Part shown: piece after piece, positions 1 to 64,000 of the stretch
How positions within the stretch are numbered: the stretch's first letter is position 1
Layout of the letters: every line of letters begins with the position of its first letter
Source: a virus
Reading direction: 5' to 3' (one strand)
IMG/VR virus record: IMGVR_UViG_3300045988_160427
Length of the DNA: 64,000 bases
The notes under the pieces: model-generated
What the model saw: only the letters and a program-made list of their open reading frames with translations
What the model was told of the DNA's origin: nothing
The model's database searches: none
Position numbers and translations under genes: made by a program

Positions 1-197
1 CCACACAGGTTTGCACCACACAGGTTTGCATAACGCAGGTCTGCACCACACAGGTTTGCATAACGCAGGTATGCACCACACAGGTTTGCACCACACAGGT
101 TTGCATAACGCAGGTCTGCACCACACAGGTCTGCACCACACAGGTTTGCATCACACAGGTTTGCATAACTCAGGTCTGCACCACGCAGGTTTGCACC
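1..197. repeat. 15-bp tandem repeat, about 13 copies (ccacacaggtttgca / taacgcaggtctgca variants)
   Basis: Directly visible head-to-tail 15-mers. They encode the pentapeptide repeats of the minus-strand gene. Confidence 0.9.
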
Positions 198-281
198 TTT
201 TAGATTGGCTCTTTCTCCTCCATTCCCTTCTAACCATTTTTTATGATTTTCTAAAATTGCATTTAATTTTTCTTGTGTCAC
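1..281 (-). CDS. pentapeptide-repeat protein, N-terminal part (gene runs off the window start)
   Basis: Minus frame reads [52 protein letters not shown]..., canonical A(D/N)LXX pentapeptide repeats after a typical N-terminal helix. GTG start at 281-279 is preceded by AAGAGG. No stop before position 1. The plus ORF 11..310 is the shadow frame. Confidence 0.6.
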
Positions 282-355
282 TATCTTACACCTCTTTTAT
301 GAATATTTAGCTAAACAATATTAAATATTTATAAAAATAATTTTTTATACAATTA

Positions 356-829
356 TTATTCTATTCCAAAATGAATTTTTATTAATTCAATCATCTTTTT
401 GTATTCACGCCCATACAAGGTATCTCCGTGCGTTTCTTCTACCCTGTTATAAAAGTCATCCAGATTTCCATAAAAGCAGCCACATGTAACATGAATCGCT
501 CCATCTTTTGTTTTGAAAGCTGTGGTTGTTCTAAGCGCAGAGCCAAAACCACTCATAGAACAAATATCGGACGAATGTTTTATATCAGCATCGCCAGAGA
601 CCCGCGCATTGCCAGAGACCCACGCATCGCCATAGACCAACGCGTTGCCAGAGACCCGCGCATTGCCAGAGACCCATGCACTGCCTTCATGTGATAGATT
701 TTTTTCAGATTCTATCCAGCCGCCAAATTCTCCTTCTTTTACATCTCCAAAATCGCGTAGCGCTTGTATACGGTATAACGTTCTGCATCCTACAATTGTT
801 TTCTCATCTGTAAGTCTGTATTTTTTCAT
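356..829 (-). CDS. repeat protein with hexapeptide-type (xVSGNA) beta-helix-like repeats, function unknown
   Basis: 157-aa ORF. RBS-like AAAGGA upstream of ATG at 829. Core is WVSGNA RVSGNA LVYGDA WVSGNA RVSGDA. Confidence 0.5.
   Translation of the reverse strand: MKKYRLTDEKTIVGCRTLYRIQALRDFGDVKEGEFGGWIESEKNLSHEGSAWVSGNARVSGNALVYGDAWVSGNARVSGDADIKHSSDICSMSGFGSALRTTTAFKTKDGAIHVTCGCFYGNLDDFYNRVEETHGDTLYGREYKKMIELIKIHFGIE
593..685. repeat. 18-bp tandem repeat x5 (gccagagacccgcgcatt variants) inside CDS 356..829
   Basis: Visible direct repeats that encode the hexapeptide units. Confidence 0.9.
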
Positions 830-982
830 TTTTTAAATCCTTTCCTATAATTTGAAATAATATTTTATAAATTATTTATTAAACATAGTTTGAAAATTCT
901 TTAATTCGTTCTAAAAACAGTCTAATACGCTCCTTTTAATTTATACTTTTATTAATTTTGTTCTTGTTGATTGGTCTTAAAT

Positions 983-1058
983 GGTGGACCCTCTGGGACT
1001 CGAACCCAGGACAATCCGGTTATGAGCCGGGCACTCTAACCAACTGAGCTAAGGGTCC
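983..1058 (-). tRNA. tRNA-Met (anticodon CAU), elongator-type; could be tRNA-Ile2 if lysidinylated
   Basis: Reverse complement GGACCCUUAGCUCAGUUGGUUAGAGUGCCCGGCUCAUAACCGGAUUGUCCUGGGUUCGAGUCCCAGAGGGUCCACCA folds as a cloverleaf: 7-bp acceptor, D stem GCUC/GAGU, anticodon loop CUCAUAA, 5-nt variable loop, T loop UUCGAGU, encoded CCA. 1:72 is a G-C pair, so not an initiator. Confidence 0.85.
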
Positions 1059-1061
1059 ATA

Positions 1062-1083
1062 ATTTCTAGTCGAAACTAGAAAT
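1062..1083 (-). terminator. hairpin tttctagt-cgaa-actagaaa immediately downstream of minus gene 1087..1497
   Basis: Perfect 8-bp inverted repeat with 4-nt loop. The T-run is only on the plus side, so strand assignment is uncertain. Confidence 0.3.
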
Positions 1084-1086
1084 ATT

Positions 1087-1497
1087 TTAATATTTTTCAT
1101 AAATATAACCATCTGAAGATGTATAATAAATATTTTTTATTCCTATATCTTTTATGGCTTGTTTACATGCTTTACATGGTTTTGCTAAAGCTGTTTTTCC
1201 ATTTTTATGCTCTCTATAAATAAACATATTAACTTTTTTCCAATCTATTTCAATGTTTCTTATTTTTAATATGCTCATCATTTCAGCATGTAATGGATTC
1301 TTATATTTATCCGTATCAAAATTTCTATACTTGTTATAATATTTTTGTAACGGATTTTCCTTTTTAGTATTCCAACCAACCGAAAGAATTTTGTTTTTAT
1401 ATATTAAAACACATCCGATATGTATTCTAGGAAAATCACTAAAATTACTAGCGTTTTTTGCCAACATGAAATATTTTTCTATTTGAGAATTATTCAT
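1087..1497 (-). CDS. dCMP deaminase (cytidine/deoxycytidylate deaminase family)
   Basis: Zinc-binding motifs HAEMMSI (H-A-E) and PCKACKQAI (PCxxC). Confidence 0.75.
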   Translation of the reverse strand: MNNSQIEKYFMLAKNASNFSDFPRIHIGCVLIYKNKILSVGWNTKKENPLQKYYNKYRNFDTDKYKNPLHAEMMSILKIRNIEIDWKKVNMFIYREHKNGKTALAKPCKACKQAIKDIGIKNIYYTSSDGYIYEKY

Positions 1498-1643
1498 CTT
1501 TCATCATCTACTACTTCACATTCTCCATATAAAATTAAAAGACATTCACCATTTTCTTCTTTTTGTTTTTCTGGATGTTCGCATTCTTTATAAATTTTAT
1601 TATAATATTGACAATATATATTTGAATCACTTACATACGACAT
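1494..1643 (-). CDS. small Cys-rich protein (49 aa), possible zinc ribbon
   Basis: ATG at 1643. Stop TGA overlaps the ATG of the dCMP deaminase gene (ATGA coupling). Four Cys: C11, C21, C34, C42. Confidence 0.3.
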   Translation of the reverse strand: MSYVSDSNIYCQYYNKIYKECEHPEKQKEENGECLLILYGECEVVDDER

Positions 1644-2199
1644 AGTTTATAAAATCCTCCACTGTTTTTTTATAGATTTCATTTATCTCTTGTTGGCTTT
1701 TAATTTTAATTGGTTTATGATTATTGATAATATAATCATAATTATAATTATTCACATTGTTGTCAGAATTGTTTCCATAATCAATTTGTAACTTCTCTAC
1801 TTCTGGTGATGTTATTAAAATTGTTTTAGCATGTAAAAATTCTACATATTTATCAATTTCTTTAGGTTCTCTACAATGAATAAATATGATATTATTATAA
1901 TTTTTATTTTCTTTACAAATTTCACAAATTTTTTCTTTTGTTCTTGAAAAAGTGTATCCCTGTATATCAACCGCTTCTTTAAGTAAACTAAACATTTTTC
2001 TATTTTTTAATGTTTTTTCTTTGTTGAGTCCAAGATCATCAATGAATTTTAATAGAGGTTCCATTGTTGAAATGTTATGAACTAAATAATTTGATTCAGT
2101 TAAATGTTCTTTTACAATACTTACAAAAGTATCTTTACCTATTTTTGGTCTGCCATTAATAACGTAAAATTGATTCATTTTTTTTATTTTACCTTTCAA
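1627..2199 (-). CDS. P-loop kinase, possibly deoxynucleoside monophosphate kinase-like
   Basis: N-terminal VINGRPKIGKDTF resembles the G-x-x-x-x-GK-[DT] loop of T4 gp1-type dNMP kinases. Sits in a nucleotide-metabolism cluster. Confidence 0.4.
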   Translation of the reverse strand: MKGKIKKMNQFYVINGRPKIGKDTFVSIVKEHLTESNYLVHNISTMEPLLKFIDDLGLNKEKTLKNRKMFSLLKEAVDIQGYTFSRTKEKICEICKENKNYNNIIFIHCREPKEIDKYVEFLHAKTILITSPEVEKLQIDYGNNSDNNVNNYNYDYIINNHKPIKIKSQQEINEIYKKTVEDFINYVVCK

Positions 2200-2239
2200 T
2201 TTATGTTTGTAAACATTATATTATATAAAAAATTTTTTG

Positions 2240-2665
2240 TCAATTATTTTTTAATATTTCTAAAGCTTTTAAATATCTTTTTTCCAACTTTTCATTCCTT
2301 TTTTTATTTTGTATTCTTTCAAACACTAAATTGTGTTTAATATCTTCTATTTTTACTTTTCGAGCAATTGGATTAGAACAAATATTTTTTATATATTCAA
2401 AATAAGTATCATGTGTTGATTTCGTTAATAAAACCAATGGCTCTATTACTTCTTTTGGAAAATATCCTTCCAACTCTTCTTTGGATACAAAAGTATCTTC
2501 TAAAACATCGTGCAGGATTGCAACACAAATATCTGTTTCATTATTAAATTTTTCTGCTATGTGATATGGATGAAAAATATATGGAACATTACCTTTATCT
2601 TTTTGACCATGATGTGCCTTGTATGCTATGTTTAAGGCTTTATTTATCATTTTGGTATAAATCAT
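2240..2665 (-). CDS. HD-domain phosphohydrolase
   Basis: KAHHGQKDKGNVPYIFHPYHIA ... LHDVLEDT, the H..HD...D metal-binding pattern of HD superfamily hydrolases. Confidence 0.7.
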   Translation of the reverse strand: MIYTKMINKALNIAYKAHHGQKDKGNVPYIFHPYHIAEKFNNETDICVAILHDVLEDTFVSKEELEGYFPKEVIEPLVLLTKSTHDTYFEYIKNICSNPIARKVKIEDIKHNLVFERIQNKKRNEKLEKRYLKALEILKNN

Positions 2666-2667
2666 AT

Positions 2668-2865
2668 TTACTGTCCTTTCTTTATATCGTCTACCACAGT
2701 CATTAAAGCATGAAAACTTTCATACATATTTTCATAAAGATTGGAAGATTCTTCATTTGCAGCCTTTGGATTTAAAAATGCTTCAACATCTTTTATTCCT
2801 TTTTTAGATAAATAAGAGAAAATATTAATATCGTCAACGGAATTAAATAATGATTTTACTTTCAT
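2668..2865 (-). CDS. hypothetical protein (65 aa)
   Basis: ORF with AAAGGAAG RBS upstream of ATG at 2865. Last gene of the leftward block. Confidence 0.4.
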   Translation of the reverse strand: MKVKSLFNSVDDINIFSYLSKKGIKDVEAFLNPKAANEESSNLYENMYESFHALMTVVDDIKKGQ

Positions 2866-3204
2866 ATGAAACTTCCTTTATAATCATATTTACAAGTTTG
2901 TATAATATAAAGGTAGTTTAAGGTTTCTACGATCTTCAGTTCTTAAAAGTGTTTACTCCCTTAAACTTACCTACAAACGTTTGTATACTTACTATAAAAT
3001 ATAAAATAATAAATGTCAAGCATAATTTAAAAATTTTTTTATAATTATAATAATATAAAGGATTTTATATAAATAATTAGAATATATTAATAAAAAAGAG
3101 TAAAATAATTATTTTAAAATTTGTCCAAACGAATATATAAATATATATAATATATATTATATAATATACACGTCTGTACAAATTTCATATTTTATATATA
3201 ATTT

Positions 3205-3290
3205 AATCATGAATGTAATGAATGATTAAATTATATATAAAATAAAATAAATTAATATTTGAATGTAATGAAAATATTAATTTATTTTCA
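3205..3290. promoter_or_regulatory. two copies of 12-mer GAATGTAATGAA (3211-3222, 3261-3272), each inside a 6-bp inverted-repeat context (AATCAT..ATGATT; TTTGAA..TTCAAA)
   Basis: Seen directly. Located in the 520-bp AT-rich divergent intergenic region. Candidate operator or origin-type sites. Confidence 0.3.
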
Positions 3291-3325
3291 AATATATTAT
3301 ATTATATATTATTATATATTTTCTA

Positions 3326-3354
3326 TTTACAAAATAAAAAACATATGATATAAT
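3326..3354 (+). promoter_or_regulatory. sigma-A-type promoter TTTACA-17 bp-TATAAT with extended -10 TG (TGaTATAAT)
   Basis: TTTACA 3326-3331, 17-bp spacer, TATAAT 3349-3354 with TG at 3346-3347. It is 30 bp upstream of the first plus-strand gene (GGAGG RBS at 3374). Confidence 0.6.
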
Positions 3355-3385
3355 CAAGTAAACAAACAACAAAGGAGGTGCGAAT

Positions 3386-3583
3386 ATGCAGGATCAATGG
3401 ATTGAAATGTCTTATAATAGATATAACAGAGATAAAAATAAAGAAATTTTTAATATAGATTCATATAAATATTATTGCATTCATTATTACGATTTTAAAG
3501 AAGATAATTATGAAGATGATTACAATCCCTTACTAAAAGAAATAACTTATAAAGAGGTGAAACTTTTTCTTGAAAAATATTAA
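3386..3583 (+). CDS. hypothetical protein (65 aa)
   Basis: First ORF after the promoter. Strong RBS AAAGGAGGTG. Confidence 0.4.
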   Translation: MQDQWIEMSYNRYNRDKNKEIFNIDSYKYYCIHYYDFKEDNYEDDYNPLLKEITYKEVKLFLEKY

Positions 3584-6053
3584 TATTTTACAACTACAGG
3601 CCAAAGATGTTGTTTTTAATGATTATAAAGTAAAATCATTGAAAAGATATAGTGCTGTATTTGATTATTCTTTAGAAAGTATAAAAATGGAAGAAATTCA
3701 TCATAAAGTTTTTAGAAATAATAAATTTATTTTTCAAGAGAACGGAAAAAATTATACTAATGACATTATTTCAATTGCCTTTGATTATCGTCATAAGAAT
3801 TATTCCATATTTGAACTTAGAAATAAATTATATAAAGATGGCTTCTATTGTGAGGGGAAACATTATGTTAGATACAAAAGATCAAGTGGAAGTGCCAGAG
3901 TTGGTAAATGTTTATTTATTCGTGAAGAATTATATTATCCAATGATGAAATGGTCTAATATGGGTTTATCTTTCAAGAAAGACAGTGAAGTAGATTTAGC
4001 TTCTATGGAGGCTTATATTGCTTTGACCACGTCAAGTATTATAGGTACTATACAAATTTATCCAGAAAATATTTTATTAATAGATGACTATGAATCAATT
4101 TTCGAAGATGAGGCTGTAGTTGTAGAAGTTGAAAATAATAAACTTCGTGCTAATAATAAAAAAACTATTATTAAAAATTCTATTTGGGATGGTCAAAGTT
4201 TATTAGATGAATCTTTGTTTAATGGTGAATACAAAGATAAAGGAATGCTATTGTTAAGAAATCGTTTCTTCAAATCTTGTTGTTTTAATACAAAAATACA
4301 AAAATTTTTCAAAGATCATAAAATTACTTCAATAAATCAGTTAAAAGGAAAAACAATAGCAAAAGATATTTCTCAAATCAAACTTATAACTACTCCTTCC
4401 AGTATTAAATTTTTAAAATTTGGAACTTATGATAACTTTTTAGAAAGAATGGATTCATTGTTTGGTGTTGTTAAATATGATAAAAAAACACATTTTATGG
4501 AGGGCGAATTAGTACAAACTCATTATCAACTATTGAATACATTAGAATTCACAAGAGAAGACATGGAAAAATTTTTAGAAGATTCTTTTGATTATTTAAA
4601 AAAATTAAAAAGAGATTTAAGTGTATTTAGATATCAATTAAAAATTAAAAATAATATATTAAATAGATTTCAATTACAATCAATGAATGATTTTATATAT
4701 CAAATGTTAATTTTAAATGATGATATTAAAAAAACATCCATGTTTTACAATTTCAAAAAAGAATTTATAAGAGCTTATATTGCCAATATGCGGAAAGGTC
4801 ATATTCTTGTGAATGGTAATTATTCTACGATGATGGGTAATGGGTATGAAATGTTATTAGAATCCATTGGTAAATTTTTAGGAGTAAGTGTGATTGAAAA
4901 AGAGCATGTAATGACTGTAAGATTCCCTTCCGAAAAAGAATTATTAGGAATTAGAAGCCCTCATATAACAATGGGGAATATATGGGTAGTTAAAAACAGA
5001 ATTTATTCAGAATATTTAAAATATTTTAATTTAAGTGAGCAAATTATTTGTGTGAATGCAATAGAAAGTAATTTACAAAATAGATTAAATGGATGCGATT
5101 ATGATAGTGATAGTATTTTAGTAACTGATAATAAAATTTTAGTTGAAAAAGCTAAAATGAACTATGATAAATTTTTAGTTCCAGTACCAAATATACCTTC
5201 TACCAAAATTAAAAGGTATAATAATTATAATCATAAAAATGATTTAGACGACAAAACTTCGGTGAATAAAATAGGGGAAATAGTTAATTATTCTCAAGTA
5301 TTAAATTCTTTTTTATGGGAACTAAAAAAAGAAGGCAAAGATTATAGTAGTGTTTATAATGATATTTGCATATTAGCTGTAATGAGTGGTATAGAAATTG
5401 ATAAAGCTAAAAAAGAATATTCGATTAATAATGAAATGGCATTAAAAGAATTGAAAACTAAATATAAGTATATTATTGATAAAAAACCTATGTTTTTTAG
5501 TTATTTACCAAATAAATTTATTTTATTCGATCAAGAAATTTTATCAAAATGTTATAGAAACTATGAAACCTCTATGGATTATTTAGAAAACTCTATAAAC
5601 AAAAATCAAAAAAAAATTAGAGCGCCTAAAGAAGAAAAAATAACGATTGGTGAATTAGTTAATAATAATGATTACATCATTGAAAGGAAAGATAAAATAA
5701 AAGCTAGGAGAGTAATTAAAGAGTGCGAGATATTAAAAAATAAAAGTGATTTAGTATGGAGCAATCCTACTTTAAGTTCTCAAGAAAAATATTTTACTAC
5801 TTTAGAATTACAAGACGATTTTATTAAGAAAATAAAAAATAAAAAATTAACAAAAGAAGTTATATGTTTTATTCTTAAAAATCTTTCTACTAAAATACAG
5901 AGGAAAATGTTATTTACTCTTTATCAAACGAATCCTCAACAGGTAGAAGATTTATTAATGGATAAAAAGAAAAAAATAGAAATAATAAAAAGAGATGATG
6001 ATGGCGATATTATTTTATATCAAAAAAAGTTTAAAAAAATACAAAAACAATAA
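3570..6053 (+). CDS. large protein of unknown function (827 aa) with ...NGCDYDSDSILV... acidic loop
   Basis: Long uninterrupted ORF at the head of the late operon. DxDxD-type motif DYDSD near residue 505 and GNYSTMMGNGYEML near 420. No Walker motifs seen. Confidence 0.5.
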   Translation: MKNINILQLQAKDVVFNDYKVKSLKRYSAVFDYSLESIKMEEIHHKVFRNNKFIFQENGKNYTNDIISIAFDYRHKNYSIFELRNKLYKDGFYCEGKHYVRYKRSSGSARVGKCLFIREELYYPMMKWSNMGLSFKKDSEVDLASMEAYIALTTSSIIGTIQIYPENILLIDDYESIFEDEAVVVEVENNKLRANNKKTIIKNSIWDGQSLLDESLFNGEYKDKGMLLLRNRFFKSCCFNTKIQKFFKDHKITSINQLKGKTIAKDISQIKLITTPSSIKFLKFGTYDNFLERMDSLFGVVKYDKKTHFMEGELVQTHYQLLNTLEFTREDMEKFLEDSFDYLKKLKRDLSVFRYQLKIKNNILNRFQLQSMNDFIYQMLILNDDIKKTSMFYNFKKEFIRAYIANMRKGHILVNGNYSTMMGNGYEMLLESIGKFLGVSVIEKEHVMTVRFPSEKELLGIRSPHITMGNIWVVKNRIYSEYLKYFNLSEQIICVNAIESNLQNRLNGCDYDSDSILVTDNKILVEKAKMNYDKFLVPVPNIPSTKIKRYNNYNHKNDLDDKTSVNKIGEIVNYSQVLNSFLWELKKEGKDYSSVYNDICILAVMSGIEIDKAKKEYSINNEMALKELKTKYKYIIDKKPMFFSYLPNKFILFDQEILSKCYRNYETSMDYLENSINKNQKKIRAPKEEKITIGELVNNNDYIIERKDKIKARRVIKECEILKNKSDLVWSNPTLSSQEKYFTTLELQDDFIKKIKNKKLTKEVICFILKNLSTKIQRKMLFTLYQTNPQQVEDLLMDKKKKIEIIKRDDDGDIILYQKKFKKIQKQ

Positions 6054-6158
6054 TATTTTTGTGCCATTTAGTACATTTGTTTTCCCTGAAAAAGGATGAA
6101 TTCATCTATATAAAGCATGTTGTCAATAACGGTTATTATAGGAGAGAAAGGAATTATT

Positions 6159-6512
6159 ATGAGAGAATTAAAAAGAGACGAATTAATATCTATGTTATCT
6201 ATAAAAAGTGGCGTTACAAAAAAAGAAACTGAAAAGATTTTAAAATCTTTGGATTTTGTTGTTTATAATTCTATTATTCGTGGTTTTATGGTTAGAATTC
6301 CTGGTATAGGAAAATTTGAACCTAAACCAGTAAAAGAAAGAAAAGAAGCTCGTAATTATGGTGGGAAAGACTTCCTAGGAAATGATATTATTATTCCACC
6401 AACTCCTGCTTTTTGCAGACCTTCTTTTACTTTTGTTAATCAGTTCAAACAAAAAGTAAAAGAAGCAACCACTGGGAGAGTTTATGAAAGAAAGGAAGAT
6501 AAGAATGGCTAG
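6159..6512 (+). CDS. HU/IHF-family DNA-binding protein
   Basis: ELISMLSIKSGVTKKETEKILKSLDFVVYNSI...RIPGIGKFE...RNYGGKDF...IPPTPAFCRPSFTF matches the HU fold pattern (helix-turn, GFGxF arm, proline-containing beta arm). Start placed at the MRELK methionine, which has an AGGAGAGAAAGGA RBS. Confidence 0.7.
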   Translation: MRELKRDELISMLSIKSGVTKKETEKILKSLDFVVYNSIIRGFMVRIPGIGKFEPKPVKERKEARNYGGKDFLGNDIIIPPTPAFCRPSFTFVNQFKQKVKEATTGRVYERKEDKNG

Positions 6513-6948
6513 GCCATTAAGAGAAAAAGAATTATATAGAGCAATTACTAAGCATGCAAAAAGTAATGATATAAGACAAGGAGAGAAATATTATAATGCT
6601 CTGTTTTCTGTTATTGTATCAGAACTATCAGCTGCTGGCGAAATTAATTTGCCCAAAATTGGTAAGTTATTAACCCACAGAACAGGTGGGGAAGAGAAAA
6701 CTTTTAGAAATCCATTAACTGGTGAAACTTTTACTAAATTCGTTGAACCAGGATATTTAATTAGTTTTCAATGTTCTAATCAATTAAAAGAACTAATTAA
6801 TGGGAAAACTAAAAAACCATTGTCCAAAAGTGATCCTAAATATCAAAAGTTGAAAAGAGACATGGAAAAATATAAAGATTTACAAGCACAAACAGATATA
6901 TTAAAAATGTTGGATGAGTTACAAAACGAAGAAAAGGAGGAATCTTAA
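6505..6948 (+). CDS. HU/IHF-family DNA-binding protein, second paralog
   Basis: KELYRAITKHAKSNDIRQGEKYYNALFSVIVSELSAAGEINLPKIGKLLTHRTGGEEKTFRNPLTGETFTKFVEPGYLISF follows the HU pattern. Start set at MARPL to avoid overlap. Confidence 0.7.
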   Translation: MARPLREKELYRAITKHAKSNDIRQGEKYYNALFSVIVSELSAAGEINLPKIGKLLTHRTGGEEKTFRNPLTGETFTKFVEPGYLISFQCSNQLKELINGKTKKPLSKSDPKYQKLKRDMEKYKDLQAQTDILKMLDELQNEEKEES

Positions 6949-6950
6949 TT

Positions 6951-8132
6951 ATGGAGATAAATAATGATTCTTCTATTTTTTCTAAAATTTTTAATTTAAC
7001 TCAGAGTGTAAGAAAAGGCGAAATTACATATGAGGATTATGCTTCTTTATTGGATAGTAATTATTCTATAGATACGTTGCGTAAGTTTTCTTATGTTTTT
7101 TCTGAAATTTTTTCGAATATAGATCAAGAAAATATAGACTTATCTACTGAATTAAAAGATTTAAAAGAAGAAATAATTAAAGAACGACAAAAGCTACAAT
7201 TGGTCAGAACTGATTATAATGCTTCTATTCGTTATGATGCAAGAAAAGAATTATTTAATGAAATGGTTTTAGATTCTATAAATAAATTAAAACCTATCGA
7301 AGTTAAAAAAACCGTCTTTTCTAATAGAACTCCTGAGAAAACAGGAGTTTTGTTTATATCTGATGAACATTATGGGAAAGATTTTAAACTTTATGGAGTT
7401 TATAATGAAGTCGTGAATGAATATTCGCCTAAAATATTTAAAGAAAGAATGTGGAATCTTTTATCAAAAATTAATAATGATATTTTTGATATGGGATATG
7501 AAAAATTAATAGTGTGTGATTTAGGGGATAATATAGAAGGAATTTTAAGAGCTACAAATTCATTGCGTAAATTAACAGTAGGAGTAGTTGATTCAATAAT
7601 AGAATATAGCGAATTTATTTCTATATGGTTGAATGAATTATCTCAACGTTTGGAAATACCAATAGAATATCATTTAAATGGAGGAAACCATGATATTTTA
7701 AGAATATTAAATTCTAAACCTGATTTCGATGAAGAAAATGTAGGTAAATTAATAAATCACTATATAAAATTGAGATTAAAAGATAATAAAAATATTTTAA
7801 TAGGCTCTTATTCTGATATTGGTTGTCATAATTTGTACGGTGTTAATATGTTAACCTATCATGGGGCTGGTAAAGATTTGAGTTCTGAAATCTCTTTCTT
7901 TGAAAATTATTATCAATTAGATATAGATTTATTAGTTTGTGGGCATTTACACACTGAAAAAGAAATAGCTTTAGGAAGTGGATATTTAGGTAACAGATTG
8001 GGTATAGTTTGTCCTTCTATTATGGGCCCAGATGATCATAGTAAAAAAATCAGAAAAACCAGTAGACCCGGGGCTAAATTTATTTTATTTAGCAAGGATG
8101 GAATTGATTTAGAAAAAACATACTATTTATGA
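6951..8132 (+). CDS. calcineurin-like metallophosphoesterase (SbcD/Mre11-like phosphoesterase fold) with N-terminal coiled coil
   Basis: Motifs DEHYG (D-x-H), CDLGDN (GD), GGNHD (GNHD/E), CGHLH (GH). Confidence 0.7.
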   Translation: MEINNDSSIFSKIFNLTQSVRKGEITYEDYASLLDSNYSIDTLRKFSYVFSEIFSNIDQENIDLSTELKDLKEEIIKERQKLQLVRTDYNASIRYDARKELFNEMVLDSINKLKPIEVKKTVFSNRTPEKTGVLFISDEHYGKDFKLYGVYNEVVNEYSPKIFKERMWNLLSKINNDIFDMGYEKLIVCDLGDNIEGILRATNSLRKLTVGVVDSIIEYSEFISIWLNELSQRLEIPIEYHLNGGNHDILRILNSKPDFDEENVGKLINHYIKLRLKDNKNILIGSYSDIGCHNLYGVNMLTYHGAGKDLSSEISFFENYYQLDIDLLVCGHLHTEKEIALGSGYLGNRLGIVCPSIMGPDDHSKKIRKTSRPGAKFILFSKDGIDLEKTYYL

Positions 8133-8157
8133 GAAAAGGGTAAACGGAGGATAAACA

Positions 8158-9048
8158 ATGGCCACAAAAAAGATAAAATTATTAGATAATTATTGTGTTT
8201 ATTGTGGGAGAGAACATGCGGTTGAAGATTTTTATAAATCTTTTAATCCTTATCATACTAGTGGATATATTCCATATTGTAAAGAAAGCGCGAGAAAAAT
8301 TTATGATAATTATTTGGTGAAAACAGGTAATGTTGAATCTGCTTTATGGTATACATGTTCTGAAATTGGAATACCATTTATAACAAAAGTATATAAAGCT
8401 GTATTAGAAAGAGTGAAAAACTTAGGTCCTGGAAAAGATTATAATTATATAGGAATTTATATTACTTTTCTACACAGATTAAAAACTAAAGTGGATAAAT
8501 GGGATACTTTTTATAGAACCGATGTTTCTTTAGACCAAGTATCTAGTGTTTCTAAAAGTGAAGAAGCAATAAACAAAGAAACACAAAGACTGGAATTAGA
8601 TTGGGGAAAACAAACTGTAGAAGATTACCAATTTTTGGAATATAGATGGGATGTATATATGGAACGTTTCAAAGATGTAGAGGTTCCTCCCGCGCAAGAG
8701 ACTTTATATAGACAATTATGTTTGGTTGAATTACGTAAAAGAAAAAAAGAGGAAAAAGAAGAATTAACAGATAAAGAGCAATCTATGATATTAAATTTGA
8801 TGAAAATATTAAAAATAGATAATTTTTCCAATAATGATGAAAAAACATTAGTTGAATCTCTTTTAGAGAGACAAATTTGGGAACAGGAAAATACTGATCC
8901 TTGTGAAATAGTTGATAAAGAAAAATATAGAGATTATTGCGACATAGAAAAAAAATGGGGAAAAAATATTTTAAGAGCTGTAAAAAATTTATTGGTAGGA
9001 AATCGAGAATATCCTTCTATTACAGAGATGGAAGATGAAAAACAATGA
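8158..9048 (+). CDS. hypothetical protein with N-terminal Cys4 (CVYCG...YCKE); position fits a small terminase subunit/DNA-recognition protein
   Basis: Immediately upstream of and overlapping the large terminase start. No recognisable motif beyond the zinc-finger-like cysteines. Confidence 0.3.
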   Translation: MATKKIKLLDNYCVYCGREHAVEDFYKSFNPYHTSGYIPYCKESARKIYDNYLVKTGNVESALWYTCSEIGIPFITKVYKAVLERVKNLGPGKDYNYIGIYITFLHRLKTKVDKWDTFYRTDVSLDQVSSVSKSEEAINKETQRLELDWGKQTVEDYQFLEYRWDVYMERFKDVEVPPAQETLYRQLCLVELRKRKKEEKEELTDKEQSMILNLMKILKIDNFSNNDEKTLVESLLERQIWEQENTDPCEIVDKEKYRDYCDIEKKWGKNILRAVKNLLVGNREYPSITEMEDEKQ

Positions 9049-10292
9049 ATTTAAGTGGGATAATTAATGAAAGATTAAGGAAAAGAAATAAGAAAACTAA
9101 AATTTTATCTGAGCAAGAAAAGAAAGAAAATATTATTAAATGGGCAACATTTTATAGAAGAAATATGAACATATATGCAGAAAGAAGATTGGGTATCAGA
9201 TTGCATCCATTTCAACATATTATGATTTATTTGATGAGTATTAGTCAAACTTTTTTTGCGATTTGTACTCGTGGTATATCTAAAACTTTTATAGTTGGAT
9301 TGTTTGCTGTGTGTGAAAGTATGCTTTACCCATATAGCGAAGTTGTAATTACTGCGACCACGATACCACAAGGTGCGGTTATGGTTAAAAATAAAATAGA
9401 AAACGAAATTGTGAAAAAGCTTTCACCTTTGTTACTGTATTTATATGAAAATAATCAAATAAAATTTTCTTATAATGACAATGAGATTAAAGTTGAATTT
9501 CTTTTTAATGGTTCTATTATTAGAGTGTTGCCGAGCGGAGATCAATCTCGTGGTTATCGTGCTACCGTTTTAATTTATGAAGAATGTAGATTATTAAAGA
9601 AAAATATGGTAGACTCAGTTTTTTCTCCCATGTCGCATCCAAGACAGGCTAAATTTATGACAAGAGAAAAATATGCGGGAGATAAAAGATGGCAAGAAGA
9701 AACTATATCTATTTATATTACATCCGCTAGAATGAAATCAGAGTGGTTTTGGACAACATTCAAAGAAGTTGTCCAAAAATGTTATAATAGCAAAAGGATA
9801 GTTGAAAATTTCTTTGCGGCAGATATTTATACAGCTATTGAATATGGTTTAAAAACGAAAGCTGATTTTGAAAAATCTAAGTCTCAAATGAGTGAACTAG
9901 ATTTTAGAATGGAAATATTAAATGAAATGATAGGGGAAGCAGAAAATGCTTTTTTTACATTAGAAATGTTTCGCAATAATCAGGTTTTAACAGTTCCTTT
10001 TGTTCCTCCTAATGTTAGGGATATATTAGGAGGGGAAGATGATTATATAAAAGAAAAAGCAATTAATGAATATAGGTTGCTTTTTATAGATTTTGCTTTC
10101 GCTAATACGACAACCAATCAAGAAAACGACAATAGCATTTTAGGGTGTATGTCTTTATTTTATAAAAATAAGAAAATTTATAGAAATGTTGATTATATTA
10201 CAACACACCCTGCAAGTGATAGCCCAGGGATGGAGAAAAAAATTAGAGAATTTTATTGGGATTACAATGCTGACTTTATCGTGATGGATTAA
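9045..10292 (+). CDS. terL: terminase large subunit, exon 1 (ATPase domain plus start of nuclease domain); ORF stop at 10290-10292 lies in the intron
   Basis: LHPFQHIMIYLM...AICTRGISKTF is a Walker A-like loop. LLFIDFAFANTTTNQENDNSI is the first Asp motif of a TerL RNaseH-like nuclease. ORF is only 415 aa and is followed by an intron. Confidence 0.8.
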   Translation: MNLSGIINERLRKRNKKTKILSEQEKKENIIKWATFYRRNMNIYAERRLGIRLHPFQHIMIYLMSISQTFFAICTRGISKTFIVGLFAVCESMLYPYSEVVITATTIPQGAVMVKNKIENEIVKKLSPLLLYLYENNQIKFSYNDNEIKVEFLFNGSIIRVLPSGDQSRGYRATVLIYEECRLLKKNMVDSVFSPMSHPRQAKFMTREKYAGDKRWQEETISIYITSARMKSEWFWTTFKEVVQKCYNSKRIVENFFAADIYTAIEYGLKTKADFEKSKSQMSELDFRMEILNEMIGEAENAFFTLEMFRNNQVLTVPFVPPNVRDILGGEDDYIKEKAINEYRLLFIDFAFANTTTNQENDNSILGCMSLFYKNKKIYRNVDYITTHPASDSPGMEKKIREFYWDYNADFIVMD

Positions 10293-11462
10293 TTAAGGTT
10301 CCTTTTTATGGTAACATAAATCGAATAACGCATTTAACTGCTGGAACACCCTTAGAGATTTATAAACTACAACGTGACAGTGAAATAATGTGAGCGTGAA
10401 TGTTAAAAATTATAAATATTGGGCAATCAGCAACCAAGCTCCGAACAGGAGAAGGCTCAACGACTATCGAAAATTCTATATGGAAGAAGTAGAGTACATC
10501 ATAAGCGATTGATGATGGAAACGGTGCGCTTTATTTTTTAATAAAGAAGATATAGTCTAACCTTATGTGAAAGCATAAGAAAAAGTGTAGCGAGCTTTTG
10601 TAATAATAATGTAGTAGTATTGCTTTGAAAAGGTGAGTGATATGAAATTATATGAAATTTTAGATGGAAAGAAAAAGGAGAAATCTTTTTCGTGTATTTA
10701 CATGTGGGAAAATTTATATAATAAGAAAAAATACATTGGACAAACTCAAAATTTTTATACCAGAATGGCACAATATTCATATAAAGGCGGCAATATTTAT
10801 TTGAATCGTGCAATAGAGAAATATGGGATAGATAATTTTGAAATTACTGTATTAGAATATGTATCTAAAGAATATTTAGATGAAAGAGAATAATATTGGC
10901 TAGATTTTTATAAATCTTATTTATTTTTAAATGGGTATAATATATGTCGCTATGCGAGTAGTACGCGCGGATATAAACATACTCAAGAAGTGAAAAATAA
11001 ATTAAGGAAGATGAAAATTGATAACCCAGTTTGTTTATGCGGAGAAAAGAATCCAATGTATGGTAAAAAGCATTCATTAGAATGGAGAAAACAACAGTCT
11101 GAAAAAATTAAAGAAAAATGGGAAAAAGATGAAGAATATAGGAATTTTTGGCACGAAAAAATGACGGGCGAAAATAATTATTTTTATGGAGTTCATTTAA
11201 CAGGTGAAAAAAATCCTATGTTTGGTAAAAAACATTCCGAACAGACGCGAAAAAAGATTTCAGATTCAAAAAAGGGTAAGTTTTATGGGAAAACAGTTAA
11301 AATACAATGTGTAGAAACAGGGAAGATATATATTAGTATTTCCCAAGCATCTAAAGAGTTGAATGTAAATATCAATGCTATATACTCAATACTGGATAAA
11401 CCTAATAGAACTTGTAAAAAATTACATTTCATCAAAGTTTAATATAAATTACTACATTTTCG
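10290..11462 (+). mobile_element. group I intron (IA-like core) interrupting terL, carrying a GIY-YIG homing endonuclease gene in its 3' (P9) extension
   Basis: P4 tgctgg 10339-10344 pairs with cagca 10428-10432. P6-like hairpin at 10439-10451. P7 gactat 10462-10467 pairs with atagtc 10552-10557, inside an S-like AAGATATAGTCTAACC. P9 hairpin cttatg-tgaaag-cataag at 10562-10579. Proposed P1 is exon GGAU with IGS GUUCC (10298-10302); P10 is CUU with AAG. Boundaries are inferred. Confidence 0.65.
10642..11442 (+). pseudogene. GIY-YIG homing endonuclease (I-TevI-like: GIY-YIG domain, NUMOD3 repeats, C-terminal HTH) interrupted by an in-frame TAA at 10891-10893
   Basis: N-part CIYMWENLYNKKKYIGQT...NRAIEKYGIDNFEITVLEYV. 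After the TAA the same frame continues YWLDFYKSYLFLNGYNI...TRGYKHTQEVKNKL, then GEKNPMYGKKHS / GEKNPMFGKKHS (NUMOD3 x2) and IYISISQASKELNVNINAIYSIL (HTH). ORFs 10633..10893 and 10990..11442 are in the same frame (both mod 3 = 1). Confidence 0.7.
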
Positions 11463-12041
11463 CTTCGCAACGGTGGAGAAGTGTTGTATAACAATTTAAC
11501 CAATCTATACAATCATCCCGAAAGAGGGAATGCATGGAACCCTCATGGGTTTACTGTATCGAATGAAATCGGAATACACGTTGTTCCTGACACTAAATTA
11601 GCAGATTTGAGAAGTCGTGCAATAGATAGAGAGGCCATTCCAGCAATTGTTCCGATTATTGGAACATCTGATTTAAATAGTATGATGTGGATGGATTTGC
11701 AGTTGCGATTGCGCAATAAAGAAATAAGATTTTTAGTTGATGAAATGGAGTATCAACAAATTTTAGAAGAAACTTCAAGATACTTTAAAATGACTTCTGA
11801 GCAACGCATAATAGAAAGATTGCCTTATATCCAAACATTACTATTGGTTAATGAAGCAATAAATCTTTCTCCTTCTTGGAAGGATGGAAAAGTTAAATTG
11901 TCTGAGCCGAGAAGTGGAATGAAAGATAGAATTGTGGCATGTTCTTATGGAAATTGGATAGGAACATTATTAGAAAATAAACTTTCAAAGGAAGATAATT
12001 ATGGAGAAATGGATATTTCTCAATATCAATTGGTTTTTTAG
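11463..12041 (+). CDS. terL: terminase large subunit, exon 2 (rest of nuclease domain); exon start is inferred, the ORF is open from 11448
   Basis: Same frame as exon 1 (9045 and 11481 both mod 3 = 0). The candidate 3' splice site 11462|11463 is set by the frame requirement (intron length mod 3 = 0), a G at 11462, and a 3-bp P10 pairing (CUU with AAG). Acidic residues (LVDEMEYQQ) are consistent with a TerL nuclease C-half. Exon 1 + exon 2 is about 608 aa. Confidence 0.6.
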   Translation, partial: LRNGGEVLYNNLTNLYNHPERGNAWNPHGFTVSNEIGIHVVPDTKLADLRSRAIDREAIPAIVPIIGTSDLNSMMWMDLQLRLRNKEIRFLVDEMEYQQILEETSRYFKMTSEQRIIERLPYIQTLLLVNEAINLSPSWKDGKVKLSEPRSGMKDRIVACSYGNWIGTLLENKLSKEDNYGEMDISQYQLVF

Positions 12042-12044
12042 GGG

Positions 12045-13634
12045 GTGAGAGAATTGAGCAATGATAATCAACCATTAACAAAAGAACAGGTTTATGATGT
12101 TCTTCAAATGGCGCAAAGTATGTATGGTGTTGGTTCTATGTATGGTATTCAGGGTGCTTATACGCCTGAATTATCTAATCAAGTTCTTTTGAATTTGAAT
12201 AACAATGCTTTAACACCAACTTATAAGAGGATATTGGAAGCATTAGCAAATTATAAAGAAAGACAACATGAAACACAAGCATTTAGCGAATTTATGGAAA
12301 AATTCGATATGATTTATGCAAGAGCGGTGGAGTATTATTCTAATTTACTTGCTTTTGATTTGCGCTATTCTTGTATAAATGCTTCTGAGAATGATTATGT
12401 TGATGGAACAGTTGAAAAAGCAAAAAGCTATGTTAATAAATTTTTAAATAGTTTTAATTATAAATCAGAATTTCAAAAAATAACCAGAGAAGTTCTTAGA
12501 CATGAAACGTGCTATGTGTGGTTTAGGTCTGATTTAGCAACAGGAGATAAGAATCCCAAATTTGCAATTCAGCTTCTACCCCAAGATAGATGCAAATTAA
12601 CAAGATATTGGGAAAATGGTTTATTATTTGATTTTGACATGACTTATTTCTTAATGCCTGGTGTTGATATAAACGGATATGACCCCGTTTTTAAAAAATA
12701 TTTCAATGAGGTATTTATAAGCGATACATTTAAAAATTATATACCTTCTAATCAGTTTAGTAAAACGGGAAATTTTGCATATTGGATACAAACAACGCCA
12801 CCAGATGGAGCATGGGTTTTTAAGCGTGATATGTCTAATTTTGTTGAAGTCCCGTTTTTGGCACCGTTTTTAAAAAATGTTATTAGGAATGATGAAATTA
12901 GAAAGTTGCAATATGATAAAGATTTTCAAAGTGCTTATGCAATTCTCGCTGGTGAAATGAGGATGTTTGATAATGCAAAATCTGGCACACAGAAAGACCA
13001 ATTTTCTGTTGACCCAGGCACATTAGGAAAATTGTTATCATTAGTAAAATCTGGATTAAATAATAATATTAAATTAGCTGCTATGCCTGTAGAAAAACTA
13101 TCGTGGTTGCAATATAAAGATGATAACCCTGATATGGTTGATACTTATTATAAAAATTCAGTAGCCCCAGCAGCTAGTGCAAGTCGTTTAATTTATTCTA
13201 CTGATAAAATGAGCAATATGGAAATTGAAAATGCTTTAATGTCAGATTATCAGGTTGTGGCAAAATTATATTTACAATTTAATATGTTTTTAAATTATTA
13301 TGTAAATAGATATTTAGCGACTAAAAGAATTAAACTACGTTTTGATTTTCGTTTTGAAGGAAGTATTTTCCCGTTTGAGAGGAAAAATAGGCAAGACCAA
13401 ATTATGGCGTTGGCAGACAAGGGCATAACCTTAAATCCTTCTGCTTTTGCAAGTGCATATGGATATACGCCTATGGAATTTGAAAACATGCTCAATGAGT
13501 CTTATTATAGTGATAGATGGAATAAATTGGTACATCTTATTTCTATTCATACCATTGGGCAAAATAAAGGTGGTAGACCCATGATAGACAATGGAGATTT
13601 AACTCCGTCAGGAGAAGCAAACAGAAATAGTTAA
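12045..13634 (+). CDS. portal protein (by position and size, 529 aa)
   Basis: Immediately follows terL. Size typical of portal proteins. No motif-level confirmation. Confidence 0.5.
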   Translation: MRELSNDNQPLTKEQVYDVLQMAQSMYGVGSMYGIQGAYTPELSNQVLLNLNNNALTPTYKRILEALANYKERQHETQAFSEFMEKFDMIYARAVEYYSNLLAFDLRYSCINASENDYVDGTVEKAKSYVNKFLNSFNYKSEFQKITREVLRHETCYVWFRSDLATGDKNPKFAIQLLPQDRCKLTRYWENGLLFDFDMTYFLMPGVDINGYDPVFKKYFNEVFISDTFKNYIPSNQFSKTGNFAYWIQTTPPDGAWVFKRDMSNFVEVPFLAPFLKNVIRNDEIRKLQYDKDFQSAYAILAGEMRMFDNAKSGTQKDQFSVDPGTLGKLLSLVKSGLNNNIKLAAMPVEKLSWLQYKDDNPDMVDTYYKNSVAPAASASRLIYSTDKMSNMEIENALMSDYQVVAKLYLQFNMFLNYYVNRYLATKRIKLRFDFRFEGSIFPFERKNRQDQIMALADKGITLNPSAFASAYGYTPMEFENMLNESYYSDRWNKLVHLISIHTIGQNKGGRPMIDNGDLTPSGEANRNS

Positions 13635-13646
13635 GGAGGTGGGTTT

Positions 13647-14171
13647 ATGTTAATTTCAAAAGAAACCAGTGATGCTTTGGATTTGTTGTATGGGCAATTT
13701 TTTGATTTAAATGCTACATTAGATGTTGTTGCTTCAACATTGCAAAATGATTTTTCTATGCCTAAAGCGGCAGACATTGTTCATCATAAAATCAGTCATT
13801 TAATGCCATTGTTAGCGGATAAAATTAGTGAAATTAAGGATAATTATAATATTCGCTCTATTCGTCCAAGTGTCCATGAAGACCGTCGGGAATATAGTGA
13901 TTTATATGTAATGTTCCAAACTGTTTTAGATGAATTTGAAAGCACTTATAAAATGATTGTTGCTGTTCAAGAGGTTTCTATTAAATCAGGAGATAAGAAT
14001 GTATTAAATGATTTACAGCGTTTTATGTGTGTTTTTAATAAGGTAATGGGACAGATTTATACCCTGCGAGATAAAGCAGAACAATTACCAAGAGATTTTG
14101 ATACTTATGATGCACATATTGATAGATGGGGCATTGTTGGAGTGGATTTAGAAAAGGAGTATGGTGATTAA
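13647..14171 (+). CDS. hypothetical head-morphogenesis-region protein
   Basis: ORF with GGAGGTG RBS between portal and protease genes. Confidence 0.4.
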   Translation: MLISKETSDALDLLYGQFFDLNATLDVVASTLQNDFSMPKAADIVHHKISHLMPLLADKISEIKDNYNIRSIRPSVHEDRREYSDLYVMFQTVLDEFESTYKMIVAVQEVSIKSGDKNVLNDLQRFMCVFNKVMGQIYTLRDKAEQLPRDFDTYDAHIDRWGIVGVDLEKEYGD

Positions 14172-14350
14172 TGATAAGAGGGACTCCTATAAATCTGGAA
14201 TTTTATATACCTGTTTCTGATATGGAAATTGGTTTTTTTTTACAACAAAATGGTTATCTTCCTTCTTATGGTGATTCAAAATATTTATATTTTGAAAAAA
14301 TCCAGGGAGTTCAAGATATATTGAATAAACTTAGGAAAGGAGGGGAGTAA
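14171..14350 (+). CDS. small hypothetical protein (59 aa)
   Basis: ATG overlaps the preceding TAA (TAATG). Ends just before the GGAGGGGAG RBS of the next gene. Confidence 0.3.
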   Translation: MIRGTPINLEFYIPVSDMEIGFFLQQNGYLPSYGDSKYLYFEKIQGVQDILNKLRKGGE

Positions 14351-14352
14351 AG

Positions 14353-15990
14353 TTGATTAAAACAATACAATCTTTTTCTATCCAAGTTATTGATAAATAC
14401 GATGGGGATGATAATGCTGAAAATGCAATTATCAGGTTAAAATTTTTAAGTGACGGTGATAATTCTCATCATTTAATTATTCCACCTAATGTATTAAAAA
14501 AATATGCCTCTACCATCTTAGGAAAATACATTGTGGCTAAATATGATAGATTTAGAGAAGATGTAAGAGGACACGAAATAGATGAAGTGATAGTTGGGTA
14601 TATTCCTCCTGATGCAAAAATCACTTTTGAAGATAGTGATAATGGTACTTTTGCTGTAGTTGATGGTGTTATTTCTAAATTATATGCTAATGATGTTTAT
14701 GAAATGTATAAAAATAATGGAAATGAAAGAGCCGTGAGTGTAGAGTTGACAGTTCAATATGAAGACGGAGACAATAGGAATCCAGTATCTAGTTTTAATA
14801 TTACAGGAGTTACCTTGTTAGGTAAGGATATTGAGCCTAGTTGTCGACTCGCTACTTCTTCTATTGTGAAATTTAGCATAGAACAGGCAACCAGAGATTA
14901 TATAAAATATCAAAAATTACATGAATTAGTGAATTTTGCAAATGATAGGAGAAAATTAATGGAGGGTAAGATTTATAAGATTGATAAATCAAAAGAATCT
15001 ATTTCTGATACTCCATGGGGAGAGGTAGACAAAACAGAATTAAGAAATAAAATTATGAAAGCATCAAATAGGGCTAGTTTGGTAAAAGACGTATACATGG
15101 ACGTTGAAGAAGGATGGGAAGATGCACCATCTGAAAAATTAAAATATCCTGTTATGGAATTAAAAGATGATACTTTTGTTTACAATCGTGGCGGTTTATC
15201 AAGCGCATTGGGGTATGCTAAAACAGAAGGAAATAAAGATGTTGTAAATAAAGTTGAATCTATTTACAAAAAATTAGACCTAGATGATGGGAAAGGCGGG
15301 GATAAAAAAATGGAAGATGCTAAAAAACTAGCTATTGAAGGACGTGAAGCATGGGGCGAAGTAATTAAGGAAGTTCAGTCTCATGAAGGCAAAAATGTCT
15401 ATGTAGATAGTATTGAAAAAGACCATATTATTTATACAAAAGATGGTGTAAGGTATCGTGTTGAAGCAGATGTCGAGGTTGGTAAAGATGACAAAACAGT
15501 AAAAGCTGATATTAAATGGGATACCATTAAGAAAGACAGAGTTCAGAAAATGCAAAAAGAAGAAATGGATGATGATATGGACGATTGTGATTGTGAAGAT
15601 ATGTCCATTGAAAAAGCCATGGAAAAGATTAAAAAATTAGAAAAAGAAATCAGAGAAAAGAAAAATATTATCATGGATATGCAGGAAGAAAACAAAACCT
15701 TGAAAGAGTTCCGCAAGACTGTAATGGAAAAAGAAAAGGTTGCTTGTGTAAATGATACCCTTGAGGAACTTAAAGATTTTGTTTCTCCTGAAGAAATGGA
15801 AGATTATCGCAAGTCTGGCCTTGCCTGTGACCCTCGAGAGATGGAAGGTTGGAAAAATATGGTAAAGGCAAAAGCATTTGAGGTAGTTAAAGACACTAAA
15901 CGCACAAAGATGAAAAAGAAAGATGGAATTATGAGTTTTTCATCTCCCGTTTCTAGCAGTTTTGGTTTTAGTGTATGGGAAAGACTTTAA
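14353..15990 (+). CDS. prohead protease-like N-terminal domain fused to acidic coiled-coil (scaffold-like) C-terminal region
   Basis: N-terminal about 190 aa carry an RGHE...IVGYIPP...RAVSVELT pattern resembling the His/Ser region of HK97/U35-type prohead proteases. C-terminal half is a Lys/Glu/Asp-rich coiled coil (KEEMDDDMDDCDCEDMSIEKAMEKIKKLEKE). Confidence 0.45.
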   Translation: MIKTIQSFSIQVIDKYDGDDNAENAIIRLKFLSDGDNSHHLIIPPNVLKKYASTILGKYIVAKYDRFREDVRGHEIDEVIVGYIPPDAKITFEDSDNGTFAVVDGVISKLYANDVYEMYKNNGNERAVSVELTVQYEDGDNRNPVSSFNITGVTLLGKDIEPSCRLATSSIVKFSIEQATRDYIKYQKLHELVNFANDRRKLMEGKIYKIDKSKESISDTPWGEVDKTELRNKIMKASNRASLVKDVYMDVEEGWEDAPSEKLKYPVMELKDDTFVYNRGGLSSALGYAKTEGNKDVVNKVESIYKKLDLDDGKGGDKKMEDAKKLAIEGREAWGEVIKEVQSHEGKNVYVDSIEKDHIIYTKDGVRYRVEADVEVGKDDKTVKADIKWDTIKKDRVQKMQKEEMDDDMDDCDCEDMSIEKAMEKIKKLEKEIREKKNIIMDMQEENKTLKEFRKTVMEKEKVACVNDTLEELKDFVSPEEMEDYRKSGLACDPREMEGWKNMVKAKAFEVVKDTKRTKMKKKDGIMSFSSPVSSSFGFSVWERL

Positions 15991-16016
15991 TATAAATAAG
16001 GAAAAGGAGAATTATT

Positions 16017-16583
16017 ATGGCAGATAAAACACATGGCGTTATTAATACAATGCACTGTACTTGTATGAATGTTGATGCTTACAAGGCAGTTGGAATTGCG
16101 ACCACGAATATCGACAATGGCGTTGCGGTTGTTTTGGGGGATATTAACAAAAACACAACTGGTGATATTGAAGGTTTTGAGTTTACGGTAACACCAGCTA
16201 CCGCGTCATCTTATAATATTTGGGTTGTAAGGACACCAGAAGTTGGGACAACTTTAAAAATGAATATCCTTGATGACCCCCGCACATTTTATAATGAAGC
16301 TGGTAAACCTATGTCTTTATGCTTTATGAATCCCAAAGTGGATGTTATTGAAGTAGATGCGAATTGTTTCGTAAGCGGTTCTGCGCCTTCTGACCAACCC
16401 ACTTATAAATTTGTAACTATTGGTGCGAATGGTAAATTTGCGGTTGCGCAAGCTGCACCTGCTTCTGGTGCTTATTTCTCTATTGTTGGCAATCACTTCT
16501 TTGATATTGGTGGAGAGCTAGTACCAAGCTATGTATTGCGTTGCGAAAAGAATTTTGAAGATAAGGAAGGAGCTGGTGCGTAA
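16017..16583 (+). CDS. hypothetical head protein (decoration/auxiliary capsid protein?)
   Basis: GC-enriched ORF directly upstream of the putative capsid gene. Confidence 0.35.
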   Translation: MADKTHGVINTMHCTCMNVDAYKAVGIATTNIDNGVAVVLGDINKNTTGDIEGFEFTVTPATASSYNIWVVRTPEVGTTLKMNILDDPRTFYNEAGKPMSLCFMNPKVDVIEVDANCFVSGSAPSDQPTYKFVTIGANGKFAVAQAAPASGAYFSIVGNHFFDIGGELVPSYVLRCEKNFEDKEGAGA

Positions 16584-17683
16584 TGAAGATGTTTTCAGAT
16601 GAAATTATGACATTTGCAAATGGCGATATTAGTTATTTTGCCGCTTTTAAAGATTATTACAATCATTATAATAAAGTTAATATGGCTCGCTCTCTTGGAG
16701 ATTATGACCCCAATTATAGTCTGGGCGAAAAATCAGAGAAAATTTCTAATGCGTTTTTCCGTGAGGTTGAAAAGCGGTCTAAGGTAGAGAGGGACGAGTT
16801 TAATAAGGATTCTTGGGCAACCAATCCAAATGTTTTTTGGGCTGCAATGTCTGTCTTAAATGCAACTATTAACTCTGTTCTACCAGCATCTATTAACCCT
16901 ACTCTTGGTTTATATACAGACCTACGCTATGTCGGATATGGAGACATTGTTAATTTTAAGATTAAACCAAGGACACTATACACTGTAAGCAAGGGCGCTC
17001 ATGGTGAACGTGTAACTTTCCGTCAAAAGAAGTATGATGGCAATTTACAGCTAATGCCTATTGAACATATTATTACTACTTATGTTGATATGTATAAAGT
17101 ATTAGCAGGTAAGGAAGATTTGGCTGAGTTTGTTCGTCTTGTTGTATATAGCATTGAGACTGAAATGAGCAAGGAAGCAACCTCTGCTCTAACAACTGGT
17201 ATGGCACAGGGTTCTTATCCTAGTGAGTTAAGCATTACTGGTGCATTTAGCGCTGAAACTCTAGTTACTCTAGCAGAAAGAGTAGAGGCGTATAACTTTG
17301 GTGCCCGTCCAATTATTGCTGGCCCTGCTACTGCGTTGATGAAAGTTCCTACTGATTCTAGCATTAATATTCATGGCATTTTCAATGCTGAAGCAGGACG
17401 AATTGGTCTGGTTAAAGACTTCTATGGATTTGACCTGCTCCGTTTACCACAGGTTGCGACTGGTAATTATAGCGATTTTGGTCTTGCTCTTGACCCTGAT
17501 ACTCTATATGTTATTAGTCCTGCTATGGATAAGCTGGTTAAGGGTGTTGTTTCTACTACATTAACAAATTCTAATCAGTTTTATGATAATGCTGATATTA
17601 CACAGAACTTTACAATGCGTAAAGACTTTGATTTTGCTTTTGTATCAGCTGCATGGGGTGGCATGTATAAAATTACTGACTAA
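16583..17683 (+). CDS. major capsid protein (putative)
   Basis: 366-aa ORF in the canonical position after protease/scaffold. Locally elevated GC (about 40%) suggests high expression. No motif confirmation. Confidence 0.5.
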   Translation: MKMFSDEIMTFANGDISYFAAFKDYYNHYNKVNMARSLGDYDPNYSLGEKSEKISNAFFREVEKRSKVERDEFNKDSWATNPNVFWAAMSVLNATINSVLPASINPTLGLYTDLRYVGYGDIVNFKIKPRTLYTVSKGAHGERVTFRQKKYDGNLQLMPIEHIITTYVDMYKVLAGKEDLAEFVRLVVYSIETEMSKEATSALTTGMAQGSYPSELSITGAFSAETLVTLAERVEAYNFGARPIIAGPATALMKVPTDSSINIHGIFNAEAGRIGLVKDFYGFDLLRLPQVATGNYSDFGLALDPDTLYVISPAMDKLVKGVVSTTLTNSNQFYDNADITQNFTMRKDFDFAFVSAAWGGMYKITD

Positions 17684-26032: not shown

Positions 26033-29000
26033 GTGGTATGTTTGGCTAGTAGCAATAATTATCATATTTTAGTTAAAGCAATATTAGATGAAAGTAATTT
26101 ACAAGGGCAAATAAATAAAGCTGCTTCAAAAATAAAGAATGTTAAAATAGGAGACGCTGGAACAAAAACCGCAACTTCTGGATTCAATAAAATGAATCAA
26201 GCGATTGACAAAACAAGTCAATCTATGAGTGATATTATCAAAAAGACTGTTAAGTGGCAGGCAGGAACGCAAGCTATTGATGCCATATATAATTCCTTTA
26301 GAAGTGGCGTTTCGGCTGTGTTTGAGTTAGATGCCGCAATGACTGAATTAAGGAAAGTCAGTGACTTAACTGGTGATGAACTAACAGAGTTTGGCGATAA
26401 AGCGTTAAAGGTTGGCGAACGTGTAGCTAGAACAGCAACTCAAGTTATTGAGGCGGCTACTGAATTCACAAAATCAGGTTTCAATGATATAGAGTCGTTG
26501 CAATTGGCTGAAGTTGCTTCGATGTTTCAAAATGTTGCGGATGAAGAAGTAAATGCAGGAGATGCGGCTTCTTTCTTGATTTCGCAAATGAAAGCTTTTA
26601 ATATTACAGCGGAAGAGTCAGAACATATAGTAGATGCGGTCAATGAGGTAGCCAACAAATTTGCTGTATCTTCTGGCGATTTAGCTACAGCGGTTCCTAA
26701 AGTAGCGGCAACCATGGCGCAAGCGGGTAATAGTATGGAACAAACATTAGGTTTGCTTACCGCTGGTGCTGAAATGATGCCAGGACAGGCAAGCCGCGTC
26801 GCTAGAGGTTTAAGAAGTATAACTTTAAATCTACAAGCCATGGATGATTCTGGGCAACAAGATTTAGAGTTATTAGCCTCTATGGAGAAAGATTTTAATA
26901 AAATCGGGATAACATTACAAGGAACAGATGGACAATTAAAATCCACTTTTGATATTTTATCAGAACTTGCAGAAGTTTGGGATACTTTAGATCAAAATAC
27001 TAAAAATTATTATGCATCATTAATAGGTGGGAAAACCCAAGTTGATGTTGTAAACAGTGTTATTTCTAATTTTGATAGTGCTTTGGGTGCGACTGAGGCT
27101 GGAATGAACTCTTTCGGATCAGCGGCTAGAGAAAATGCAGCCTATTTGGATTCTATCGAAGGTCGTATGTCTGCTCTTACGGCTCAATTTCAAAGATTCT
27201 TTACAGAAGGTATTAGTTCTGATTCAGTAAAGAATGTTCTGGGTTTGGCAACTGCCATTTTAGAGGTGGTAAATTCCATTGGTGGTTTACAAACATTTTT
27301 ACCTATTATAATTAGTTTTGCAACCATTTTCATAGGGAAACAATTTCCTAACGGTGTTAATAATTTAAAAAATAGTTTTACTAATTTATTACAGCCTTTG
27401 AAGGACTTACCGACTGCTATAAGCTTGGCAATAGGTGAGTTTACCAGATTAAAATCTAGTGGTGTGTCTTCTTTTTCTGCACTGGCAGGATCGGCATCTA
27501 GTTTCTTTAGTTTAATTGGTCCTGGGGCAATTATAGGCATAGGAGCAACTTTGTTTAGTGTTATTAATGGTGTAATTAATGCACAAGAAGAAGCTCATGC
27601 GCAAATGATACAAGATGCTGAACAAAAAAATTCCGAACTAAAAAGGCAAAGAGAATCTTTAGAAAAAGAAATTGCTTCCTATCAAGAATTAGCGGAAAAA
27701 AGGAATGATAGTTCTTCTGATACTGAAAGATTAAAATACAATGAAGAAATAGCACAAGTTCAAGAGAATATCGTTGATTTAGTTGGTGCTGAGGCCAATG
27801 GATTGGATTTAGTTAATGGAAATTTAGATGAGCAACTTTCCAAACTTGGTTCTCTACATGAAATTTTAACGGATAATCAAAAATTACAATTAGAACTTTT
27901 GATGCAAGATGCTGAAACAGATTATAATGAATCTCTTGGAAGTATGGAGCAATTTTATGATGAAATTGCCACTATAACAGGGAAAACAGAAGAAGAGATT
28001 AGATCAGCTTTTGAATCTGGGTCTGATGAGATTTATGATTATATTTCCCAAACCAATAAAGAATTACAAAGACAAGCAAAAGAAAATGATAATTTTTATT
28101 TAGCAAATAATTTTGCTAATATGTCTCAAGACTTTTTAACAAAACAAGAAGCATATTATGATTATCAAAATCAATTGTTAGAAGCGAGCACATATGAACA
28201 AGAACAGATTCTTTCTGATTTCATCAATGAGCGAGATGATTTATTCGCTAATGGAGAAATTGATTCCAAAGAGTCCTTGATGAAATTAGTAGAAGCTATC
28301 AAAGATGGAACATTAGACGTTGGTGAAGCAGCTCTTGAGGCAGGGGTTGATGTCAACACTTATCGTCAAAGGTTGCTTGAGCTTGTAGAAGAAAAATATG
28401 GTGCCAAGTTTGCTAATTCAATTTCCGAACTAAGGACAGTTATAAATGCTGAAGGTGAAGAAATTACTGCGGCGGCTACAGGTTTTGCAAAAAAAATAGA
28501 AGAAGCTTTAAAAATAGAACCAGAAACAGCTTCTTTAGAGACCTCAGTAGAAGGATATAAAAAATTATTAGAGAATGTTTCTTCGGGGAATTGGGGAGCT
28601 CAAACACAAGAGTTAATGTCTCTATTTTTTGGTGAAGATTGGGTTCAACAATTTGATGGAGATTTGGAAACCGCTGGCAAACATGTTAAAGAGAAATGGG
28701 GTTCTTTTTTTCAATACTTCCAAGATGGCAATTTTGGGAATTTTGCAAATATTATACAAAATTCTGGCGTTGATGCTGCTCTAGCATCTGTCGGTGCCGA
28801 TGGTAGTTTAAATATAGATTTTTCTAGGTTGGATGAATTAGCTGCGAAACTTGGTGTTTCCAAAGAAATGCTAACCACCATTATGAAAGCATATGAACAG
28901 ACTGGTGGAGTTATTAATTACGAATTAGATGATATGATTGCTCGTGCTGAGCAATTGGGATTAATTACGGAAACTGCTTCTGGTAATTTTATTTCTTTGG

Positions 29001-31090
29001 GAGCTAATGCTCAAGAAGCTTTAGGCATGACCGATTTACAATTTGCGAATTTTAAAAAACAACTACAAGAGGCTGGATATCAAATTTTAGACTTAAATTC
29101 TTCTACGGATGACTGGTTATCTGTGCTAGAGGGAAATCATATTGTGGAAGTTATTGGAGATGCTAAAATTGGTGATTTGCCCTCTCTTGTTGCTTACTTG
29201 GAAGATTTGGGTTTCACTGATTCACAAATACATGATGTTGTTAATAATTTACAAGTAACAGCTGGTGTAACTTTTAATGCTGATGGGAGTGAAACAACAC
29301 CTGAACAGGTTCAGTCTGAGATAGATAAGCTCGACCAAGAAGAAGCAAATGTTTATGTATTGGTCGGCGTGGAAGGGGAAGAACAAGTTGATTCCGCAAA
29401 GGAAAAAATTGATTCTATACCAAATCAACAAACTAAAACAGTAACCATTAATGTTAAAACAAAAACCACAGGTCCCTTTTCTACGGAAAAAACAATAGAT
29501 GATATAGCCAGAGAAGCAGGATATGGTCGATTTTTAACCGAGGGAAACTGGACAGGAACTTCAGCGAATGGTGTGCCCAAAAATGAATTATCCTGGTTAG
29601 GAGAAAAAGGTCCTGAATTAGTAACTGATAAAAAGGGTAAAAATGCTTATATAGCTGGATTAAATGGAGCAGAACTGGGTTATCTTCGTAAGGGTGATGT
29701 AGTTTATAATGCTAAAGATACTAGGGATATTTTAAGTGGTGTTGGTAACGTAGAAGGATTAGGAGATATAGATGAAAATTGGTCTGCTCCATCCGTGCCG
29801 AAAAAGAATACTAATACTGGAACCACGTCTACTAAAAAAACATCTTCGTCTTCTTCGAATAATAATTCATCTTCTGATTCTGATGCTGAAAGAGAACAAG
29901 AAGAGGCGTTAAGAAGACAGAAAGAAAATTTTGAAGATGCATTAGATTATATTCAAGATTTAGCTGATAAAGAGATAGAAGCATTAGAAGAGCAAAAAAA
30001 AGAAGAACAAGAGTATTGGGATGCCAAGATAGAGGCATTGCAAAAGCAAAATGAGGAACTAGACAAACAACTTGAATTAGAAGAAGCGTTAGAAAACCTT
30101 GCTAAAGCACAAAATACAAGAGTTAGAATATATAGAGAAGGCCAAGGCTTTGTTTATGAAAGCGATATGGCCGCTGTTAATGAAGCACAAAAAGAATTAG
30201 ATGATATAAAAAGAGAACAGGCCTATGAAGAAGAATTAGAAAATTTAGAGAATCAAAAAGAAGCGGCAGAAGAAGCGATTGATGCACAAATTCAATACTG
30301 GGAAGATTACAAAGAATTATGGGAAGATGCTGCTAATTCTTATGAAAATAATCAAAAGCGTTTAATTGCTGAACAGTTATTTGGATTAAATCAGGAGCAA
30401 GAAAATTGGGAAAAACGTCTGGGGAATTTACAGAGTTTTGTAGACCAATATAATGCTATTCTGCAACAATTGGATGACAACTACATTTCTCCAGGCGGTA
30501 GTGGTTCTTCTGTTGGCACTGGGAAGGTTTCTAGTTCTAGTGGCACATTAAAGTCAGGGAGTCGTGGTGATGCCGTCAAGGCCCTACAAAATGCCTTAAA
30601 TTCGTTGGGGTATGGAAATTTAGCTGTGGATGGAATCATGGGTTCAAAAACAGTAGCAGCCCTTAAAAGATTCCAAAAAGATTCTGGAATTAGTGCAGAC
30701 GGGATAGTTGGCACTAATACTCGAAATGCTTTTGCTGCTAAGGGTTTTGCGTCTGGGAGTTCGTATATTCCCCGCAATATGATAGGGCGAATAAACGAAG
30801 ATGGTAGCGAACTTTATATTCCACCTGAACAAAATATTTTGGCTCCACTTAGCAAGGGTGCTGGAATTGTCCCACATACCTTGGCACAAAATTTAATGGA
30901 AATTGGGAAATATCATCCTTCTCAATTGTTGAACGCTAGTGCTGTAAGTAATAAAGATAGCATTAGCAAAAACAATTATTTTAATTTTGATAAGCTCGTT
31001 TTGCCTAATGTAACCAATGCTGAATCATTTGTTTCTACACTAAAGAACAATTTTATGTCAACTGCTATCCAGGTTGGGAGTTTTAGATGA
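26033..31090 (+). CDS. tail tape measure protein with C-terminal peptidoglycan-binding (PG_binding_1) domain
   Basis: 1685 aa with long coiled-coil regions (EEALRRQKENFEDALDYIQDLADKEIEALEEQKKEEQEYW...). C-terminal GSRGDAVKALQNALNSLGYGNLAVDGIMGSKTVAALKRFQKDSGISADGIVGTNT. GTG start with GTGAGGTG RBS. Confidence 0.85.
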   Translation: MVCLASSNNYHILVKAILDESNLQGQINKAASKIKNVKIGDAGTKTATSGFNKMNQAIDKTSQSMSDIIKKTVKWQAGTQAIDAIYNSFRSGVSAVFELDAAMTELRKVSDLTGDELTEFGDKALKVGERVARTATQVIEAATEFTKSGFNDIESLQLAEVASMFQNVADEEVNAGDAASFLISQMKAFNITAEESEHIVDAVNEVANKFAVSSGDLATAVPKVAATMAQAGNSMEQTLGLLTAGAEMMPGQASRVARGLRSITLNLQAMDDSGQQDLELLASMEKDFNKIGITLQGTDGQLKSTFDILSELAEVWDTLDQNTKNYYASLIGGKTQVDVVNSVISNFDSALGATEAGMNSFGSAARENAAYLDSIEGRMSALTAQFQRFFTEGISSDSVKNVLGLATAILEVVNSIGGLQTFLPIIISFATIFIGKQFPNGVNNLKNSFTNLLQPLKDLPTAISLAIGEFTRLKSSGVSSFSALAGSASSFFSLIGPGAIIGIGATLFSVINGVINAQEEAHAQMIQDAEQKNSELKRQRESLEKEIASYQELAEKRNDSSSDTERLKYNEEIAQVQENIVDLVGAEANGLDLVNGNLDEQLSKLGSLHEILTDNQKLQLELLMQDAETDYNESLGSMEQFYDEIATITGKTEEEIRSAFESGSDEIYDYISQTNKELQRQAKENDNFYLANNFANMSQDFLTKQEAYYDYQNQLLEASTYEQEQILSDFINERDDLFANGEIDSKESLMKLVEAIKDGTLDVGEAALEAGVDVNTYRQRLLELVEEKYGAKFANSISELRTVINAEGEEITAAATGFAKKIEEALKIEPETASLETSVEGYKKLLENVSSGNWGAQTQELMSLFFGEDWVQQFDGDLETAGKHVKEKWGSFFQYFQDGNFGNFANIIQNSGVDAALASVGADGSLNIDFSRLDELAAKLGVSKEMLTTIMKAYEQTGGVINYELDDMIARAEQLGLITETASGNFISLGANAQEALGMTDLQFANFKKQLQEAGYQILDLNSSTDDWLSVLEGNHIVEVIGDAKIGDLPSLVAYLEDLGFTDSQIHDVVNNLQVTAGVTFNADGSETTPEQVQSEIDKLDQEEANVYVLVGVEGEEQVDSAKEKIDSIPNQQTKTVTINVKTKTTGPFSTEKTIDDIAREAGYGRFLTEGNWTGTSANGVPKNELSWLGEKGPELVTDKKGKNAYIAGLNGAELGYLRKGDVVYNAKDTRDILSGVGNVEGLGDIDENWSAPSVPKKNTNTGTTSTKKTSSSSSNNNSSSDSDAEREQEEALRRQKENFEDALDYIQDLADKEIEALEEQKKEEQEYWDAKIEALQKQNEELDKQLELEEALENLAKAQNTRVRIYREGQGFVYESDMAAVNEAQKELDDIKREQAYEEELENLENQKEAAEEAIDAQIQYWEDYKELWEDAANSYENNQKRLIAEQLFGLNQEQENWEKRLGNLQSFVDQYNAILQQLDDNYISPGGSGSSVGTGKVSSSSGTLKSGSRGDAVKALQNALNSLGYGNLAVDGIMGSKTVAALKRFQKDSGISADGIVGTNTRNAFAAKGFASGSSYIPRNMIGRINEDGSELYIPPEQNILAPLSKGAGIVPHTLAQNLMEIGKYHPSQLLNASAVSNKDSISKNNYFNFDKLVLPNVTNAESFVSTLKNNFMSTAIQVGSFR

Positions 31091-31123
31091 AATTCTCAAT
31101 CTGGATAAAAAAGAGGTATAAAA

Positions 31124-31369
31124 ATGAACAATGAAAAAATGGCAATGATAGAAATAATAAAAGGAATAGAGTATTTAATAAACAAAAATGATAGAAGTAC
31201 TAAAATTTATACTGGAATGATAGAAAGTATAGACAATAATACTTATACTGTTAAAGTAAATGGAAAGAATTATCAGTTACCTTTATATGGTAACAACACA
31301 TTGTCGGTAGGAAGTATTGTTAAAGTATTTATTCCACAAAACAATATGAATTTAGCTTTTATCATGTGA
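31124..31369 (+). CDS. hypothetical tail protein
   Basis: ORF following TMP. Confidence 0.35.
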   Translation: MNNEKMAMIEIIKGIEYLINKNDRSTKIYTGMIESIDNNTYTVKVNGKNYQLPLYGNNTLSVGSIVKVFIPQNNMNLAFIM

Positions 31370-31384
31370 AAGAGTTGATATTAA

Positions 31385-31765
31385 ATGTTTTGTTGTGAAA
31401 ACGTTTTAAAAGGGGCAAACAGGAGTCCCCGCATAAAAGATGGAAAAATTTATTGGTATGAAGGAGATACATTTCTATGGTCGATGAAATTTGTTATCAA
31501 GAAATGTGATGGAACAGATTATATTTTACAACCAACCGATAAAATAACAGTAGAATTTAAAAAGAATTTACATACTCCTGATAATATTTATAGTTTTGAG
31601 TTTCAAAATCAAGAATATCCTGACAATACAATTACAATGGAATTTACTTCTGAAATAACATCTTTGTTTCCATATGGATTTTATAAAATAGGAGTAAAAT
31701 TAGAAGATGATGATATTACGACTCTTTTACCAGCAACAACCATATGTGTAGAGAATGTGGTGTAA
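31385..31765 (+). CDS. hypothetical tail protein
   Basis: ORF following TMP. Confidence 0.35.
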   Translation: MFCCENVLKGANRSPRIKDGKIYWYEGDTFLWSMKFVIKKCDGTDYILQPTDKITVEFKKNLHTPDNIYSFEFQNQEYPDNTITMEFTSEITSLFPYGFYKIGVKLEDDDITTLLPATTICVENVV

Positions 31766-31767
31766 TT

Positions 31768-32148
31768 ATGGAAAACATGATTATTTTGAGTGAAGAAGGA
31801 AATTGTGTTACTGATGTTGTTGTAGAATTTAATCGAAGTCGTGTTGTATATAAAGAAGGAGATTATAATAATTTAGAGAACTTACCTAGTATTAATGATA
31901 CTATTTTAATGGGTAATAAAAGCTCTAGTGAACTAAAATTACTTGGTGAGTTACATAAATATGATACTTATTTAGAATTTCCTTCTATACCTGATAGTAA
32001 TTATGTGAATGATATTTTTCTTGATGTTTCTGAAAATATGATATATAGATGGGATTCACAAAATTTAAAATACTACTGTATTGGTTCTGATTATAGAAAT
32101 ATAGAAGTTATTAATGGAGGTAGAGCAATTTGGCACAAAGACAATTAA
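31768..32148 (+). CDS. hypothetical tail protein
   Basis: Start set at MENMII (31768) just after the previous stop. Confidence 0.35.
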   Translation: MENMIILSEEGNCVTDVVVEFNRSRVVYKEGDYNNLENLPSINDTILMGNKSSSELKLLGELHKYDTYLEFPSIPDSNYVNDIFLDVSENMIYRWDSQNLKYYCIGSDYRNIEVINGGRAIWHKDN

Positions 32149-33443
32149 CAAGCAGAATTATTATAAGAAATGACACATCCGCTAATTGGAAATTGGCAAA
32201 TCCAGTTTTATTAAAAGGTGAAATTGGAATTGAAACAGATACAGGTATAGCAAAATATGGTGATGGCGTTGTAACATGGGATAAAGCCCCAGAGCTAAAT
32301 GCTTCTACAACCGTCGTAAAAAATGCGGCACCTACATCAAGTGATAGTGGGTATAAGTTAGGAACATTATGGCTAGATACGACTAATTCAAAGGCGTATT
32401 TGATATACAACAATACCGCTTCTGAGGCTGTATGGAAACAATTAGTCACACCAGACGATTTGTCAGAACTAGGCGCTGGCGACATGCTTAAATCACAGTT
32501 TGCTAACAATCCTAAAGCTGAACAAGGATATGTAAATGCGTCTATTAAATCTGATACAACAGATGCTATAAAAAATAGTACTCCTGATACATCAAACAAT
32601 TTAACTCTAAATGATAATGCAAGTGGAGTTGACGCAGATACAAATAATGCTTTGTGGTCTGCGAACAAAATTAAGGGGTTAATAGACCAAAAATTAGATG
32701 TAAATGGAACTGTTTCAGGTTCTAATGTTTCTGTTACTCCCCCAAGTGGTATGGATACAAGTGCAACAAATGCACAACTTGCTATTAATGATTTACAGGA
32801 ACAAATTTCTGAAAAACAAGATAAAATTACTCTAACTGCTGATAGAGCGGTAATTACAGGTAGTGGTGGCGAATTATCTGTTAGTGCTGTTACGTCGACA
32901 GAGTTAGGATATTTATCAGGGGTAACAGGAGGAATACAAGAGCAAATTGACAACATCCCAAAGTATAATTTTGTGACTGGTGTTGCAATCAGTGTCGCAG
33001 ATGGTACGAAGCAAACTGCGATTGATACGGCGGCTATAGCCAAAATTAAAGAAGCGCATGAAAGCTCAGAAAAGTGGGATGCTTGCGACGTTCAAATCAC
33101 TTTTACTCCGTCTGATGTTGTAAAAGATGCTATTTATTATTATAATGGTACTGATTGGGTATTTTTACATTATTCTACAACGGGAGTACAAGTTGCTAAT
33201 GGTTCAACTGCTGGTATTGTAGAAAGCTCTGAGGATATTAGTTTTGTTAATGGGAAAGGTACGGTTTCTCCTAATTTTATTAAAGTCACTCAAATTGCTA
33301 GTATTTCTCAAGTTGGTGTTGTTAAAGCATCTAATGCGGGAAATGGTGTATCTGTTGCCTCTGATGGTGCCATGACTGTTGGAAGTGATGTTTTGCTTGC
33401 AACGGATACTTTTGTTTTGAATGGTGGAACTGCGACTGTATGA
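32130..33443 (+). CDS. tail fibre protein with conserved phage-fibre N-terminal module (MAQRQLTSRIIIRNDT...KGEIGIETDTG...GDGVTTW)
   Basis: N-terminal module resembles streptococcal-phage hyaluronidase/tail-fibre N-terminal repeats. Long Ser/Thr/Ala/Gly-rich shaft. Confidence 0.55.
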   Translation: MAQRQLTSRIIIRNDTSANWKLANPVLLKGEIGIETDTGIAKYGDGVVTWDKAPELNASTTVVKNAAPTSSDSGYKLGTLWLDTTNSKAYLIYNNTASEAVWKQLVTPDDLSELGAGDMLKSQFANNPKAEQGYVNASIKSDTTDAIKNSTPDTSNNLTLNDNASGVDADTNNALWSANKIKGLIDQKLDVNGTVSGSNVSVTPPSGMDTSATNAQLAINDLQEQISEKQDKITLTADRAVITGSGGELSVSAVTSTELGYLSGVTGGIQEQIDNIPKYNFVTGVAISVADGTKQTAIDTAAIAKIKEAHESSEKWDACDVQITFTPSDVVKDAIYYYNGTDWVFLHYSTTGVQVANGSTAGIVESSEDISFVNGKGTVSPNFIKVTQIASISQVGVVKASNAGNGVSVASDGAMTVGSDVLLATDTFVLNGGTATV

Positions 33444-33463
33444 TTATATAAGGGGACATAAGG

Positions 33464-33790
33464 ATGGCACAAAGACAATTAACAAGTAGAATTATTATAA
33501 GAAATGATACAGACAATAACTGGAAAACATCTAATCCTGTTCTATCAAAAGGTGAAATTGGAATTGTTACAAGTGTTCAGCCTTATAGAATAAAAATAGG
33601 GGATGGGGTTTCTAATTGGGAAACCCTTCCCTATTTTAAATTAGAGGAACAATATGTAGAAGGATTAGTAGATAGTTTATCAGAGTTAAATAGTATGATT
33701 TCTTCTAACACTCAAAGAATAGAGGACAATACTACGCGAATTGATGCTTTAGAGCAAAAAGAAGATAGATTTACTTATGTAACTATTTAA
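33464..33790 (+). CDS. short tail fibre-related protein carrying a second copy of the N-terminal fibre module
   Basis: First about 55 nt are near-identical to 32130-32185 (MAQRQLTSRIIIRND). Confidence 0.45.
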   Translation: MAQRQLTSRIIIRNDTDNNWKTSNPVLSKGEIGIVTSVQPYRIKIGDGVSNWETLPYFKLEEQYVEGLVDSLSELNSMISSNTQRIEDNTTRIDALEQKEDRFTYVTI

Positions 33791-33806
33791 GAAAGAAGGT
33801 GGGAAA

Positions 33807-35006
33807 ATGGCATTGGTGAAACCAGTGTTAAATACTGTTGATTCATTTGATGCAATAAATCAACAAGTGTTTACTTTTAATTATAACGGGGCAGAACAAA
33901 TAGTAAAAAACAAATTAACAATTCGAGAAAATTTAAGGAATGAAGTTGTTTATTCTCAGTCTCAAAATGGTTTGAAGTATGAGCATATTCTTCCTGCTAA
34001 CACATTAAAAAATGGCACTTATTATAATGCTTATTTAACAGTGTTTGATTCCAATGACACAGAAAGTCCTGAAAGTAATGTTGTTCAATTTTATTGCTAT
34101 GCTACACCTTCTTTTATATTAACAAATATGCCAACAGGAAATGTTATTGAAAATGCGTCATATAATTTTACCTTTCAATATACTCAGTCTCAAAATCAAC
34201 CATTAAATATTTATGTGGTAAATTTATATGATAGTAATAAAAGATTGTTAAGTAGTAGTGGAGATTTGTATGCAGGAAGCACAAATGTTCCTTTAGATTT
34301 ATCTTATACTATTGCTGGGTTTGATGACGATACTACATATTACATAGAGATTACAGGCACAACTATAAATAATTTTTCTTTTGGGTCTGAATTAATTGAA
34401 TTTACTGTTAATTATACAAGACCCAATATGTTTACATTACTAGAAATTACAAACTTGTGTAAAGAGGGTTATATAAACATAAAGTCAAACTTGATAAGTA
34501 TTGACGGAGAAACAAATGCTAACCCGCCAAAATACATAGGAAATGAAGAAATTGATTTAACAGATGATGGAATATGGGCTAAGTGGACACAGGGTTTTGA
34601 AATTAACGGAGGATTTACCTCAATGATATTGGGGCGTTCTTTTAATCCCTATACAAATATTGTTACTTATTCTAACACTAATGGGGATAAGATTGAATTA
34701 TTTTATCAAAAAGGTTATAATGAGAATGATGAATATAAAGATTATGTATCAGCTAAAGTTACACCTTTGAATGGGTTATCATATTATATTTATAGCAATT
34801 ATATAAATGAAGCGAATGGTTTGGAATATGTATTTATTTGGTTCAGAAGAATACAAAATCTTTATGAGCTACAAATAGAGAACTTAGGAATTGACAATGA
34901 TAGATTACTATATTATATGGATACGTTAAATCCTGATGTATATTTTGTTGATTCTGATAATTCTTATTATATTGGATATTGGGAGGGGGTAAACCATGGC
35001 AAGTGA
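33807..35006 (+). CDS. hypothetical tail/baseplate protein
   Basis: 399-aa ORF, beta-rich. Confidence 0.4.
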   Translation: MALVKPVLNTVDSFDAINQQVFTFNYNGAEQIVKNKLTIRENLRNEVVYSQSQNGLKYEHILPANTLKNGTYYNAYLTVFDSNDTESPESNVVQFYCYATPSFILTNMPTGNVIENASYNFTFQYTQSQNQPLNIYVVNLYDSNKRLLSSSGDLYAGSTNVPLDLSYTIAGFDDDTTYYIEITGTTINNFSFGSELIEFTVNYTRPNMFTLLEITNLCKEGYINIKSNLISIDGETNANPPKYIGNEEIDLTDDGIWAKWTQGFEINGGFTSMILGRSFNPYTNIVTYSNTNGDKIELFYQKGYNENDEYKDYVSAKVTPLNGLSYYIYSNYINEANGLEYVFIWFRRIQNLYELQIENLGIDNDRLLYYMDTLNPDVYFVDSDNSYYIGYWEGVNHGK

Positions 35007-35580
35007 CCAAACAAAACTATTGGCATCGGTTGATAGTACTGTTTCTATGTTGACCTCTGATGGTTTTATCATAAATAACAATCAAAATATTAAACAAATT
35101 GAATTACAAGATATACAATCTTTATGGAAAGCGGATATACAAAGCGCCATTCAATCTGCGATAAGCACTTTTACTAATTCCTTTTTCCCGATTGGAACAG
35201 TTATTATTCTTGATTCTGCCACAGCAAATCCTAATACTTATTTAAGCGGTACTTGGGAAAATATAGCATCAGGCAGTTTTCTAGTAGGGGTAAATAGTAA
35301 TGATGATGATTTTTCTACTACAGGAAAAACAGGGGGCGAAAAAGAAGTAACCTTAACTGTATCTGAAATGCCTAGTCATAATCATGGATATAACGGAGTT
35401 AATACAGGCGCTAAAGTAACGGCTAAGTTTGGTGCATATCCTATTCGTTTATATCAAGATTATGCTGCTAACTGGTGGGGGCCAGGTAGTACAAGCGGAA
35501 TTTCTTCATCAGGTGGTGGAGAAGCTCATAATAATTTGCCTCCTTACTATTGTGTTTATTATTGGAAAAGAGTGTCTTAA
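34996..35580 (+). CDS. phage tail collar domain protein
   Basis: C-terminal ...MPSHNHGYNG...GGGEAHNNLPPYY matches the tail-collar-domain pattern (lPxHxH ... H-N-x-PP). Confidence 0.5.
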   Translation: MASDQTKLLASVDSTVSMLTSDGFIINNNQNIKQIELQDIQSLWKADIQSAIQSAISTFTNSFFPIGTVIILDSATANPNTYLSGTWENIASGSFLVGVNSNDDDFSTTGKTGGEKEVTLTVSEMPSHNHGYNGVNTGAKVTAKFGAYPIRLYQDYAANWWGPGSTSGISSSGGGEAHNNLPPYYCVYYWKRVS

Positions 35581-36486
35581 ATGTTTGAATTTTTGAATTA
35601 TAATTTTTTTTCAGACAAAAATTGTTTAGACCCAGTACCAACTTCAATAGAAAATATTACGCAGGTTCAAATTCAAAATGGAATTTATGACGAGGTATAC
35701 ATTACAAAGGATGTAGAATCTTCTTATAGTACAAATATACCAGAATGGGATTACAATACAATTTTTGATGCTAAATTTCATAATAATTTAACAGCAGGCA
35801 ATTTAGATTTTTTGTCTACACAAATTTCTGAAATTAGAGTGAAAAGGCGTGTAAAGGGTACATTTAACTGGATAACTGTGGGAATATTTGAGGTTCATAG
35901 CTTTTCAGATATTACTAATTTAGTTTTTAATGATTATTTCAATAGGAATAATGTAGAATATGAATATGCTTTTGTGCCAGTAGTAGAAGGTATTGAGGGA
36001 CAATATATTATAAACGATGTCTTTAGTCAATTTGATGGTATTTTTATTGCGGATATAAATTCTATTTATAAATTTTATTCAGACGTTAGCTATGGTTCTT
36101 CTACCAGGGTACAAAAAGTGGGTGTTTTTGAGCCGATTGGCAAAAAATATCCTATTATTGTCTCTAATTCATTGTTGAATTATAATACTGGTAGTGTAAC
36201 AGGGAATATTCTTCCAAAAGATTATTTAATTAACAGAGTTTTGGATAGATTTGAAATGGTGGAGGAACGCAAGGCAATAGAAGATTTTCTTACAACTAAA
36301 ACTGCTAAAGTCTTAAAAGACTGGAATGGGAATATTTGGTGTGTTTTTGTTACTGATTCACCTACTGTAAATTATGTAGCCAATTATGGAATGGGAATAT
36401 CTTCCGTTAGTTTTTCATGGACGGAAATTGGAGATTTAGATAACCAAGAAGATTGGGATACAAATAATTTAGTAAAGGAGGGATAA
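35581..36486 (+). CDS. hypothetical baseplate protein
   Basis: ORF in the baseplate region. Confidence 0.4.
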   Translation: MFEFLNYNFFSDKNCLDPVPTSIENITQVQIQNGIYDEVYITKDVESSYSTNIPEWDYNTIFDAKFHNNLTAGNLDFLSTQISEIRVKRRVKGTFNWITVGIFEVHSFSDITNLVFNDYFNRNNVEYEYAFVPVVEGIEGQYIINDVFSQFDGIFIADINSIYKFYSDVSYGSSTRVQKVGVFEPIGKKYPIIVSNSLLNYNTGSVTGNILPKDYLINRVLDRFEMVEERKAIEDFLTTKTAKVLKDWNGNIWCVFVTDSPTVNYVANYGMGISSVSFSWTEIGDLDNQEDWDTNNLVKEG

Positions 36487-36489
36487 TGA

Positions 36490-37875
36490 ATGGTTTCCAT
36501 TACCGGGTCGATGTATAATGATGCCAAGAGAAATATACGGGATTTGCGTGTGAAAATAAATTTATTAAATTTTGATATGCAAATAATTGATGAAATCACA
36601 GGAGTTATTTTAGATGGTAATATTACTGTGGATGCAACTGCGGATATAAGAAGAACATGTAGTCTTTCATTGATTGTGAAAGACAGCACACTGGAATTAC
36701 AACCAGGGGGGAGAATTTGGATAGATAAATATTTTCAAGTATTTGTAGACTATCTAAATAATGGTAATTGGATAAATATGGGAATATATTTAGTAGATGC
36801 ACCCTCATGGAGTTATGACCCAGGAAATTCTACATTATCTCTCCAAGGTTTAGATTTGATGTCTAAATTAACTGGACAAAGGAATGGTTATTTAGAAGGT
36901 ATTCCAACTATTATTCCACAAGATAGTAGCATAAGAAATTCTATGATTAGTGTTATCACAGAATTGGGCGGGTTTAAAAATTATATAATTGAAGATAATC
37001 CGCAAACTGTCCCTTATGAAATAAAAATAGACCAAGGTGGAACTGTGTACGATATTTTAGTAGAGTTAAGAGATATTACACCTAATTATGAAATTTTTTT
37101 TGATGTTGATGGTGTCTTTCACTATCAACAAATTCCAAGTAGACAAAATGAATCTTCTTATATAGGGGATGATATGTGGACACAAATTGTTCTTTCAGAA
37201 ACTACAAGTGTTGAATTTGGAGAAGTAAAGAATGTAGTTGAGGTTTATGGAATGTCTCATGACCCCTCTCATTATGGAGAAGCTACGGTGAGCGGAAACA
37301 CATACAATGTAACAATGGCAGGTGTCGAAGGTTTAACAGATGGACTGATTTATGGTTTTACAGCCCCTACCATTGTAGAGAATCCAATGTTGAAAATCAA
37401 TTCATTGCCTGCTTATCCGTTGGTTAATGAAGATGGGAGCAACGCTATTATTCCTCAAGAGAACACATTTTATGTTGTACAGTATAAAGGCCAGGATAAT
37501 TTTTTGTTTTTAGGTTACCAACAGCCTTATGCTATCTCTAAAGATGAAAATCCTGAATCTCCTTTCTATATTGGTAGTATAGGGGAAATTAGGCAAGTAT
37601 TTTATGGAGATGAATATGAAAATATTTGGAGTAATGACCTCGCCCAACAACGTGCTGATTATGAACTATGGTTGCATACTCGTTTGAATGATAACATTAC
37701 TTTATCAGTTGTTCCCTTGTATTGGTTAGATGTTAATATTTTAGTAGATTATACAAGAATAAACACAGATACTACCAATCAATATATTATAAAAAGTATC
37801 GACACTAACTTAGCCCCAGATGGTACACAAACTATTAATATGATTAGATATTATCCCCTATATCCTGATATTTAA
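36490..37875 (+). CDS. hypothetical baseplate protein (461 aa)
   Basis: ORF in the baseplate region. Confidence 0.4.
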   Translation: MVSITGSMYNDAKRNIRDLRVKINLLNFDMQIIDEITGVILDGNITVDATADIRRTCSLSLIVKDSTLELQPGGRIWIDKYFQVFVDYLNNGNWINMGIYLVDAPSWSYDPGNSTLSLQGLDLMSKLTGQRNGYLEGIPTIIPQDSSIRNSMISVITELGGFKNYIIEDNPQTVPYEIKIDQGGTVYDILVELRDITPNYEIFFDVDGVFHYQQIPSRQNESSYIGDDMWTQIVLSETTSVEFGEVKNVVEVYGMSHDPSHYGEATVSGNTYNVTMAGVEGLTDGLIYGFTAPTIVENPMLKINSLPAYPLVNEDGSNAIIPQENTFYVVQYKGQDNFLFLGYQQPYAISKDENPESPFYIGSIGEIRQVFYGDEYENIWSNDLAQQRADYELWLHTRLNDNITLSVVPLYWLDVNILVDYTRINTDTTNQYIIKSIDTNLAPDGTQTINMIRYYPLYPDI

Positions 37876-37887
37876 GAAGGTGAGAAA

Positions 37888-38628
37888 ATGAGCGCTACAT
37901 ATCAAGATTTGGAATTTACTACATTTCCAGATGCGATACAAAATTTTACGACAATGCAAGATGTTACAGCGTCGGACGGTGTTTTAATTAAGCAATATCA
38001 AGAAGCAATGGAAAATGGAGATTTGGAAACCGCACAAAAAATTTATCAACAAATTCCAGATGCTAATGCAAAAATTATAAATAGTATTAAGATTAATACT
38101 ATTCAAGATACAGCAATGGCTTTGGAGAGATTTTTCAAAAATGATTTAACCAATTATGTTTCACAAAAACAAGAAGAATGGTTAAATATCGTTAATCAAT
38201 TTACTTTGATAGGGAATTATAATAATCAATCGTCTTATTTGAAACATAATTTAGTATACTATCCTGATGAATCTTCTAATGTTGTTTATATGGCTATAAC
38301 CGATGTACCTAGTGGAATCTCTCCTTTGAATCCTTCATATTGGAGACAATTAACAATTCAAGGTGAAAAAGGTGATAAGGGTGATGGGATTAGTTATGTG
38401 GGTGAATGGCAATCAACTGTCTCTTATGAAGAAAATGTTTTGGTTACATATAAAAATGGGCTATATTTATCTTTACAAAGTCCGAACATTGGTAATATTC
38501 CATCTAATTCTTTAACTTACTGGCGGTTAATTGGGGACTTGACCCCAGCAGTATATCCAATTGTTCCCATAAACACCCCTCCTTCTGACTTGGGCGAGGG
38601 AGATATTTGGTTCGGAATTGTGGAGTGA
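37888..38628 (+). CDS. tail fibre protein with short collagen-like segment (GEKGDKGDG)
   Basis: Gly-X-Y triplets visible. Confidence 0.45.
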   Translation: MSATYQDLEFTTFPDAIQNFTTMQDVTASDGVLIKQYQEAMENGDLETAQKIYQQIPDANAKIINSIKINTIQDTAMALERFFKNDLTNYVSQKQEEWLNIVNQFTLIGNYNNQSSYLKHNLVYYPDESSNVVYMAITDVPSGISPLNPSYWRQLTIQGEKGDKGDGISYVGEWQSTVSYEENVLVTYKNGLYLSLQSPNIGNIPSNSLTYWRLIGDLTPAVYPIVPINTPPSDLGEGDIWFGIVE

Positions 38629-38632
38629 TTTT

Positions 38633-39340
38633 ATGAAAAAAGAAACAAATCCCAATACAGATATAAAACTGTCGTTAAAAGAAGATATTCATTTAAGTGA
38701 TAAAGAAATATGGAATAATTTTCAACAATATTATTTGGCTGGACAATATGAAGAAGCTATTAATTATCTAAACAATAATTTATCTTCCGTCAAAAACAAA
38801 ATAACAAATGCTACTTTGATTAACAATTTGAATAATGCTCTTGTTATTTTGCAAAATTATTATTATAATAATGTAGAAGATAAATTATCTGAATTAATGA
38901 AGTCTTATGATGACGAAATAGAAAATTTTGTTAATAAAGGTGTATATACAATTGGAGTTACTTATTATCCATTAAATTTTGTTTTTGATAACAATGGGAA
39001 TTTGTATATATGTATAAAAGAAAATACTGGAAAAGAAGATGGATTAAATGACGTAACCAACTGGATATATATTGGGTTAAAAGGAGAGAAAGGTTTACTC
39101 GGATTTAATTGTACATATAAAGGTGTTTGGGATAGTACTACGACTTATTCCAAGAATGATTTATGCACAGATGGAGATTATCTATATTATTCTAAGCAAA
39201 ATAATAATTTAAACAATAATCTATCTCCAAATTCGCAGTATTGGGGAGTATTTTTTGAGTTTATAAAAGCAACAATAGAGGTATATACACAGACTCCTAC
39301 AACTCCTTATCCTGGACAGGTTTATTTATTACAAGTGTAA
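38633..39340 (+). CDS. tail fibre protein with collagen-like segment (GLKGEKGLLG)
   Basis: Start set at MKKETNPN after the previous stop. Confidence 0.45.
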   Translation: MKKETNPNTDIKLSLKEDIHLSDKEIWNNFQQYYLAGQYEEAINYLNNNLSSVKNKITNATLINNLNNALVILQNYYYNNVEDKLSELMKSYDDEIENFVNKGVYTIGVTYYPLNFVFDNNGNLYICIKENTGKEDGLNDVTNWIYIGLKGEKGLLGFNCTYKGVWDSTTTYSKNDLCTDGDYLYYSKQNNNLNNNLSPNSQYWGVFFEFIKATIEVYTQTPTTPYPGQVYLLQV

Positions 39341-39355
39341 AGAGGTGGAATATTA

Positions 39356-40411
39356 ATGATAAATGTTAAGCCTTTTGTTTATCAAAATGGACAAAACGTG
39401 GAGATGAACATGGCAACTGTTTCTTCTATGGTAATAATGGGAGATGGTAGTACAACACTAGAAGAAGAAATAACAAAATTAGAAAAGGGAACGAGTAATG
39501 AAAACCTACTTATCAACACTAATTTTTTAAATCCTGTTTATCAATATGGTACTGGTGATTTAGATGAATTAAATAGTTCAGAAGTGGGTTGCTCAGACTC
39601 GTCCTATTGGATTGATAGATGGTATCCCGCACAAGGAACAACTGCTGATAATATTACTAATTATCGCAAAGAAAAAGGAATATACATTGAAAATGGGTTG
39701 TGCCAAGCAGTTTATGGGATGTCCGACTATGTTGGGCAGGTATTTACTTTGTCTATTGGGTTTGAAGATGGAACAATCAGCTCTGTAACAGGTACATTAA
39801 ATGCTGGTGCTGGGAATAAAATATCTAATAATTATTTATCGTTTTACTTTTTAACAGGTGTATCATCTGGCAATGCTGATGTCGCTATTGTGGAAATAAA
39901 ATCGAAGAAAAATGGTACAGGTACTTCTTTAACAGATTTTTATGCTATTCAATGGGCAAAATTTGAAAAAGGAGAGTTTTCTACACAATATCAGATACCA
40001 AGTTATACAGAAGAAGAATTAAAGTGTCAGAGATATTATATGCGATATGGTTACAAAAAAGTCAATGATTCTTCTAATGACAAAATTCCGTATACGCTAG
40101 GTTTGGCAACTTCTCAAACAACTGGAACAGCGATTTTTTATTTGCCAACACAAATGCGTATAACTCCAACCATTAAAATTGTTGGTACGTTTAATGTACA
40201 GTATCCAAATGATAACAATTCTATGTTAGATTCCCCAGTAAATAGTGTAGAAGTTAACTATGTTAATAGCAATCAAGCGATTGCAGGTCTTGATTTTAGT
40301 GAAGGATATCCTGCCCTGACATATGGACAAATAATTGCTTTTTATGCCTATGAGGGTGGTGCATACATTTATTTTGATGCAGAATATCATCCAATTTGGC
40401 AATCAAGATAA
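39356..40411 (+). CDS. receptor-binding/tail fibre tip protein, paralog 1
   Basis: Shares ordered motifs with the next ORF (NLLINTNF.NP; KCQRYY; YLPT.MRI.PT; YI..DAE). Confidence 0.45.
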   Translation: MINVKPFVYQNGQNVEMNMATVSSMVIMGDGSTTLEEEITKLEKGTSNENLLINTNFLNPVYQYGTGDLDELNSSEVGCSDSSYWIDRWYPAQGTTADNITNYRKEKGIYIENGLCQAVYGMSDYVGQVFTLSIGFEDGTISSVTGTLNAGAGNKISNNYLSFYFLTGVSSGNADVAIVEIKSKKNGTGTSLTDFYAIQWAKFEKGEFSTQYQIPSYTEEELKCQRYYMRYGYKKVNDSSNDKIPYTLGLATSQTTGTAIFYLPTQMRITPTIKIVGTFNVQYPNDNNSMLDSPVNSVEVNYVNSNQAIAGLDFSEGYPALTYGQIIAFYAYEGGAYIYFDAEYHPIWQSR

Positions 40412-40430
40412 TAATTAGGAGTAAGATTTA

Positions 40431-41384
40431 ATGGCTATTAATTATAGGGTTCAAGAAAATAATCAAACAGTTCATTTTGAGGGCGATGCACAAATTACTT
40501 TGACTTCCGATGGTTCTAATGTGCAAGCCAAATTAAATGAGTTAAACAGTATGCTCCGTTCCAATCCAAACTTATTGATTAATTCCAATTTCACAAATCC
40601 AATTAATCAGAGAAATGCTACTACTTATGCGCAAAACAAATATTTTATTGATAGATGGAGACATGTGTCGGGAAGTTTAACCACTATTAAAATTTCTTCG
40701 ACTTATGGATTATATATTAAAGGTATCTCTATATCACAAGTTATAGAACTGCAAAATCCGATTGGGAAAACATTAACTGCTTCTGCACAGTTTTGTGACG
40801 AGTATGGCGCTACTAAAGTGGTTACTTTTACTACTACATTGGGGACTTCAAGTAGTAGCAATACATATTTTTTATTCACACCTGACCCAGATAATAACTT
40901 TGTAGAATTTGCAATCAATAATTTCACTGTGCCCTTTGATTGGGGTTTTGGGAGTAGCTTGTATGTTACTTGGGCGAAAGTAGAAATTGGCAGTGCTGCA
41001 ACAGTGTATTTTTATCCAGATTACAGTAGTGAATTAGTAAAATGTCAAAGATATTACTATAAATTGACTTCTGATGGTTCGGCAAGAATATATCCTACCA
41101 ATTCTTGGTGGACTACCACAATAAATGCTGTTTTATATCTTCCTACAACCATGCGTATTTTGCCCACTCCATCTTTCAGTAATAATGTAGATATATGGTT
41201 TGGTACACAAGATGGCAATCAGGTTACTGGATATACACCTACACAAGTGGAAGCTGGTAGATTTTTGCCAAATCAAATAGAATTGACCATGACTACAAAT
41301 AAGAATGTATCTGGATACGACCAATGGAATTTATTGGTCGCAAACGGAGGATATATAGAATTGGATGCTGAAATTTATCTATAA
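40431..41384 (+). CDS. receptor-binding/tail fibre tip protein, paralog 2
   Basis: See paralog 1. About 30% identity in patches. Confidence 0.45.
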   Translation: MAINYRVQENNQTVHFEGDAQITLTSDGSNVQAKLNELNSMLRSNPNLLINSNFTNPINQRNATTYAQNKYFIDRWRHVSGSLTTIKISSTYGLYIKGISISQVIELQNPIGKTLTASAQFCDEYGATKVVTFTTTLGTSSSSNTYFLFTPDPDNNFVEFAINNFTVPFDWGFGSSLYVTWAKVEIGSAATVYFYPDYSSELVKCQRYYYKLTSDGSARIYPTNSWWTTTINAVLYLPTTMRILPTPSFSNNVDIWFGTQDGNQVTGYTPTQVEAGRFLPNQIELTMTTNKNVSGYDQWNLLVANGGYIELDAEIYL

Positions 41385-41393
41385 AGGAAAGGA

Positions 41394-41744
41394 ATGAATA
41401 ATATGGTTAAAGCTGAAAAAAATACATATAAAATTTATGCAAGGGCAGATGAAAAAAATAGAATTATTAAATTCTTTTCTTCTGTTTTTGAAGAACCATT
41501 AGATACGGATATTCTTGTAGAAGAGGGGAACCAAGAGTATCATGTGCATGTTCAATTAAAATATATTGCTCATAATAGTAAAGGACAATATAGATATAAA
41601 TTAGTGGATAACAAAGTTGTTGAAAGAACATTAGAAGAATTAAATCTTGAAATACAAGAGGAACAAAGTAAAATGCAACCTTCCTTAAATCAAAGAATGA
41701 ACGATATAGAAGAAGCGGTTGCCTTAATTGTTTATGGAGGATAA
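41394..41744 (+). CDS. hypothetical protein
   Basis: ORF with AAGGAAAGGAATG start region. Confidence 0.35.
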   Translation: MNNMVKAEKNTYKIYARADEKNRIIKFFSSVFEEPLDTDILVEEGNQEYHVHVQLKYIAHNSKGQYRYKLVDNKVVERTLEELNLEIQEEQSKMQPSLNQRMNDIEEAVALIVYGG

Positions 41745-41748
41745 TAAA

Positions 41749-41934
41749 ATGAGTATCAACGAATTGTCTAATGTTTTATTGAGGATTACTGGTAGAGCTA
41801 TTTTAACCAGAATGACAGAAAGTAAGTCCACTTTTGACGAAATAATTAAATTATATCCCAAATTAACGAAAGAACAAATTGAAATTCTTAAAGAATGTGA
41901 AGAATTTCAAGGTTTTGATAGCGGAGATAAATAA
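41749..41934 (+). CDS. hypothetical small protein
   Basis: Start set at MSINEL after the previous stop. Confidence 0.3.
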   Translation: MSINELSNVLLRITGRAILTRMTESKSTFDEIIKLYPKLTKEQIEILKECEEFQGFDSGDK

Positions 41935-42416
41935 TGAATATTCCAGTATTAAATTTGCGCAATGATTCAGGAGAATTTGTTCCATATGCAGTAATTCAAG
42001 GCCCCCCAGGCGAACAGGGGCCTCAAGGCCCCTCTGGAACAGACATAGAATCTTATGTTATCTCTGAGCCAATTGATAATGGAGAGAGGGGATATATTCG
42101 CTATAAGAATGGCTTACAATATGCTTGGGCGAGGGTATACTTTTCAACTTCTATCAGCAGTTCTTGGGGGAGTTTGTACGAAAGCAGCGACGTTACTGCC
42201 CCTGCATTTGCTGCAAGTTTTAGTGATACGCCCACTATAATTTGGGGTTTGGAAAATATGTCGGCTGGATGTATGATTGAATACTATTCCAGAACTAGCA
42301 GTGATGATGACAATACTAATAATACCTATCCTGGATTTGTTAATTTAGTTAGACCAAGTTCATCATCATCTGTAACTGGATATTTAACATATTTGGCAAT
42401 AGGCAAATGGAAATAA
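41934..42416 (+). CDS. hypothetical protein with collagen-like segment (GPPGEQGPQGPSG)
   Basis: Gly-X-Y triplets visible. Confidence 0.4.
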   Translation: MNIPVLNLRNDSGEFVPYAVIQGPPGEQGPQGPSGTDIESYVISEPIDNGERGYIRYKNGLQYAWARVYFSTSISSSWGSLYESSDVTAPAFAASFSDTPTIIWGLENMSAGCMIEYYSRTSSDDDNTNNTYPGFVNLVRPSSSSSVTGYLTYLAIGKWK

Positions 42417-42437
42417 AAGAGAAAAGGAGATAATGTA

Positions 42438-43814
42438 ATGGCTAGACAGACCTTAAAACTAACATCCCCCTTAATGAAAGGGGACGATGTTAAAGAGTTT
42501 CAAAACCTGGTAACAAACAGAGGTTTTAGTTGTGGTACTATTGATGGTAAATATGGCGAAAAATCTGTAAGTGCTTGTAAAAAATTTCAATCTTCTGCTG
42601 GCTTATCTGCCGACGGCATTTGTGGCCCTGATACATGGAATAAATTAGAGGGTAGACGAATGTTAAAACTAACATCCCCCTTAATGAAAGGGGACGATGT
42701 TAAAGAGTTTCAAACAAAAATCACAAATCATGGATATAATTGTGGTTCTATTGATTCTATGTACGGTGAAAAAGCCAAAGCTGCGTGCATTTCTTTCCAA
42801 AAAGCTAAAGGATTAAGTGCGGACGGGATTTGTGGTGATAAAACTTGGGCTGCATTAGATGGGTCTACATCATCTTCTGGAACAAGTGGAAGAAGATTGC
42901 TAAAAAAAACTAGCCCTTTGATGAAGGGAGATGACGTAACAGAGTTTCAAAATCTTGTAAAATCAAAAGGTTTTGACCCTGGAACCATTGATGGAAAGTA
43001 TGGTGACAATAGTGTAGCAGCTTGTAAAGAATTTCAAAGTTATGCGGGGCTATCAGTAGATGGACAGTGTGGGACAAACACGTGGGCAGCATTAGATTCT
43101 GATATTGCACCATATTCACCTTCTACATCAGGTTCTAACAGCTCTATTGGTGAAACAGAAATGGAAGTGCGCCAAAATGTCGTAAATGAAGCAAAAAAAT
43201 ATTTAGGATATAAGGAATCAGATGGTTCTCATAAAAAGATTATAGATATTTATAATGGACATTCTCCTTTAGCTAGGAACTATAGGGTTAAATATACAGA
43301 TTCTTGGTGTGCTGTTTTTGTCTCAGCAGTGGCTATTCAATGTGGTTTGACAGATATTATGCCTACTGAATGTAGTTGCGGGCGTATGATTGAACTTTAT
43401 CAAAAGCTAGGTTGTTGGGAAGAAAACGATGCCTATGTTCCCAATATTGGTGATATTATTATGTATGATTGGGATGATAGTGGAAAGGGTGATAATACAG
43501 GATGGCCTGACCACGTTGGTATTGTAACTGAAATTTCTGGCAATAAGATGAAAATCATTGAGGGCAATAAGTCTGATTCTGTATCTTATAGAACAGTAAC
43601 AGTAAATGCTAAAGATATTCGCGGGTATTGTCTGCCAAATTACGCGAGTAAAGCGGGCACAAGTGAAACTTCTATTAGTTATACTGTGCAAAAGGGAGAC
43701 ACTTTATCGTCTCTTGCAAAAAAATATAACACAACGGTTGATAAAATTTGTTCAGATAATAATATTTCAGACGCAGATAAAATTTATATTGGACAAGTGA
43801 TTGTAATTAAATAA
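42438..43814 (+). CDS. endolysin: 3x PG_binding_1 repeats + CHAP (Cys-His amidase/peptidase) domain + C-terminal LysM
   Basis: Three LKLTSPLMKGDDV.EFQ...G...DG.YG....A...FQ...GLSADG.CG..TW repeats. CHAP Cys in YTDSWCAVFVS and His in GWPDHVGIV. LysM is YTVQKGDTLSSLAKKYNTTVDKICSDNNI...IYIGQVIVIK. Confidence 0.85.
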   Translation: MARQTLKLTSPLMKGDDVKEFQNLVTNRGFSCGTIDGKYGEKSVSACKKFQSSAGLSADGICGPDTWNKLEGRRMLKLTSPLMKGDDVKEFQTKITNHGYNCGSIDSMYGEKAKAACISFQKAKGLSADGICGDKTWAALDGSTSSSGTSGRRLLKKTSPLMKGDDVTEFQNLVKSKGFDPGTIDGKYGDNSVAACKEFQSYAGLSVDGQCGTNTWAALDSDIAPYSPSTSGSNSSIGETEMEVRQNVVNEAKKYLGYKESDGSHKKIIDIYNGHSPLARNYRVKYTDSWCAVFVSAVAIQCGLTDIMPTECSCGRMIELYQKLGCWEENDAYVPNIGDIIMYDWDDSGKGDNTGWPDHVGIVTEISGNKMKIIEGNKSDSVSYRTVTVNAKDIRGYCLPNYASKAGTSETSISYTVQKGDTLSSLAKKYNTTVDKICSDNNISDADKIYIGQVIVIK

Positions 43815-43816
43815 AA

Positions 43817-43858
43817 ATAGGGTAGATTGAGTTTATCTCTTTCTACCCTATTTTTTTT
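43817..43858 (+). terminator. rho-independent terminator (tagggtaga...tctacccta + T8); potentially bidirectional at the convergence point
   Basis: 9-bp stem at 43818-43826 / 43842-43850, then TTTTTTTT at 43851-43858. A-run on the upstream side. Confidence 0.7.
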
Positions 43859-43876
43859 GGTTGTTGAATATATCAA

Positions 43877-44014
43877 TTATTTTTTATTATAATTATTTAC
43901 CTTATTTTTATTAATTTGTTTTTTGCTTTTTTCTAATTCTTTTTTAGTTTTTCTTTCTACGCCAAAAGTTTCACCTAATACATTGTCAATTTTTACCATA
44001 TCAATAGCTTTCAT
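43877..44014 (-). CDS. small Lys-rich hypothetical protein (45 aa)
   Basis: ATG at 44014 with TAGGAG RBS 6 nt upstream. Below the ORF-track size cutoff. Confidence 0.3.
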   Translation of the reverse strand: MKAIDMVKIDNVLGETFGVERKTKKELEKSKKQINKNKVNNYNKK

Positions 44015-44273
44015 GATAAACTCCTATTTTTAATTTTGAAATAAGTGGAAATTTTTTGACCGTTTAATGGTGCTGGGTTCCATTCCACTTCTCTTTTAAA
44101 ATCGAATATTCGCATTCCTTCTTCAAATGTTATATTTAACACTTTTTCTACTCTCTGTGTCTCTATTCATTCACCTGAAAATAATTTTGTTAAAACATTT
44201 ATCTTTTCTTCTTCTTCCACTTTATTGTTTTTATTTTTTTCATTTAACTTTGACAAATTATATTGATTCCTCC

Positions 44274-44792
44274 TTATGAATTCTGGCAATTCATTTCAAA
44301 ATAACTGCAATAATCATTTACATAAAAGTTTAAACTATATGAAGCACCTCCTTCATTATCAGTAGATATATAATCATTAGTGCATTCATAATTTTTAAAA
44401 TGTTTACATTCTTTGCAACGTCCTATAGGAGGAGTTGTACGATTGTTCCACGCACGCAATGCGGATTCTTTGTTATAGTGTGAACCACCTACACAAAGTC
44501 CGCATCCTCCTGCTAAATAATCACAAACCACTACAAATTGTTTAGACATTATTTCAAAATTTATATTATCTCGATCAATATATTCTACATTAGCTACGGT
44601 ATATATTTTGGCTACAGACATTCCACAGCAAGGACATTTTAATATAATTCCTTGTTGCGTACACTTCTCTTGAGATTCTTTATCCCCCAATAATGCCTTT
44701 CGTTCTAGTTCTGTCATGTGGAATCCTCTCTTAATCCATTTTTGCCCCACAGTTTGGGCAGTAGTTGTAATTACCACTGATAAATCCATCAT
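44274..44792 (-). CDS. Cys-rich hypothetical protein
   Basis: 172-aa ORF with multiple CxxC pairs. Confidence 0.4.
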   Translation of the reverse strand: MMDLSVVITTTAQTVGQKWIKRGFHMTELERKALLGDKESQEKCTQQGIILKCPCCGMSVAKIYTVANVEYIDRDNINFEIMSKQFVVVCDYLAGGCGLCVGGSHYNKESALRAWNNRTTPPIGRCKECKHFKNYECTNDYISTDNEGGASYSLNFYVNDYCSYFEMNCQNS

Positions 44793-45075
44793 CTTCTATT
44801 CCACATATTGAGCATGTCCAGCACTCATTCCATAAACTATCAGTTGTGTGGGTGTGTTCCCATCTTCCATGCATAACAGGGGCAATATCAATAGTTGTCT
44901 GCTCCTCTATGGCTTGGATGATTCCGTTTGTAAACATCCCATAATCTATAGAGTTTAATGTTGGATGTCTTAACAAATAATGATGATCTTTAATTATTTT
45001 TATCAATTCTTCCGCATCAATCATCCTCATTGTGCATTCTCCTTCTTTGCCATTTCCATCATCAACCTTGCACAC
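44731..45075 (-). CDS. hypothetical protein with C-terminal zinc ribbon (CWTCSICG...CPNCG)
   Basis: ORF, Cys4 pattern. Confidence 0.35.
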   Translation of the reverse strand: MCKVDDGNGKEGECTMRMIDAEELIKIIKDHHYLLRHPTLNSIDYGMFTNGIIQAIEEQTTIDIAPVMHGRWEHTHTTDSLWNECWTCSICGIEDDGFISGNYNYCPNCGAKMD

Positions 45076-45317
45076 GCATGGGCAAGGTGGTTTTCTTTCT
45101 CCTCATCCTTTGGCAACTTCATCCCTGATTTCTGATTTCTGTATAAACAAAGATGGCGGATTGCATGGGCGAGGTTGTCTTGTGTACTTACTTTATCCCA
45201 GTTTCCCGTTCCGTGCTTTTCAAATCCTTTTGCGCTTACCTCTGCAATCATCGGTAAGGCAGGAAGGATATATTCCCATACCTCAAAGTCAATTTTGTTT
45301 TGCTTGGCTTCACTCAT
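45027..45317 (-). CDS. hypothetical protein
   Basis: ORF, no confident motif. Confidence 0.35.
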   Translation of the reverse strand: MSEAKQNKIDFEVWEYILPALPMIAEVSAKGFEKHGTGNWDKVSTQDNLAHAIRHLCLYRNQKSGMKLPKDEEKENHLAHACARLMMEMAKKENAQ

Positions 45318-45681
45318 TTTTCTTATTCTCCAGTACTTTTATTGCATCCTCTCTTGAAAGAAAAACTGTTTTTCCTATTGAGTTGCTAACAAAATTCCCG
45401 CCATAGTGTCCACCGCTTTCATAATTTCCACGACAAGAGAACACTATCGTAAATCCATCCTGTTTTATTTTCATGTTCGATACTTTACATTTTATTATTT
45501 CTTTTTTCCTTGTGTATTCTGGCTTTTTTGTGATTACATAAACTATGTCATCTATTTTGCATGGTATTTCTATGAAATTTGATTTATCTAAAAAAAGAGA
45601 ACATGTTTTACAAATCGATGGCATAAACGGAATTAACGAAAACTTGCATATTTCATAATGTATGCAATTTTCTTTTGTCAT
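45310..45681 (-). CDS. hypothetical protein
   Basis: ORF. Confidence 0.35.
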   Translation of the reverse strand: MTKENCIHYEICKFSLIPFMPSICKTCSLFLDKSNFIEIPCKIDDIVYVITKKPEYTRKKEIIKCKVSNMKIKQDGFTIVFSCRGNYESGGHYGGNFVSNSIGKTVFLSREDAIKVLENKKNE

Positions 45682-46121
45682 TTTCCTGTACTCCCAAAAC
45701 CATTTTTTCCTCTATTTGTCGTATCTAATGTTTCTACTTCAGCAGGAGTAATTTTTAAGTAAGGGAGAATAATAAGTTGAGCAATTCTTTCGTCAGGCTC
45801 AATTATTTGAGTTTGTTCCGAATGATTATGTAGAGGCACCATAATTTCTCCTCGGTAATCAGAATCAATAATTCCTACACAATTAATTGGAGCTAATCCT
45901 CTTTTTGTAGAAATACCACTTCTGGCTACAAGGGCTCCAAAATAACCATTTGGGATACTTACCGCAATTCCTGTGGGCACTTTAATAGTTTCATGTGGGC
46001 GAATCATAGTTGTTTTATTAATGTTTGCATATAAATCCGCTCCTGCTGAATTTTCTGTTGCTACTAAAGGTTTTTTTGATGTGACAGATGTTTTTTTGAA
46101 TTGTAAAATAGTTTGTTCCAT
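45678..46121 (-). CDS. dut: dUTP diphosphatase (trimeric dUTPase)
   Basis: dUTPase motifs AGADL (motif I), ARSGIS (motif II), GIIDSDYRGEI (motif III). Confidence 0.85.
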   Translation of the reverse strand: MEQTILQFKKTSVTSKKPLVATENSAGADLYANINKTTMIRPHETIKVPTGIAVSIPNGYFGALVARSGISTKRGLAPINCVGIIDSDYRGEIMVPLHNHSEQTQIIEPDERIAQLIILPYLKITPAEVETLDTTNRGKNGFGSTGK

Positions 46122-46162
46122 GGTTCTGTTCCTTTCTTTTTAAATAATTATTTTGTATGTTT

Positions 46163-46191
46163 ATATTATCAAAACTATATTAATATGTCAA
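46163..46191 (-). promoter_or_regulatory. candidate sigma-A promoter on minus strand (TTGACA-17-TAATAT) upstream of dut
   Basis: Reverse complement of 46186-46191 is TTGACA; of 46163-46168 is TAATAT; spacer 17 bp. Confidence 0.4.
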
Positions 46192-46203
46192 TGCCATAAC
46201 AAG

Positions 46204-46257
46204 TTTTTTTTAATAAAAAAATAAAAAAGCAATTATTCTAAATGAAACAATTGCTTT
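46204..46257 (-). terminator. rho-independent terminator on minus strand (aaagcaatt...aattgcttt, then T-rich run)
   Basis: 9-bp inverted repeat at 46226-46234 / 46249-46257 with 14-nt loop. Minus strand then reads TTTTATTTTTTTATT. Confidence 0.45.
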
Positions 46258-46273
46258 AATTATTATTTTTTAT

Positions 46274-46462
46274 TTAATTTTGAATTTTATAATATAATCC
46301 ACATTCACAATATCCTTCTTCTTGACTTTCGATAAACTCTTTACACATACATTTGGTTTCTGGGGTTTTTTTAATTTTACATAAGCAGTAATTATTATTT
46401 TTTTTCAATTGTTTTTTAAATTGTTTAACAAAGTCTGTGTCTGGGTTCATAAGAATAATCAT
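46274..46462 (-). CDS. small protein with three CxC pairs (CLC...CMC...CEC), metal-binding?
   Basis: 62-aa ORF. Confidence 0.35.
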   Translation of the reverse strand: MIILMNPDTDFVKQFKKQLKKNNNYCLCKIKKTPETKCMCKEFIESQEEGYCECGLYYKIQN

Positions 46463-46920
46463 AATATTTTTTTATTTTCCTTTCTGAATTGATGATTAAT
46501 ATTTTCCAAGTAGGTGTGATTTTTCATATTTACTATTTTATAAGTCTTGCCACGATCACAATAATTTCCTATTCGTATATAATCTAAATTTTTAGCTATA
46601 GATTCAAAATGCTTTATTTCATATTCGTTTTTAGTATGATAACAACTATAATAAAAAGTCTTATATCCCTCTTTTTTACATAATAATACTACTTTTTCTA
46701 AATCGTCTTGGTTTATTTCTGTATAAAATAGGTCATGATATATCTCCCAAAAACAAACACAAGTAATTTTATCTTTTTTATGTTTTTCTAATATAGAATG
46801 AATATCTTCTAAAAGTTTATTGTGTTCACAAGAAGACACTCTTTCTTGGACAGTGTTAATAATTAGAACCTTTTCTTTTGGTAGAATATCTTTAATAAAA
46901 TATGATGAATATGTAAGCAT
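46459..46920 (-). CDS. NrdG-like paralog lacking the N-terminal radical-SAM cysteine cluster
   Basis: Shares ITCVCF and LDY(L/I)(K/R)IG(R/N)Y motifs with the adjacent NrdG but has no CxxxCxxC. Confidence 0.45.
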   Translation of the reverse strand: MLTYSSYFIKDILPKEKVLIINTVQERVSSCEHNKLLEDIHSILEKHKKDKITCVCFWEIYHDLFYTEINQDDLEKVVLLCKKEGYKTFYYSCYHTKNEYEIKHFESIAKNLDYIRIGNYCDRGKTYKIVNMKNHTYLENINHQFRKENKKIL

Positions 46921-46935
46921 TTATTACTCCTAATT

Positions 46936-47463
46936 TTATTTATTATAAAATAAAGATGTTATATCATATATTTTATAATTTCTTGTGTTGTTGCTATCAA
47001 AATGTACAATTTTATAAAAAATTTGATTTGTGTTTTTTGAATTTAATCCCCCTTTTAGATAATTGTATCTTCCTATTTTTAAATAATCTAAATATTGCAT
47101 GTAAGTATTAAAATGTTCTAATTCTTTTTCAGCTTCTCCTAAGGTATGATAAGGTTTGCCATTTCCATATCCAGAATATAAACAAGTTTTTAATTTATGT
47201 TTTTTACAAATTTTCAAACATTTTATTAGGTCTGATTCATTATGATCTCCCCCAAAGAAACACACGCATGTTATTAAATTTTCATATAGTTTTATAATGT
47301 TTTCAAGATTGTCCAGCAATGGTATTCCTTCATCTTTCCAAAGGAATGGAGAGTGGCACCCCTTGCATTTATAGGGGCAACCACTAACATTTATTCCCAA
47401 TGTTACTTCGTTAGGAACCTCTTGAAAAACTACAAAGTATGATTCATACTTTAGCATTATCAT
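46936..47463 (-). CDS. nrdG: anaerobic ribonucleoside-triphosphate reductase activating protein (radical SAM)
   Basis: GINVSGCPYKCKGCHSP has the CxxxCxxC cluster in the NrdG context, adjacent to nrdD. Confidence 0.8.
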   Translation of the reverse strand: MIMLKYESYFVVFQEVPNEVTLGINVSGCPYKCKGCHSPFLWKDEGIPLLDNLENIIKLYENLITCVCFFGGDHNESDLIKCLKICKKHKLKTCLYSGYGNGKPYHTLGEAEKELEHFNTYMQYLDYLKIGRYNYLKGGLNSKNTNQIFYKIVHFDSNNTRNYKIYDITSLFYNK

Positions 47464-48757
47464 AATACCTCTTTTTTTCCTCTGTCTGCCTTGCTTCGGA
47501 AAAACTAGAAACTCTTTTTAAATAACCAATGACGCGAGTAATATAATCCAAATTATTACTACCACATTTAGGACATTTAGCTAATTTATGTTTAGACACA
47601 TAACCGCAATCATTACATGCAGTGTTTGGAATATTGAATGTAAAATAACTACATCCTGTTTGAATTGCTACATTCAACAACTGTAAATATTGTTGTTTTG
47701 TCAAATGTTCTTCGAGGTTGGCATGTAAAGCTGAACCACCATCTAAATATTTTGTTAACTTATCTCCGTGTAAAATAAATTTGTCTAATAAATTAGATTT
47801 AGTGTCCTCCACAATGTAGAAATAACTGTTGTAACAGTCTCTTGGTACAAAATATCCATCTTCTTTATCCCATTTTGCATTTTTAACGCCTAAATTTTCT
47901 GCGGGAACAAACTCTGTATTGAACATAATTTCATTAGTTTTATCTTTTTTATTTTCCTCATAAATAGGTCTTAAAATAGCTTCTCCATAATTAAAATATT
48001 CTTCATTAGGAGAAATTTCAATGCCTAAAAATTCTGCTCCTTCCAAAAAACCATTAATACCAATAGTTAAATATTGTTTCTCTAAAGCAATATATCCAGC
48101 ATCATATACAGGAAGCATACGAGAATTAAAATTATCTTTAACAATCTCATTGTATGCTGTTAAATAACAATGAATTTTATGTGTTTGTTCTCTAACTGCT
48201 TTCTCAACATCTTTTAGTGTAGCGTTTTTATTTTTTCTGTATACATTTTGCACCAAACGATTGATGTTAATTGTAATTACGCCTTTAGAGCCAGTGGAAA
48301 CTCCCCCTGCTCCGAGTGTGAAAGAAAAAGTATTATCTTGTAATTCATTTTTTAGACGGCAGCATGAAGAAAGGGAGTCGACACTATTACTTCGATAACA
48401 AAAGAAAGAATGTCCTTCAGTCCACATTTCTGCCACAAAATCTTTCCATTCTTTGTCTACATAATCTTTTCCATCATCTAATAAGTTAACAGTTTCTACA
48501 GGGAAAGATAGGAAAGAAGTGGCGGTTTTTAATCTTTCTGCATTAAACCATTTCATAAAATCCTTTTGAAGCCAATTTACGCTCTCCCAACAAGGCTCAG
48601 AACCATCAGGAAAAACAAAATCTTCAAACATGCCGTTAAAATAAGGTTGGTCGAAATAAGCAATATTCCAAAACCCTTGTATTCCATACAATGCGCTACG
48701 TTGTATGCGTTCTCTTATGAACTGCTTTATGTCACCATAAAGAGTAGACCATATCAC
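47444..48757 (-). CDS. nrdD: anaerobic ribonucleoside-triphosphate reductase, exon 2 (C-terminal two thirds); true exon start about 48713, upstream ORF portion is intron
   Basis: C-terminal zinc ribbon CNDCGYVSKHKLAKCPKCGS and glycyl-radical motif TRVIGYL. 437 aa is too short for NrdD alone. Confidence 0.8.
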   Translation of the reverse strand: MIWSTLYGDIKQFIRERIQRSALYGIQGFWNIAYFDQPYFNGMFEDFVFPDGSEPCWESVNWLQKDFMKWFNAERLKTATSFLSFPVETVNLLDDGKDYVDKEWKDFVAEMWTEGHSFFCYRSNSVDSLSSCCRLKNELQDNTFSFTLGAGGVSTGSKGVITININRLVQNVYRKNKNATLKDVEKAVREQTHKIHCYLTAYNEIVKDNFNSRMLPVYDAGYIALEKQYLTIGINGFLEGAEFLGIEISPNEEYFNYGEAILRPIYEENKKDKTNEIMFNTEFVPAENLGVKNAKWDKEDGYFVPRDCYNSYFYIVEDTKSNLLDKFILHGDKLTKYLDGGSALHANLEEHLTKQQYLQLLNVAIQTGCSYFTFNIPNTACNDCGYVSKHKLAKCPKCGSNNLDYITRVIGYLKRVSSFSEARQTEEKKRYYDNAKV

Positions 48758-49672
48758 TATCCTTTGAAAGGATACTCCCCATTTCCACTATCAAACGCTT
48801 ATAGTGTACTTGCTTTCGCAATGGTCGTTGAACGTTCCCTTTATAGGGCTTCGCTTCTGATTGTCTTATTATAATTATGAATTTTAAACAAGTGACAGTT
48901 TTTACAATAAGTAATTAAATTATTTTTATCTAAAAATCTAGGGTCGGCAATAATAATATTATATAATTCATCTACTTTATCAACAACATTTAATTCTTTA
49001 TGTTCGTTACATATTTTTTTAATTATTGTTGCAAAAGGAATGATATGATGTGTGTGTAAATTATTATGGCTCCCGCATATTTGACAAGTATAATTATCTC
49101 TTTTCCGAACTTCTGGAGAAATATTGTTTTGATAAAACTGTCTACATCTTGATTCTAAGGTGCTTATTCCACCTTTCCAATTATGGTGTTCTTTACCTTT
49201 TTGTACCCCAATCTTGGCTTCCGAAATGTCTCTAACATGGATTTTAAATTCTTTTAAAACTCTATTTATTACATGAGGGGCACAATTAAACATTTTACCT
49301 AATTGTTCTTTTGTACAATGTTGTGTTATATATAAATCATACATTTTATTATAATCATTAAATTCAGGAGGAATTTCTTTATTGTTTTTAGCAAAGTGTG
49401 AAGCGCTTAGAGAGCGCCTCTCTACTCCCATTTGTATTAAATGATTTAAAACACTTCTATGAGAGGTTTGTAATATTTTACCTATTTCTACACTTGATTT
49501 TTTTTGATTTATATATAAGTCAAAAATGATCTCATCATCTTTTTGGGTTAATTTTCTCCCCATTTGTATCACCTCCTTGTTTTAGAATGATAAAATTATA
49601 ATCATAATAAGATTTTCCAGAAATTAAAGGAGTTTGCTATATCTATTACTACATATAGGCGCATTTTAGTTT
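48714..49672 (-). mobile_element. group I intron interrupting nrdD, with HNH homing endonuclease gene inserted between the P4 strands (P5 region)
   Basis: Minus-strand elements: P4 5' strand TTCTGG (complement of 49617-49622) pairs with CAGAA in AATCAGAAGCG (48847-48863, overlapping the HEG 3' end). R-like GTTCAACGACCA (48822-48833). GAAA-tetraloop hairpin TTGCGAAAGCAA. S-like GATATGGTCTACTC (48754-48741) with P7 GACCAT/ATGGTC. P9 hairpin CTTTAT-GGTGAC-ATAAAG (48742-48725). Boundaries inferred (5' SS after U 49673 by a GCGU/GCGC P1; 3' SS after G 48714). Confidence 0.6.
48841..49563 (-). CDS. HNH homing endonuclease with N-terminal helix-turn-helix-like region
   Basis: CQICGSHNNLHTHHIIPF...NLITYCKNCHLFKIH is the HNH motif. 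ATG at 49563 with AAGGAGGTG RBS. Lies between the two nrdD segments. Confidence 0.8.
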   Translation of the reverse strand: MGRKLTQKDDEIIFDLYINQKKSSVEIGKILQTSHRSVLNHLIQMGVERRSLSASHFAKNNKEIPPEFNDYNKMYDLYITQHCTKEQLGKMFNCAPHVINRVLKEFKIHVRDISEAKIGVQKGKEHHNWKGGISTLESRCRQFYQNNISPEVRKRDNYTCQICGSHNNLHTHHIIPFATIIKKICNEHKELNVVDKVDELYNIIIADPRFLDKNNLITYCKNCHLFKIHNYNKTIRSEAL

Positions 49673-50319
49673 ACGCTTTGAAAATTCCTCGCGGCGGCTG
49701 GCTGATTTAGCGAATAAACCACTTGACTAAATTTGTCATGAATAATTGAATGAATGGTTCTTTCTCTTCCTATTGCGTTTACTACTACATCTGGATTTAA
49801 GTAATAATTATCTCCATATTCTTTTCTGATAAAATAATCCATATACATTAAAAATTCTGGTGTACTTACAGCTCCTGCAAATTGCGAAGCAATAGCAAAA
49901 ACCAAGTTAACAAAACTTCCGCAAAATGAATCTAAATTTTTTGGTGCTGTAGATAAACCTCCGATATTGGTTAAACCATCAAATAAAAATGGATACATAG
50001 TAATACTTACACAATAAGGCAACATTGGATTGGTTTCGTCATGTCTATAAATTTCATGACCATCCAAAGAACGAATATACTCCTCTGCTAACTCTTCACC
50101 ATAAAGCTCCGTAATTTTCTCAATCATTAAAAGTCTATTAATACCTATGGCATCTTTTTTATACAATTCTCCAGTACAGGTAGTTACATTTTTATTTTCC
50201 ACATTTGCATTCGAATCAACTTGACTTCCGCTTGCGGCATTTGAAGCTACTCTATAGGAATTAATAAAATCAACATAGGAACGATATTTTTCTTTATAGT
50301 TCAATAAAAGATTTGACAT
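49666..50319 (-). CDS. nrdD: anaerobic ribonucleoside-triphosphate reductase, exon 1 (N-terminal third); stop at 49666-49668 lies in the intron
   Basis: 217-aa ORF directly upstream of the HNH gene and nrdD C-terminal ORF, same strand. Combined length about 640 aa fits NrdD. Assignment is by context. Confidence 0.6.
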   Translation of the reverse strand: MSNLLLNYKEKYRSYVDFINSYRVASNAASGSQVDSNANVENKNVTTCTGELYKKDAIGINRLLMIEKITELYGEELAEEYIRSLDGHEIYRHDETNPMLPYCVSITMYPFLFDGLTNIGGLSTAPKNLDSFCGSFVNLVFAIASQFAGAVSTPEFLMYMDYFIRKEYGDNYYLNPDVVVNAIGRERTIHSIIHDKFSQVVYSLNQPAAARNFQSVN

Positions 50320-50325
50320 TTTTAC

Positions 50326-50541
50326 TCACCTTTCTCCATTAATAATTTTTTGATACGCTTCTGCATAAGTTAAAAAATCTTCATCAATTTGCAACACTGG
50401 AAGACTATAAATTTTTCTTGCTTGAATCTCCTCCAATTCATAGGTTTTTTTAAATTCAATACCTTTTTCAACTAATTTTCTTTCTAAGATTTTACATTTC
50501 GGACAAGATGGCGAAGAATACAAAATAATTTGTTTACCCAT
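50326..50541 (-). CDS. nrdH: glutaredoxin/NrdH-like redoxin
   Basis: 71 aa. CPKC active-site motif after a beta-strand (ILYSSPSCPKCK). RNR context. Confidence 0.55.
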   Translation of the reverse strand: MGKQIILYSSPSCPKCKILERKLVEKGIEFKKTYELEEIQARKIYSLPVLQIDEDFLTYAEAYQKIINGER

Positions 50542-50552
50542 GATAACCTCCT

Positions 50553-50753
50553 TTATTTATATAAGAAAAAATAAATGAAACAAATTATTAATATTAACAA
50601 TGTAAAGGTGAATGATATTAATAATTCCAATACAATTTTTTGTAAAGTAATATTATGGTTTGGTTTATAAAACCAATAATAAAATATTATTATTAAACAA
50701 ACAAGAATCAATACAGAATTAGTATTTAATAAGGTAATTAATAAATTCGACAT
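50553..50753 (-). CDS. small hydrophobic membrane protein
   Basis: 66 aa, two hydrophobic stretches. Confidence 0.35.
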   Translation of the reverse strand: MSNLLITLLNTNSVLILVCLIIIFYYWFYKPNHNITLQKIVLELLISFTFTLLILIICFIYFFLYK

Positions 50754-50770
50754 TTACAATATAATCTCCT

Positions 50771-52921
50771 TTATTTTTTTAATAATTCATACAAAAAAGT
50801 TTCTCTACAGTCAGTAGCTTCCACTTTTATAGCATTATTGATGGTTTTTACGTCTCCAACTTCCACCAAGAGCTCTTTTGCTCTTGTATTAGCTACGTAT
50901 AATAAATTTTTATTTAATAATTTATTGTGCGAAGGATGAGTAATGTTAATAACACTTAAGAATTCAGAACCTTGTGATTTATGAGTGGAAATGGAATAGC
51001 CCAAAAGAAGATTGTTCATTTCACTATATGTATAAACAATTGAATCATCTTGAAATTTCACAATTAAACATTTGTTTTCCACATCCACTTGTTCCACAAC
51101 TCCCATATCTCCATTTACCACAGTAGCATTACCGAATTTTGCCCCTTTCTCATAATAATCTATATTTGTTACAGCGTTATAATTATTTTTAGTATTGATA
51201 ACTTTATCTCCAACTCTGAATCGCATTTCTATATTACCACGTTTGGTTGAAATTTTTTTTACGATTTCTTCTCCTTTTAATGGGTTACAAATGTTTTGTA
51301 ATTCTGTATTTATAGCATATGTTCCCATTGAACCAACATTAAAAGGGGATAATACTACAATATCATTTTTACTATATTTGGTGAGCAAGTTTTTATATTC
51401 GTTAACAATTTGTTGCAATGGATTGTTTCCTATAGGAATGAATTTATATTCTTTATTTGGTTGATATCCATCAAAAATTGGTCCTTCTTGATTTAAATAT
51501 TCTTTTTTATTTCGAATATCGGTTGCTACTGTTAATAAAGCATTTTCCCCATATCTGAAAATTTTGCTAAGTTTAACCGTTGGTATTTTTTGAGATCGTA
51601 AAATATCTCTTAACACATTACCACAACTAATGGATGGTAATTGTTGCTCATCGCAAACTAATAAAATTTTAGACGAAGTAGAAATATTATTTAATAATTT
51701 AGAAAAAATTTTCACTCCCACAAAAGAAAATTCATCTATAATAACAACATCAGCATCAATATAATTATTTTTAGCAAGTTCTTTGTGTATGGTGCTAGTA
51801 TATCTTTCGGTTACGTCTTTCAATCTTTTGGCTGCAATTCCAGTAGGAGCTAAAAGGATGTAACTTAAAAATTCTGAGTCTAGCATTTCAATGAGTGCTT
51901 TAATAGTTGAAGTTTTACCAGAGCCAGCGGGTCCGCATAAAATCAATACATCTTCATTTAATATTTTTTTAAGAACTTCTTGTTGTTCCTCGCTTAGAAA
52001 AGATTTATACTTTTCATATTGTAAATTTATATTTCTTGGGTTTTCTTTTCTTTCTAATAAATTATTAGCTATATTCCTCTCGGCTTGATAAGTCGACATT
52101 TTAGCAATAAATTTCGTATCGTTTTCATAGAAAAATGTGTCCCGCTCTTCAACTACTTTTTTAATTTTCGGAAAACACTCAGGAATCATTTCCAACGCTA
52201 AGCTAGCTACAACGTTAGCATTTATTTTTGTGTTTCCTTCCGCTTCGTTCATAGTCAATATGTGTAATAAAAGGTACTCTGTTTGAATCTCACTCCCTAA
52301 GAAAGATGGGTTAATTTTTAAAATAGTATTATTAGCACCGATAAAACCTCTTTCTAAAATATCAATTAAAACATGATACGGATTTTTCTCTAATTCTTCA
52401 TAAATTTTATCATAATTATAATATGCTTGGAATAATTTTTTACATTCTTTAAGGGTAAATTTATAATCAGGAAACATATTTATAATTTTTTGATAACGGT
52501 ATACATGATTAATTTTTTCTACATATTCATTAAATCTTCTTTCTCCAACTCCTTTAATTTTATTTAAGTCAATTTCATTTTCTTTCCCGTCTACAATCAT
52601 AGCTACAAAGTTTGGATAAACGCTATGTATGTTGTCTGCTTGTTTTTGATTCATAAATGATAATAAAATAGGAATTTCATCTGCCGCAGTGATTTCTATA
52701 TTGTCTAATGAAGGAACAGTAATTAATTCATATTGGATACCATAACGTGGATGCTCTATTTCTTTTACTACAATTTCATATTCTTGGTTTAATTGTAAAC
52801 ATCCAACGTTTCCAATCACTGTAATAAAACTATCTTCGTCAATATCTTTACAAATTTTCACTCCGTAAGATTCATTTTCAAATAAAACTTTTTGTGGAAC
52901 AACTTTTAATTTAATACTCAT
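50771..52921 (-). CDS. RecD-like SF1 DNA helicase (ATP-dependent exonuclease V alpha-like)
   Basis: Walker A LILCGPAGSGKTSTIKAL, LLAPTGIAAKRL, and DEFSFVG (Walker B-like), characteristic of RecD/Dda-type helicases. Confidence 0.75.
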   Translation of the reverse strand: MSIKLKVVPQKVLFENESYGVKICKDIDEDSFITVIGNVGCLQLNQEYEIVVKEIEHPRYGIQYELITVPSLDNIEITAADEIPILLSFMNQKQADNIHSVYPNFVAMIVDGKENEIDLNKIKGVGERRFNEYVEKINHVYRYQKIINMFPDYKFTLKECKKLFQAYYNYDKIYEELEKNPYHVLIDILERGFIGANNTILKINPSFLGSEIQTEYLLLHILTMNEAEGNTKINANVVASLALEMIPECFPKIKKVVEERDTFFYENDTKFIAKMSTYQAERNIANNLLERKENPRNINLQYEKYKSFLSEEQQEVLKKILNEDVLILCGPAGSGKTSTIKALIEMLDSEFLSYILLAPTGIAAKRLKDVTERYTSTIHKELAKNNYIDADVVIIDEFSFVGVKIFSKLLNNISTSSKILLVCDEQQLPSISCGNVLRDILRSQKIPTVKLSKIFRYGENALLTVATDIRNKKEYLNQEGPIFDGYQPNKEYKFIPIGNNPLQQIVNEYKNLLTKYSKNDIVVLSPFNVGSMGTYAINTELQNICNPLKGEEIVKKISTKRGNIEMRFRVGDKVINTKNNYNAVTNIDYYEKGAKFGNATVVNGDMGVVEQVDVENKCLIVKFQDDSIVYTYSEMNNLLLGYSISTHKSQGSEFLSVINITHPSHNKLLNKNLLYVANTRAKELLVEVGDVKTINNAIKVEATDCRETFLYELLKK

Positions 52922-53075
52922 TTTTTACTCCTTATTAAAACCGTACCTTTTTGATAACATTATATATTTTAATATGAAAATAGTCAAGTTTTAAATGATA
53001 TATTTTCAAAAATAAAATATTTTATTATAAAAGAAGCTCCTTTTTCATAAAGGGCCTCTTTTGTACGTTCCTATA

Positions 53076-53512
53076 TTATTTTAGATTAATTTCGTAATCG
53101 ATCTTTTTTATTTGCGCTTTTTGATTTTCAAACAATTTTTGGCTTTTATTGTTAAACCCCCAAATGGTTGTTTCTATTTTTGTCTTTTTTTTCAACCTAG
53201 CTTCAATTTTAATCATATTAATAAGAAGAGTTCCAATTCCTTTTCTAGCATAATGTTTTGTAATACACATATCTTCTATATATATACTTTCATTTTGCAA
53301 ATAACATAGTATAAAACCAATGAATTTTCCATTCTTTTTAACTTTATATCCAAATCTATTTGTATTTTTCATTAATAGATTAAAACTATATTCTTCTAAT
53401 AGCTTTTTTCTTTTAATGACTCTGGGCAGAAAGTTAAATGATAATCATATTCCTCTTTGAATAAACTTTTCAAACAATTATAATCGTTTGCTGTGATTTT
53501 TGTAATTTCCAA
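53076..53512 (-). pseudogene. GNAT N-acetyltransferase gene split by a frameshift at a 6-nt homopolymer plus TAG
   Basis: N fragment from TTG 53512 to TAG 53396 reads LEITKITANDYNCLKSLFKEEYDYHLTFCPESLKEKSY, a typical GNAT N-terminus. C fragment 53372..53076 has FIGFILCYLQNESIYIEDMCITKHYARKGIG, GNAT motif A. One extra A in the A6 run (plus-strand T6 at 53404-53409) would fuse both into one about 145-aa GNAT. Confidence 0.55.
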
Positions 53513-53514
53513 AA

Positions 53515-56500
53515 TTATACTCCTTTTCTTTCACTTCTTATGATGAGGTCTGCATTATTTGAAACTTTTTCAATTAATAAAACAGTATGTTTGAAGATTG
53601 AGTTTTTATATTTTTTAGCTCTGAAATAATCATTATTTCTATAACCAACAATGCATAGTTTTGTTCCTCTTTTGAACCAACTATCATCTACCATGACTTT
53701 GTGTTCAACATCGCCCTGTGATATTCTTTGCTCATAGTAACTATAAGTTTCATCATTGAATTTTACACTTATTACTTTATTTTGAGGTGTCAAAATTTCT
53801 ATCGTTCTTTTATTTTTATTTTTATCTACCACAGTTCCACAAATTCTATAAAGATCATACTGTTTCCATATAAACTCCTCCCCGTTTCTTTTTTTATAAC
53901 TTTTGATTGCATAGCTTGGGTCTTCTGGAAGCAAATCAAAATTAATAATATTATACTTATCAAAATTAACAGACATTAGTTCATGTTGATCTTTGGGATA
54001 AAAAGACGTGGAAGAAAAAGCCCACTCTAATTCATTATTTTCTTCTATGTTGTTTTCATATAATATTTTCTTACCTATATTATTAAAATTTTTAATAAAA
54101 TCTTCATTGGAAATATATTGTTTTATCTTCTCTGCATAAGGCTTCGTTGCACGATCTAAATTTTTATCAATAATTATCATATAATCATTTTCATAATAAA
54201 AATCCACATCCTCTTTTAAGTTAGGAAACCAGTATAACAAATCAGACTCAACTTTTTTCGGAACCATATAATGTTTTTTTGTTTTTATTTTTTCATCTTG
54301 TTTGTAAAAATTCATTTTATTTTTGATATTTTTACAAAGCATATACGGAGTTAATAAATTTTCTGGTATATAAATATCATATTCCAATATTTTATTAATA
54401 TTTTGCAATGATAATTCTTTTTTTTCTTCATATTCTAATGAAAAAAATTCTTTCATTATTTCAATTCTGTTTTCATTGAATTCATCAAAACAACCAGCCT
54501 TTATTAATGTAATTATTTTTTGCTTCTTAATTAGCGATTCTTTATTATTTTTAATTTTGTTATAAAAATCTATAAAAGAATCATAAGGTCTATTATTAAC
54601 TATTTCTCTAGCTACTTCGTTGCTAATTCCAGAAATACCACCTAATCCAAAAAGAATACTATTATCTTCTCTGTTTGGCGTGAAAGAAATGTTTGATTTA
54701 TTAATTGATGGTGGTAAAATATTTATTCCATGATGTTTCATTTTATAAATACTTCGCGCCATTTTTCCATAGTCAATAGCTGTCCTTTTATCTTTTTCAT
54801 CGTCTGATTGACTTTCCACAGTTAAACAGGCACAATTCCAATAAACGGGCGGGTAATAATAATTCAAATTCAATTCTTGCAAAGCAATGATCGAATAAGA
54901 TGCCGAATGTATTTGAGAAAAAGAATAGCCAAAACTTGCAGCAAAAATTACATTCCAAATATACTCTAAAAACAATTTTCTGGTTCCTAGTTTTTCACCA
55001 TATTCAAAAAATTGTTTTTTCGCTTCTTCTTGTAATTGTGCACTTTTTTTCGCAATACTTTTTCTAAGTTTATTACTTTCTTTTAAAGTATACCCGCTTA
55101 CTCTTTTGTCCATGCTAATACGCATTAATTTTTCTTGGCTATCTGCTAAACCATAAGAATCATTTAAGTACTCTTTTAAACAAGCTTGCTCATTTTCATT
55201 CAACCCATAACTTGTCATTTCTTCATACCAATCATTTATATTTTGTTTAAATCTTGCATATTTTAACAATGGAGACTCTTGACCTGGTTGTGCCATTAAT
55301 CTAAGCAAATTGTTAGTAGCAGATAAATCCATAACGCTGTGAGGTTGTGTAAGGTTTAAAGCACGCTCACTTATTTTGGTATCAAATTGAAACACACTAT
55401 AAATATTTTTAATTATATCCCACATATTTTTATCATCATATTCTAAAATATCAGGATGAATATATTTTTCGTATGTTTTTTTCAGTGTTCCTTGCCACTC
55501 TATAATTCCATCTTTTAATAATAGATTTAGTGTCGTATGAATTTTATCTGTGGCTATGGTTTTTAACAAATCAAACTTAATTTCTCCACAGTATTCAGAG
55601 TCTATTAAATCGTAACAAGAACATAATTCTCCTTTAGGGGAACGCATAGAAGCAATATAGTTAGTATATGAGTCATTACCAACTAAAATACCAGCAGCAT
55701 GTGTACTTCTTCCTGTAATCAAACCTTCTAAAGAAAGAGCACATTCTTTCAAATTAGGATATTTTTCTACTTCACGAATAAAACTTTGGATAGGTTGCCT
55801 TTGTTTCTCTACGTTGCCCTCGAGACAATCTCGCAAACTCCAAGTAAAACCTCTTTCTACTGGTATCATTGATTTAATATAATCTGCCACATCGTTGTTA
55901 ATACCAAGCCCTTTGCAGCTTTTTTCTATGGCAGTTTTACTCGTTAGCGCAGAAAAAGTTGCTATACTTAAAACTCTGTCTTCACCAAAATATTCAACTA
56001 CCCCTTGGATGATTTCATTCTTCTTAGATGATTCTGAATCTGTATCTATATCTGGTAATTCTACACCTCTATCTATATTCATAAATCTCCAAAAAGGCAT
56101 ATATTCTCCGAAAGGAACTGGGTCTATTTGAGTAATGTCTAGTAAATAACAAGACAGACATGCGCCGGCACTTCCTCTACCTGGCATTACTAAACTTCCA
56201 GCTTCCCATATGATATCTATAATTTTTGACATAGAACTGAAATAACAGGGAATAGATGTTCCCAATTCTTCACTTATTAAATGAAATTGTTCAAATTCTT
56301 CATCTAGTCTAGCAATATATTTTTCCAAATTTTCTTTTTTGGAATTAGTACAAATTTTTTCTTTTATTCCTTTTTCAACTTGGTAGAAAAAATATTGTTC
56401 ATGCAATGTTCTTTGGGGATTAGCATAATAGGCAAAATTATTATATTTAGAATAATAATTGCTAAAAGTATGCTCTATTTTAAAATTGGGTAATTTATTT

Positions 56501-57444
56501 TCTGGAATTTGAGGAATTATAGGATTGTGTTTTAAATTATATTCATCTATTTTATTGAAAATTTCTTTAGTGTTTTCATAAAGAATATCAATTTCCTCAT
56601 CGGTGAATAAAATTCTCAAAAATTGTCTTAATTCCTTTTCATCCATTAAATACGTTGTAGCATAAAAACTGTCTACTTCTCTATCGCCTTCTTTAGAATT
56701 TAGATAAATTTTATGAATAAAAGATGATTCCTTAGTTAAATAGTGAGCATCAGTAGTAGGAATAATTTTTAAATTATAAGCTTTAGATAAATCAATCATA
56801 GCTTTATTAACAATTAATTGTTCTTGATTGGTTTCTTCACATGGTTGAATCTCTAGAAAGAAATTATTTTTCCCAAAAACTTCAACGCACCACGTAATAA
56901 AAGCATGTATTTCTAATTTAGCAGTTTCTTCCCCATTTTTCCATTTTAAAATCATTCTATCTAAAAATCCACCCAAACATGCGGTAGAAGCAATTATATG
57001 CCCTGTATTTCTTTTAATAATTTTTTCCACATCCGCATAATAAGTAGGAGTTCTCATAATTCCTCGAGAAAAATAAGCTCTTCCCCAAGCTAAACTTGAA
57101 AGCTCTCTTATTTGTTGATAACCTACTTCATCTAAAGCGGTTAATATAAAATGATAATAAGGATAAATTGTATTTTTAGCCGCTCTGTTGGCTTCATCTT
57201 CTTTTTCATCCATCAAATATATTTCGTTGCCCAAAGCGATCTTAAAAGGTCTGTCTTTTTTCATTTTTTGATAGTATTGCAACGCTTTGATGTGCGAAGA
57301 TAGACACTCATGATTGGTGATAGAAATTCCTAACAAACCTAAATCATAAGATTTTTGAATAACATCTTCGACTTTGTTGACAACATCTGGAAAACCTAGG
57401 GCGGCATTACTGTATTCATCATGAACATGATTATTAAAATACAT
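53515..57444 (-). CDS. dnaE: DNA polymerase III alpha subunit (DnaE-type family C replicative polymerase) with N-terminal PHP domain
   Basis: Starts with the PHP signature MYFNNHVHDEYSNAALGFPD...ISITNHE (H-x-H ... H). 1309 aa matches Pol III alpha size. Confidence 0.85.
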   Translation of the reverse strand: MYFNNHVHDEYSNAALGFPDVVNKVEDVIQKSYDLGLLGISITNHECLSSHIKALQYYQKMKKDRPFKIALGNEIYLMDEKEDEANRAAKNTIYPYYHFILTALDEVGYQQIRELSSLAWGRAYFSRGIMRTPTYYADVEKIIKRNTGHIIASTACLGGFLDRMILKWKNGEETAKLEIHAFITWCVEVFGKNNFFLEIQPCEETNQEQLIVNKAMIDLSKAYNLKIIPTTDAHYLTKESSFIHKIYLNSKEGDREVDSFYATTYLMDEKELRQFLRILFTDEEIDILYENTKEIFNKIDEYNLKHNPIIPQIPENKLPNFKIEHTFSNYYSKYNNFAYYANPQRTLHEQYFFYQVEKGIKEKICTNSKKENLEKYIARLDEEFEQFHLISEELGTSIPCYFSSMSKIIDIIWEAGSLVMPGRGSAGACLSCYLLDITQIDPVPFGEYMPFWRFMNIDRGVELPDIDTDSESSKKNEIIQGVVEYFGEDRVLSIATFSALTSKTAIEKSCKGLGINNDVADYIKSMIPVERGFTWSLRDCLEGNVEKQRQPIQSFIREVEKYPNLKECALSLEGLITGRSTHAAGILVGNDSYTNYIASMRSPKGELCSCYDLIDSEYCGEIKFDLLKTIATDKIHTTLNLLLKDGIIEWQGTLKKTYEKYIHPDILEYDDKNMWDIIKNIYSVFQFDTKISERALNLTQPHSVMDLSATNNLLRLMAQPGQESPLLKYARFKQNINDWYEEMTSYGLNENEQACLKEYLNDSYGLADSQEKLMRISMDKRVSGYTLKESNKLRKSIAKKSAQLQEEAKKQFFEYGEKLGTRKLFLEYIWNVIFAASFGYSFSQIHSASYSIIALQELNLNYYYPPVYWNCACLTVESQSDDEKDKRTAIDYGKMARSIYKMKHHGINILPPSINKSNISFTPNREDNSILFGLGGISGISNEVAREIVNNRPYDSFIDFYNKIKNNKESLIKKQKIITLIKAGCFDEFNENRIEIMKEFFSLEYEEKKELSLQNINKILEYDIYIPENLLTPYMLCKNIKNKMNFYKQDEKIKTKKHYMVPKKVESDLLYWFPNLKEDVDFYYENDYMIIIDKNLDRATKPYAEKIKQYISNEDFIKNFNNIGKKILYENNIEENNELEWAFSSTSFYPKDQHELMSVNFDKYNIINFDLLPEDPSYAIKSYKKRNGEEFIWKQYDLYRICGTVVDKNKNKRTIEILTPQNKVISVKFNDETYSYYEQRISQGDVEHKVMVDDSWFKRGTKLCIVGYRNNDYFRAKKYKNSIFKHTVLLIEKVSNNADLIIRSERKGV

Positions 57445-57451
57445 TTTTCAT

Positions 57452-57868
57452 CTACTCCATTTTAGTAATTTCATAAAATCTTTGATTAATTTTATTCCAT
57501 TCTTTCTCGGTTATCCCACCACAATCATATTTTTCTTGTAAGTTATAATAACATTGTAATAAATATCTTTCATTCATCTTTTTTACAAAAGTTTTAGCAT
57601 TAGATAATAAGATTTTTTGCATTTCCTTATAATCTTTGATTTGAAAATAATCAATAAAATTTTTTAAATTAATGTTGTATCCTCTTCTTTGCATAGTTAA
57701 AATTACTTTTAAAGAATATAAAAGCAAATCTTTTTTAGGATATTCATAAATAAAATTAATTAATATATGTTTATCTTCTTTTTTATAAATGCTGTTTAAT
57801 TCTCTCCATTGCCCTAGCAATTGTTGCCTAGGTAAAACTTCAATCAAAGATTCGTGCCAAAGTCTCAT
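57452..57868 (-). CDS. pyrimidine-dimer DNA glycosylase-like (T4 endonuclease V / DenV family)
   Basis: 138 aa, same length as T4 endoV. MRLWHESLIEVLPRQQLLGQWREL aligns with T4 [23 protein letters not shown], including the catalytic Glu of ...REL. Confidence 0.45.
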   Translation of the reverse strand: MRLWHESLIEVLPRQQLLGQWRELNSIYKKEDKHILINFIYEYPKKDLLLYSLKVILTMQRRGYNINLKNFIDYFQIKDYKEMQKILLSNAKTFVKKMNERYLLQCYYNLQEKYDCGGITEKEWNKINQRFYEITKME

Positions 57869-57879
57869 TGTAAACTCCT

Positions 57880-58368
57880 TTATAATATATATTTTTCTCC
57901 TGTTATATTGAAATATCCTGTAGTGATTTTATTCCAATCTTCTTCTGTAATTTTTACTGCTCCTTTAGGCCATTTATATATTTCATACAAAATAGCCATA
58001 CAAACTCTTAGATATTCTTTATTGTGCCAATGAATAAATATTGGTGCATCTATTGGTATAATATCCATACCAAAATCTTCTAATGACAACTTTAATCTTT
58101 GTATTCTAGCACTGTATCTAGATTTTTTCTCATATACATTTATACATTTTTTAATATATGCAATCAATTCAAAACTATCGTAATTTTTCCAATAACCTTG
58201 CGCCCATTCTTCTTTAATTTTATCTCCTTTCTTTTTCCAAAGATCAACAATGTTTTCTAAAGAAGCAATTTGTTTTTTGAAATAATAAGGAGGCAAATAT
58301 GGTAATAATTCATAATGCCATAGTCTTGTATTGCCAAAACGCCATAAAGTTTTTTTCATTGCTATCAC
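57880..58368 (-). CDS. second DenV-like paralog (divergent, 14-aa N-terminal extension)
   Basis: NTRLWHYELLPYLP... parallels the neighbouring gene's N-terminus, but the ...REL Glu is not conserved (GYWKNYD). Confidence 0.4.
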   Translation of the reverse strand: MIAMKKTLWRFGNTRLWHYELLPYLPPYYFKKQIASLENIVDLWKKKGDKIKEEWAQGYWKNYDSFELIAYIKKCINVYEKKSRYSARIQRLKLSLEDFGMDIIPIDAPIFIHWHNKEYLRVCMAILYEIYKWPKGAVKITEEDWNKITTGYFNITGEKYIL

Positions 58369-59817
58369 CTAAAATAATTCTTTCCATGAGTTATATTTAT
58401 TATATTTTTTAATTTCAATTTTGTCAATAACAACTTGCTTAATTTTGTGGTTGTTCCAATCATTAATTTTCAATTTCCCTACAATATTTAGAATAATTTT
58501 GTCTGATTCACCGTTGTATAATTTTTCTTTCAATTTTTGGTCGGCAAAAAAATAAATAAAATCTATATGATTAATATTCCATTTTAAAGTGGATTTATTT
58601 CTGCCTAAAACAGCAATATCTTTAGCAGATATTTCTATATTTTCTATATAAAAAATAGGTTCATTTAAGTTTTTACCCCATAGAGAAGCATATTTGTCCC
58701 AGTACCCAAATAAATTATCAGGTATGTTATTTTTATTATAAATACAACATACTTCGGTGGGTTCTTCTTCGTATGAGATATCTGTATCTAAATATTTAAT
58801 AAAATTATCAATATTGTTCTCTGGAATAGATATTCCGAAACTTTTTTGGTGTCCTTCTGCAAAATTAATTAAATTACTATTATTACAAAAGGTTTTTATA
58901 TCTCTTGTAGAGCGACAAGAACCATTATAATTATTGTTTTTCTTATAAAGACAAAAAGTAGGCTTTTCATACTTACTCATAATTTTTGAAGCCAATAAAC
59001 CAGTGTAATTACTAGGTTGAATATAAGCTAAAATAAAATTTTTATATTGTTTTATTTCACAATTGTCTAATAAAAGTTGAACATTTTTATTTTGATTGTT
59101 TTTTTCTCTTTTTATTTTTTTTAGAACTGAAGCATATTCTTCACTTGTGCCAATAAAACATTCGAAAATTTCTTTTTTTAACTCAAAGTTGTCTGATCTA
59201 ATAACTGCATTTAATTTAGGAACAACATCCCACGCTAATGTAGTGGGGGTAACAGCGCCTTTAGATAGTTCATTTATTAGAAAAGAAAGAAAAGAGTTTT
59301 TAATATTAGAAAATCCTATAAAATTATAATAACGATTTTCTAAATTTTTCATATCCATAACATCAGCCACATTGCTCAATGCTACTAAATCTAACAAATC
59401 TTGATGATATAAATCATTATTTTGTTCGCAACAATATTTAATAAATTTATAAGTAACCCCAGCTCCACTTAAACTTTTATTTGTTACTTTATCACTATAT
59501 TGATTATTAATACTAAACACCCCATCATAAGGAGGTATTTCATGATGATCTGTTTGAATGATTTTTATGTTTTTATTTCCCAAATCTTCTACATATTGTT
59601 GACTAGAAGGATTGGCATCAGGAATCCAAAGTAACTTGCAATCATTTTTAATTTCTTTCATTATATCCTCATTTAACCCATGCCTTTTATCTTTGTGATA
59701 TAACACAATAATATTTTCATGCTTTACACCTAAATGAATTAAATATTTATATACTAAAACAGATGATATTAAACCATCTACATCACAATCTTGTAAAATA
59801 TAAATTTTATTTTGCAT
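58369..59817 (-). CDS. DHH-family phosphoesterase, RecJ-like single-strand DNA exonuclease
   Basis: DHH motif I QDCDVDGLIS (DxD), motif III QTDHHE (DHH). Confidence 0.7.
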   Translation of the reverse strand: MQNKIYILQDCDVDGLISSVLVYKYLIHLGVKHENIIVLYHKDKRHGLNEDIMKEIKNDCKLLWIPDANPSSQQYVEDLGNKNIKIIQTDHHEIPPYDGVFSINNQYSDKVTNKSLSGAGVTYKFIKYCCEQNNDLYHQDLLDLVALSNVADVMDMKNLENRYYNFIGFSNIKNSFLSFLINELSKGAVTPTTLAWDVVPKLNAVIRSDNFELKKEIFECFIGTSEEYASVLKKIKREKNNQNKNVQLLLDNCEIKQYKNFILAYIQPSNYTGLLASKIMSKYEKPTFCLYKKNNNYNGSCRSTRDIKTFCNNSNLINFAEGHQKSFGISIPENNIDNFIKYLDTDISYEEEPTEVCCIYNKNNIPDNLFGYWDKYASLWGKNLNEPIFYIENIEISAKDIAVLGRNKSTLKWNINHIDFIYFFADQKLKEKLYNGESDKIILNIVGKLKINDWNNHKIKQVVIDKIEIKKYNKYNSWKELF

Positions 59818-59828
59818 TTTTACCCTCC

Positions 59829-60926
59829 TTAAAAAATATTTTCTTTATTTTTATACAAAATATTCCATATATTCTCTCCCTTATCCGAGGGAGAATCTTT
59901 GTATTCTAATAAATTGCTCCTGTCATAAATAACATTAACTTTACAAAACCCTTTAAATTGTTCAGCTATTTTCACAACAGTTTTTTCCCATCTTGAATAT
60001 TCTTTTTTTTCTTCTTCATTTTTTGCATGATTGAAAATAGCATGATATTGTTTGTCTAGACATATGTTTACCACATCTATACCTAAATCCAACAATAATT
60101 TTTTCTTATATTTAGTTAAATTTACTCCAAAGAGTGCTACACTATTATTATTTTTAGCTATAGTTTCCATTTGAAGTACAGACTTTGGAGCTTCGAATAT
60201 ATTAACCTCACCCTGATTTTTTATGTTATATTGATTCATATTTACCCCATACAAAACTTGGCCTGTAGAAAAAATATAATCACTATTATCTAACATTTTA
60301 ACAGGCATATATTTATATCCATTTTCAATCATTTCTGGGTCAAGATTTCTTCCATGTATTCCTATTAAATTTCCATCTTTATCAAATACAGGAATTGTTA
60401 TCATTTGTTTCAACGGATAAAAACCAATATGAAATTTCTCCATGGTTTCTATTGTTATTCCTTCTTTAATCCATGAATAGTCATAGATTTTATCAAAAAA
60501 ATCTAATATTTTAGGATCATAAATTTTTATATTTTTCTGTCCTCTTTTTATTTTTAAATATTTAGATAAACTTTCTTCCCAGTAATCTTCTTTTTTCCCT
60601 TCTGTATATCTTTCAATTTCATGGGTTTCAATATTACAAACCGTACATACATATTTAATAGAATCAGAGAAAGAAATTTTTTTAACTTTCATTACTAAAT
60701 CAAAAATGCTATAAGCTCTATTGCAGCGAGAAAAACAAAAAAACTGTTTAGAATCCTTATACCAATATAATTTATGACTAGAAGAATTATGACACACTGA
60801 AGAAAAAATTATATATTTTTCTGTTTCCTCTTTGTCATAAACAATTCCACCTAAAGATATAACAATTTTTTTAACATTGATATCACTTATATTATTTTTC
60901 AATTGTTTAAGATTTATTTTTTTCAT
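59829..60926 (-). CDS. dnaG: DNA primase (DnaG-like: CHC2 zinc finger + TOPRIM)
   Basis: CHNSSSHKLYWYKDSKQFFCFSRC has the CHC2 zinc-binding pattern. Immediately downstream of the DnaB helicase gene. Confidence 0.7.
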   Translation of the reverse strand: MKKINLKQLKNNISDINVKKIVISLGGIVYDKEETEKYIIFSSVCHNSSSHKLYWYKDSKQFFCFSRCNRAYSIFDLVMKVKKISFSDSIKYVCTVCNIETHEIERYTEGKKEDYWEESLSKYLKIKRGQKNIKIYDPKILDFFDKIYDYSWIKEGITIETMEKFHIGFYPLKQMITIPVFDKDGNLIGIHGRNLDPEMIENGYKYMPVKMLDNSDYIFSTGQVLYGVNMNQYNIKNQGEVNIFEAPKSVLQMETIAKNNNSVALFGVNLTKYKKKLLLDLGIDVVNICLDKQYHAIFNHAKNEEEKKEYSRWEKTVVKIAEQFKGFCKVNVIYDRSNLLEYKDSPSDKGENIWNILYKNKENIF

Positions 60927-61119
60927 AAAAAATACTCCTTATATATTGTATAGAAACCAAAAATATTGAATTATTATAACAATAGCAAAAATAATTAATA
61001 AAATATCTCTGATAAAAATATTATATCTTTTTTCATAAAAATTTATTATTAATAGTAGAATAAAGTTTACAATTAATAGATAAAAAACAAATATATTTTT
61101 ACTTATAAATATAAACATT

Positions 61120-62634
61120 TTATTCTTCTTCTTTTATAAAAGTTTTTGGTATTGAATTTAAATAATTATTCTTTTCATCGGTGCAAAATAAATCCTTTGC
61201 CCTTCCAGTGTTGAAGTCAAAACTTTGCCAAACTTTAATGTTTTGTCCATATTGCGAATATCTAGCTTTATAGACATGAGTAATAATATTTGGCTCAGTT
61301 TTTTCTTCTAATCGTTTTCTATTAATTATTGTTTGCATCAAAGATAATTCTGATTTTTTAGGTTTCAAAACAATACAGCCATTATCTAACTTTGTTTTCA
61401 ATTGTTTACTTCCAAATAAACAATTTTCATCAATAACATCGTTGTTTTTCTCGTTACCATTTAATTGAGTCATAGATAATAAACCCAAACTATAATCTTC
61501 GGCACACATTTTTAATTCATTAGCAATAGCTAACAATAACATATCTTGTCTCAATGATGTGCCTATTCTTTCTTTGTAATCCTTACCGACAATTCCGTTG
61601 TCCCATATATAATCAAATACGCCAAATTTACAATGATGAATAATTGCACATTCTTTAATAACCCTTCTTAAATTCGTTAAAGTGAAGTCAGGCATATCAA
61701 TTAATCTTATATTTGATTTTCTTAAAATTTTCCCAGCTTCAATTAATCTATCTTTTTCTTCTTCTGTGAATTTGCCATCTAAAATTTTATGTGTGGGAAT
61801 ATCAGCTATATAAGCAATAAAGCGAGGCTGTAATTCTCTTTCTTGTTCCATTTCAGTATGAATATAAAAACCATTTCCTTGGTAATTATGATTTTTAACA
61901 AAATCTTTTTTATCTTTATCCCATAAATGAGTAACACTAACTTTACATAAATCGCCTATTGCTGCCGATGTCTTACCAAAACCTGAAGGAGCCGAACGCA
62001 TTAATAGATGTCCTCTTTGCCATCCTCTATAAATAGAAGTAAGATAAGGTGAATTTAAACAAGCACCAAAAGATGGTTCTTTTTGAAATTCTTCTAAAAC
62101 TTTGGTAAACCCTTCTCCTGCCCACATTTCAGCACGCACATTTCTATTATCAAATTTAGTTCTTAGTTGATTATATTTACTTTCATAAAAATTTAATATA
62201 TCTTTAATAGAATATTGGTTTAGTTTTCCAAAATTTATTTCGCCTTTTTCATTTTCTTCGTAAATTTCTGAAATATCTACTCCCATTTCTTTATACTGTC
62301 TTAACAAACTTAATTTTCTAACATTGTTATAATAAATTTCATAATTATTAGCGTTCGCTAATTCTTTGACTGTGGAAATAAATTCTAAAAAATTATTATC
62401 TTCTAAAACTTCGTATTGAGGTTTATAATGTTTACAAAAATTATCCACCATTATTTCATCTATTTCCATAGCACCTTCAGAAGCTAAGTGCAGAATGGCT
62501 GAAAATAGTATCATGTGAAATGTACAAGGTTCAAAATCATCTTTATTAATTGGAAACTTTTTGTTAAGTAGTAAATCTGTATTATTCATTAAACATCCAA
62601 GGGTCATATATGCGTCATTAAAAGAATAAATCAT
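61120..62634 (-). CDS. dnaB: replicative DNA helicase, DnaB family
   Basis: N-terminal DnaB-type helical domain. RecA-like C-terminal domain with Walker A MRSAPSGFGKTSAA, plus Walker B and arginine-finger regions. Confidence 0.85.
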   Translation of the reverse strand: MIYSFNDAYMTLGCLMNNTDLLLNKKFPINKDDFEPCTFHMILFSAILHLASEGAMEIDEIMVDNFCKHYKPQYEVLEDNNFLEFISTVKELANANNYEIYYNNVRKLSLLRQYKEMGVDISEIYEENEKGEINFGKLNQYSIKDILNFYESKYNQLRTKFDNRNVRAEMWAGEGFTKVLEEFQKEPSFGACLNSPYLTSIYRGWQRGHLLMRSAPSGFGKTSAAIGDLCKVSVTHLWDKDKKDFVKNHNYQGNGFYIHTEMEQERELQPRFIAYIADIPTHKILDGKFTEEEKDRLIEAGKILRKSNIRLIDMPDFTLTNLRRVIKECAIIHHCKFGVFDYIWDNGIVGKDYKERIGTSLRQDMLLLAIANELKMCAEDYSLGLLSMTQLNGNEKNNDVIDENCLFGSKQLKTKLDNGCIVLKPKKSELSLMQTIINRKRLEEKTEPNIITHVYKARYSQYGQNIKVWQSFDFNTGRAKDLFCTDEKNNYLNSIPKTFIKEEE

Positions 62635-62656
62635 TTTAATCTCCTTTTTAACATAA

Positions 62657-63145
62657 TTAAATTTTGTTTTTCAATCTTTGATAATAACTTTTAGATGTAT
62701 TATTGATAAAAACAACTTTTTCATTGAAATCAATATTTTTAAATTTTTCTTGATTATTTAAACATTTCTTGGTATAGTCCAGTGCTTCTTGATAATATTG
62801 TGGAAACACTTGCCCCAATCCCAAAGAAGTATCAAAATTTTTTTCTAAAATTAATACGTAATATCTAAGGGTGAGAAGTATTTCAGCATCAGTCCAACCA
62901 TATTCTTTCTTATAATGTTTAATTTGTGACATAATCCAAGGCCAATTACACTGATTTTGATATAACTCTTGAATATAATCAGTTAAATTGTAATGATATT
63001 CAGTATTTTTTGTTTCGTTTTTATTTTTTATATAGTTATTATAACAATTTAGATCACAAAAATACATTTTATCTTTTGTCGGATGTTTATAAGAATTCTC
63101 TTTTTTAATTTCTTTTTTGCAATTTCTACATTTCACAGTTTGCAT
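62657..63145 (-). CDS. hypothetical protein with N-terminal zinc ribbon (CRNCKK...CDLNC); possible helicase loader by position
   Basis: ORF immediately upstream of dnaB in transcription order. Confidence 0.35.
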   Translation of the reverse strand: MQTVKCRNCKKEIKKENSYKHPTKDKMYFCDLNCYNNYIKNKNETKNTEYHYNLTDYIQELYQNQCNWPWIMSQIKHYKKEYGWTDAEILLTLRYYVLILEKNFDTSLGLGQVFPQYYQEALDYTKKCLNNQEKFKNIDFNEKVVFINNTSKSYYQRLKNKI

Positions 63146-63182
63146 ATTAAATCTACCTTCTTATAATTATTTCTTATCAATA

Positions 63183-63210
63183 ATTATATCAGAAAATATA
63201 TAAAAGTCAA
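63183..63210 (-). promoter_or_regulatory. candidate sigma-A promoter on minus strand: TTGACT-16-TGaTATAAT
   Basis: Reverse complement of 63205-63210 is TTGACT; of 63183-63188 is TATAAT with TG at -14/-15. Same extended -10 nonamer (TGATATAAT) as the late promoter at 3346-3354. Confidence 0.45.
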
Positions 63211-63233
63211 CATGTTTATTAATTTTATAATTT

Positions 63234-63266
63234 AAAAATCCCTACGAATAAATGTAGGGATTTTTA
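63234..63266 (-). terminator. hairpin aaatccctac-gaataaat-gtagggattt with flanking T/A runs (bidirectional terminator-like)
   Basis: 10-bp perfect stem at 63236-63245 / 63254-63263. Lies 10 bp downstream of the stop of minus gene 63275..63985. Confidence 0.45.
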
Positions 63267-63274
63267 AATGTTAA

Positions 63275-63985
63275 TTAATATGAAATATCATAATCCATAG
63301 CTAAATTATTTAATTTTGTATAAATGTTTGCTAATTTTTGTACCTCATCTTTTTGTGCTGAAGAAACTTTCCGAATGAGACCATTTTCATCCACACCCAA
63401 TTCTTCTGCCACGATTTCTTGCACTCTCTCGGGCGCCACAACGAAAACTTTTTCCATCACGGAAGGAATAATTTCTAAATAATCTTTTAAATCAAATTTA
63501 TCATCAACTTTTTTAAACGGTGTCAGTTGACAATCTGCTTCTTCTGCGCTTTTTTTAATTGCTTCTAACATTGTTTTTTGAATAGTTTCAGCAGAAAAAT
63601 TCTCAACAATCACTGGCATATTGTAACGACTTCTTGCAAAAATTGTTTGTGTTTGTTTACAAATAGCGCTAGAAGCGATGGGATCACCATCTTTATCGAT
63701 TCCATTAGGTCTTGTATAAATGACAAAATCACATAAATTTCTTAAAAATCTTGTTGACCCTTTTTCTTTTTCAGTCCCAAAAGGCACAATGAAATTTTTT
63801 GTCACAACTCTTGTTTTTCCATTGTTATCAATGATTTCTTCTTTCTTTTCCACTTCTTCTTCATGTGAAATAAAAATAACAGTATATCCACACGAAGTTA
63901 ACATATTAATTTGATTTCGAAACATTTTTCTTGCTAATAAATACCCATTTGGATTTCTATTATTCCTATCATTTGGATTCTGCAC
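63275..63985 (-). CDS. hypothetical protein, probably C-terminal part of a larger gene continuing past the window end (ATPase-like ...TVIFISHEEE...)
   Basis: ORF reaches within 15 nt of the window end. No start context visible. Confidence 0.3.
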   Translation of the reverse strand: MQNPNDRNNRNPNGYLLARKMFRNQINMLTSCGYTVIFISHEEEVEKKEEIIDNNGKTRVVTKNFIVPFGTEKEKGSTRFLRNLCDFVIYTRPNGIDKDGDPIASSAICKQTQTIFARSRYNMPVIVENFSAETIQKTMLEAIKKSAEEADCQLTPFKKVDDKFDLKDYLEIIPSVMEKVFVVAPERVQEIVAEELGVDENGLIRKVSSAQKDEVQKLANIYTKLNNLAMDYDISY

Positions 63986-64000
63986 TAAACCAATATCATT

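Follow-up and report, generated by a model that had tools for sequence, protein, structure and literature searches.

A terL gene very probably interrupted by a group I intron with a broken GIY-YIG endonuclease gene in a phage genome from IMG/VR

Mobile, self-splicing group I introns are a well-known kind of genetic element. In the td gene of phage T4, an intron of group IA2 carries in its P6a loop the ORF for the GIY-YIG endonuclease I-TevI, which cuts td 23-25 nt upstream. The T4 nrdD gene (sunY) carries a group I intron as well. Introns with a homing-endonuclease-like ORF are also known from other phage genes for the large terminase subunit (terL), and, as far as the literature summarised in PMC6409932 goes, these ORFs are of the HNH type; further reports describe introns in terL. 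Closer to the case described here are the Enterocloster phages CB457P1, CB457P2, and CB473P1-3 (GenBank OP172753-7), whose records contain no intron feature and list the parts of terL as hypothetical proteins. The paper on another Enterocloster phage, PMBT24 (PMC11035940), does not mention introns and reports a low TerL identity to CB457P1.

The gene analysed here lies in a stretch of 64,000 nucleotides (the window) taken from IMG/VR virus record IMGVR_UViG_3300045988_160427, which belongs to an SPbeta-like Firmicute phage, probably of gut origin. By far the best explanation of its structure is that a 1,173-nt group I intron interrupts terL at 10290-11462 (+), an interpretation and a length already put forward in a preliminary description made from the sequence alone. 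The locus is organised as follows:

9045..10289 (+), terL exon 1, codons 1-415 (ORF; 54% identity to PMBT24 TerL; AF2/Foldseek)
10290..11462 (+), predicted group I intron (RF00028; same-site introns in relatives; intronless alleles)
10642..11442 (+), I-TevI-like GIY-YIG homing-endonuclease gene, 266 codons on read-through (Pfam, PDB, CB457P1 homologue)
11463..12041 (+), terL exon 2, codons 416-607 and stop (gapless homologue alignment)

The locus shares several traits with T4 td and I-TevI: a group I architecture that includes both P7.1 and P7.2, an I-TevI-type GIY-YIG catalytic domain followed by NUMOD3 repeats and, at the C terminus, a domain for DNA binding, insertion into an essential gene at a block of codons that is highly conserved and probably catalytic, and co-conversion of exon sequence with intron presence. 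It differs in its host gene, which is terL instead of thymidylate synthase, in an endonuclease that is only distantly similar to I-TevI and truncated by a stop codon, and in the position of the endonuclease gene, which forms a 3' extension after P9.1 closed by a long-range helix and not an insertion in P6a. The HNH-bearing terL introns, as far as their summary covers them, occupy the same kind of host gene, but the phages are others, and so is the TerL family. The introns of CB457P1, CB457P2, and CB473P1-3 are orthologous, with an identical insertion site, and the CB457P1 intron combines a ribozyme of the same family with a GIY-YIG endonuclease (44% identical) at the same intron position. It differs by its length of 1,274 nt, a larger P5 extension, stronger P1 and P10 helices of 5 bp each, and an intact endonuclease. 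As a separate observation, nrdD of the window is likewise split, at 48675-49672 (-), by another intron of the same family as the terL intron; this second intron lies, like the T4 sunY intron, in the anaerobic ribonucleotide reductase gene, and has an HNH-like endonuclease ORF located in its P5 loop.

The Rfam model RF00028 (Intron_gpI) matches positions 10281-10579 over its full length (model 1-253; 58.2 bits, E 7.7e-14), just 8 bits over the gathering threshold of 50; the CB457P1 intron scores 93.6 bits. Two whole-window Rfam scans did not pick up the terL intron because of their speed filters, and the match appeared only when about 1.4 kb was searched alone. The helices of the predicted ribozyme are the following:

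10286..10301 (+), P1: exon bases GGAU 10286-10289 with guide GUUC 10298-10301 (base pairing)
10295-10297 with 11463-11465 (+), P10: AAG in the P1 loop with CUU, the first bases of exon 2, 3 bp (base pairing)
10305..10320 (+), P2 hairpin, 6 bp, GUAA (GNRA) loop (RF00028 alignment, base pairing)
10329..10528 (+), catalytic core (RF00028 alignment, base pairing, RNAalifold)
10329-10334 with 10523-10528 (+), P3
10339-10344 with 10427-10432 (+), P4
10349-10351 with 10421-10423 (+), P5
10372-10375 with 10394-10397 (+), P5a
10377-10379 with 10389-10391 (+), P5b
10434-10435 with 10454-10455 (+), P6
10439-10442 with 10448-10451 (+), P6a
10462-10467 with AUAGUC 10552-10557 (+), P7, 5' and 3' strands
10475-10478 with 10490-10493 (+), P7.1
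10497-10502 with 10512-10517 (+), P7.2
10530..10599 (+), 3' part of the core (RF00028 alignment, pairing, covariation)
10530-10535 with 10540-10545 (+), P8
GAAGAUAUAGUC (+), J8/7 and 3' strand of P7
10562-10568 with 10573-10579 (+), P9, GAAA loop
10581-10585 with 10595-10599 (+), P9.1, loop UGUAGCGAG (loop conserved in the intron family)
10608..11458 (+), long-range helix of 11 bp, 10608-10618 with 11448-11458 (base pairing)

P1 to P9.1 and P10 are all complementary base by base in the window. The P4 (10339-10344 with 10427/8-10432), P6 hairpin, P7, and P9 of the preliminary description coincide with the Intron_gpI alignment, and its P1 with a U-G at the splice site and 3-bp P10 pair as it had proposed. 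The intron sequence runs from UAAUUAAGG, whose first three bases also terminate the exon-1 ORF, to ...UUUUCG. Both the U-G wobble at the 5' splice site (U10289-G10298) and the G as last intron base (G11462) recur in all eight same-site alleles. The untranslated stretch that follows the exon-1 ORF (10293-10632) measures 340 nt, as had been noticed before. The long-range helix would close off the endonuclease-gene loop and return the 3' splice site to the side of the core. The 5' strand of P7 is followed by two hairpins, P7.1 and P7.2, before the 3' strand of P3 begins, an architecture of the subgroup-IA type and IA2-like; according to Michel and Westhof, extra hairpins at this position reportedly mark subgroup IA.

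The core fold is supported by covariation across 19 related introns, all family members taken from viral contigs. RNAalifold recovers P3, P4, P5, P5a/b, P6, P8, and P9 from this set, and standard pairs occupy 92.4% of the pair cells, as against 78.7% after shuffling and 36-41% when partners are slid. Double changes are found in 131 cells, as against 45, and 25 of the 47 pairs show compensatory changes. P3 is paired in every case, with five of its six pairs covarying, while P4, P6, and P7 are nearly invariant and therefore yield no covariation evidence. Most of the 19 relatives have two hairpins at the position of P7.1 and P7.2, and the P7.2 stem covaries: in CB457P1 it is wholly replaced (GGAAAC/GUUUCC) around an unchanged loop, AAGCGAUUG. 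The guide bases of P1 and P10 change together with the exon bases when the window is compared with CB457P1, where exon UGGAU faces guide GUCCA in P1 and exon-2 CUCAG faces guide CUGAG in P10. The P2 loop reads GCAA in one related contig (L008) and GUGA in CB457P1, and the P9.1 loop GUAGCG is found in most members of the family.

The two ORFs of the preliminary description (9045-10292, 415 aa, and 11481-12041) are present and in one phase. The start codon of exon 1 shares an ATGA with the stop codon of the gene before it. This exon encodes the ATPase domain, in which CTRGISKT is Walker A-like and LIYEE is Walker B-like, and the nuclease domain as far as D415. The motif FIDFAFANTTTNQENDNSI is present in it, but its ORF does not stop just after the first nuclease aspartate motif, as had been thought; the stop lies about 66 residues past the Asp of FIDFAF, next to a second invariant Asp, D415. 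Exon 2 opens with CUU CGC AAC GGU GGA GAA (L R N G G E). Joining 10289 to 11463, the junction preferred from the outset, gives ...ADFIVMD|LRNGGEVLYNN... and a TerL of 607 aa, one residue short of the earlier estimate of about 608. The spliced protein aligns without gaps over the junction with the uninterrupted PMBT24 TerL (...ADYVVLD LRNGGEVNYND...) and with two intronless alleles, L003 (89% identity) and L010/P0001 (98% identity). Uninterrupted homologues of about 610 aa number in the hundreds. None of D415, R417, G419, G420, and E421 varies among 50 homologues, which places the insertion point directly after an invariant Asp codon within the conserved D-L-R-N-G-G-E motif. The alternative 3' splice sites at 11484 and 11487 would delete R417, G419, G420, and E421 and are therefore rejected.

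An AF2 model of the spliced protein (pLDDT 85.8) carries the two-domain TerL fold, with an ASCE ATPase and an RNase H-like nuclease, and the junction falls at the end of strand 411-415. D415 is a putative catalytic residue, a role suggested by its invariance and strand position and not by residue-level superposition. The 25 best Foldseek matches are all large terminases with probability 1.00, among them T4 gp17 (6.4e-16), D6E, Sf6, HK97, and T7. Pfam matches neither terL exon. The PHROG terL match is weak (E 7.5e-4), and single-sequence and profile searches of PDB sequences return no terminase for this protein; the TerL identity rests on the modelled fold, not on Pfam. A portal gene (phrog_2739, 2e-36) follows immediately 3' of terL at 12045-13634, and the order terL-portal is also annotated in PMBT24.

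The same junction bears on the idea of a truly split, unspliced terL, in which a 415-aa piece with the ATPase domain and the first half of the nuclease domain and a 186-aa C-terminal piece starting at GTG 11481 would be made as separate polypeptides that then associate, the arrangement seen where free-standing homing endonucleases split genes. An ORF finder does propose the GTG start, with GGUGGAG before it, and public gene calls include a 415-aa product (P0005). However, the break would fall inside a beta-strand/helix unit of a single domain, between D415 and R417-E421, and a start at 11481 would lose L416-E421. The GGUGGAG itself consists of the codons of the invariant G-G-E and occurs in intronless alleles too, and the break coincides exactly with the boundaries of a complete ribozyme whose helices covary. 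A split gene is thus highly improbable next to an intron-interrupted terL.

The endonuclease gene sits 3' of P9.1, with an SD-like AAAGGUGAG 5 nt before its ATG. Pfam identifies a GIY-YIG domain (PF01541, 3.9e-8) and NUMOD3 (PF07460, 1.1e-21), and the PDB matches are the catalytic domain (1LN0/1MK0, E 3e-5) and the DNA-binding domain (1I3J, E 1.7e-3) of I-TevI. The preliminary description was right about the presence of a homing-endonuclease gene but took it for one ORF, overlooking an in-frame TAA at 10891-10893 (codon 84) that divides it into 10642-10890 and 10894-11442. The TAA directly follows the Glu aligned to the catalytic E75 of I-TevI, and the truncated product would be devoid of the NUMOD3 and helix-turn-helix DNA-binding part. 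In four near-identical contigs (L005, L006, L007, and L009) this codon is CAA and the frame is intact, one of them (L007) differing from the window at only 6 positions over the entire intron; the endonuclease therefore appears inactivated in the window genome, and its gene is best called a pseudogene of the GIY-YIG (I-TevI-like) family.

Metagenomic data and a nonsense codon produced by one C-to-T change relative to near-identical contigs could raise the suspicion that the interruption, or the endonuclease stop, is an assembly or sequencing artefact. This has next to no probability: six or more independent IMG/VR contigs have the same intron at the same site, and six isolated Enterocloster phages have a diverged form of it there, so the intron itself is no artefact. 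The single-base stop may still be an error, but contig L004 shows an independent decay of the same endonuclease gene, with a 121-nt deletion.

The same-site alleles form a series that, besides these two decayed copies and the four with an intact endonuclease, comprises the intronless L003 and L010 and the ORF-less 320-nt intron of L008, which is 853 nt shorter than that of the window and has neither the long-range helix nor anything between its arms. Intron lengths in the relatives range from 320 to 1,274 nt. All five endonuclease-bearing alleles have exactly the same ribozyme part (10290-10641, 352 nt), and their endonuclease genes differ at up to 47 positions; in L005, that gene departs from the window copy at 29 codons synonymously and at 15 non-synonymously.

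This series also weighs on the proposal that the intron is decayed and no longer splices, leaving a terL pseudogene in a defective phage or prophage remnant. The endonuclease gene is indeed already broken, the covariance-model score is modest, P1 is weak, with two G-U pairs among its 4 bp, P10 is limited to 3 bp, and P7.1 is short and AU-rich, with the minimum free energy of the isolated segment favouring a different pairing. Against this stand the identity of the ribozyme in five contigs despite the endonuclease differences, and the eight ribozyme differences of L008, all of which lie in loops or junctions or preserve pairing. Both exons are intact and, outside the conversion tract, a 100% match to an intronless allele; TerL is essential, and the adjoining packaging and head genes are intact. 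Decay is accordingly quite improbable, and a working intron remains the preferred reading.

When the window terL is compared with the intronless L010, mismatches number 5 over nt 1-1220 and 49 over nt 1221-1419, with 0 in nt 1420-1824, that is, a divergent tract from -25 to +174 about the junction in an otherwise approximately 99.7% identical gene; such mosaic tracts come from metagenome-assembled contigs, in which chimeras are possible, though several independent contigs agree. Against L003 and L008, the window tract reaches 88% identity (80% over the rest of the gene), while the L010 tract stays at 80%, equal to its background, so the window tract is the imported one. The tract is the apparent co-conversion footprint of homing and lends indirect support to a site-specific cut in the intronless allele, and its 5' edge is near the position at which I-TevI cuts td.

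What the analysis shows is the signature of a ribozyme, helices that covary, an exactly restored reading frame, a series of alleles, and a tract of recombination; splicing would most likely proceed as follows. The terL pre-mRNA would fold into the P1-P9 core. An external guanosine bound in P7 would attack after U10289, held by the P1 wobble, and the freed 3'-OH of exon 1 would then attack after G11462, with P10 aligning exon 2. Codon 415 (GAU, Asp) would thus be joined to codon 416 (CUU, Leu), and the 607-aa TerL would be translated. The intron would have spread by homing, its I-TevI-like endonuclease, with a predicted activity and cleavage position, cutting intronless terL near the insertion site, and repair copying intron and flanking exon sequence into the cut allele. 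The CAA-to-TAA mutation would have arisen later in the window genome. With the endonuclease truncated, mobility of this copy is not expected, and the intron is probably splicing-competent, yet no longer mobile by itself.

A more speculative suggestion, which we regard as rather unlikely, is that the intron acts in its phage population as an active weapon and not as a passive passenger. The endonuclease-proficient copies (L005, L006, L007, and L009) would cut the terL of co-infecting intronless relatives and so convert or exclude them, synonymous recoding at the insertion site (GAC|CUUAGA and GAU|UUGAGA in intronless alleles) would be selected resistance, and the window copy would be a protected but disarmed survivor. 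If this were true, the allele series would make the arms race directly testable in gut phages.

The ORF table holds two frames of one phase, 9045-10292 (415 aa) and 11481-12041 (186 aa), separated by 340 nt that contain no long ORF and then by an endonuclease-like frame, all of which agrees with the preliminary description, where a group I intron was proposed and a search with the Rfam model suggested as a check. When 10150-11600 is scanned alone, the full RF00028 (Intron_gpI) model matches 10281-10579 with 58.2 bits (gathering score 50, E 7.7e-14), and the helices P4, P6, P7, and P9 proposed earlier occupy the same positions in the Rfam alignment. The features of the locus are:

9045-10289, + strand: terL exon 1
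10290-11462, + strand: group I intron of 1,173 nt
10642-10890 and 10894-11442, + strand: homing-endonuclease frame, interrupted by TAA at 10891-10893 (from the ORF table and alleles with an intact ORF)
11463-12041, + strand: terL exon 2

Joining 10289 to 11463 yields a protein of 607 aa, one residue short of the roughly 608 first estimated, which reads ...ADFIVMD-LRNGGEVLYNN... across the junction; the predicted ligated exon sequence is ...GUGAUGGAU joined to CUUCGCAACGG.... The originally proposed splice sites restore the frame, and the spliced product aligns without gaps across the junction with the uninterrupted TerL of the Enterocloster phage PMBT24 (...ADYVVLDLRNGGEVNYND...). The same continuous sequence is present in public data in two intronless alleles of the site, L003 (89% identical) and L010 (98% identical, encoding the 607-aa protein P0001). 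All 50 homologues compared keep residues D415, R417, G419, G420, and E421, and the alternative 3' sites at 11484 and 11487, previously considered for their compatible phase, are ruled out because their use would remove the last four. In an AlphaFold2 model, the C-terminal end of strand 411-415 coincides with the junction, inside a nuclease domain modelled with confidence, and we infer D415 to be one of the catalytic acidic residues of this nuclease. Exon 1 ends in U10289, which pairs with G10298, the intron ends in G11462, and the stop codon that truncates the exon-1 ORF is formed by the first three bases of the intron. An intein is ruled out, since the insert codes for a ribozyme and, read in the terL frame, meets stops from the first codon onward.

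Helices P1, P2, P3, P4, P5, P5a/b, P6, P6a, P7, P7.1, P7.2, P8, P9, P9.1, and P10 of this ribozyme are complementary base by base, including the P1 and P10 of the first reading. An orthologous intron occupies the same site in the Enterocloster phage CB457P1 (OP172753.1; 1,274 nt, Rfam 93.6 bits), and both guides track the exons: P1 changes from GGAU/GUUC in the window to UGGAU/GUCCA in CB457P1, and P10 from CUU/AAG to CUCAG/CUGAG. Between the two introns, P3 has both bases exchanged in three of its four Watson-Crick pairs, and the P7.2 stem is wholly replaced (CAUCAU/AUGAUG in the window, GGAAAC/GUUUCC in CB457P1) around an unchanged loop. The window copy stands at the AT-rich, weaker end of its family, with a P1 of 4 bp that includes two G-U pairs, a P10 of 3 bp, and a P7.1 of 4 bp.

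This ribozyme family is widespread, as an exact search with the conserved 43-nt core pattern retrieves 58 stretches of IMG/VR viral contigs (L011-L068), of which 19 non-redundant representatives were aligned. RNAalifold, given no prior structure, recovers P3, P4, P5, P5a/b, P6, P8, and P9 from these 19 members, with compensatory changes in 25 of 45 pairs. With an explicit structure that includes the P7 pseudoknot, 92.4% of the cells are standard pairs, against 78.7% with shuffled columns (none of 500 shuffles reaches the observed value) and 36-41% when partners are slid; double-change cells number 131 vs. 45. P4, P6, and P7 are nearly invariant and therefore neutral on covariation. Most relatives carry two hairpins between P7 and P3', which we take to be the subgroup-IA arrangement, and in most the loop GUAGCG caps a hairpin that follows P9. 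As a candidate partner of this L9.1 loop, CUAC/CCAC of the P5 extension was considered; by eye, it covaries inconsistently across the family. Several family copies are inserted in further TerL-like genes, at different positions (L011, L017, L025), which makes terL a recurrent target.

Three other explanations of the interrupted gene are disfavoured: a dead intron in a terL pseudogene, a truly split TerL whose second piece is translated from the GTG at 11481, and an assembly artefact. The ribozyme is conserved, the break separates invariant residues that belong to a single domain, and the arrangement recurs in independent contigs and in isolated phages, all of which speaks against them. The terL pre-mRNA is very probably spliced, which we infer from the sequence.

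The identity of the host gene is visible only by fold. No Pfam family, including the Terminase_6C and Terminase_3 types named at the outset for comparison, matches either exon, the PHROGs match to terL is weak, and sequence searches of the PDB with the single sequence and with a 50-sequence profile return no terminase. Megablast of the terL region against GenBank phages finds no match, and tblastn against the same phages retrieves terminase-annotated proteins of SPbeta-like and Enterocloster phages, with 55-58% identity for the best of them. PMBT24 has an uninterrupted 632-aa "terminase large subunit", whose gene adjoins a portal gene. The AlphaFold2 model, built from a 50-sequence alignment headed by P0001, reaches a pLDDT of 85.8, and every one of its 25 best Foldseek matches in the PDB is a large terminase, with T4 gp17 first (E 6.4e-16), then D6E, Sf6 gp2, HK97, and T7. 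Together with the portal gene downstream of terL (phrog_2739), this modelled fold makes the TerL assignment sound. The neighbours of terL (window 6951-9048 and 12045-13634) carry, in the near-identical contig L010, SPbeta-type YonJ_CC, YonG_N, and YonD_N domains, so the packaging module of this phage is SPbeta-like; two HU-like genes lie upstream in L010, and in the window the gene at 8158-9048 overlaps the terL start by ATGA. A host scan of the genome collection gave only four distant MAG matches.

The anaerobic ribonucleotide reductase gene nrdD is also interrupted by a group I intron, which belongs to the same family as that of terL. This second intron was found with a family nhmmer profile (core of about 300 positions), used in place of a custom covariance model, and then by a local Rfam scan:

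49673-50319 and 47444-48674, - strand: nrdD exons
48675-49672, - strand: group I intron of 998 nt (nhmmer E 5.9e-14; RF00028 43.9 bits, below gathering, E 1.1e-9)
48841-49572, - strand: HNH-like ORF in the P5 loop of this intron

Its P7 (GACCAU/AUGGUC) is a compensatory variant of that of the terL intron, its P9.1 loop bears the family motif CGUAGCG, and its predicted P1 (GCGU/GCGC) has the U-G wobble. Splicing 49673 to 48674 gives ...ARNFQSV-FWNIAYFD... and a 625-aa NrdD, to which Pfam NRDD aligns as a single stretch (3e-93); where phage NrdD genes are uninterrupted, single tblastn pieces run across the junction. Against the Prevotella phage Lak-A1 records MK250015-18, the same junction query matches at about 457634-458398 in two pieces over 765 nt, compared with about 520 nt for one piece, which hints at an insertion near the same region.

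Whole-window Rfam scans, in both gathering and E-value modes, report tRNA only and miss both introns, which become visible to Rfam only when 1-1.5 kb are scanned alone; the local detection of the terL intron means that the whole-window miss is not taken as evidence of absence. Routine pipelines therefore likely under-count group I introns of AT-rich phages. The remaining long non-coding gaps of the window, 2600-3620 and 43700-46500, gave no Rfam match. Where the intron goes unrecognised, gene callers give fragments of 415 and 186 aa rather than a TerL, as in the public 415-aa product P0005 and in the GenBank records of CB457P1, whose terL pieces are labelled hypothetical proteins, and such fragmented calls break terminase-based phylogeny and classification. 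The paper on PMBT24 does not mention introns and reports low identity between the TerL of CB457P1 and that of PMBT24 (PMC11035940), which may be caused by the unannotated introns. It also describes the CB457P1 tape-measure protein as two ORFs with an unrelated 157-aa ORF between them (PMC11035940), a split that may be another intron or endonuclease insertion. The terL of CB457P1 has a further in-phase insertion of 279 nt (4014-4292), between the codons of window residues G170 and E171, a site without insertion in the window. It looks like a small ORF-less group I intron because it ends in G and a possible pairing of exon AGAGGU (4008-4013) to GCCUCU (4038-4043) places a U-G at the junction; Rfam returns no match to it even at E<=1.

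Introns with endonuclease ORFs have been reported in terL of Twort-like staphylococcal phages (PMC6409932), and terL introns are mentioned in further phage papers. The window intron is of this known kind and leaves the knowledge of group I introns unchanged, and no published description of it was found. By analogy, the element would work like td/I-TevI of T4. Its endonuclease frame had been taken for a single ORF; the frame is there, and the in-frame TAA had been overlooked. Read through this stop, the product has 266 aa, with GIY-YIG (PF01541, 3.9e-8) and NUMOD3 repeats (1.1e-21), resembles I-TevI in the catalytic (1LN0/1MK0, E 3e-5) and DNA-binding domains (1I3J, E 1.7e-3), and is 44% identical to the endonuclease at the same position of the CB457P1 intron. 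As the TAA directly follows the Glu aligned to E75 of I-TevI, the truncated product would stop short of the end of the catalytic domain and carry none of the DNA-binding modules.

The codon is CAA (Gln), and the ORF intact, in four near-identical contigs (L005, L006, L007, L009); over the full length of the intron, L007 and the window differ at only six positions. L004 bears an independent 121-nt deletion in the endonuclease gene. The intron of L008 is 320 nt long and has lost both the ORF and the long-range helix that closes it by pairing 10608-10618 with 11448-11458. The endonuclease genes of the window and L005 differ, mostly at third positions, by 29 synonymous and 15 non-synonymous codons, and the ribozyme part (352 nt) is identical in all five ORF-bearing alleles. 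These patterns fit a functional ribozyme, purifying selection on the endonuclease in the population, and its recent inactivation in the window genome.

The exons also bear a trace of mobility. Aligned with L010, the spliced terL of the window differs at 5 positions over nt 1-1220, at 49 over nt 1221-1419, and at none over nt 1420-1824, and with the junction after nt 1245 the divergent tract runs from -25 to +174. Outside it, the window, L005, and L010 hardly differ. Inside it, the window shares 95-96% identity with the other intron-bearing alleles and 88% with the L003/L008 lineage, to which the rest of the window gene is only 80% identical; the L010 tract shows 80% to that lineage, equal to the L010 background. 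L008, with its divergent background, rises to 98% identity with the window just around the junction. All intron-bearing alleles read GAU-CUUCG(C/U) at the insertion site, and the intronless ones show synonymous differences (GAC-CUUAGA, GAU-UUGAGA, GAU-UUACGU). On the simplest reading, an L010-like genome gained the intron along with some 200 nt of exon from the donor, as endonuclease-driven homing would co-convert the flanking donor exon with the intron. By way of analogy, the 5' edge at -25 lies close to the distance at which I-TevI cuts td, 23-25 nt upstream.

Among the contigs related to the window, this one site is seen at each step of the life cycle of a homing endonuclease: empty, invaded with a co-converted tract, with the endonuclease decayed by nonsense mutation or deletion, and with the ORF lost. 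The allele series illustrates the cycle cleanly and in nature, in uncultured phages of gut type.

Follow-up and report, generated by a model that had tools for sequence, protein, structure and literature searches.

It is established that GIY-YIG homing endonucleases can be carried by introns, that the terminase genes of phages can contain introns, and that endonuclease function can be lost. The td intron of phage T4 begins UAAUU... with an in-frame stop and has its open reading frame in an internal loop. Among systems in which the endonuclease has been lost, the group I intron of T4 nrdB persists with a defunct I-TevIII, of which phage RB3 retains a functional ortholog, and the dead nrdB element can be mobilized in trans (PMC2988022). 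In the Bastillevirinae and other phages, the gene for the terminase large subunit (TerL) contains endonuclease-carrying group I introns, sometimes several, and their splicing has been shown experimentally (PMC11878797). An asynchronous homing-cycle model predicts that intact, broken, and empty alleles coexist (PMC1654191).

The locus described here was analyzed in a window of 64,000 nucleotides, the whole stretch of viral DNA under study (IMG/VR record IMGVR_UViG_3300045988_160427), and contains an I-TevI-like endonuclease gene with a premature TAA stop. We assign a probability of roughly 0.87 to the reading that this gene is a null allele of recent origin within a homing cycle that is ongoing and asynchronous, and that it represents neither recoding nor a two-part enzyme. 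The lineage of intron and endonuclease in the Enterocloster-related gut phages appears to be undescribed.

The resemblance to the T4 td/I-TevI system lies in a GIY-YIG nuclease that is joined to a NUMOD3/helix-turn-helix DNA-binding region, in the encoding of the enzyme by a phage group I intron (the query aligns with 1LN0/1MK0 and with 1I3J), and in the beginning of the intron, which in the window is also UAAUU... with an in-frame stop. The differences are that the host gene is TerL, not thymidylate synthase, that the open reading frame lies 3' of the Rfam-matched core, that the similarity between the proteins is low (E about 3e-5), and that the copy in the window has a nonsense codon and no operator-like site was found. 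As in T4 nrdB/I-TevIII, a phage group I intron carries an apparently dead endonuclease gene of which relatives keep an intact copy, but I-TevIII is an HNH enzyme affected by a large deletion, whereas the enzyme in the window is of the GIY-YIG type and is affected by one base change; in contrast to nrdB, intact and variously broken alleles co-circulate here in near-identical phages.

The Bastillevirinae are Bacillus phages whose TerL introns carry VSR-like "HNH" endonucleases (PMC11878797), whereas the phage of the window is from the gut, has Enterocloster phages as its relatives, and encodes an I-TevI-like enzyme. The nearest isolates are Enterocloster phages of ∼100 kb. A human gut origin of the phage is indicated by one record name. 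The ITEVIR gene of CB457P1 (OP172753.1) occupies the same TerL codon position (after ...VLD and before LRNGGEV) and has a homologous ribozyme upstream, but it is intact, with 257 amino acids (annotated as "intron-associated endonuclease 1"), and is 44% identical to the gene in the window; the TerL gene of CB457P1 also differs in having a second interruption upstream, and its pieces are annotated as hypothetical proteins.

The Intron and Its Host Gene

Comparisons of sequence place the endonuclease gene within a group I intron that splits the TerL gene, a feature that the sequence-only reading had missed. The coordinates of the intron, the exons, and the parts of the endonuclease gene are collected in Table 1. 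The intron was found by a permissive Rfam scan of positions 10200–11650, in which RF00028 matches 10281–10579 with 58.2 bits (gathering score, 50; E = 7.7e-14 for the 1.45-kb stretch); Rfam scans of the whole window give no intron match because their speed filters drop it. In the P1 helix, GGAU (10286–10289) pairs with GUUC (10298–10301), with a U10289·G10298 wobble at the 5' splice site, and by direct reading CUU of the downstream exon (11463–11465) is able to pair with AAG (10295–10297) as P10. The G at 11462 stands immediately before exon 2, and a register shifted by +1 would make the intron end in C.

When U10289 is joined to C11463, the product is a stop-free TerL of 607 amino acids (...DFIVMD/LRNGGEV...) that is colinear with the uninterrupted 632-residue TerL of the intron-less Enterocloster phage PMBT24. 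The intron-less TerL of a related contig, L232, which is 89% identical at the protein level, is continuous and has 30 identical residues spanning the junction. The ORFs at 9045–10292 and 11481–12041 match the same PHROG at successive profile positions, and it is only because TerL is split that an ORF has been annotated with GTG 11481 as its start.

Table 1. Features of the split TerL gene, its intron, and the endonuclease gene, with the lesions found in related alleles
Feature	Position	Strand	Details
TerL exon 1	9045..10289	+	415 codons, ends ...DFIVMD, last base U10289; PHROG terminase-related matches; colinear with uninterrupted TerL of PMBT24 and L232
Ribozyme core	10281..10579	+	End-to-end match to Rfam group I model, positions 1–253, including P1
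Group I intron	10290..11462	+	1173 nt; in-frame TAA 10290–10292 at start; terminal G 11462
I-TevI-like GIY-YIG/NUMOD3 gene	10642..11442	+	266 codons plus stop; broken at codon 84; Pfam; placed 3' of the Rfam-matched ribozyme core
Translatable 83-aa product	10642..10890	+	GIY-YIG domain without its last ∼17 residues
Premature stop TAA, Q84*	10891..10893	+	Single C>T at 10891 versus CAA in intact alleles
Untranslated remainder	10894..11439	+	Nuclease end, linker, two NUMOD3, C-terminal DNA-binding region
Possible internal starts in remainder	10990; 11011	+	GTG 10990 (no Shine-Dalgarno); ATG 11011 (Shine-Dalgarno-like AAGGAAG)
Intron 3' tail	11443..11462	+	Ends in terminal G; 95–100% identical in alleles covering it
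TerL exon 2	11463..12041	+	Begins LRNGGEVLYNNL; PMBT24/L232 alignment, spliced ORF
Lesion Q34*			L180-183
Lesions +T and −A	10751; 11207		L004
Lesion E77* plus −A	11207 (−A)		L204
Lesion, 17-nt deletion	10863		L177/L178
Lesion Q84*			Window group
Lesion Y85*			L173/L198
Lesion W86*			L175
Lesion, 121-nt deletion	from 11152		L017
Lesion, +2 nt	11325		L193

In an alignment of seven diverged copies of the ribozyme, which includes two copies located in another host gene (L205 and L207), 33 of 72 pairs in the helices have varied at both positions and are still able to pair (RNAalifold). Among the compensatory pairs in one such lineage, L180, G10567-C10574 is replaced by A-U and A10533-U10542 by G-C. 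The 352 nt between the start of the intron and the ATG of the endonuclease gene (10290–10641) are 99.4–100% identical in almost all alleles and 96.3% identical in the most diverged lineage, in which the changes include compensatory pairs. The RF00028 match, the exact junction in L232, and the covariation therefore indicate that the intron is real and that its fold is under selection, and splicing with formation of a full-length terminase is predicted from the conservation of structure and the exact in-frame junction. Within the window, no other copies of the intron or of the gene were found by blastn and tblastn, no further introns were found in the gaps at 2500–3700 and 52700–53700, and nothing above chance suggested a promoter or terminator within the intron. 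A 43-nt core pattern, with which a prophage copy was sought, had no match in GTDB genomes.

The Endonuclease Gene and Its Premature Stop

As the sequence-only reading had recognized, the ORFs at 10633–10893 and 10990–11442 share one frame in which the TAA at 10891–10893 is the sole interruption, and the I-TevI-like make-up that it described is borne out by Pfam matches to GIY-YIG and two NUMOD3 repeats and by a weak alignment of the C terminus to 1I3J. In the read-through protein, with the stop masked, the GIY-YIG domain (PF01541) matches residues 17–100 with 35.2 bits against a cutoff of 22.6, the two NUMOD3 repeats score 69 bits, and residues 187–243 align with the DNA-binding domain of I-TevI at E = 0.0017. 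It should be noted that the GIY-YIG match runs across the stop and is obtained in the read-through translation only. Both ORF pieces are labeled "homing endonuclease" by PHROGs, and in the alignment to 1LN0/1MK0, Arg41, Glu83, and the NGYN motif correspond to Arg27, Glu75, and Asn90 of I-TevI.

The start of the gene had been placed at GTG 10633, but ATG 10642 is the likely start, because the homologs all begin MKLYE or MKIWE; AAAGGTGA lies directly ahead of this ATG, which is also chosen by gene callers on other contigs. For the second piece, the GTG at 10990 that had been suggested as a start is without a Shine-Dalgarno sequence (duplex of −0.7 kcal/mol). Gene callers start this piece at ATG 11011, giving 143 amino acids; a Shine-Dalgarno-like AAGGAAG abuts this start (duplex of −6.1 kcal/mol), and the same sequence is present in intact alleles.

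The stop had been assigned to the conserved linker, but the alignment to 1LN0/1MK0 puts it inside the GIY-YIG nuclease domain, a module that comprises 92 amino acids in I-TevI (PMC2988022). In the catalytic domain, ERE-Q-YW...NGYNI of the window aligns with ERE-N-FW...NGYNI of I-TevI, so that codon 84 specifies the residue directly after the catalytic Glu; the corresponding residue of I-TevI is Asn76, and the catalytic Glu there is Glu75. The sequence of 1MK0 has ERA where that of 1LN0 has ERE, and 1MK0 is presumably the E75A mutant of I-TevI. The 83-residue product is missing ∼17 terminal residues of the nuclease domain, including the conserved Asn of NGYNI. Counted from ATG 10642, the piece severed from the DNA-binding domain has 83 residues, not the 86 given before, and its nuclease domain is incomplete.

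As read from the alignment of alleles, the lesion is a single CAA to TAA transition in Gln codon 84. The best database match, P0001, is an intact protein of 266 amino acids that is 99% identical, has the sequence EREQYW, and represents a cluster of 140 members; it differs from the protein of the window at three residues besides codon 84. Gln is present at codon 84 in all homologs examined (REQYW), and intact alleles with 93–99% identity at the DNA level have CAA there. One of these, L003, has 7 differences from the window in ∼960 nt, including C versus T at 10891. Of the options raised previously, that of a nonsense mutation is upheld for this homing endonuclease gene by the CAA present both in L003/P0001, which is 99% identical, and in every homolog examined. 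An uninterrupted ORF that links the nuclease and DNA-binding domains is absent from the window, because of the TAA at codon 84, but is present in the P0001/L003 allele and in about 17 related contigs; the window therefore contains a null allele of a family member as opposed to a functional member.

It is scarcely credible that the stop is a sequencing or assembly error in a gene whose true codon is CAA. Such an error would need to account for only a single-base difference, and several assemblies (L009, L174, and L176) break at or near the stop, which suggests that both alleles coexist in some samples. However, the TAA has been assembled independently from ERZ1033698, ERZ1033685, SRR1952058, ERR11570775, ERZ27242317, and ERZ28618257, with different assemblers and on two haplotypes, and the change is a substitution, not an error in homopolymer length. 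The TAA allele is present in at least six other metagenome assemblies: the contigs L006, L007, and L008 match the window completely over 5–6 kb, and L010, L011, and L012 represent a second haplotype that differs at 3–4 downstream sites. The contig from which the window itself derives is L005 (Ga0102536_100193), of JGI sample 3300007043. The presence of the TAA in contigs from other samples and on two haplotypes rules out a one-off error, and its presence on two haplotypes requires recombination or recurrent mutation. The exact 83- and 143-residue pieces are also recorded from JGI, ENA, Logan, and NCBI (DAP42752.1 and DAP42711.1).

Programmed readthrough or another form of recoding, in which the TAA is decoded at low frequency to yield a little full-length endonuclease, was an option raised previously and is highly improbable. 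The downstream frame is fully open, with the three residue differences from intact P0001 noted above, and the tRNA search covered 64 kb of a genome of ∼85 kb; the openness of the frame, however, results from the youth of the allele. The stop is not conserved, being absent from near-identical intact alleles and from all homologs examined, and other alleles have frameshifts or deletions that are beyond rescue by readthrough. Furthermore, of the 62 long ORFs that the window contains, 43 terminate in TAA, and most often in the context TAA-T that this stop also has (19/43); the 64-kb window has no suppressor tRNA, its sole tRNA being Met(CAT). Genome-wide reassignment of the stop, earlier judged unlikely, was rejected in view of the status of TAA as the main stop and the lack of a suppressor tRNA in the window.

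The further option of a two-piece enzyme is not supported by comparison with homologs, which are single ORFs, and the first piece comprises only part of a nuclease domain. Of the 120 best homologs, nearly all are single proteins of 209–285 amino acids that cover 91–100% of the query, the exception, P0006 with 73% coverage, being a frameshifted allele. Two-piece versions are confined to the cluster with >90% identity, and their break points differ. A natural two-gene endonuclease was rejected because of the single-ORF homologs; the signals for a restart seem poor and do not differ from those of intact alleles.

Allelic Variation, Homing, and Selection

Alleles in related phages were sampled through exact TerL exon products, a procedure that is blind to the state of the endonuclease gene. 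This sample contains ∼17 intact genes of 266 amino acids, ∼4 genes with the TAA, and ∼3 that are otherwise broken. A search of IMG/VR by core sequence, which is also blind to this state, returned just the five contigs already known. Independent lesions (Table 1) were counted only if they are internal to contigs, and the fragments in L009, L174, L176, and L179, which are contig ends, were left out. Additional frameshifted proteins are known solely as cluster members.

Fixation of the intron is excluded by L232 and PMBT24, which lack it and represent intron-less target alleles. Between the window and L004, the intron and endonuclease gene are 98–99.4% identical, whereas the distal exons are ∼80% identical, and the flanks of high identity reach ∼45 nt upstream and ∼180 nt downstream. 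Short exon flanks of high identity are a further likeness to T4 td/I-TevI and are consistent with co-conversion, and the pattern seen against L004 is the one that recent homing leaves when the flanks are co-converted (PMC2988022). Cleavage of the intron-less allele by the intact enzyme, with promotion of homing, is a putative activity, for which the pattern seen against L004 and the existence of empty sites are indirect evidence.

Between allele lineages, dN/dS is ∼0.1 for the endonuclease, alike in its nuclease and DNA-binding halves, and 0.07 for TerL. These values indicate that the gene has been under purifying selection and that its null alleles arose recently, at the tips. Since most alleles are not null and purifying selection acts on the gene, the simplest form of "decay after fixation" does not apply. 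An old pseudogene was considered and rejected on the basis of the dN/dS of about 0.1 and the presence of merely 7 differences from an intact allele. The description of the gene as "degenerating" is therefore apt insofar as the allele is null, but the allele is young and the gene is otherwise maintained, with most relatives intact.

The distribution of the lesions bears on whether nuclease-dead alleles are favored and not merely tolerated, through removal of a costly or toxic nuclease and perhaps retention of a DNA-binding repressor or homing blocker. In that case a separately translated C-terminal protein of 143 residues, starting at ATG 11011, might be kept as a repressor or target-site blocker, and, if this were true, stops after the Glu would recurrently disarm a costly endonuclease, as opposed to arising by neutral decay. 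Independent stops are present at the consecutive codons 84, 85, and 86, with E77* and the 17-nt deletion nearby, and a clustering simulation gave p of about 0.006 for the whole ORF and 0.03 for codons 1–100, but this test is post hoc and is partly affected by the way in which the alleles were found: the Y85* and W86* alleles were obtained via a protein cluster centered on an 84-aa fragment, which introduces ascertainment bias. Lesions are also present at codons 34 and 37, at 11152 (the 121-nt deletion), in the A-run at 11207, and at 11325 (an insertion), and those in L004, L017, L193, and L204 wreck the C-terminal part of the protein as well.

A retained repressor is consistent with the ability of the I-TevI DNA-binding domain to work alone as an autorepressor (PMC2988022) and with the Shine-Dalgarno-like AAGGAAG at ATG 11011, which forms the −6.1 kcal/mol duplex. 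However, this motif directly adjoins the ATG and is shared without change by intact alleles, so that it does not represent an adaptation. The region upstream of the gene has no operator-like copy of the homing site (score of 7 versus a shuffle mean of 6.7), and intact alleles predominate. Selection for nuclease knockouts is accordingly viewed as improbable. The one curiosity in the set of alleles is the occurrence of stops at the consecutive codons 84–86, a tighter clustering than would be expected from simple neutral loss.

Implications for the Phage and the Element

In the preferred reading, that of a recent null allele in an asynchronous homing cycle, a phase that is ordinary for such elements, the window would represent a tailed human-gut phage of ∼85 kb that is related to Enterocloster phages and has a TerL intron at 10290–11462. 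The C-to-T change at Gln codon 84 would leave a fragment of 83 residues that has only part of the nuclease fold and lacks the DNA-binding domain, and the endonuclease is probably dead in the TAA-bearing genome. Because the ribozyme is untouched, the intron should still be spliced and full-length terminase should still be made, so that the knockout may cost the phage little or nothing. The TAA allele would be one of many independent nulls that exist beside a majority of intact alleles and beside intron-less alleles, and, if T4 nrdB/I-TevIII is a guide, the dead copy could persist and even spread in trans through the intact endonuclease of a co-infecting relative.

As a discovery, the locus is of little importance. 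It has value for annotation, in that current annotations of this phage group divide the terminase among two or three unrelated "hypothetical" ORFs and list the endonuclease as two proteins, and in that default whole-contig Rfam scans overlook the intron. The near-identical gut-phage genomes with intact, empty, and broken alleles provide a clean natural snapshot of the homing cycle, in agreement with the asynchronous model (PMC1654191), and the system could be used to study selfish elements of the gut virome at the population level.

The TerL Insertion Site and Detection of the Intron

The group I intron that splits the terminase large subunit (TerL) gene opens with an in-frame TAA, which stops translation of exon 1, and because of this exon 1 resembles a complete ORF of 415 amino acids. 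Upstream of the insertion site, 45 nt of flank are identical in L232, a close intron-less TerL allele, whereas the first two codons of exon 2 are TTG AGA in L232 and CTT CGC in the intron-bearing alleles, a synonymous difference. Co-conversion from the intron donor is one possible source of this difference; a requirement for P10 pairing, of CUU with AAG, is another, and a target resistant to cleavage is a third.

When a stretch of about 1.5 kb was scanned, the Rfam group I intron match scored 58.2 bits, above the gathering score, but it was missed by both scans of the whole window, in gathering and E-value modes. Other introns in the window could have been overlooked by the whole-window scans in the same way; rescanning of gaps 2500-3700 and 52700-53700, the only gaps so treated, revealed no further introns.

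Lesions in the Endonuclease Gene

Three different nonsense alleles affect consecutive codons, 84 to 86, of the endonuclease gene, and a few codons upstream of these stops lie E77*, in contig L204, and a 17-nt deletion, in L177/L178. In simulations, the clustering of stops at codons 84-86 gave p of ∼0.006-0.03, a value from a post hoc test with partly biased sampling. An identical one-base deletion in an A7 run recurs in three or more alleles that differ elsewhere (among them contigs L004 and L204 and protein P0126). The run may be a hotspot for homopolymer errors, or the alleles may share one ancestral lesion that recombination has spread.

Features of the window and of related phages
Feature	Sequence	Coordinates	Strand
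tRNA-Met, anticodon CAT (sole tRNA)	Window	982-1058	−
Genes upstream of TerL	Window	∼3400-9044	
Rfam group I intron match	Window	10281-10579	
In-frame TAA, first three intron bases	Window	10290-10292	
Codons 84-86	Window	10891-10899	
Q84*	Window		
Y85*	L173		
W86*	L175		
A7 run	Window	11201-11207	
First two exon 2 codons	Window	11463-11468	
TerL in three pieces	CB457P1 (L001, OP172753.1)	3430-6881	
TerL exon 1 as two ORFs	L009	1404-2651	

Neighboring Genes and Other Split Genes

Comparison with contigs L004, L005, and L002 suggests that the region upstream of TerL resembles that of SPbeta; among its products are YonG_N and YonJ_CC domain proteins and two HU-like DNA-binding proteins. A protein of ∼814 residues upstream of TerL, annotated as "RNA-dependent RNA polymerase" in Enterocloster phage PMBT24, is suspected to be a YonO-type RNA polymerase.

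In Enterocloster phage CB457P1, the TerL pieces are annotated as hypothetical proteins, and the gene is interrupted a second time near codon 190 (...ARGE|RAT...), besides having an intron with an endonuclease gene at the same site as in the window. In L009, a related phage with an exon 1 ∼88% identical, exon 1 is called as ORFs of 208 and 186 amino acids separated by 60 nt. This split could reflect a further lesion or a short inserted sequence, or it could stem from misassembly.

At loci L205 and L207, the split gene is not TerL but another one, with a first piece of 178 or 135 amino acids and a second of 193. It holds homologs of the endonuclease, 56-62% identical, each preceded by a ribozyme that is also homologous, and additional GIY-YIG/NUMOD3 ORFs lie nearby. 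This lineage of endonuclease and intron has colonized more than one host gene, that of L205/L207 as well as TerL.

Follow-up and report, generated by a model that had tools for sequence, protein, structure and literature searches.

The closest described counterparts of the locus analyzed here come from bacteriophages. One is the nrdD (sunY) intron of phage T4 that encodes I-TevII, an enzyme of the GIY-YIG type (PMC2988022). Other examples are the HNH-encoding group I introns in the nrdE gene of Staphylococcus phage Twort and in the DNA polymerase genes of phages SPO1 and SP82, with I-HmuI (PMC3653736). One more example is presented by the gut "Jug" jumbo phages, whose nrdD and terL genes are both split, the interrupting elements being group I introns, HNH endonucleases, and inteins; metatranscriptome reads back the splicing (PMC12880540).

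The window considered here is a stretch of 64,000 nucleotides from a virus record of the IMG/VR database (IMGVR_UViG_3300045988_160427). Judging from its sequence, the nrdD gene is very probably interrupted by a mobile phage group I intron, IA2-like, at 49672..48675 (minus strand, as are all the nrdD features below, whose positions are given in the direction of transcription), spliced to result in a 625-aa NrdD and possessing an HNH homing endonuclease gene in the P5 loop. As in Twort, SPO1, and SP82, this combines a group I intron, an HNH enzyme, and a gene of nucleotide metabolism or replication (PMC3653736), while the host gene and the site are different. The ribozymes of those introns are IA2-like, too. 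As in the Jug phages, introns are present in both terL and nrdD; however, the Jug genomes are of 360-402 kb and their hosts are Bacteroides, whereas the contigs related to the window are of ~83 kb, and the nearest isolates are phages of Enterocloster bolteae (48% portal identity). As to T4, the preliminary description of this locus considered the location classic. The gene is indeed the same, and both introns reside within one conserved stretch of the N-terminal part of NrdD, but the sites are 15 codons apart, the T4 intron splitting the codon for Tyr180 (T|AT; NRDD profile 143/144) and the window intron being located downstream, at 158/159. Moreover, I-TevII is encoded in the 3' part of its intron (by T4 coordinates) and is a GIY-YIG enzyme, whereas the window enzyme is of the HNH type and is encoded in the P5 loop. 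The NrdD proteins of T4 and of the window are from different subfamilies, with BLASTP aligning the C-termini only. With different sites and unrelated enzymes, these introns are independent insertions into one conserved region.

The open reading frames at 50319-49666 and 48757-47444 are confirmed as halves of a single class III ribonucleotide reductase gene. The former, of 217 codons, previously assigned as the N-terminal part of NrdD from context only, matches the Pfam NRDD profile at positions 8-158 of 562 (E 8e-27), and the latter, in which the zinc ribbon (CNDCG...CPKCG) and the glycyl-radical motif RVIGYL (within TRVIGYL) had been correctly recognized, matches it at positions 169-560 (E 1e-58). 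The spliced 625-aa product produces a single continuous match (8-560, 313.8 bits), and it scores 838.9 bits with NCBIfam TIGR02827 (cut-off 568.3), covering positions 8-596 of 596, while with TIGR02487 NrdD scores 145, under the cut-off of 326. The exon translations abut at a conserved position, the QSVFWN across the junction being invariant in 10 homologues. The gene for the NrdG activase adjoins nrdD (TIGR02826, 146.7 versus a cut-off of 151.7). Some of the homologous NrdDs possess inteins elsewhere in the protein. An intein was rejected for the window, as the exon 1 frame ends at a TAA (49668-49666) and the endonuclease gene comes with a Shine-Dalgarno sequence and a start codon of its own and encodes no intein domains.

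The boundaries of the intron are given by syntenic, closely related contigs (L003, L004, and L005) that lack exactly 49672..48675 and in which the 625-aa NrdD is encoded without interruption (99% identity across the residues aligned). As these align to the window at 56317-49673 and at 48674-46267, 998 nt are extra in the window, from A49672 to the terminal G48675. Exon 1 (50319..49673; codons 1-215 and the GT of Val216) is collinear with the L003 allele, at ~98%, as far as 49673, in agreement with the 5' splice site proposed earlier, after U49673, and exon 2 (48674..47444), which aligns from 48674 onward, contains the third base of Val216, followed by FWNIAYFD... to the stop codon. The intron thus splits the codon for Val216 (GT|G) and ends at G48675, where the 3' splice site lies; the protein junction is ...NFQSV|FWNIAYFD, and the predicted spliced-junction sequence is CAAAGCGU|GUUUUGGAAU. 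The last intron base is a G in the window and in 21 of the 24 aligned relatives, in which the boundary is set by exon alignment, being placed only approximately in the other three (L143, L146, and L298). In the preliminary description, the 3' splice site was placed after G48714, which is off by 39 nt (13 codons); that reading stopped at P9, missing P9.1, P9.2, and P10, and the junction claimed, QSV|ERIQRSALYGIQ, contained 13 spurious residues in comparison to the actual QSV|FWN. The N-terminus of the second open reading frame was rightly recognized as part intron, although this part extends over 48757-48675, up to the actual 3' splice site, and not to ~48714. The two "NrdD fragments" should be annotated as one spliced gene, join(50319..49673, 48674..47444), of 625 aa, and the N-terminus that the second frame gains from the GTG start is spurious and should be dropped. 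If the annotation is left uncorrected, an intact anaerobic reductase will appear to be missing from the phage, a consequential error for a virus that infects gut Clostridia, which are strict anaerobes.

The ribozyme possesses all the helices from P1 through P9.2, including P7.1 and P7.2. The internal guide sequence (49667-49659), as read from the sequence, pairs with both exons, GCGC (49662-49659) with the exon GCGU in P1, placing U49673 opposite G49662, and AAAAU (49667-49663) with the exon 2 GUUUU (48674-48670) in P10. The P1 pairing, as proposed previously, is maintained at 100%, with the U-G pair at the splice site invariant (9/9 relatives) and with one compensatory change, G-C to C-G, at position -4; P10 is 87.5% paired. 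P10 is weak in some of the relatives. The P2 hairpin (49658-49637; 9 bp, one G-G mismatch, a GUAA loop) is 95% paired, and eight of its nine pairs are changed on both sides among the relatives. The 5' strands of P3, P4, and P5 follow at 49633-49598 (CUCCUU within 49633-49627, UUCUGG at 49622-49617, and 49612-49598, respectively), and their partners are found at 48780-48775 (P3'), 48860-48855 (P4'), and 48878-48864 (P5'), the pairing being 84% for P3, 100% for P4, and 77% for P5, with compensatory changes in all three; the inverted repeat of P5 is also recovered as a blastn self-match. P5', P4', and P6 with P6a (48854-48832) together occupy 48878-48832, and P6a is changed on both sides at 4/4 pairs. 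The 3' half of the catalytic core (48831-48747), delineated using Rfam alignments, consists of J6/7, P7 (GACCA at 48826-48822 with UGGUC at 48751-48747), P7.1 (48821-48810, GAAA loop), P7.2 (48806-48786), P3', P8 (48774-48758), and J8/7. Among 24 relatives, P7, P7.1, and P7.2 are 100% paired and P8 is 92.7% paired, with compensatory changes, such as C-G to U-A in P7 in three sequences. The 3' extension (48742-48675) contains P9 (48742-48725; 100% paired), P9.1 (GUUC-AUAAGA-GAAC, 48722-48709; 98.9%), P9.2 (48707-48685; 98.2%, both sides changed at 7/7 pairs), and the tail GAAUACAAGG ending in G48675. Of the elements listed in the preliminary description, P4 (TTCTGG, 49622-49617), GTTCAACGACCA (48833-48822), the GAAA hairpin (48821-48810), and P9 (48742-48725) all stand, while the "S-like" GATATGGTCTACTC is one base off, its position being 48755-48742.

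The covariation is far beyond that of controls with the partner strands slid. For the 3' half (24 sequences, 45 pairs), 98.0% of the cells are paired, versus 33-47% in the controls, and 32 pairs are changed on both sides (score 0.604 versus ~0.1), while for P1, P10, and P2-P5 (nine sequences), 87.7% are paired versus 34-48%, and changes on both sides are seen in 25 pairs. For the core alone, P3, P4, P6, P6a, P7, and P8, the P3/P7 pseudoknot included, are 84-100% paired and P5 77%, versus 33-48%. On sequence grounds, a chance origin of the group I fold is excluded by these controls, along with a local Rfam scan in which the window copy matches RF00028 with E 1.5e-9. The respective score, 43.9 bits, is below the gathering score of 50, as the 719-nt P5 loop holding the open reading frame breaks the covariance model; a 286-nt copy devoid of the frame in contig L006, with a ribozyme core identical to the window's, scores 83.7 bits (E 2.5e-20). 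Scans of the whole 64-kb window with default settings missed both group I introns, and scans of stretches of ~1.5 kb found both. P7.1 and P7.2 between P7 and P3', as well as P9.1 and P9.2, are features of the IA2 subgroup of T4-like phage introns, suggesting, by architecture, an IA2-like intron.

The endonuclease gene (49563-48841; 240 aa plus stop) is located in the P5 loop, between the P4 strands, as previously described, and is preceded by a Shine-Dalgarno sequence, AAGGAGG (49578-49572). A start at GTG 49572 was rejected in favor of ATG 49563, as homologues begin with MGR. The HNH assignment made earlier is borne out by a match to PHROG 8446 (E 6e-26) and by the invariance of the catalytic and zinc residues (C160, C163, H172, H173, N215, C220, C223, and H224) in 20 homologues; the score with Pfam HNH is 21.3 bits, just under the cut-off of 21.4. 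The stretch 48878-48832 performs a double duty, contributing P5', P4', and P6 and encoding the enzyme's C-terminus, ...YNKTIRSEAL, with the stop codon within the P6a loop, and the tail KTIRSEA is kept in homologues down to 50% protein identity. A structure model predicts two N-terminal helix-turn-helix modules followed by a C-terminal zinc-HNH domain, whereas in I-HmuI the domain order is the reverse. The nearest solved fold to the nuclease domain is the nicking endonuclease SciA of phage T5 (PDB 9qgv, 9qgx; profile E 0.0016; target-normalised TM-score 0.61, probability 1.00). Even though it is the best solved-structure match, SciA is only 21-22% identical, lacks the tandem helix-turn-helix modules, and is not intron-encoded, and we consider it a lead towards a possible nicking activity. 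Among the intron-encoded enzymes, I-HmuI nicks and I-TevIII makes a double-strand break.

We envision that, after transcription, the intron RNA would fold into the P1-P10 architecture, and an external guanosine would attack after U49673, the partner of G49662 in P1. Exon 1, once released, would in turn attack just downstream of the terminal G48675, exon 2 being aligned by P10, yielding an mRNA for the 625-aa NrdD (...NFQSV-FWNIAYFD...). By analogy with other intron-encoded HNH enzymes, the endonuclease would nick or cut intron-less nrdD alleles near the insertion site in mixed infections, the putative target in an allele of the L003 type being AACTTCCAAAGTGTGTTTTGGAATATTGCC, and recombinational repair would copy the intron, along with ~20 nt of the upstream and ~90 nt of the downstream exon, into the recipient.

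Were the same intron spliced after G48714, a 638-aa NrdD with an extra segment, ERIQRSALYGIQG, would result. The frame is open through 48713-48675, making the open reading frame alone compatible with such splicing, and a G stands before that site. However, 120 of 120 homologues among the matches listed lack the 13 residues, even those sharing 96-97% identity with the 638-aa query, and the closest 12 among these matches are of exactly 625 aa. Likewise, the DNA of the intron-less alleles resumes at 48674, position 48714 falls in the loop of P9.1, which covaries strongly, as does P9.2 downstream, and P10 (GUUUU/AAAAU) is possible only at 48674. The 39 nt in question also behave like intron, being 100% identical in L006 while exon 2 farther from the junction is ~80-87% identical. 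We thus find this version hardly credible. It is also highly improbable that nrdD is broken by a free-standing endonuclease gene, with no splicing, the two NrdD fragments being translated separately and then assembling, as are those of the nrdA of Aeromonas phage Aeh1, split by mobE (PMC3653736, PMC2988022). Split reductase genes of this sort do exist, and some relatives of the endonuclease stand alone, immediately downstream of nrdD (L139-L142), but in the window the endonuclease gene is flanked by a complete, covarying group I fold, the split falls inside a codon, and neither a start codon nor a Shine-Dalgarno sequence is present where exon 2 begins, GTG 48757, its first in-frame start, being inside the ribozyme; copies of 286-338 nt without the open reading frame, moreover, persist at the same site.

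As to a decaying relic, with the ribozyme and/or the endonuclease inactive and nrdD a pseudogene in the phage, decay is expected from the life cycle of homing endonucleases, decayed endonuclease copies are present in relatives, and the neighboring terL intron appears to have its GIY-YIG frame in two pieces. This state is nevertheless improbable for the nrdD intron: both exons are intact, only synonymous differences from the intron-less allele are seen within ~50 nt of the junction on each side, the ribozyme core matches that of the L006 copy exactly and fits the family consensus, with the window helices pairing as in the family alignment, and the endonuclease frame is of full length, with all the catalytic and zinc residues kept and with 74 member sequences in its 97%-identical cluster.

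The mobility of the intron ending in G48675 is suggested by multiple observations. There are 52 differences between the window and the intron-less allele, 23 of which fall within positions 629-731 of the coding sequence, the insertion being at 647, and in this tract the window is nearly identical to the intron-bearing phage L006, while elsewhere the two are 80-87% identical. Instead of co-conversion, selection favoring P1/P10 pairing or resistance to cleavage could account for a part of this clustering. The HNH cargo was earlier suggested to be particular to this genome, but many metagenomic phages have the same intron and endonuclease at this position of NrdD, with endonuclease homologues of 59-78% identity, and this site is occupied in NrdDs down to ~27% identity. 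Deleted endonuclease remnants are recognized in three contigs (L096, L098, and L123), and in L143-L146 the same endonuclease lineage is apparently found in the P1 loop. Taken together, the presence/absence polymorphism, the co-conversion-like tract, and the decayed copies of the open reading frame point to an active homing element. Tentatively, the intron may be a member of a large, apparently undescribed homing family dedicated to one NrdD site (Val216/Phe217 here), spanning NrdD genes from 99% to ~27% identity. If so, this family would present a natural series for partner swaps between ribozymes and endonucleases and for the continued movement of introns lacking the open reading frame. On this view, the spread of such ribozymes, one with a core identical to that of a frame-bearing copy, suggests mobilization in trans by endonucleases of co-infecting phages. 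While our knowledge of group I introns is unchanged by the nrdD intron, it illustrates, in metagenomes, the life cycle of homing endonucleases in clean, textbook form, with empty alleles, occupied alleles with a co-conversion-like tract, and endonuclease-deleted copies all found among close relatives.

The 3' half of the ribozyme is also 69-77% identical, over ~150-180 nt, to unannotated stretches in phages of Bacillus, Enterococcus, Staphylococcus (genomes of 140 kb), and Clostridioides, and it similarly matches Prevotella Lak phages and crAss-like phages. The terL intron named in the preliminary description is real (Rfam 58.2 bits at 10281-10579) and has no sequence similarity to the nrdD intron; it appears to hold a GIY-YIG open reading frame split in two.

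Alignment with intron-less alleles fixes the boundaries of the insertion in nrdD. Against the Pfam NRDD profile, the 5′ ORF (50319-49666, minus strand, 217 aa) covers positions 8-158, giving a family match to a fragment previously assigned by context only, and the 3′ ORF (48757-47444, minus strand, 437 aa), which has the zinc ribbon and the glycyl-radical motif RVIGYL, covers positions 169-560. They surround an ORF on the same strand that contains a helix-turn-helix region as well as an HNH domain, where the preliminary description had placed an HNH endonuclease gene. Protein searches with the spliced product proposed earlier recovered twelve clusters of 625-aa proteins (96-97% identity), exactly 13 residues shorter, the alignment gap corresponding to ERIQRSALYGIQG; QSV-FWN is invariant in ten homologues, down to 74% identity. 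Three contigs with gene order syntenic with the window (L003, L004, and L005) each encode a 625-aa NrdD. The DNA of L003 matches 56317-49673 and then 48674-46267 at approximately 98% identity, and these breaks therefore define an insertion of exactly 998 nt (49672..48675, minus strand) that splits the Val216 codon (GT|G). At the 5′ end, the splice site proposed earlier, after U49673, coincides with the break; the 3′ splice site proposed after G48714 is 39 nt off, the true site by the L003 alignment being after G48675, and G48714 falls within the P9.1 loop. In the predicted spliced junction, ...AATTTTCAAAGCGT is joined to GTTTTGGAATATTGC..., while the earlier 3′ site would instead join exon 1 to AGAACGCATAC...; the L003 allele reads ...GCCGCACGAAACTTCCAAAGTGT|GTTTTGGAATATTGCCTATTTTGACC... 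at this position. The corrected 625-aa product yields one continuous Pfam NRDD match (8-560, 313.8 bits) and exceeds the cut-off of the NCBIfam equivalog TIGR02827 (838.9 vs. 568.3 bits). Splicing itself is predicted; an intein and a split gene without splicing were also considered as readings and were rejected.

The insertion is a group I intron, and its fold is legible in the sequence. All its elements are on the minus strand: P1 (exon GCGU paired to GCGC 49662-49659, a U-G pair marking the splice site), P10 (AAAAU 49667-49663 with exon-2 GUUUU), P2 (49658-49637, with a GUAA loop), P3 (49633-49627 with 48780-48775), P4 (49622-49617 with 48860-48855), P5 (49612-49598 with 48878-48864), P6/P6a (48854-48832), P7 (48826-48822 with 48751-48747), P7.1 (48821-48810), P7.2 (48806-48786), P8 (48774-48758), P9 (48742-48725), P9.1 (48722-48709), P9.2 (48707-48685), and the terminal G (48675). 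The presence of P7.1/P7.2 along with P9.1/P9.2 corresponds to the IA2 phage-intron architecture, the subgroup being assigned from architecture and not from subgroup-specific models. When the whole window was scanned with Rfam, either at the gathering threshold or with E ≤ 0.01, the only element reported was a tRNA, because the speed filters drop a split intron; scans of 1.4-1.6 kb recover the nrdD intron. In a 1.4-kb scan it matches RF00028 (43.9 bits, E 1.5e-9), and interruption of the model by the ORF keeps it under the gathering score of 50 bits. A pattern search of viral contigs located an ORF-less counterpart of 286 nt at the same site in a different phage (IMGVR_UViG_3300045988_141624, here L006), whose nrdD exon 1 is approximately 77% identical, and this copy scores 83.7 bits (E 2.5e-20) with RF00028. 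Its ribozyme core is that of the window from P5′ through the 3′ splice site, with no differences, and three bases differ in the P4-P5 region, where L006 matches L007, an intron-bearing contig approximately 98% identical to the window.

Covariation backs all the named helices P1-P10, P10 and the outer P5 being the weakest. The endonuclease served as bait to gather, from viral and metagenome contigs, homologous introns occupying this NrdD site; roughly 40 loci were collected in total. The 3′ half was assessed on 24 distinct sequences and 45 pairs from nine helices: standard pairs occupy 98.0% of cells, compared to 33-47% in controls in which the partners were slid by 1-3 columns; both sides have changed in 32 pairs, and the covariation score is 0.604 vs. 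0.08-0.13 in the slid controls. When MAFFT aligned the complete intron to its ORF-less counterpart, the 5′ part was misplaced, and the long-range helices were therefore assessed in mini-introns, in which the ORF was swapped for an artificial GAAA loop excluded from all pair counts. For P1, P10, and P2-P5 in nine of these, 87.7% of cells are paired vs. 34-48%, with both sides changed in 25 of 46 pairs.

The helix coordinates place the endonuclease ORF in the P5 loop, that is, between the P4 strands, where the preliminary description had put it. Translation most likely starts at ATG 49563, with a Shine-Dalgarno sequence, AAGGAGGTGA, seven bases before it; since every homologue begins MGR..., the GTG at 49572 given in the mechanical ORF list is ruled out as the start. 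The last 38 nt of the ORF constitute P5′, J5/4, P4′, and P6, and its stop codon falls within the P6a loop; because the ORF end doubles as core helices, homologues retain the tail KTIRSEA even where protein identity drops to 50%. The protein, whose endonuclease activity is predicted, matches phage HNH families (PHROG 8446, E 6e-26), and its zinc-HNH residues (C160, C163, H172, H173, N215, C220, C223, and H224) are invariant across 20 homologues. In an AlphaFold model (mean pLDDT 81.8), a disordered linker separates two helix-turn-helix modules (residues 9-44 and 71-105) from an HNH domain (136-227). The closest solved structure, by both sequence profile and fold, is the SciA nicking endonuclease of phage T5. 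A promoter and terminator scan of 47300-50700 returned 20 promoter-like sites vs. 19.4 expected, giving no sign that the endonuclease has a promoter of its own, and the sole terminator-like match in this interval is P9.2 read on the opposite strand.

The preliminary description had called this a classic intron location. T4 nrdD does contain an intron, but its site is 15 codons away. In T4 nrdD as rebuilt from its annotated record, exon 1 ends ...TATGAGT, the junction falls in Tyr180 (T|AT), and the protein has 605 aa. In BLASTP of T4 NrdD against the window NrdD only the C-terminus aligns, so that the T4 site could not be placed directly, and Pfam NRDD profile coordinates were used: T4 exon 1 ends at approximately 143 and exon 2 starts at 144, while window exon 1 ends at 158, so that 15 codons separate the two introns within one conserved segment (T4 ...AYEY|EVNTLFSSNGQTP^FVTI..., with ^ at the position corresponding to the window intron). 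The T4 intron enzyme is the GIY-YIG I-TevII, whereas that of the window is of the HNH type. These are independent insertions of separate lineages.

Evidence for mobility is indirect, and consists of polymorphism, clustered differences, shared flanks, site fidelity, and decay. Among contigs approximately 98% identical to the window, the intron is absent from L003-L005 and present in L007, L112/L132, L027/L133, L281, and L282. The spliced CDS differs from that of L003 at 52 positions, 23 of which cluster at CDS 629-731, a tract spanning the insertion point (647); exon 1 has six of them in its last 18 nt, all synonymous. L006 and the window are nearly identical in this tract, agreeing over the final 17 nt of exon 1 (17 of 17) and at 87 of the initial 90 nt of exon 2, with 80-87% nrdD identity outside it. 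Co-conversion during homing yields such shared flanking tracts (PMC2988022), and the clustered differences and shared flanks are consistent with this pattern, from which selection on P1/P10 pairing or target immunity cannot be separated. Endonuclease homologues of 59-78% identity occupy the same NrdD junction in phages whose gene neighborhoods differ, and this junction (residues 216/217) is also occupied in NrdDs of only approximately 27-33% identity. As to decay, the ORF is cleanly lost from the intron of L006, and three other contigs (L096, L098, and L123) possess a 338-nt intron (e.g., L096 5121-5458) in which the first 10 endonuclease codons (MGRRLTEEDD) are fused to the last 20 or so, an internal deletion relative to the ORF of L135.

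Other arrangements are found among the relatives. Contigs L143-L146 (e.g., IMGVR_UViG_3300045988_166378, about 1084-2414) have a ribozyme of the same family, again at this NrdD site, with a homologous endonuclease (45% identity) upstream of P3. A 7-bp P1 (exon GCAGCGU with GCGCUGC) is possible there only with a guide sequence after the ORF, and the ORF therefore seems, as read by eye, to occupy the P1 loop; P5, also read by eye, is a short hairpin capped by GAAA. In L139-L142 (e.g., IMGVR_UViG_3300028048_003227), longer relatives (about 335-345 aa, 45-47% identity) lie directly downstream of an nrdD uninterrupted at 216/217, recalling the free-standing mobC between nrdD and nrdG of T4.

The L006 nrdD (1551-5118) is interrupted at least three times: by the ORF-less intron, the only one of the three to reach the Rfam gathering score, by an insertion with a 211-aa GIY-YIG-like ORF (3214-3849, N-terminus ...MVYIGQ...), and by an approximately 200-nt gap between ...KYLDG and GSALHANLEE. 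Several homologous NrdD genes contain inteins (Pfam Intein_splicing, LAGLIDADG) along with the 216/217 intron, examples being P0119, L127 (3883-6135), and L128 (1112-2911); nrdD is a hot spot for selfish elements of multiple types. In the unannotated records of Prevotella phage Lak-B1 (MK250020.1, about 163650-166620) and also Lak-C1, the NrdD protein alignment begins two residues past the 216/217 junction, exon 1 is approximately 1.6 kb away, and a stretch 77% identical to the ribozyme 3′ half lies further downstream; nrdD seems to be interrupted in these phages at or near the 216/217 site and at a second site.

The ribozyme 3′ half has 69-77% identity over about 150-180 nt to stretches in phages of Bacillus, Enterococcus, Staphylococcus, and Clostridioides, and, in the same range, to Lak megaphages and crAss-like phages, and the P9-P9.1 motif occurs in >120 viral contigs. 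Megablast of 20 kb of the window against 50,697 phage records gave no match, so that collection lacks this phage; the portal protein is 48% identical to Enterocloster bolteae phage portals, and related contigs are approximately 83 kb. Earlier work has documented interruption of nrdD, introns that carry HNH enzymes, and gut phages with introns in both terL and nrdD (PMC3653736, PMC12880540); the useful outputs here are the corrected nrdD gene model and the family-level picture.

Upstream of nrdD is a glutaredoxin-like gene, and downstream are genes for an NrdG-type activase (TIGR02826) and a dUTPase, surroundings compatible with a nucleotide-metabolism module. Immediately after nrdG is a 153-aa ORF (46459-46920, minus strand) without a Pfam match, whose position is kept in L003-L005. 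Between the small ORF after nrdG and the dUTPase gene, L003 (9055-10035) has approximately 980 nt more than the window (46192-46267), representing an additional gene (Pfam N6_N4_Mtase, L003 9126-9983).

A second group I intron (10281-10579, plus strand) lies between terL ORFs 9045-10292 and 11481-12041, scoring 58.2 bits with RF00028 in a local scan and missed by both whole-window scans. Blastn of the nrdD intron and tblastn of its endonuclease against the rest of the window returned self-matches only, with no likeness to the terL intron; the two are not recent copies of each other. A GIY-YIG-like ORF after the terL intron, apparently split in two frames (10633-10893, 86 aa, and 10990-11442, 150 aa), is possibly a decaying endonuclease. 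The tRNA gene (985-1058, minus strand; Rfam 66.6 bits) has the anticodon loop CUCAUAA with the anticodon CAU (Met or Ile2 type).
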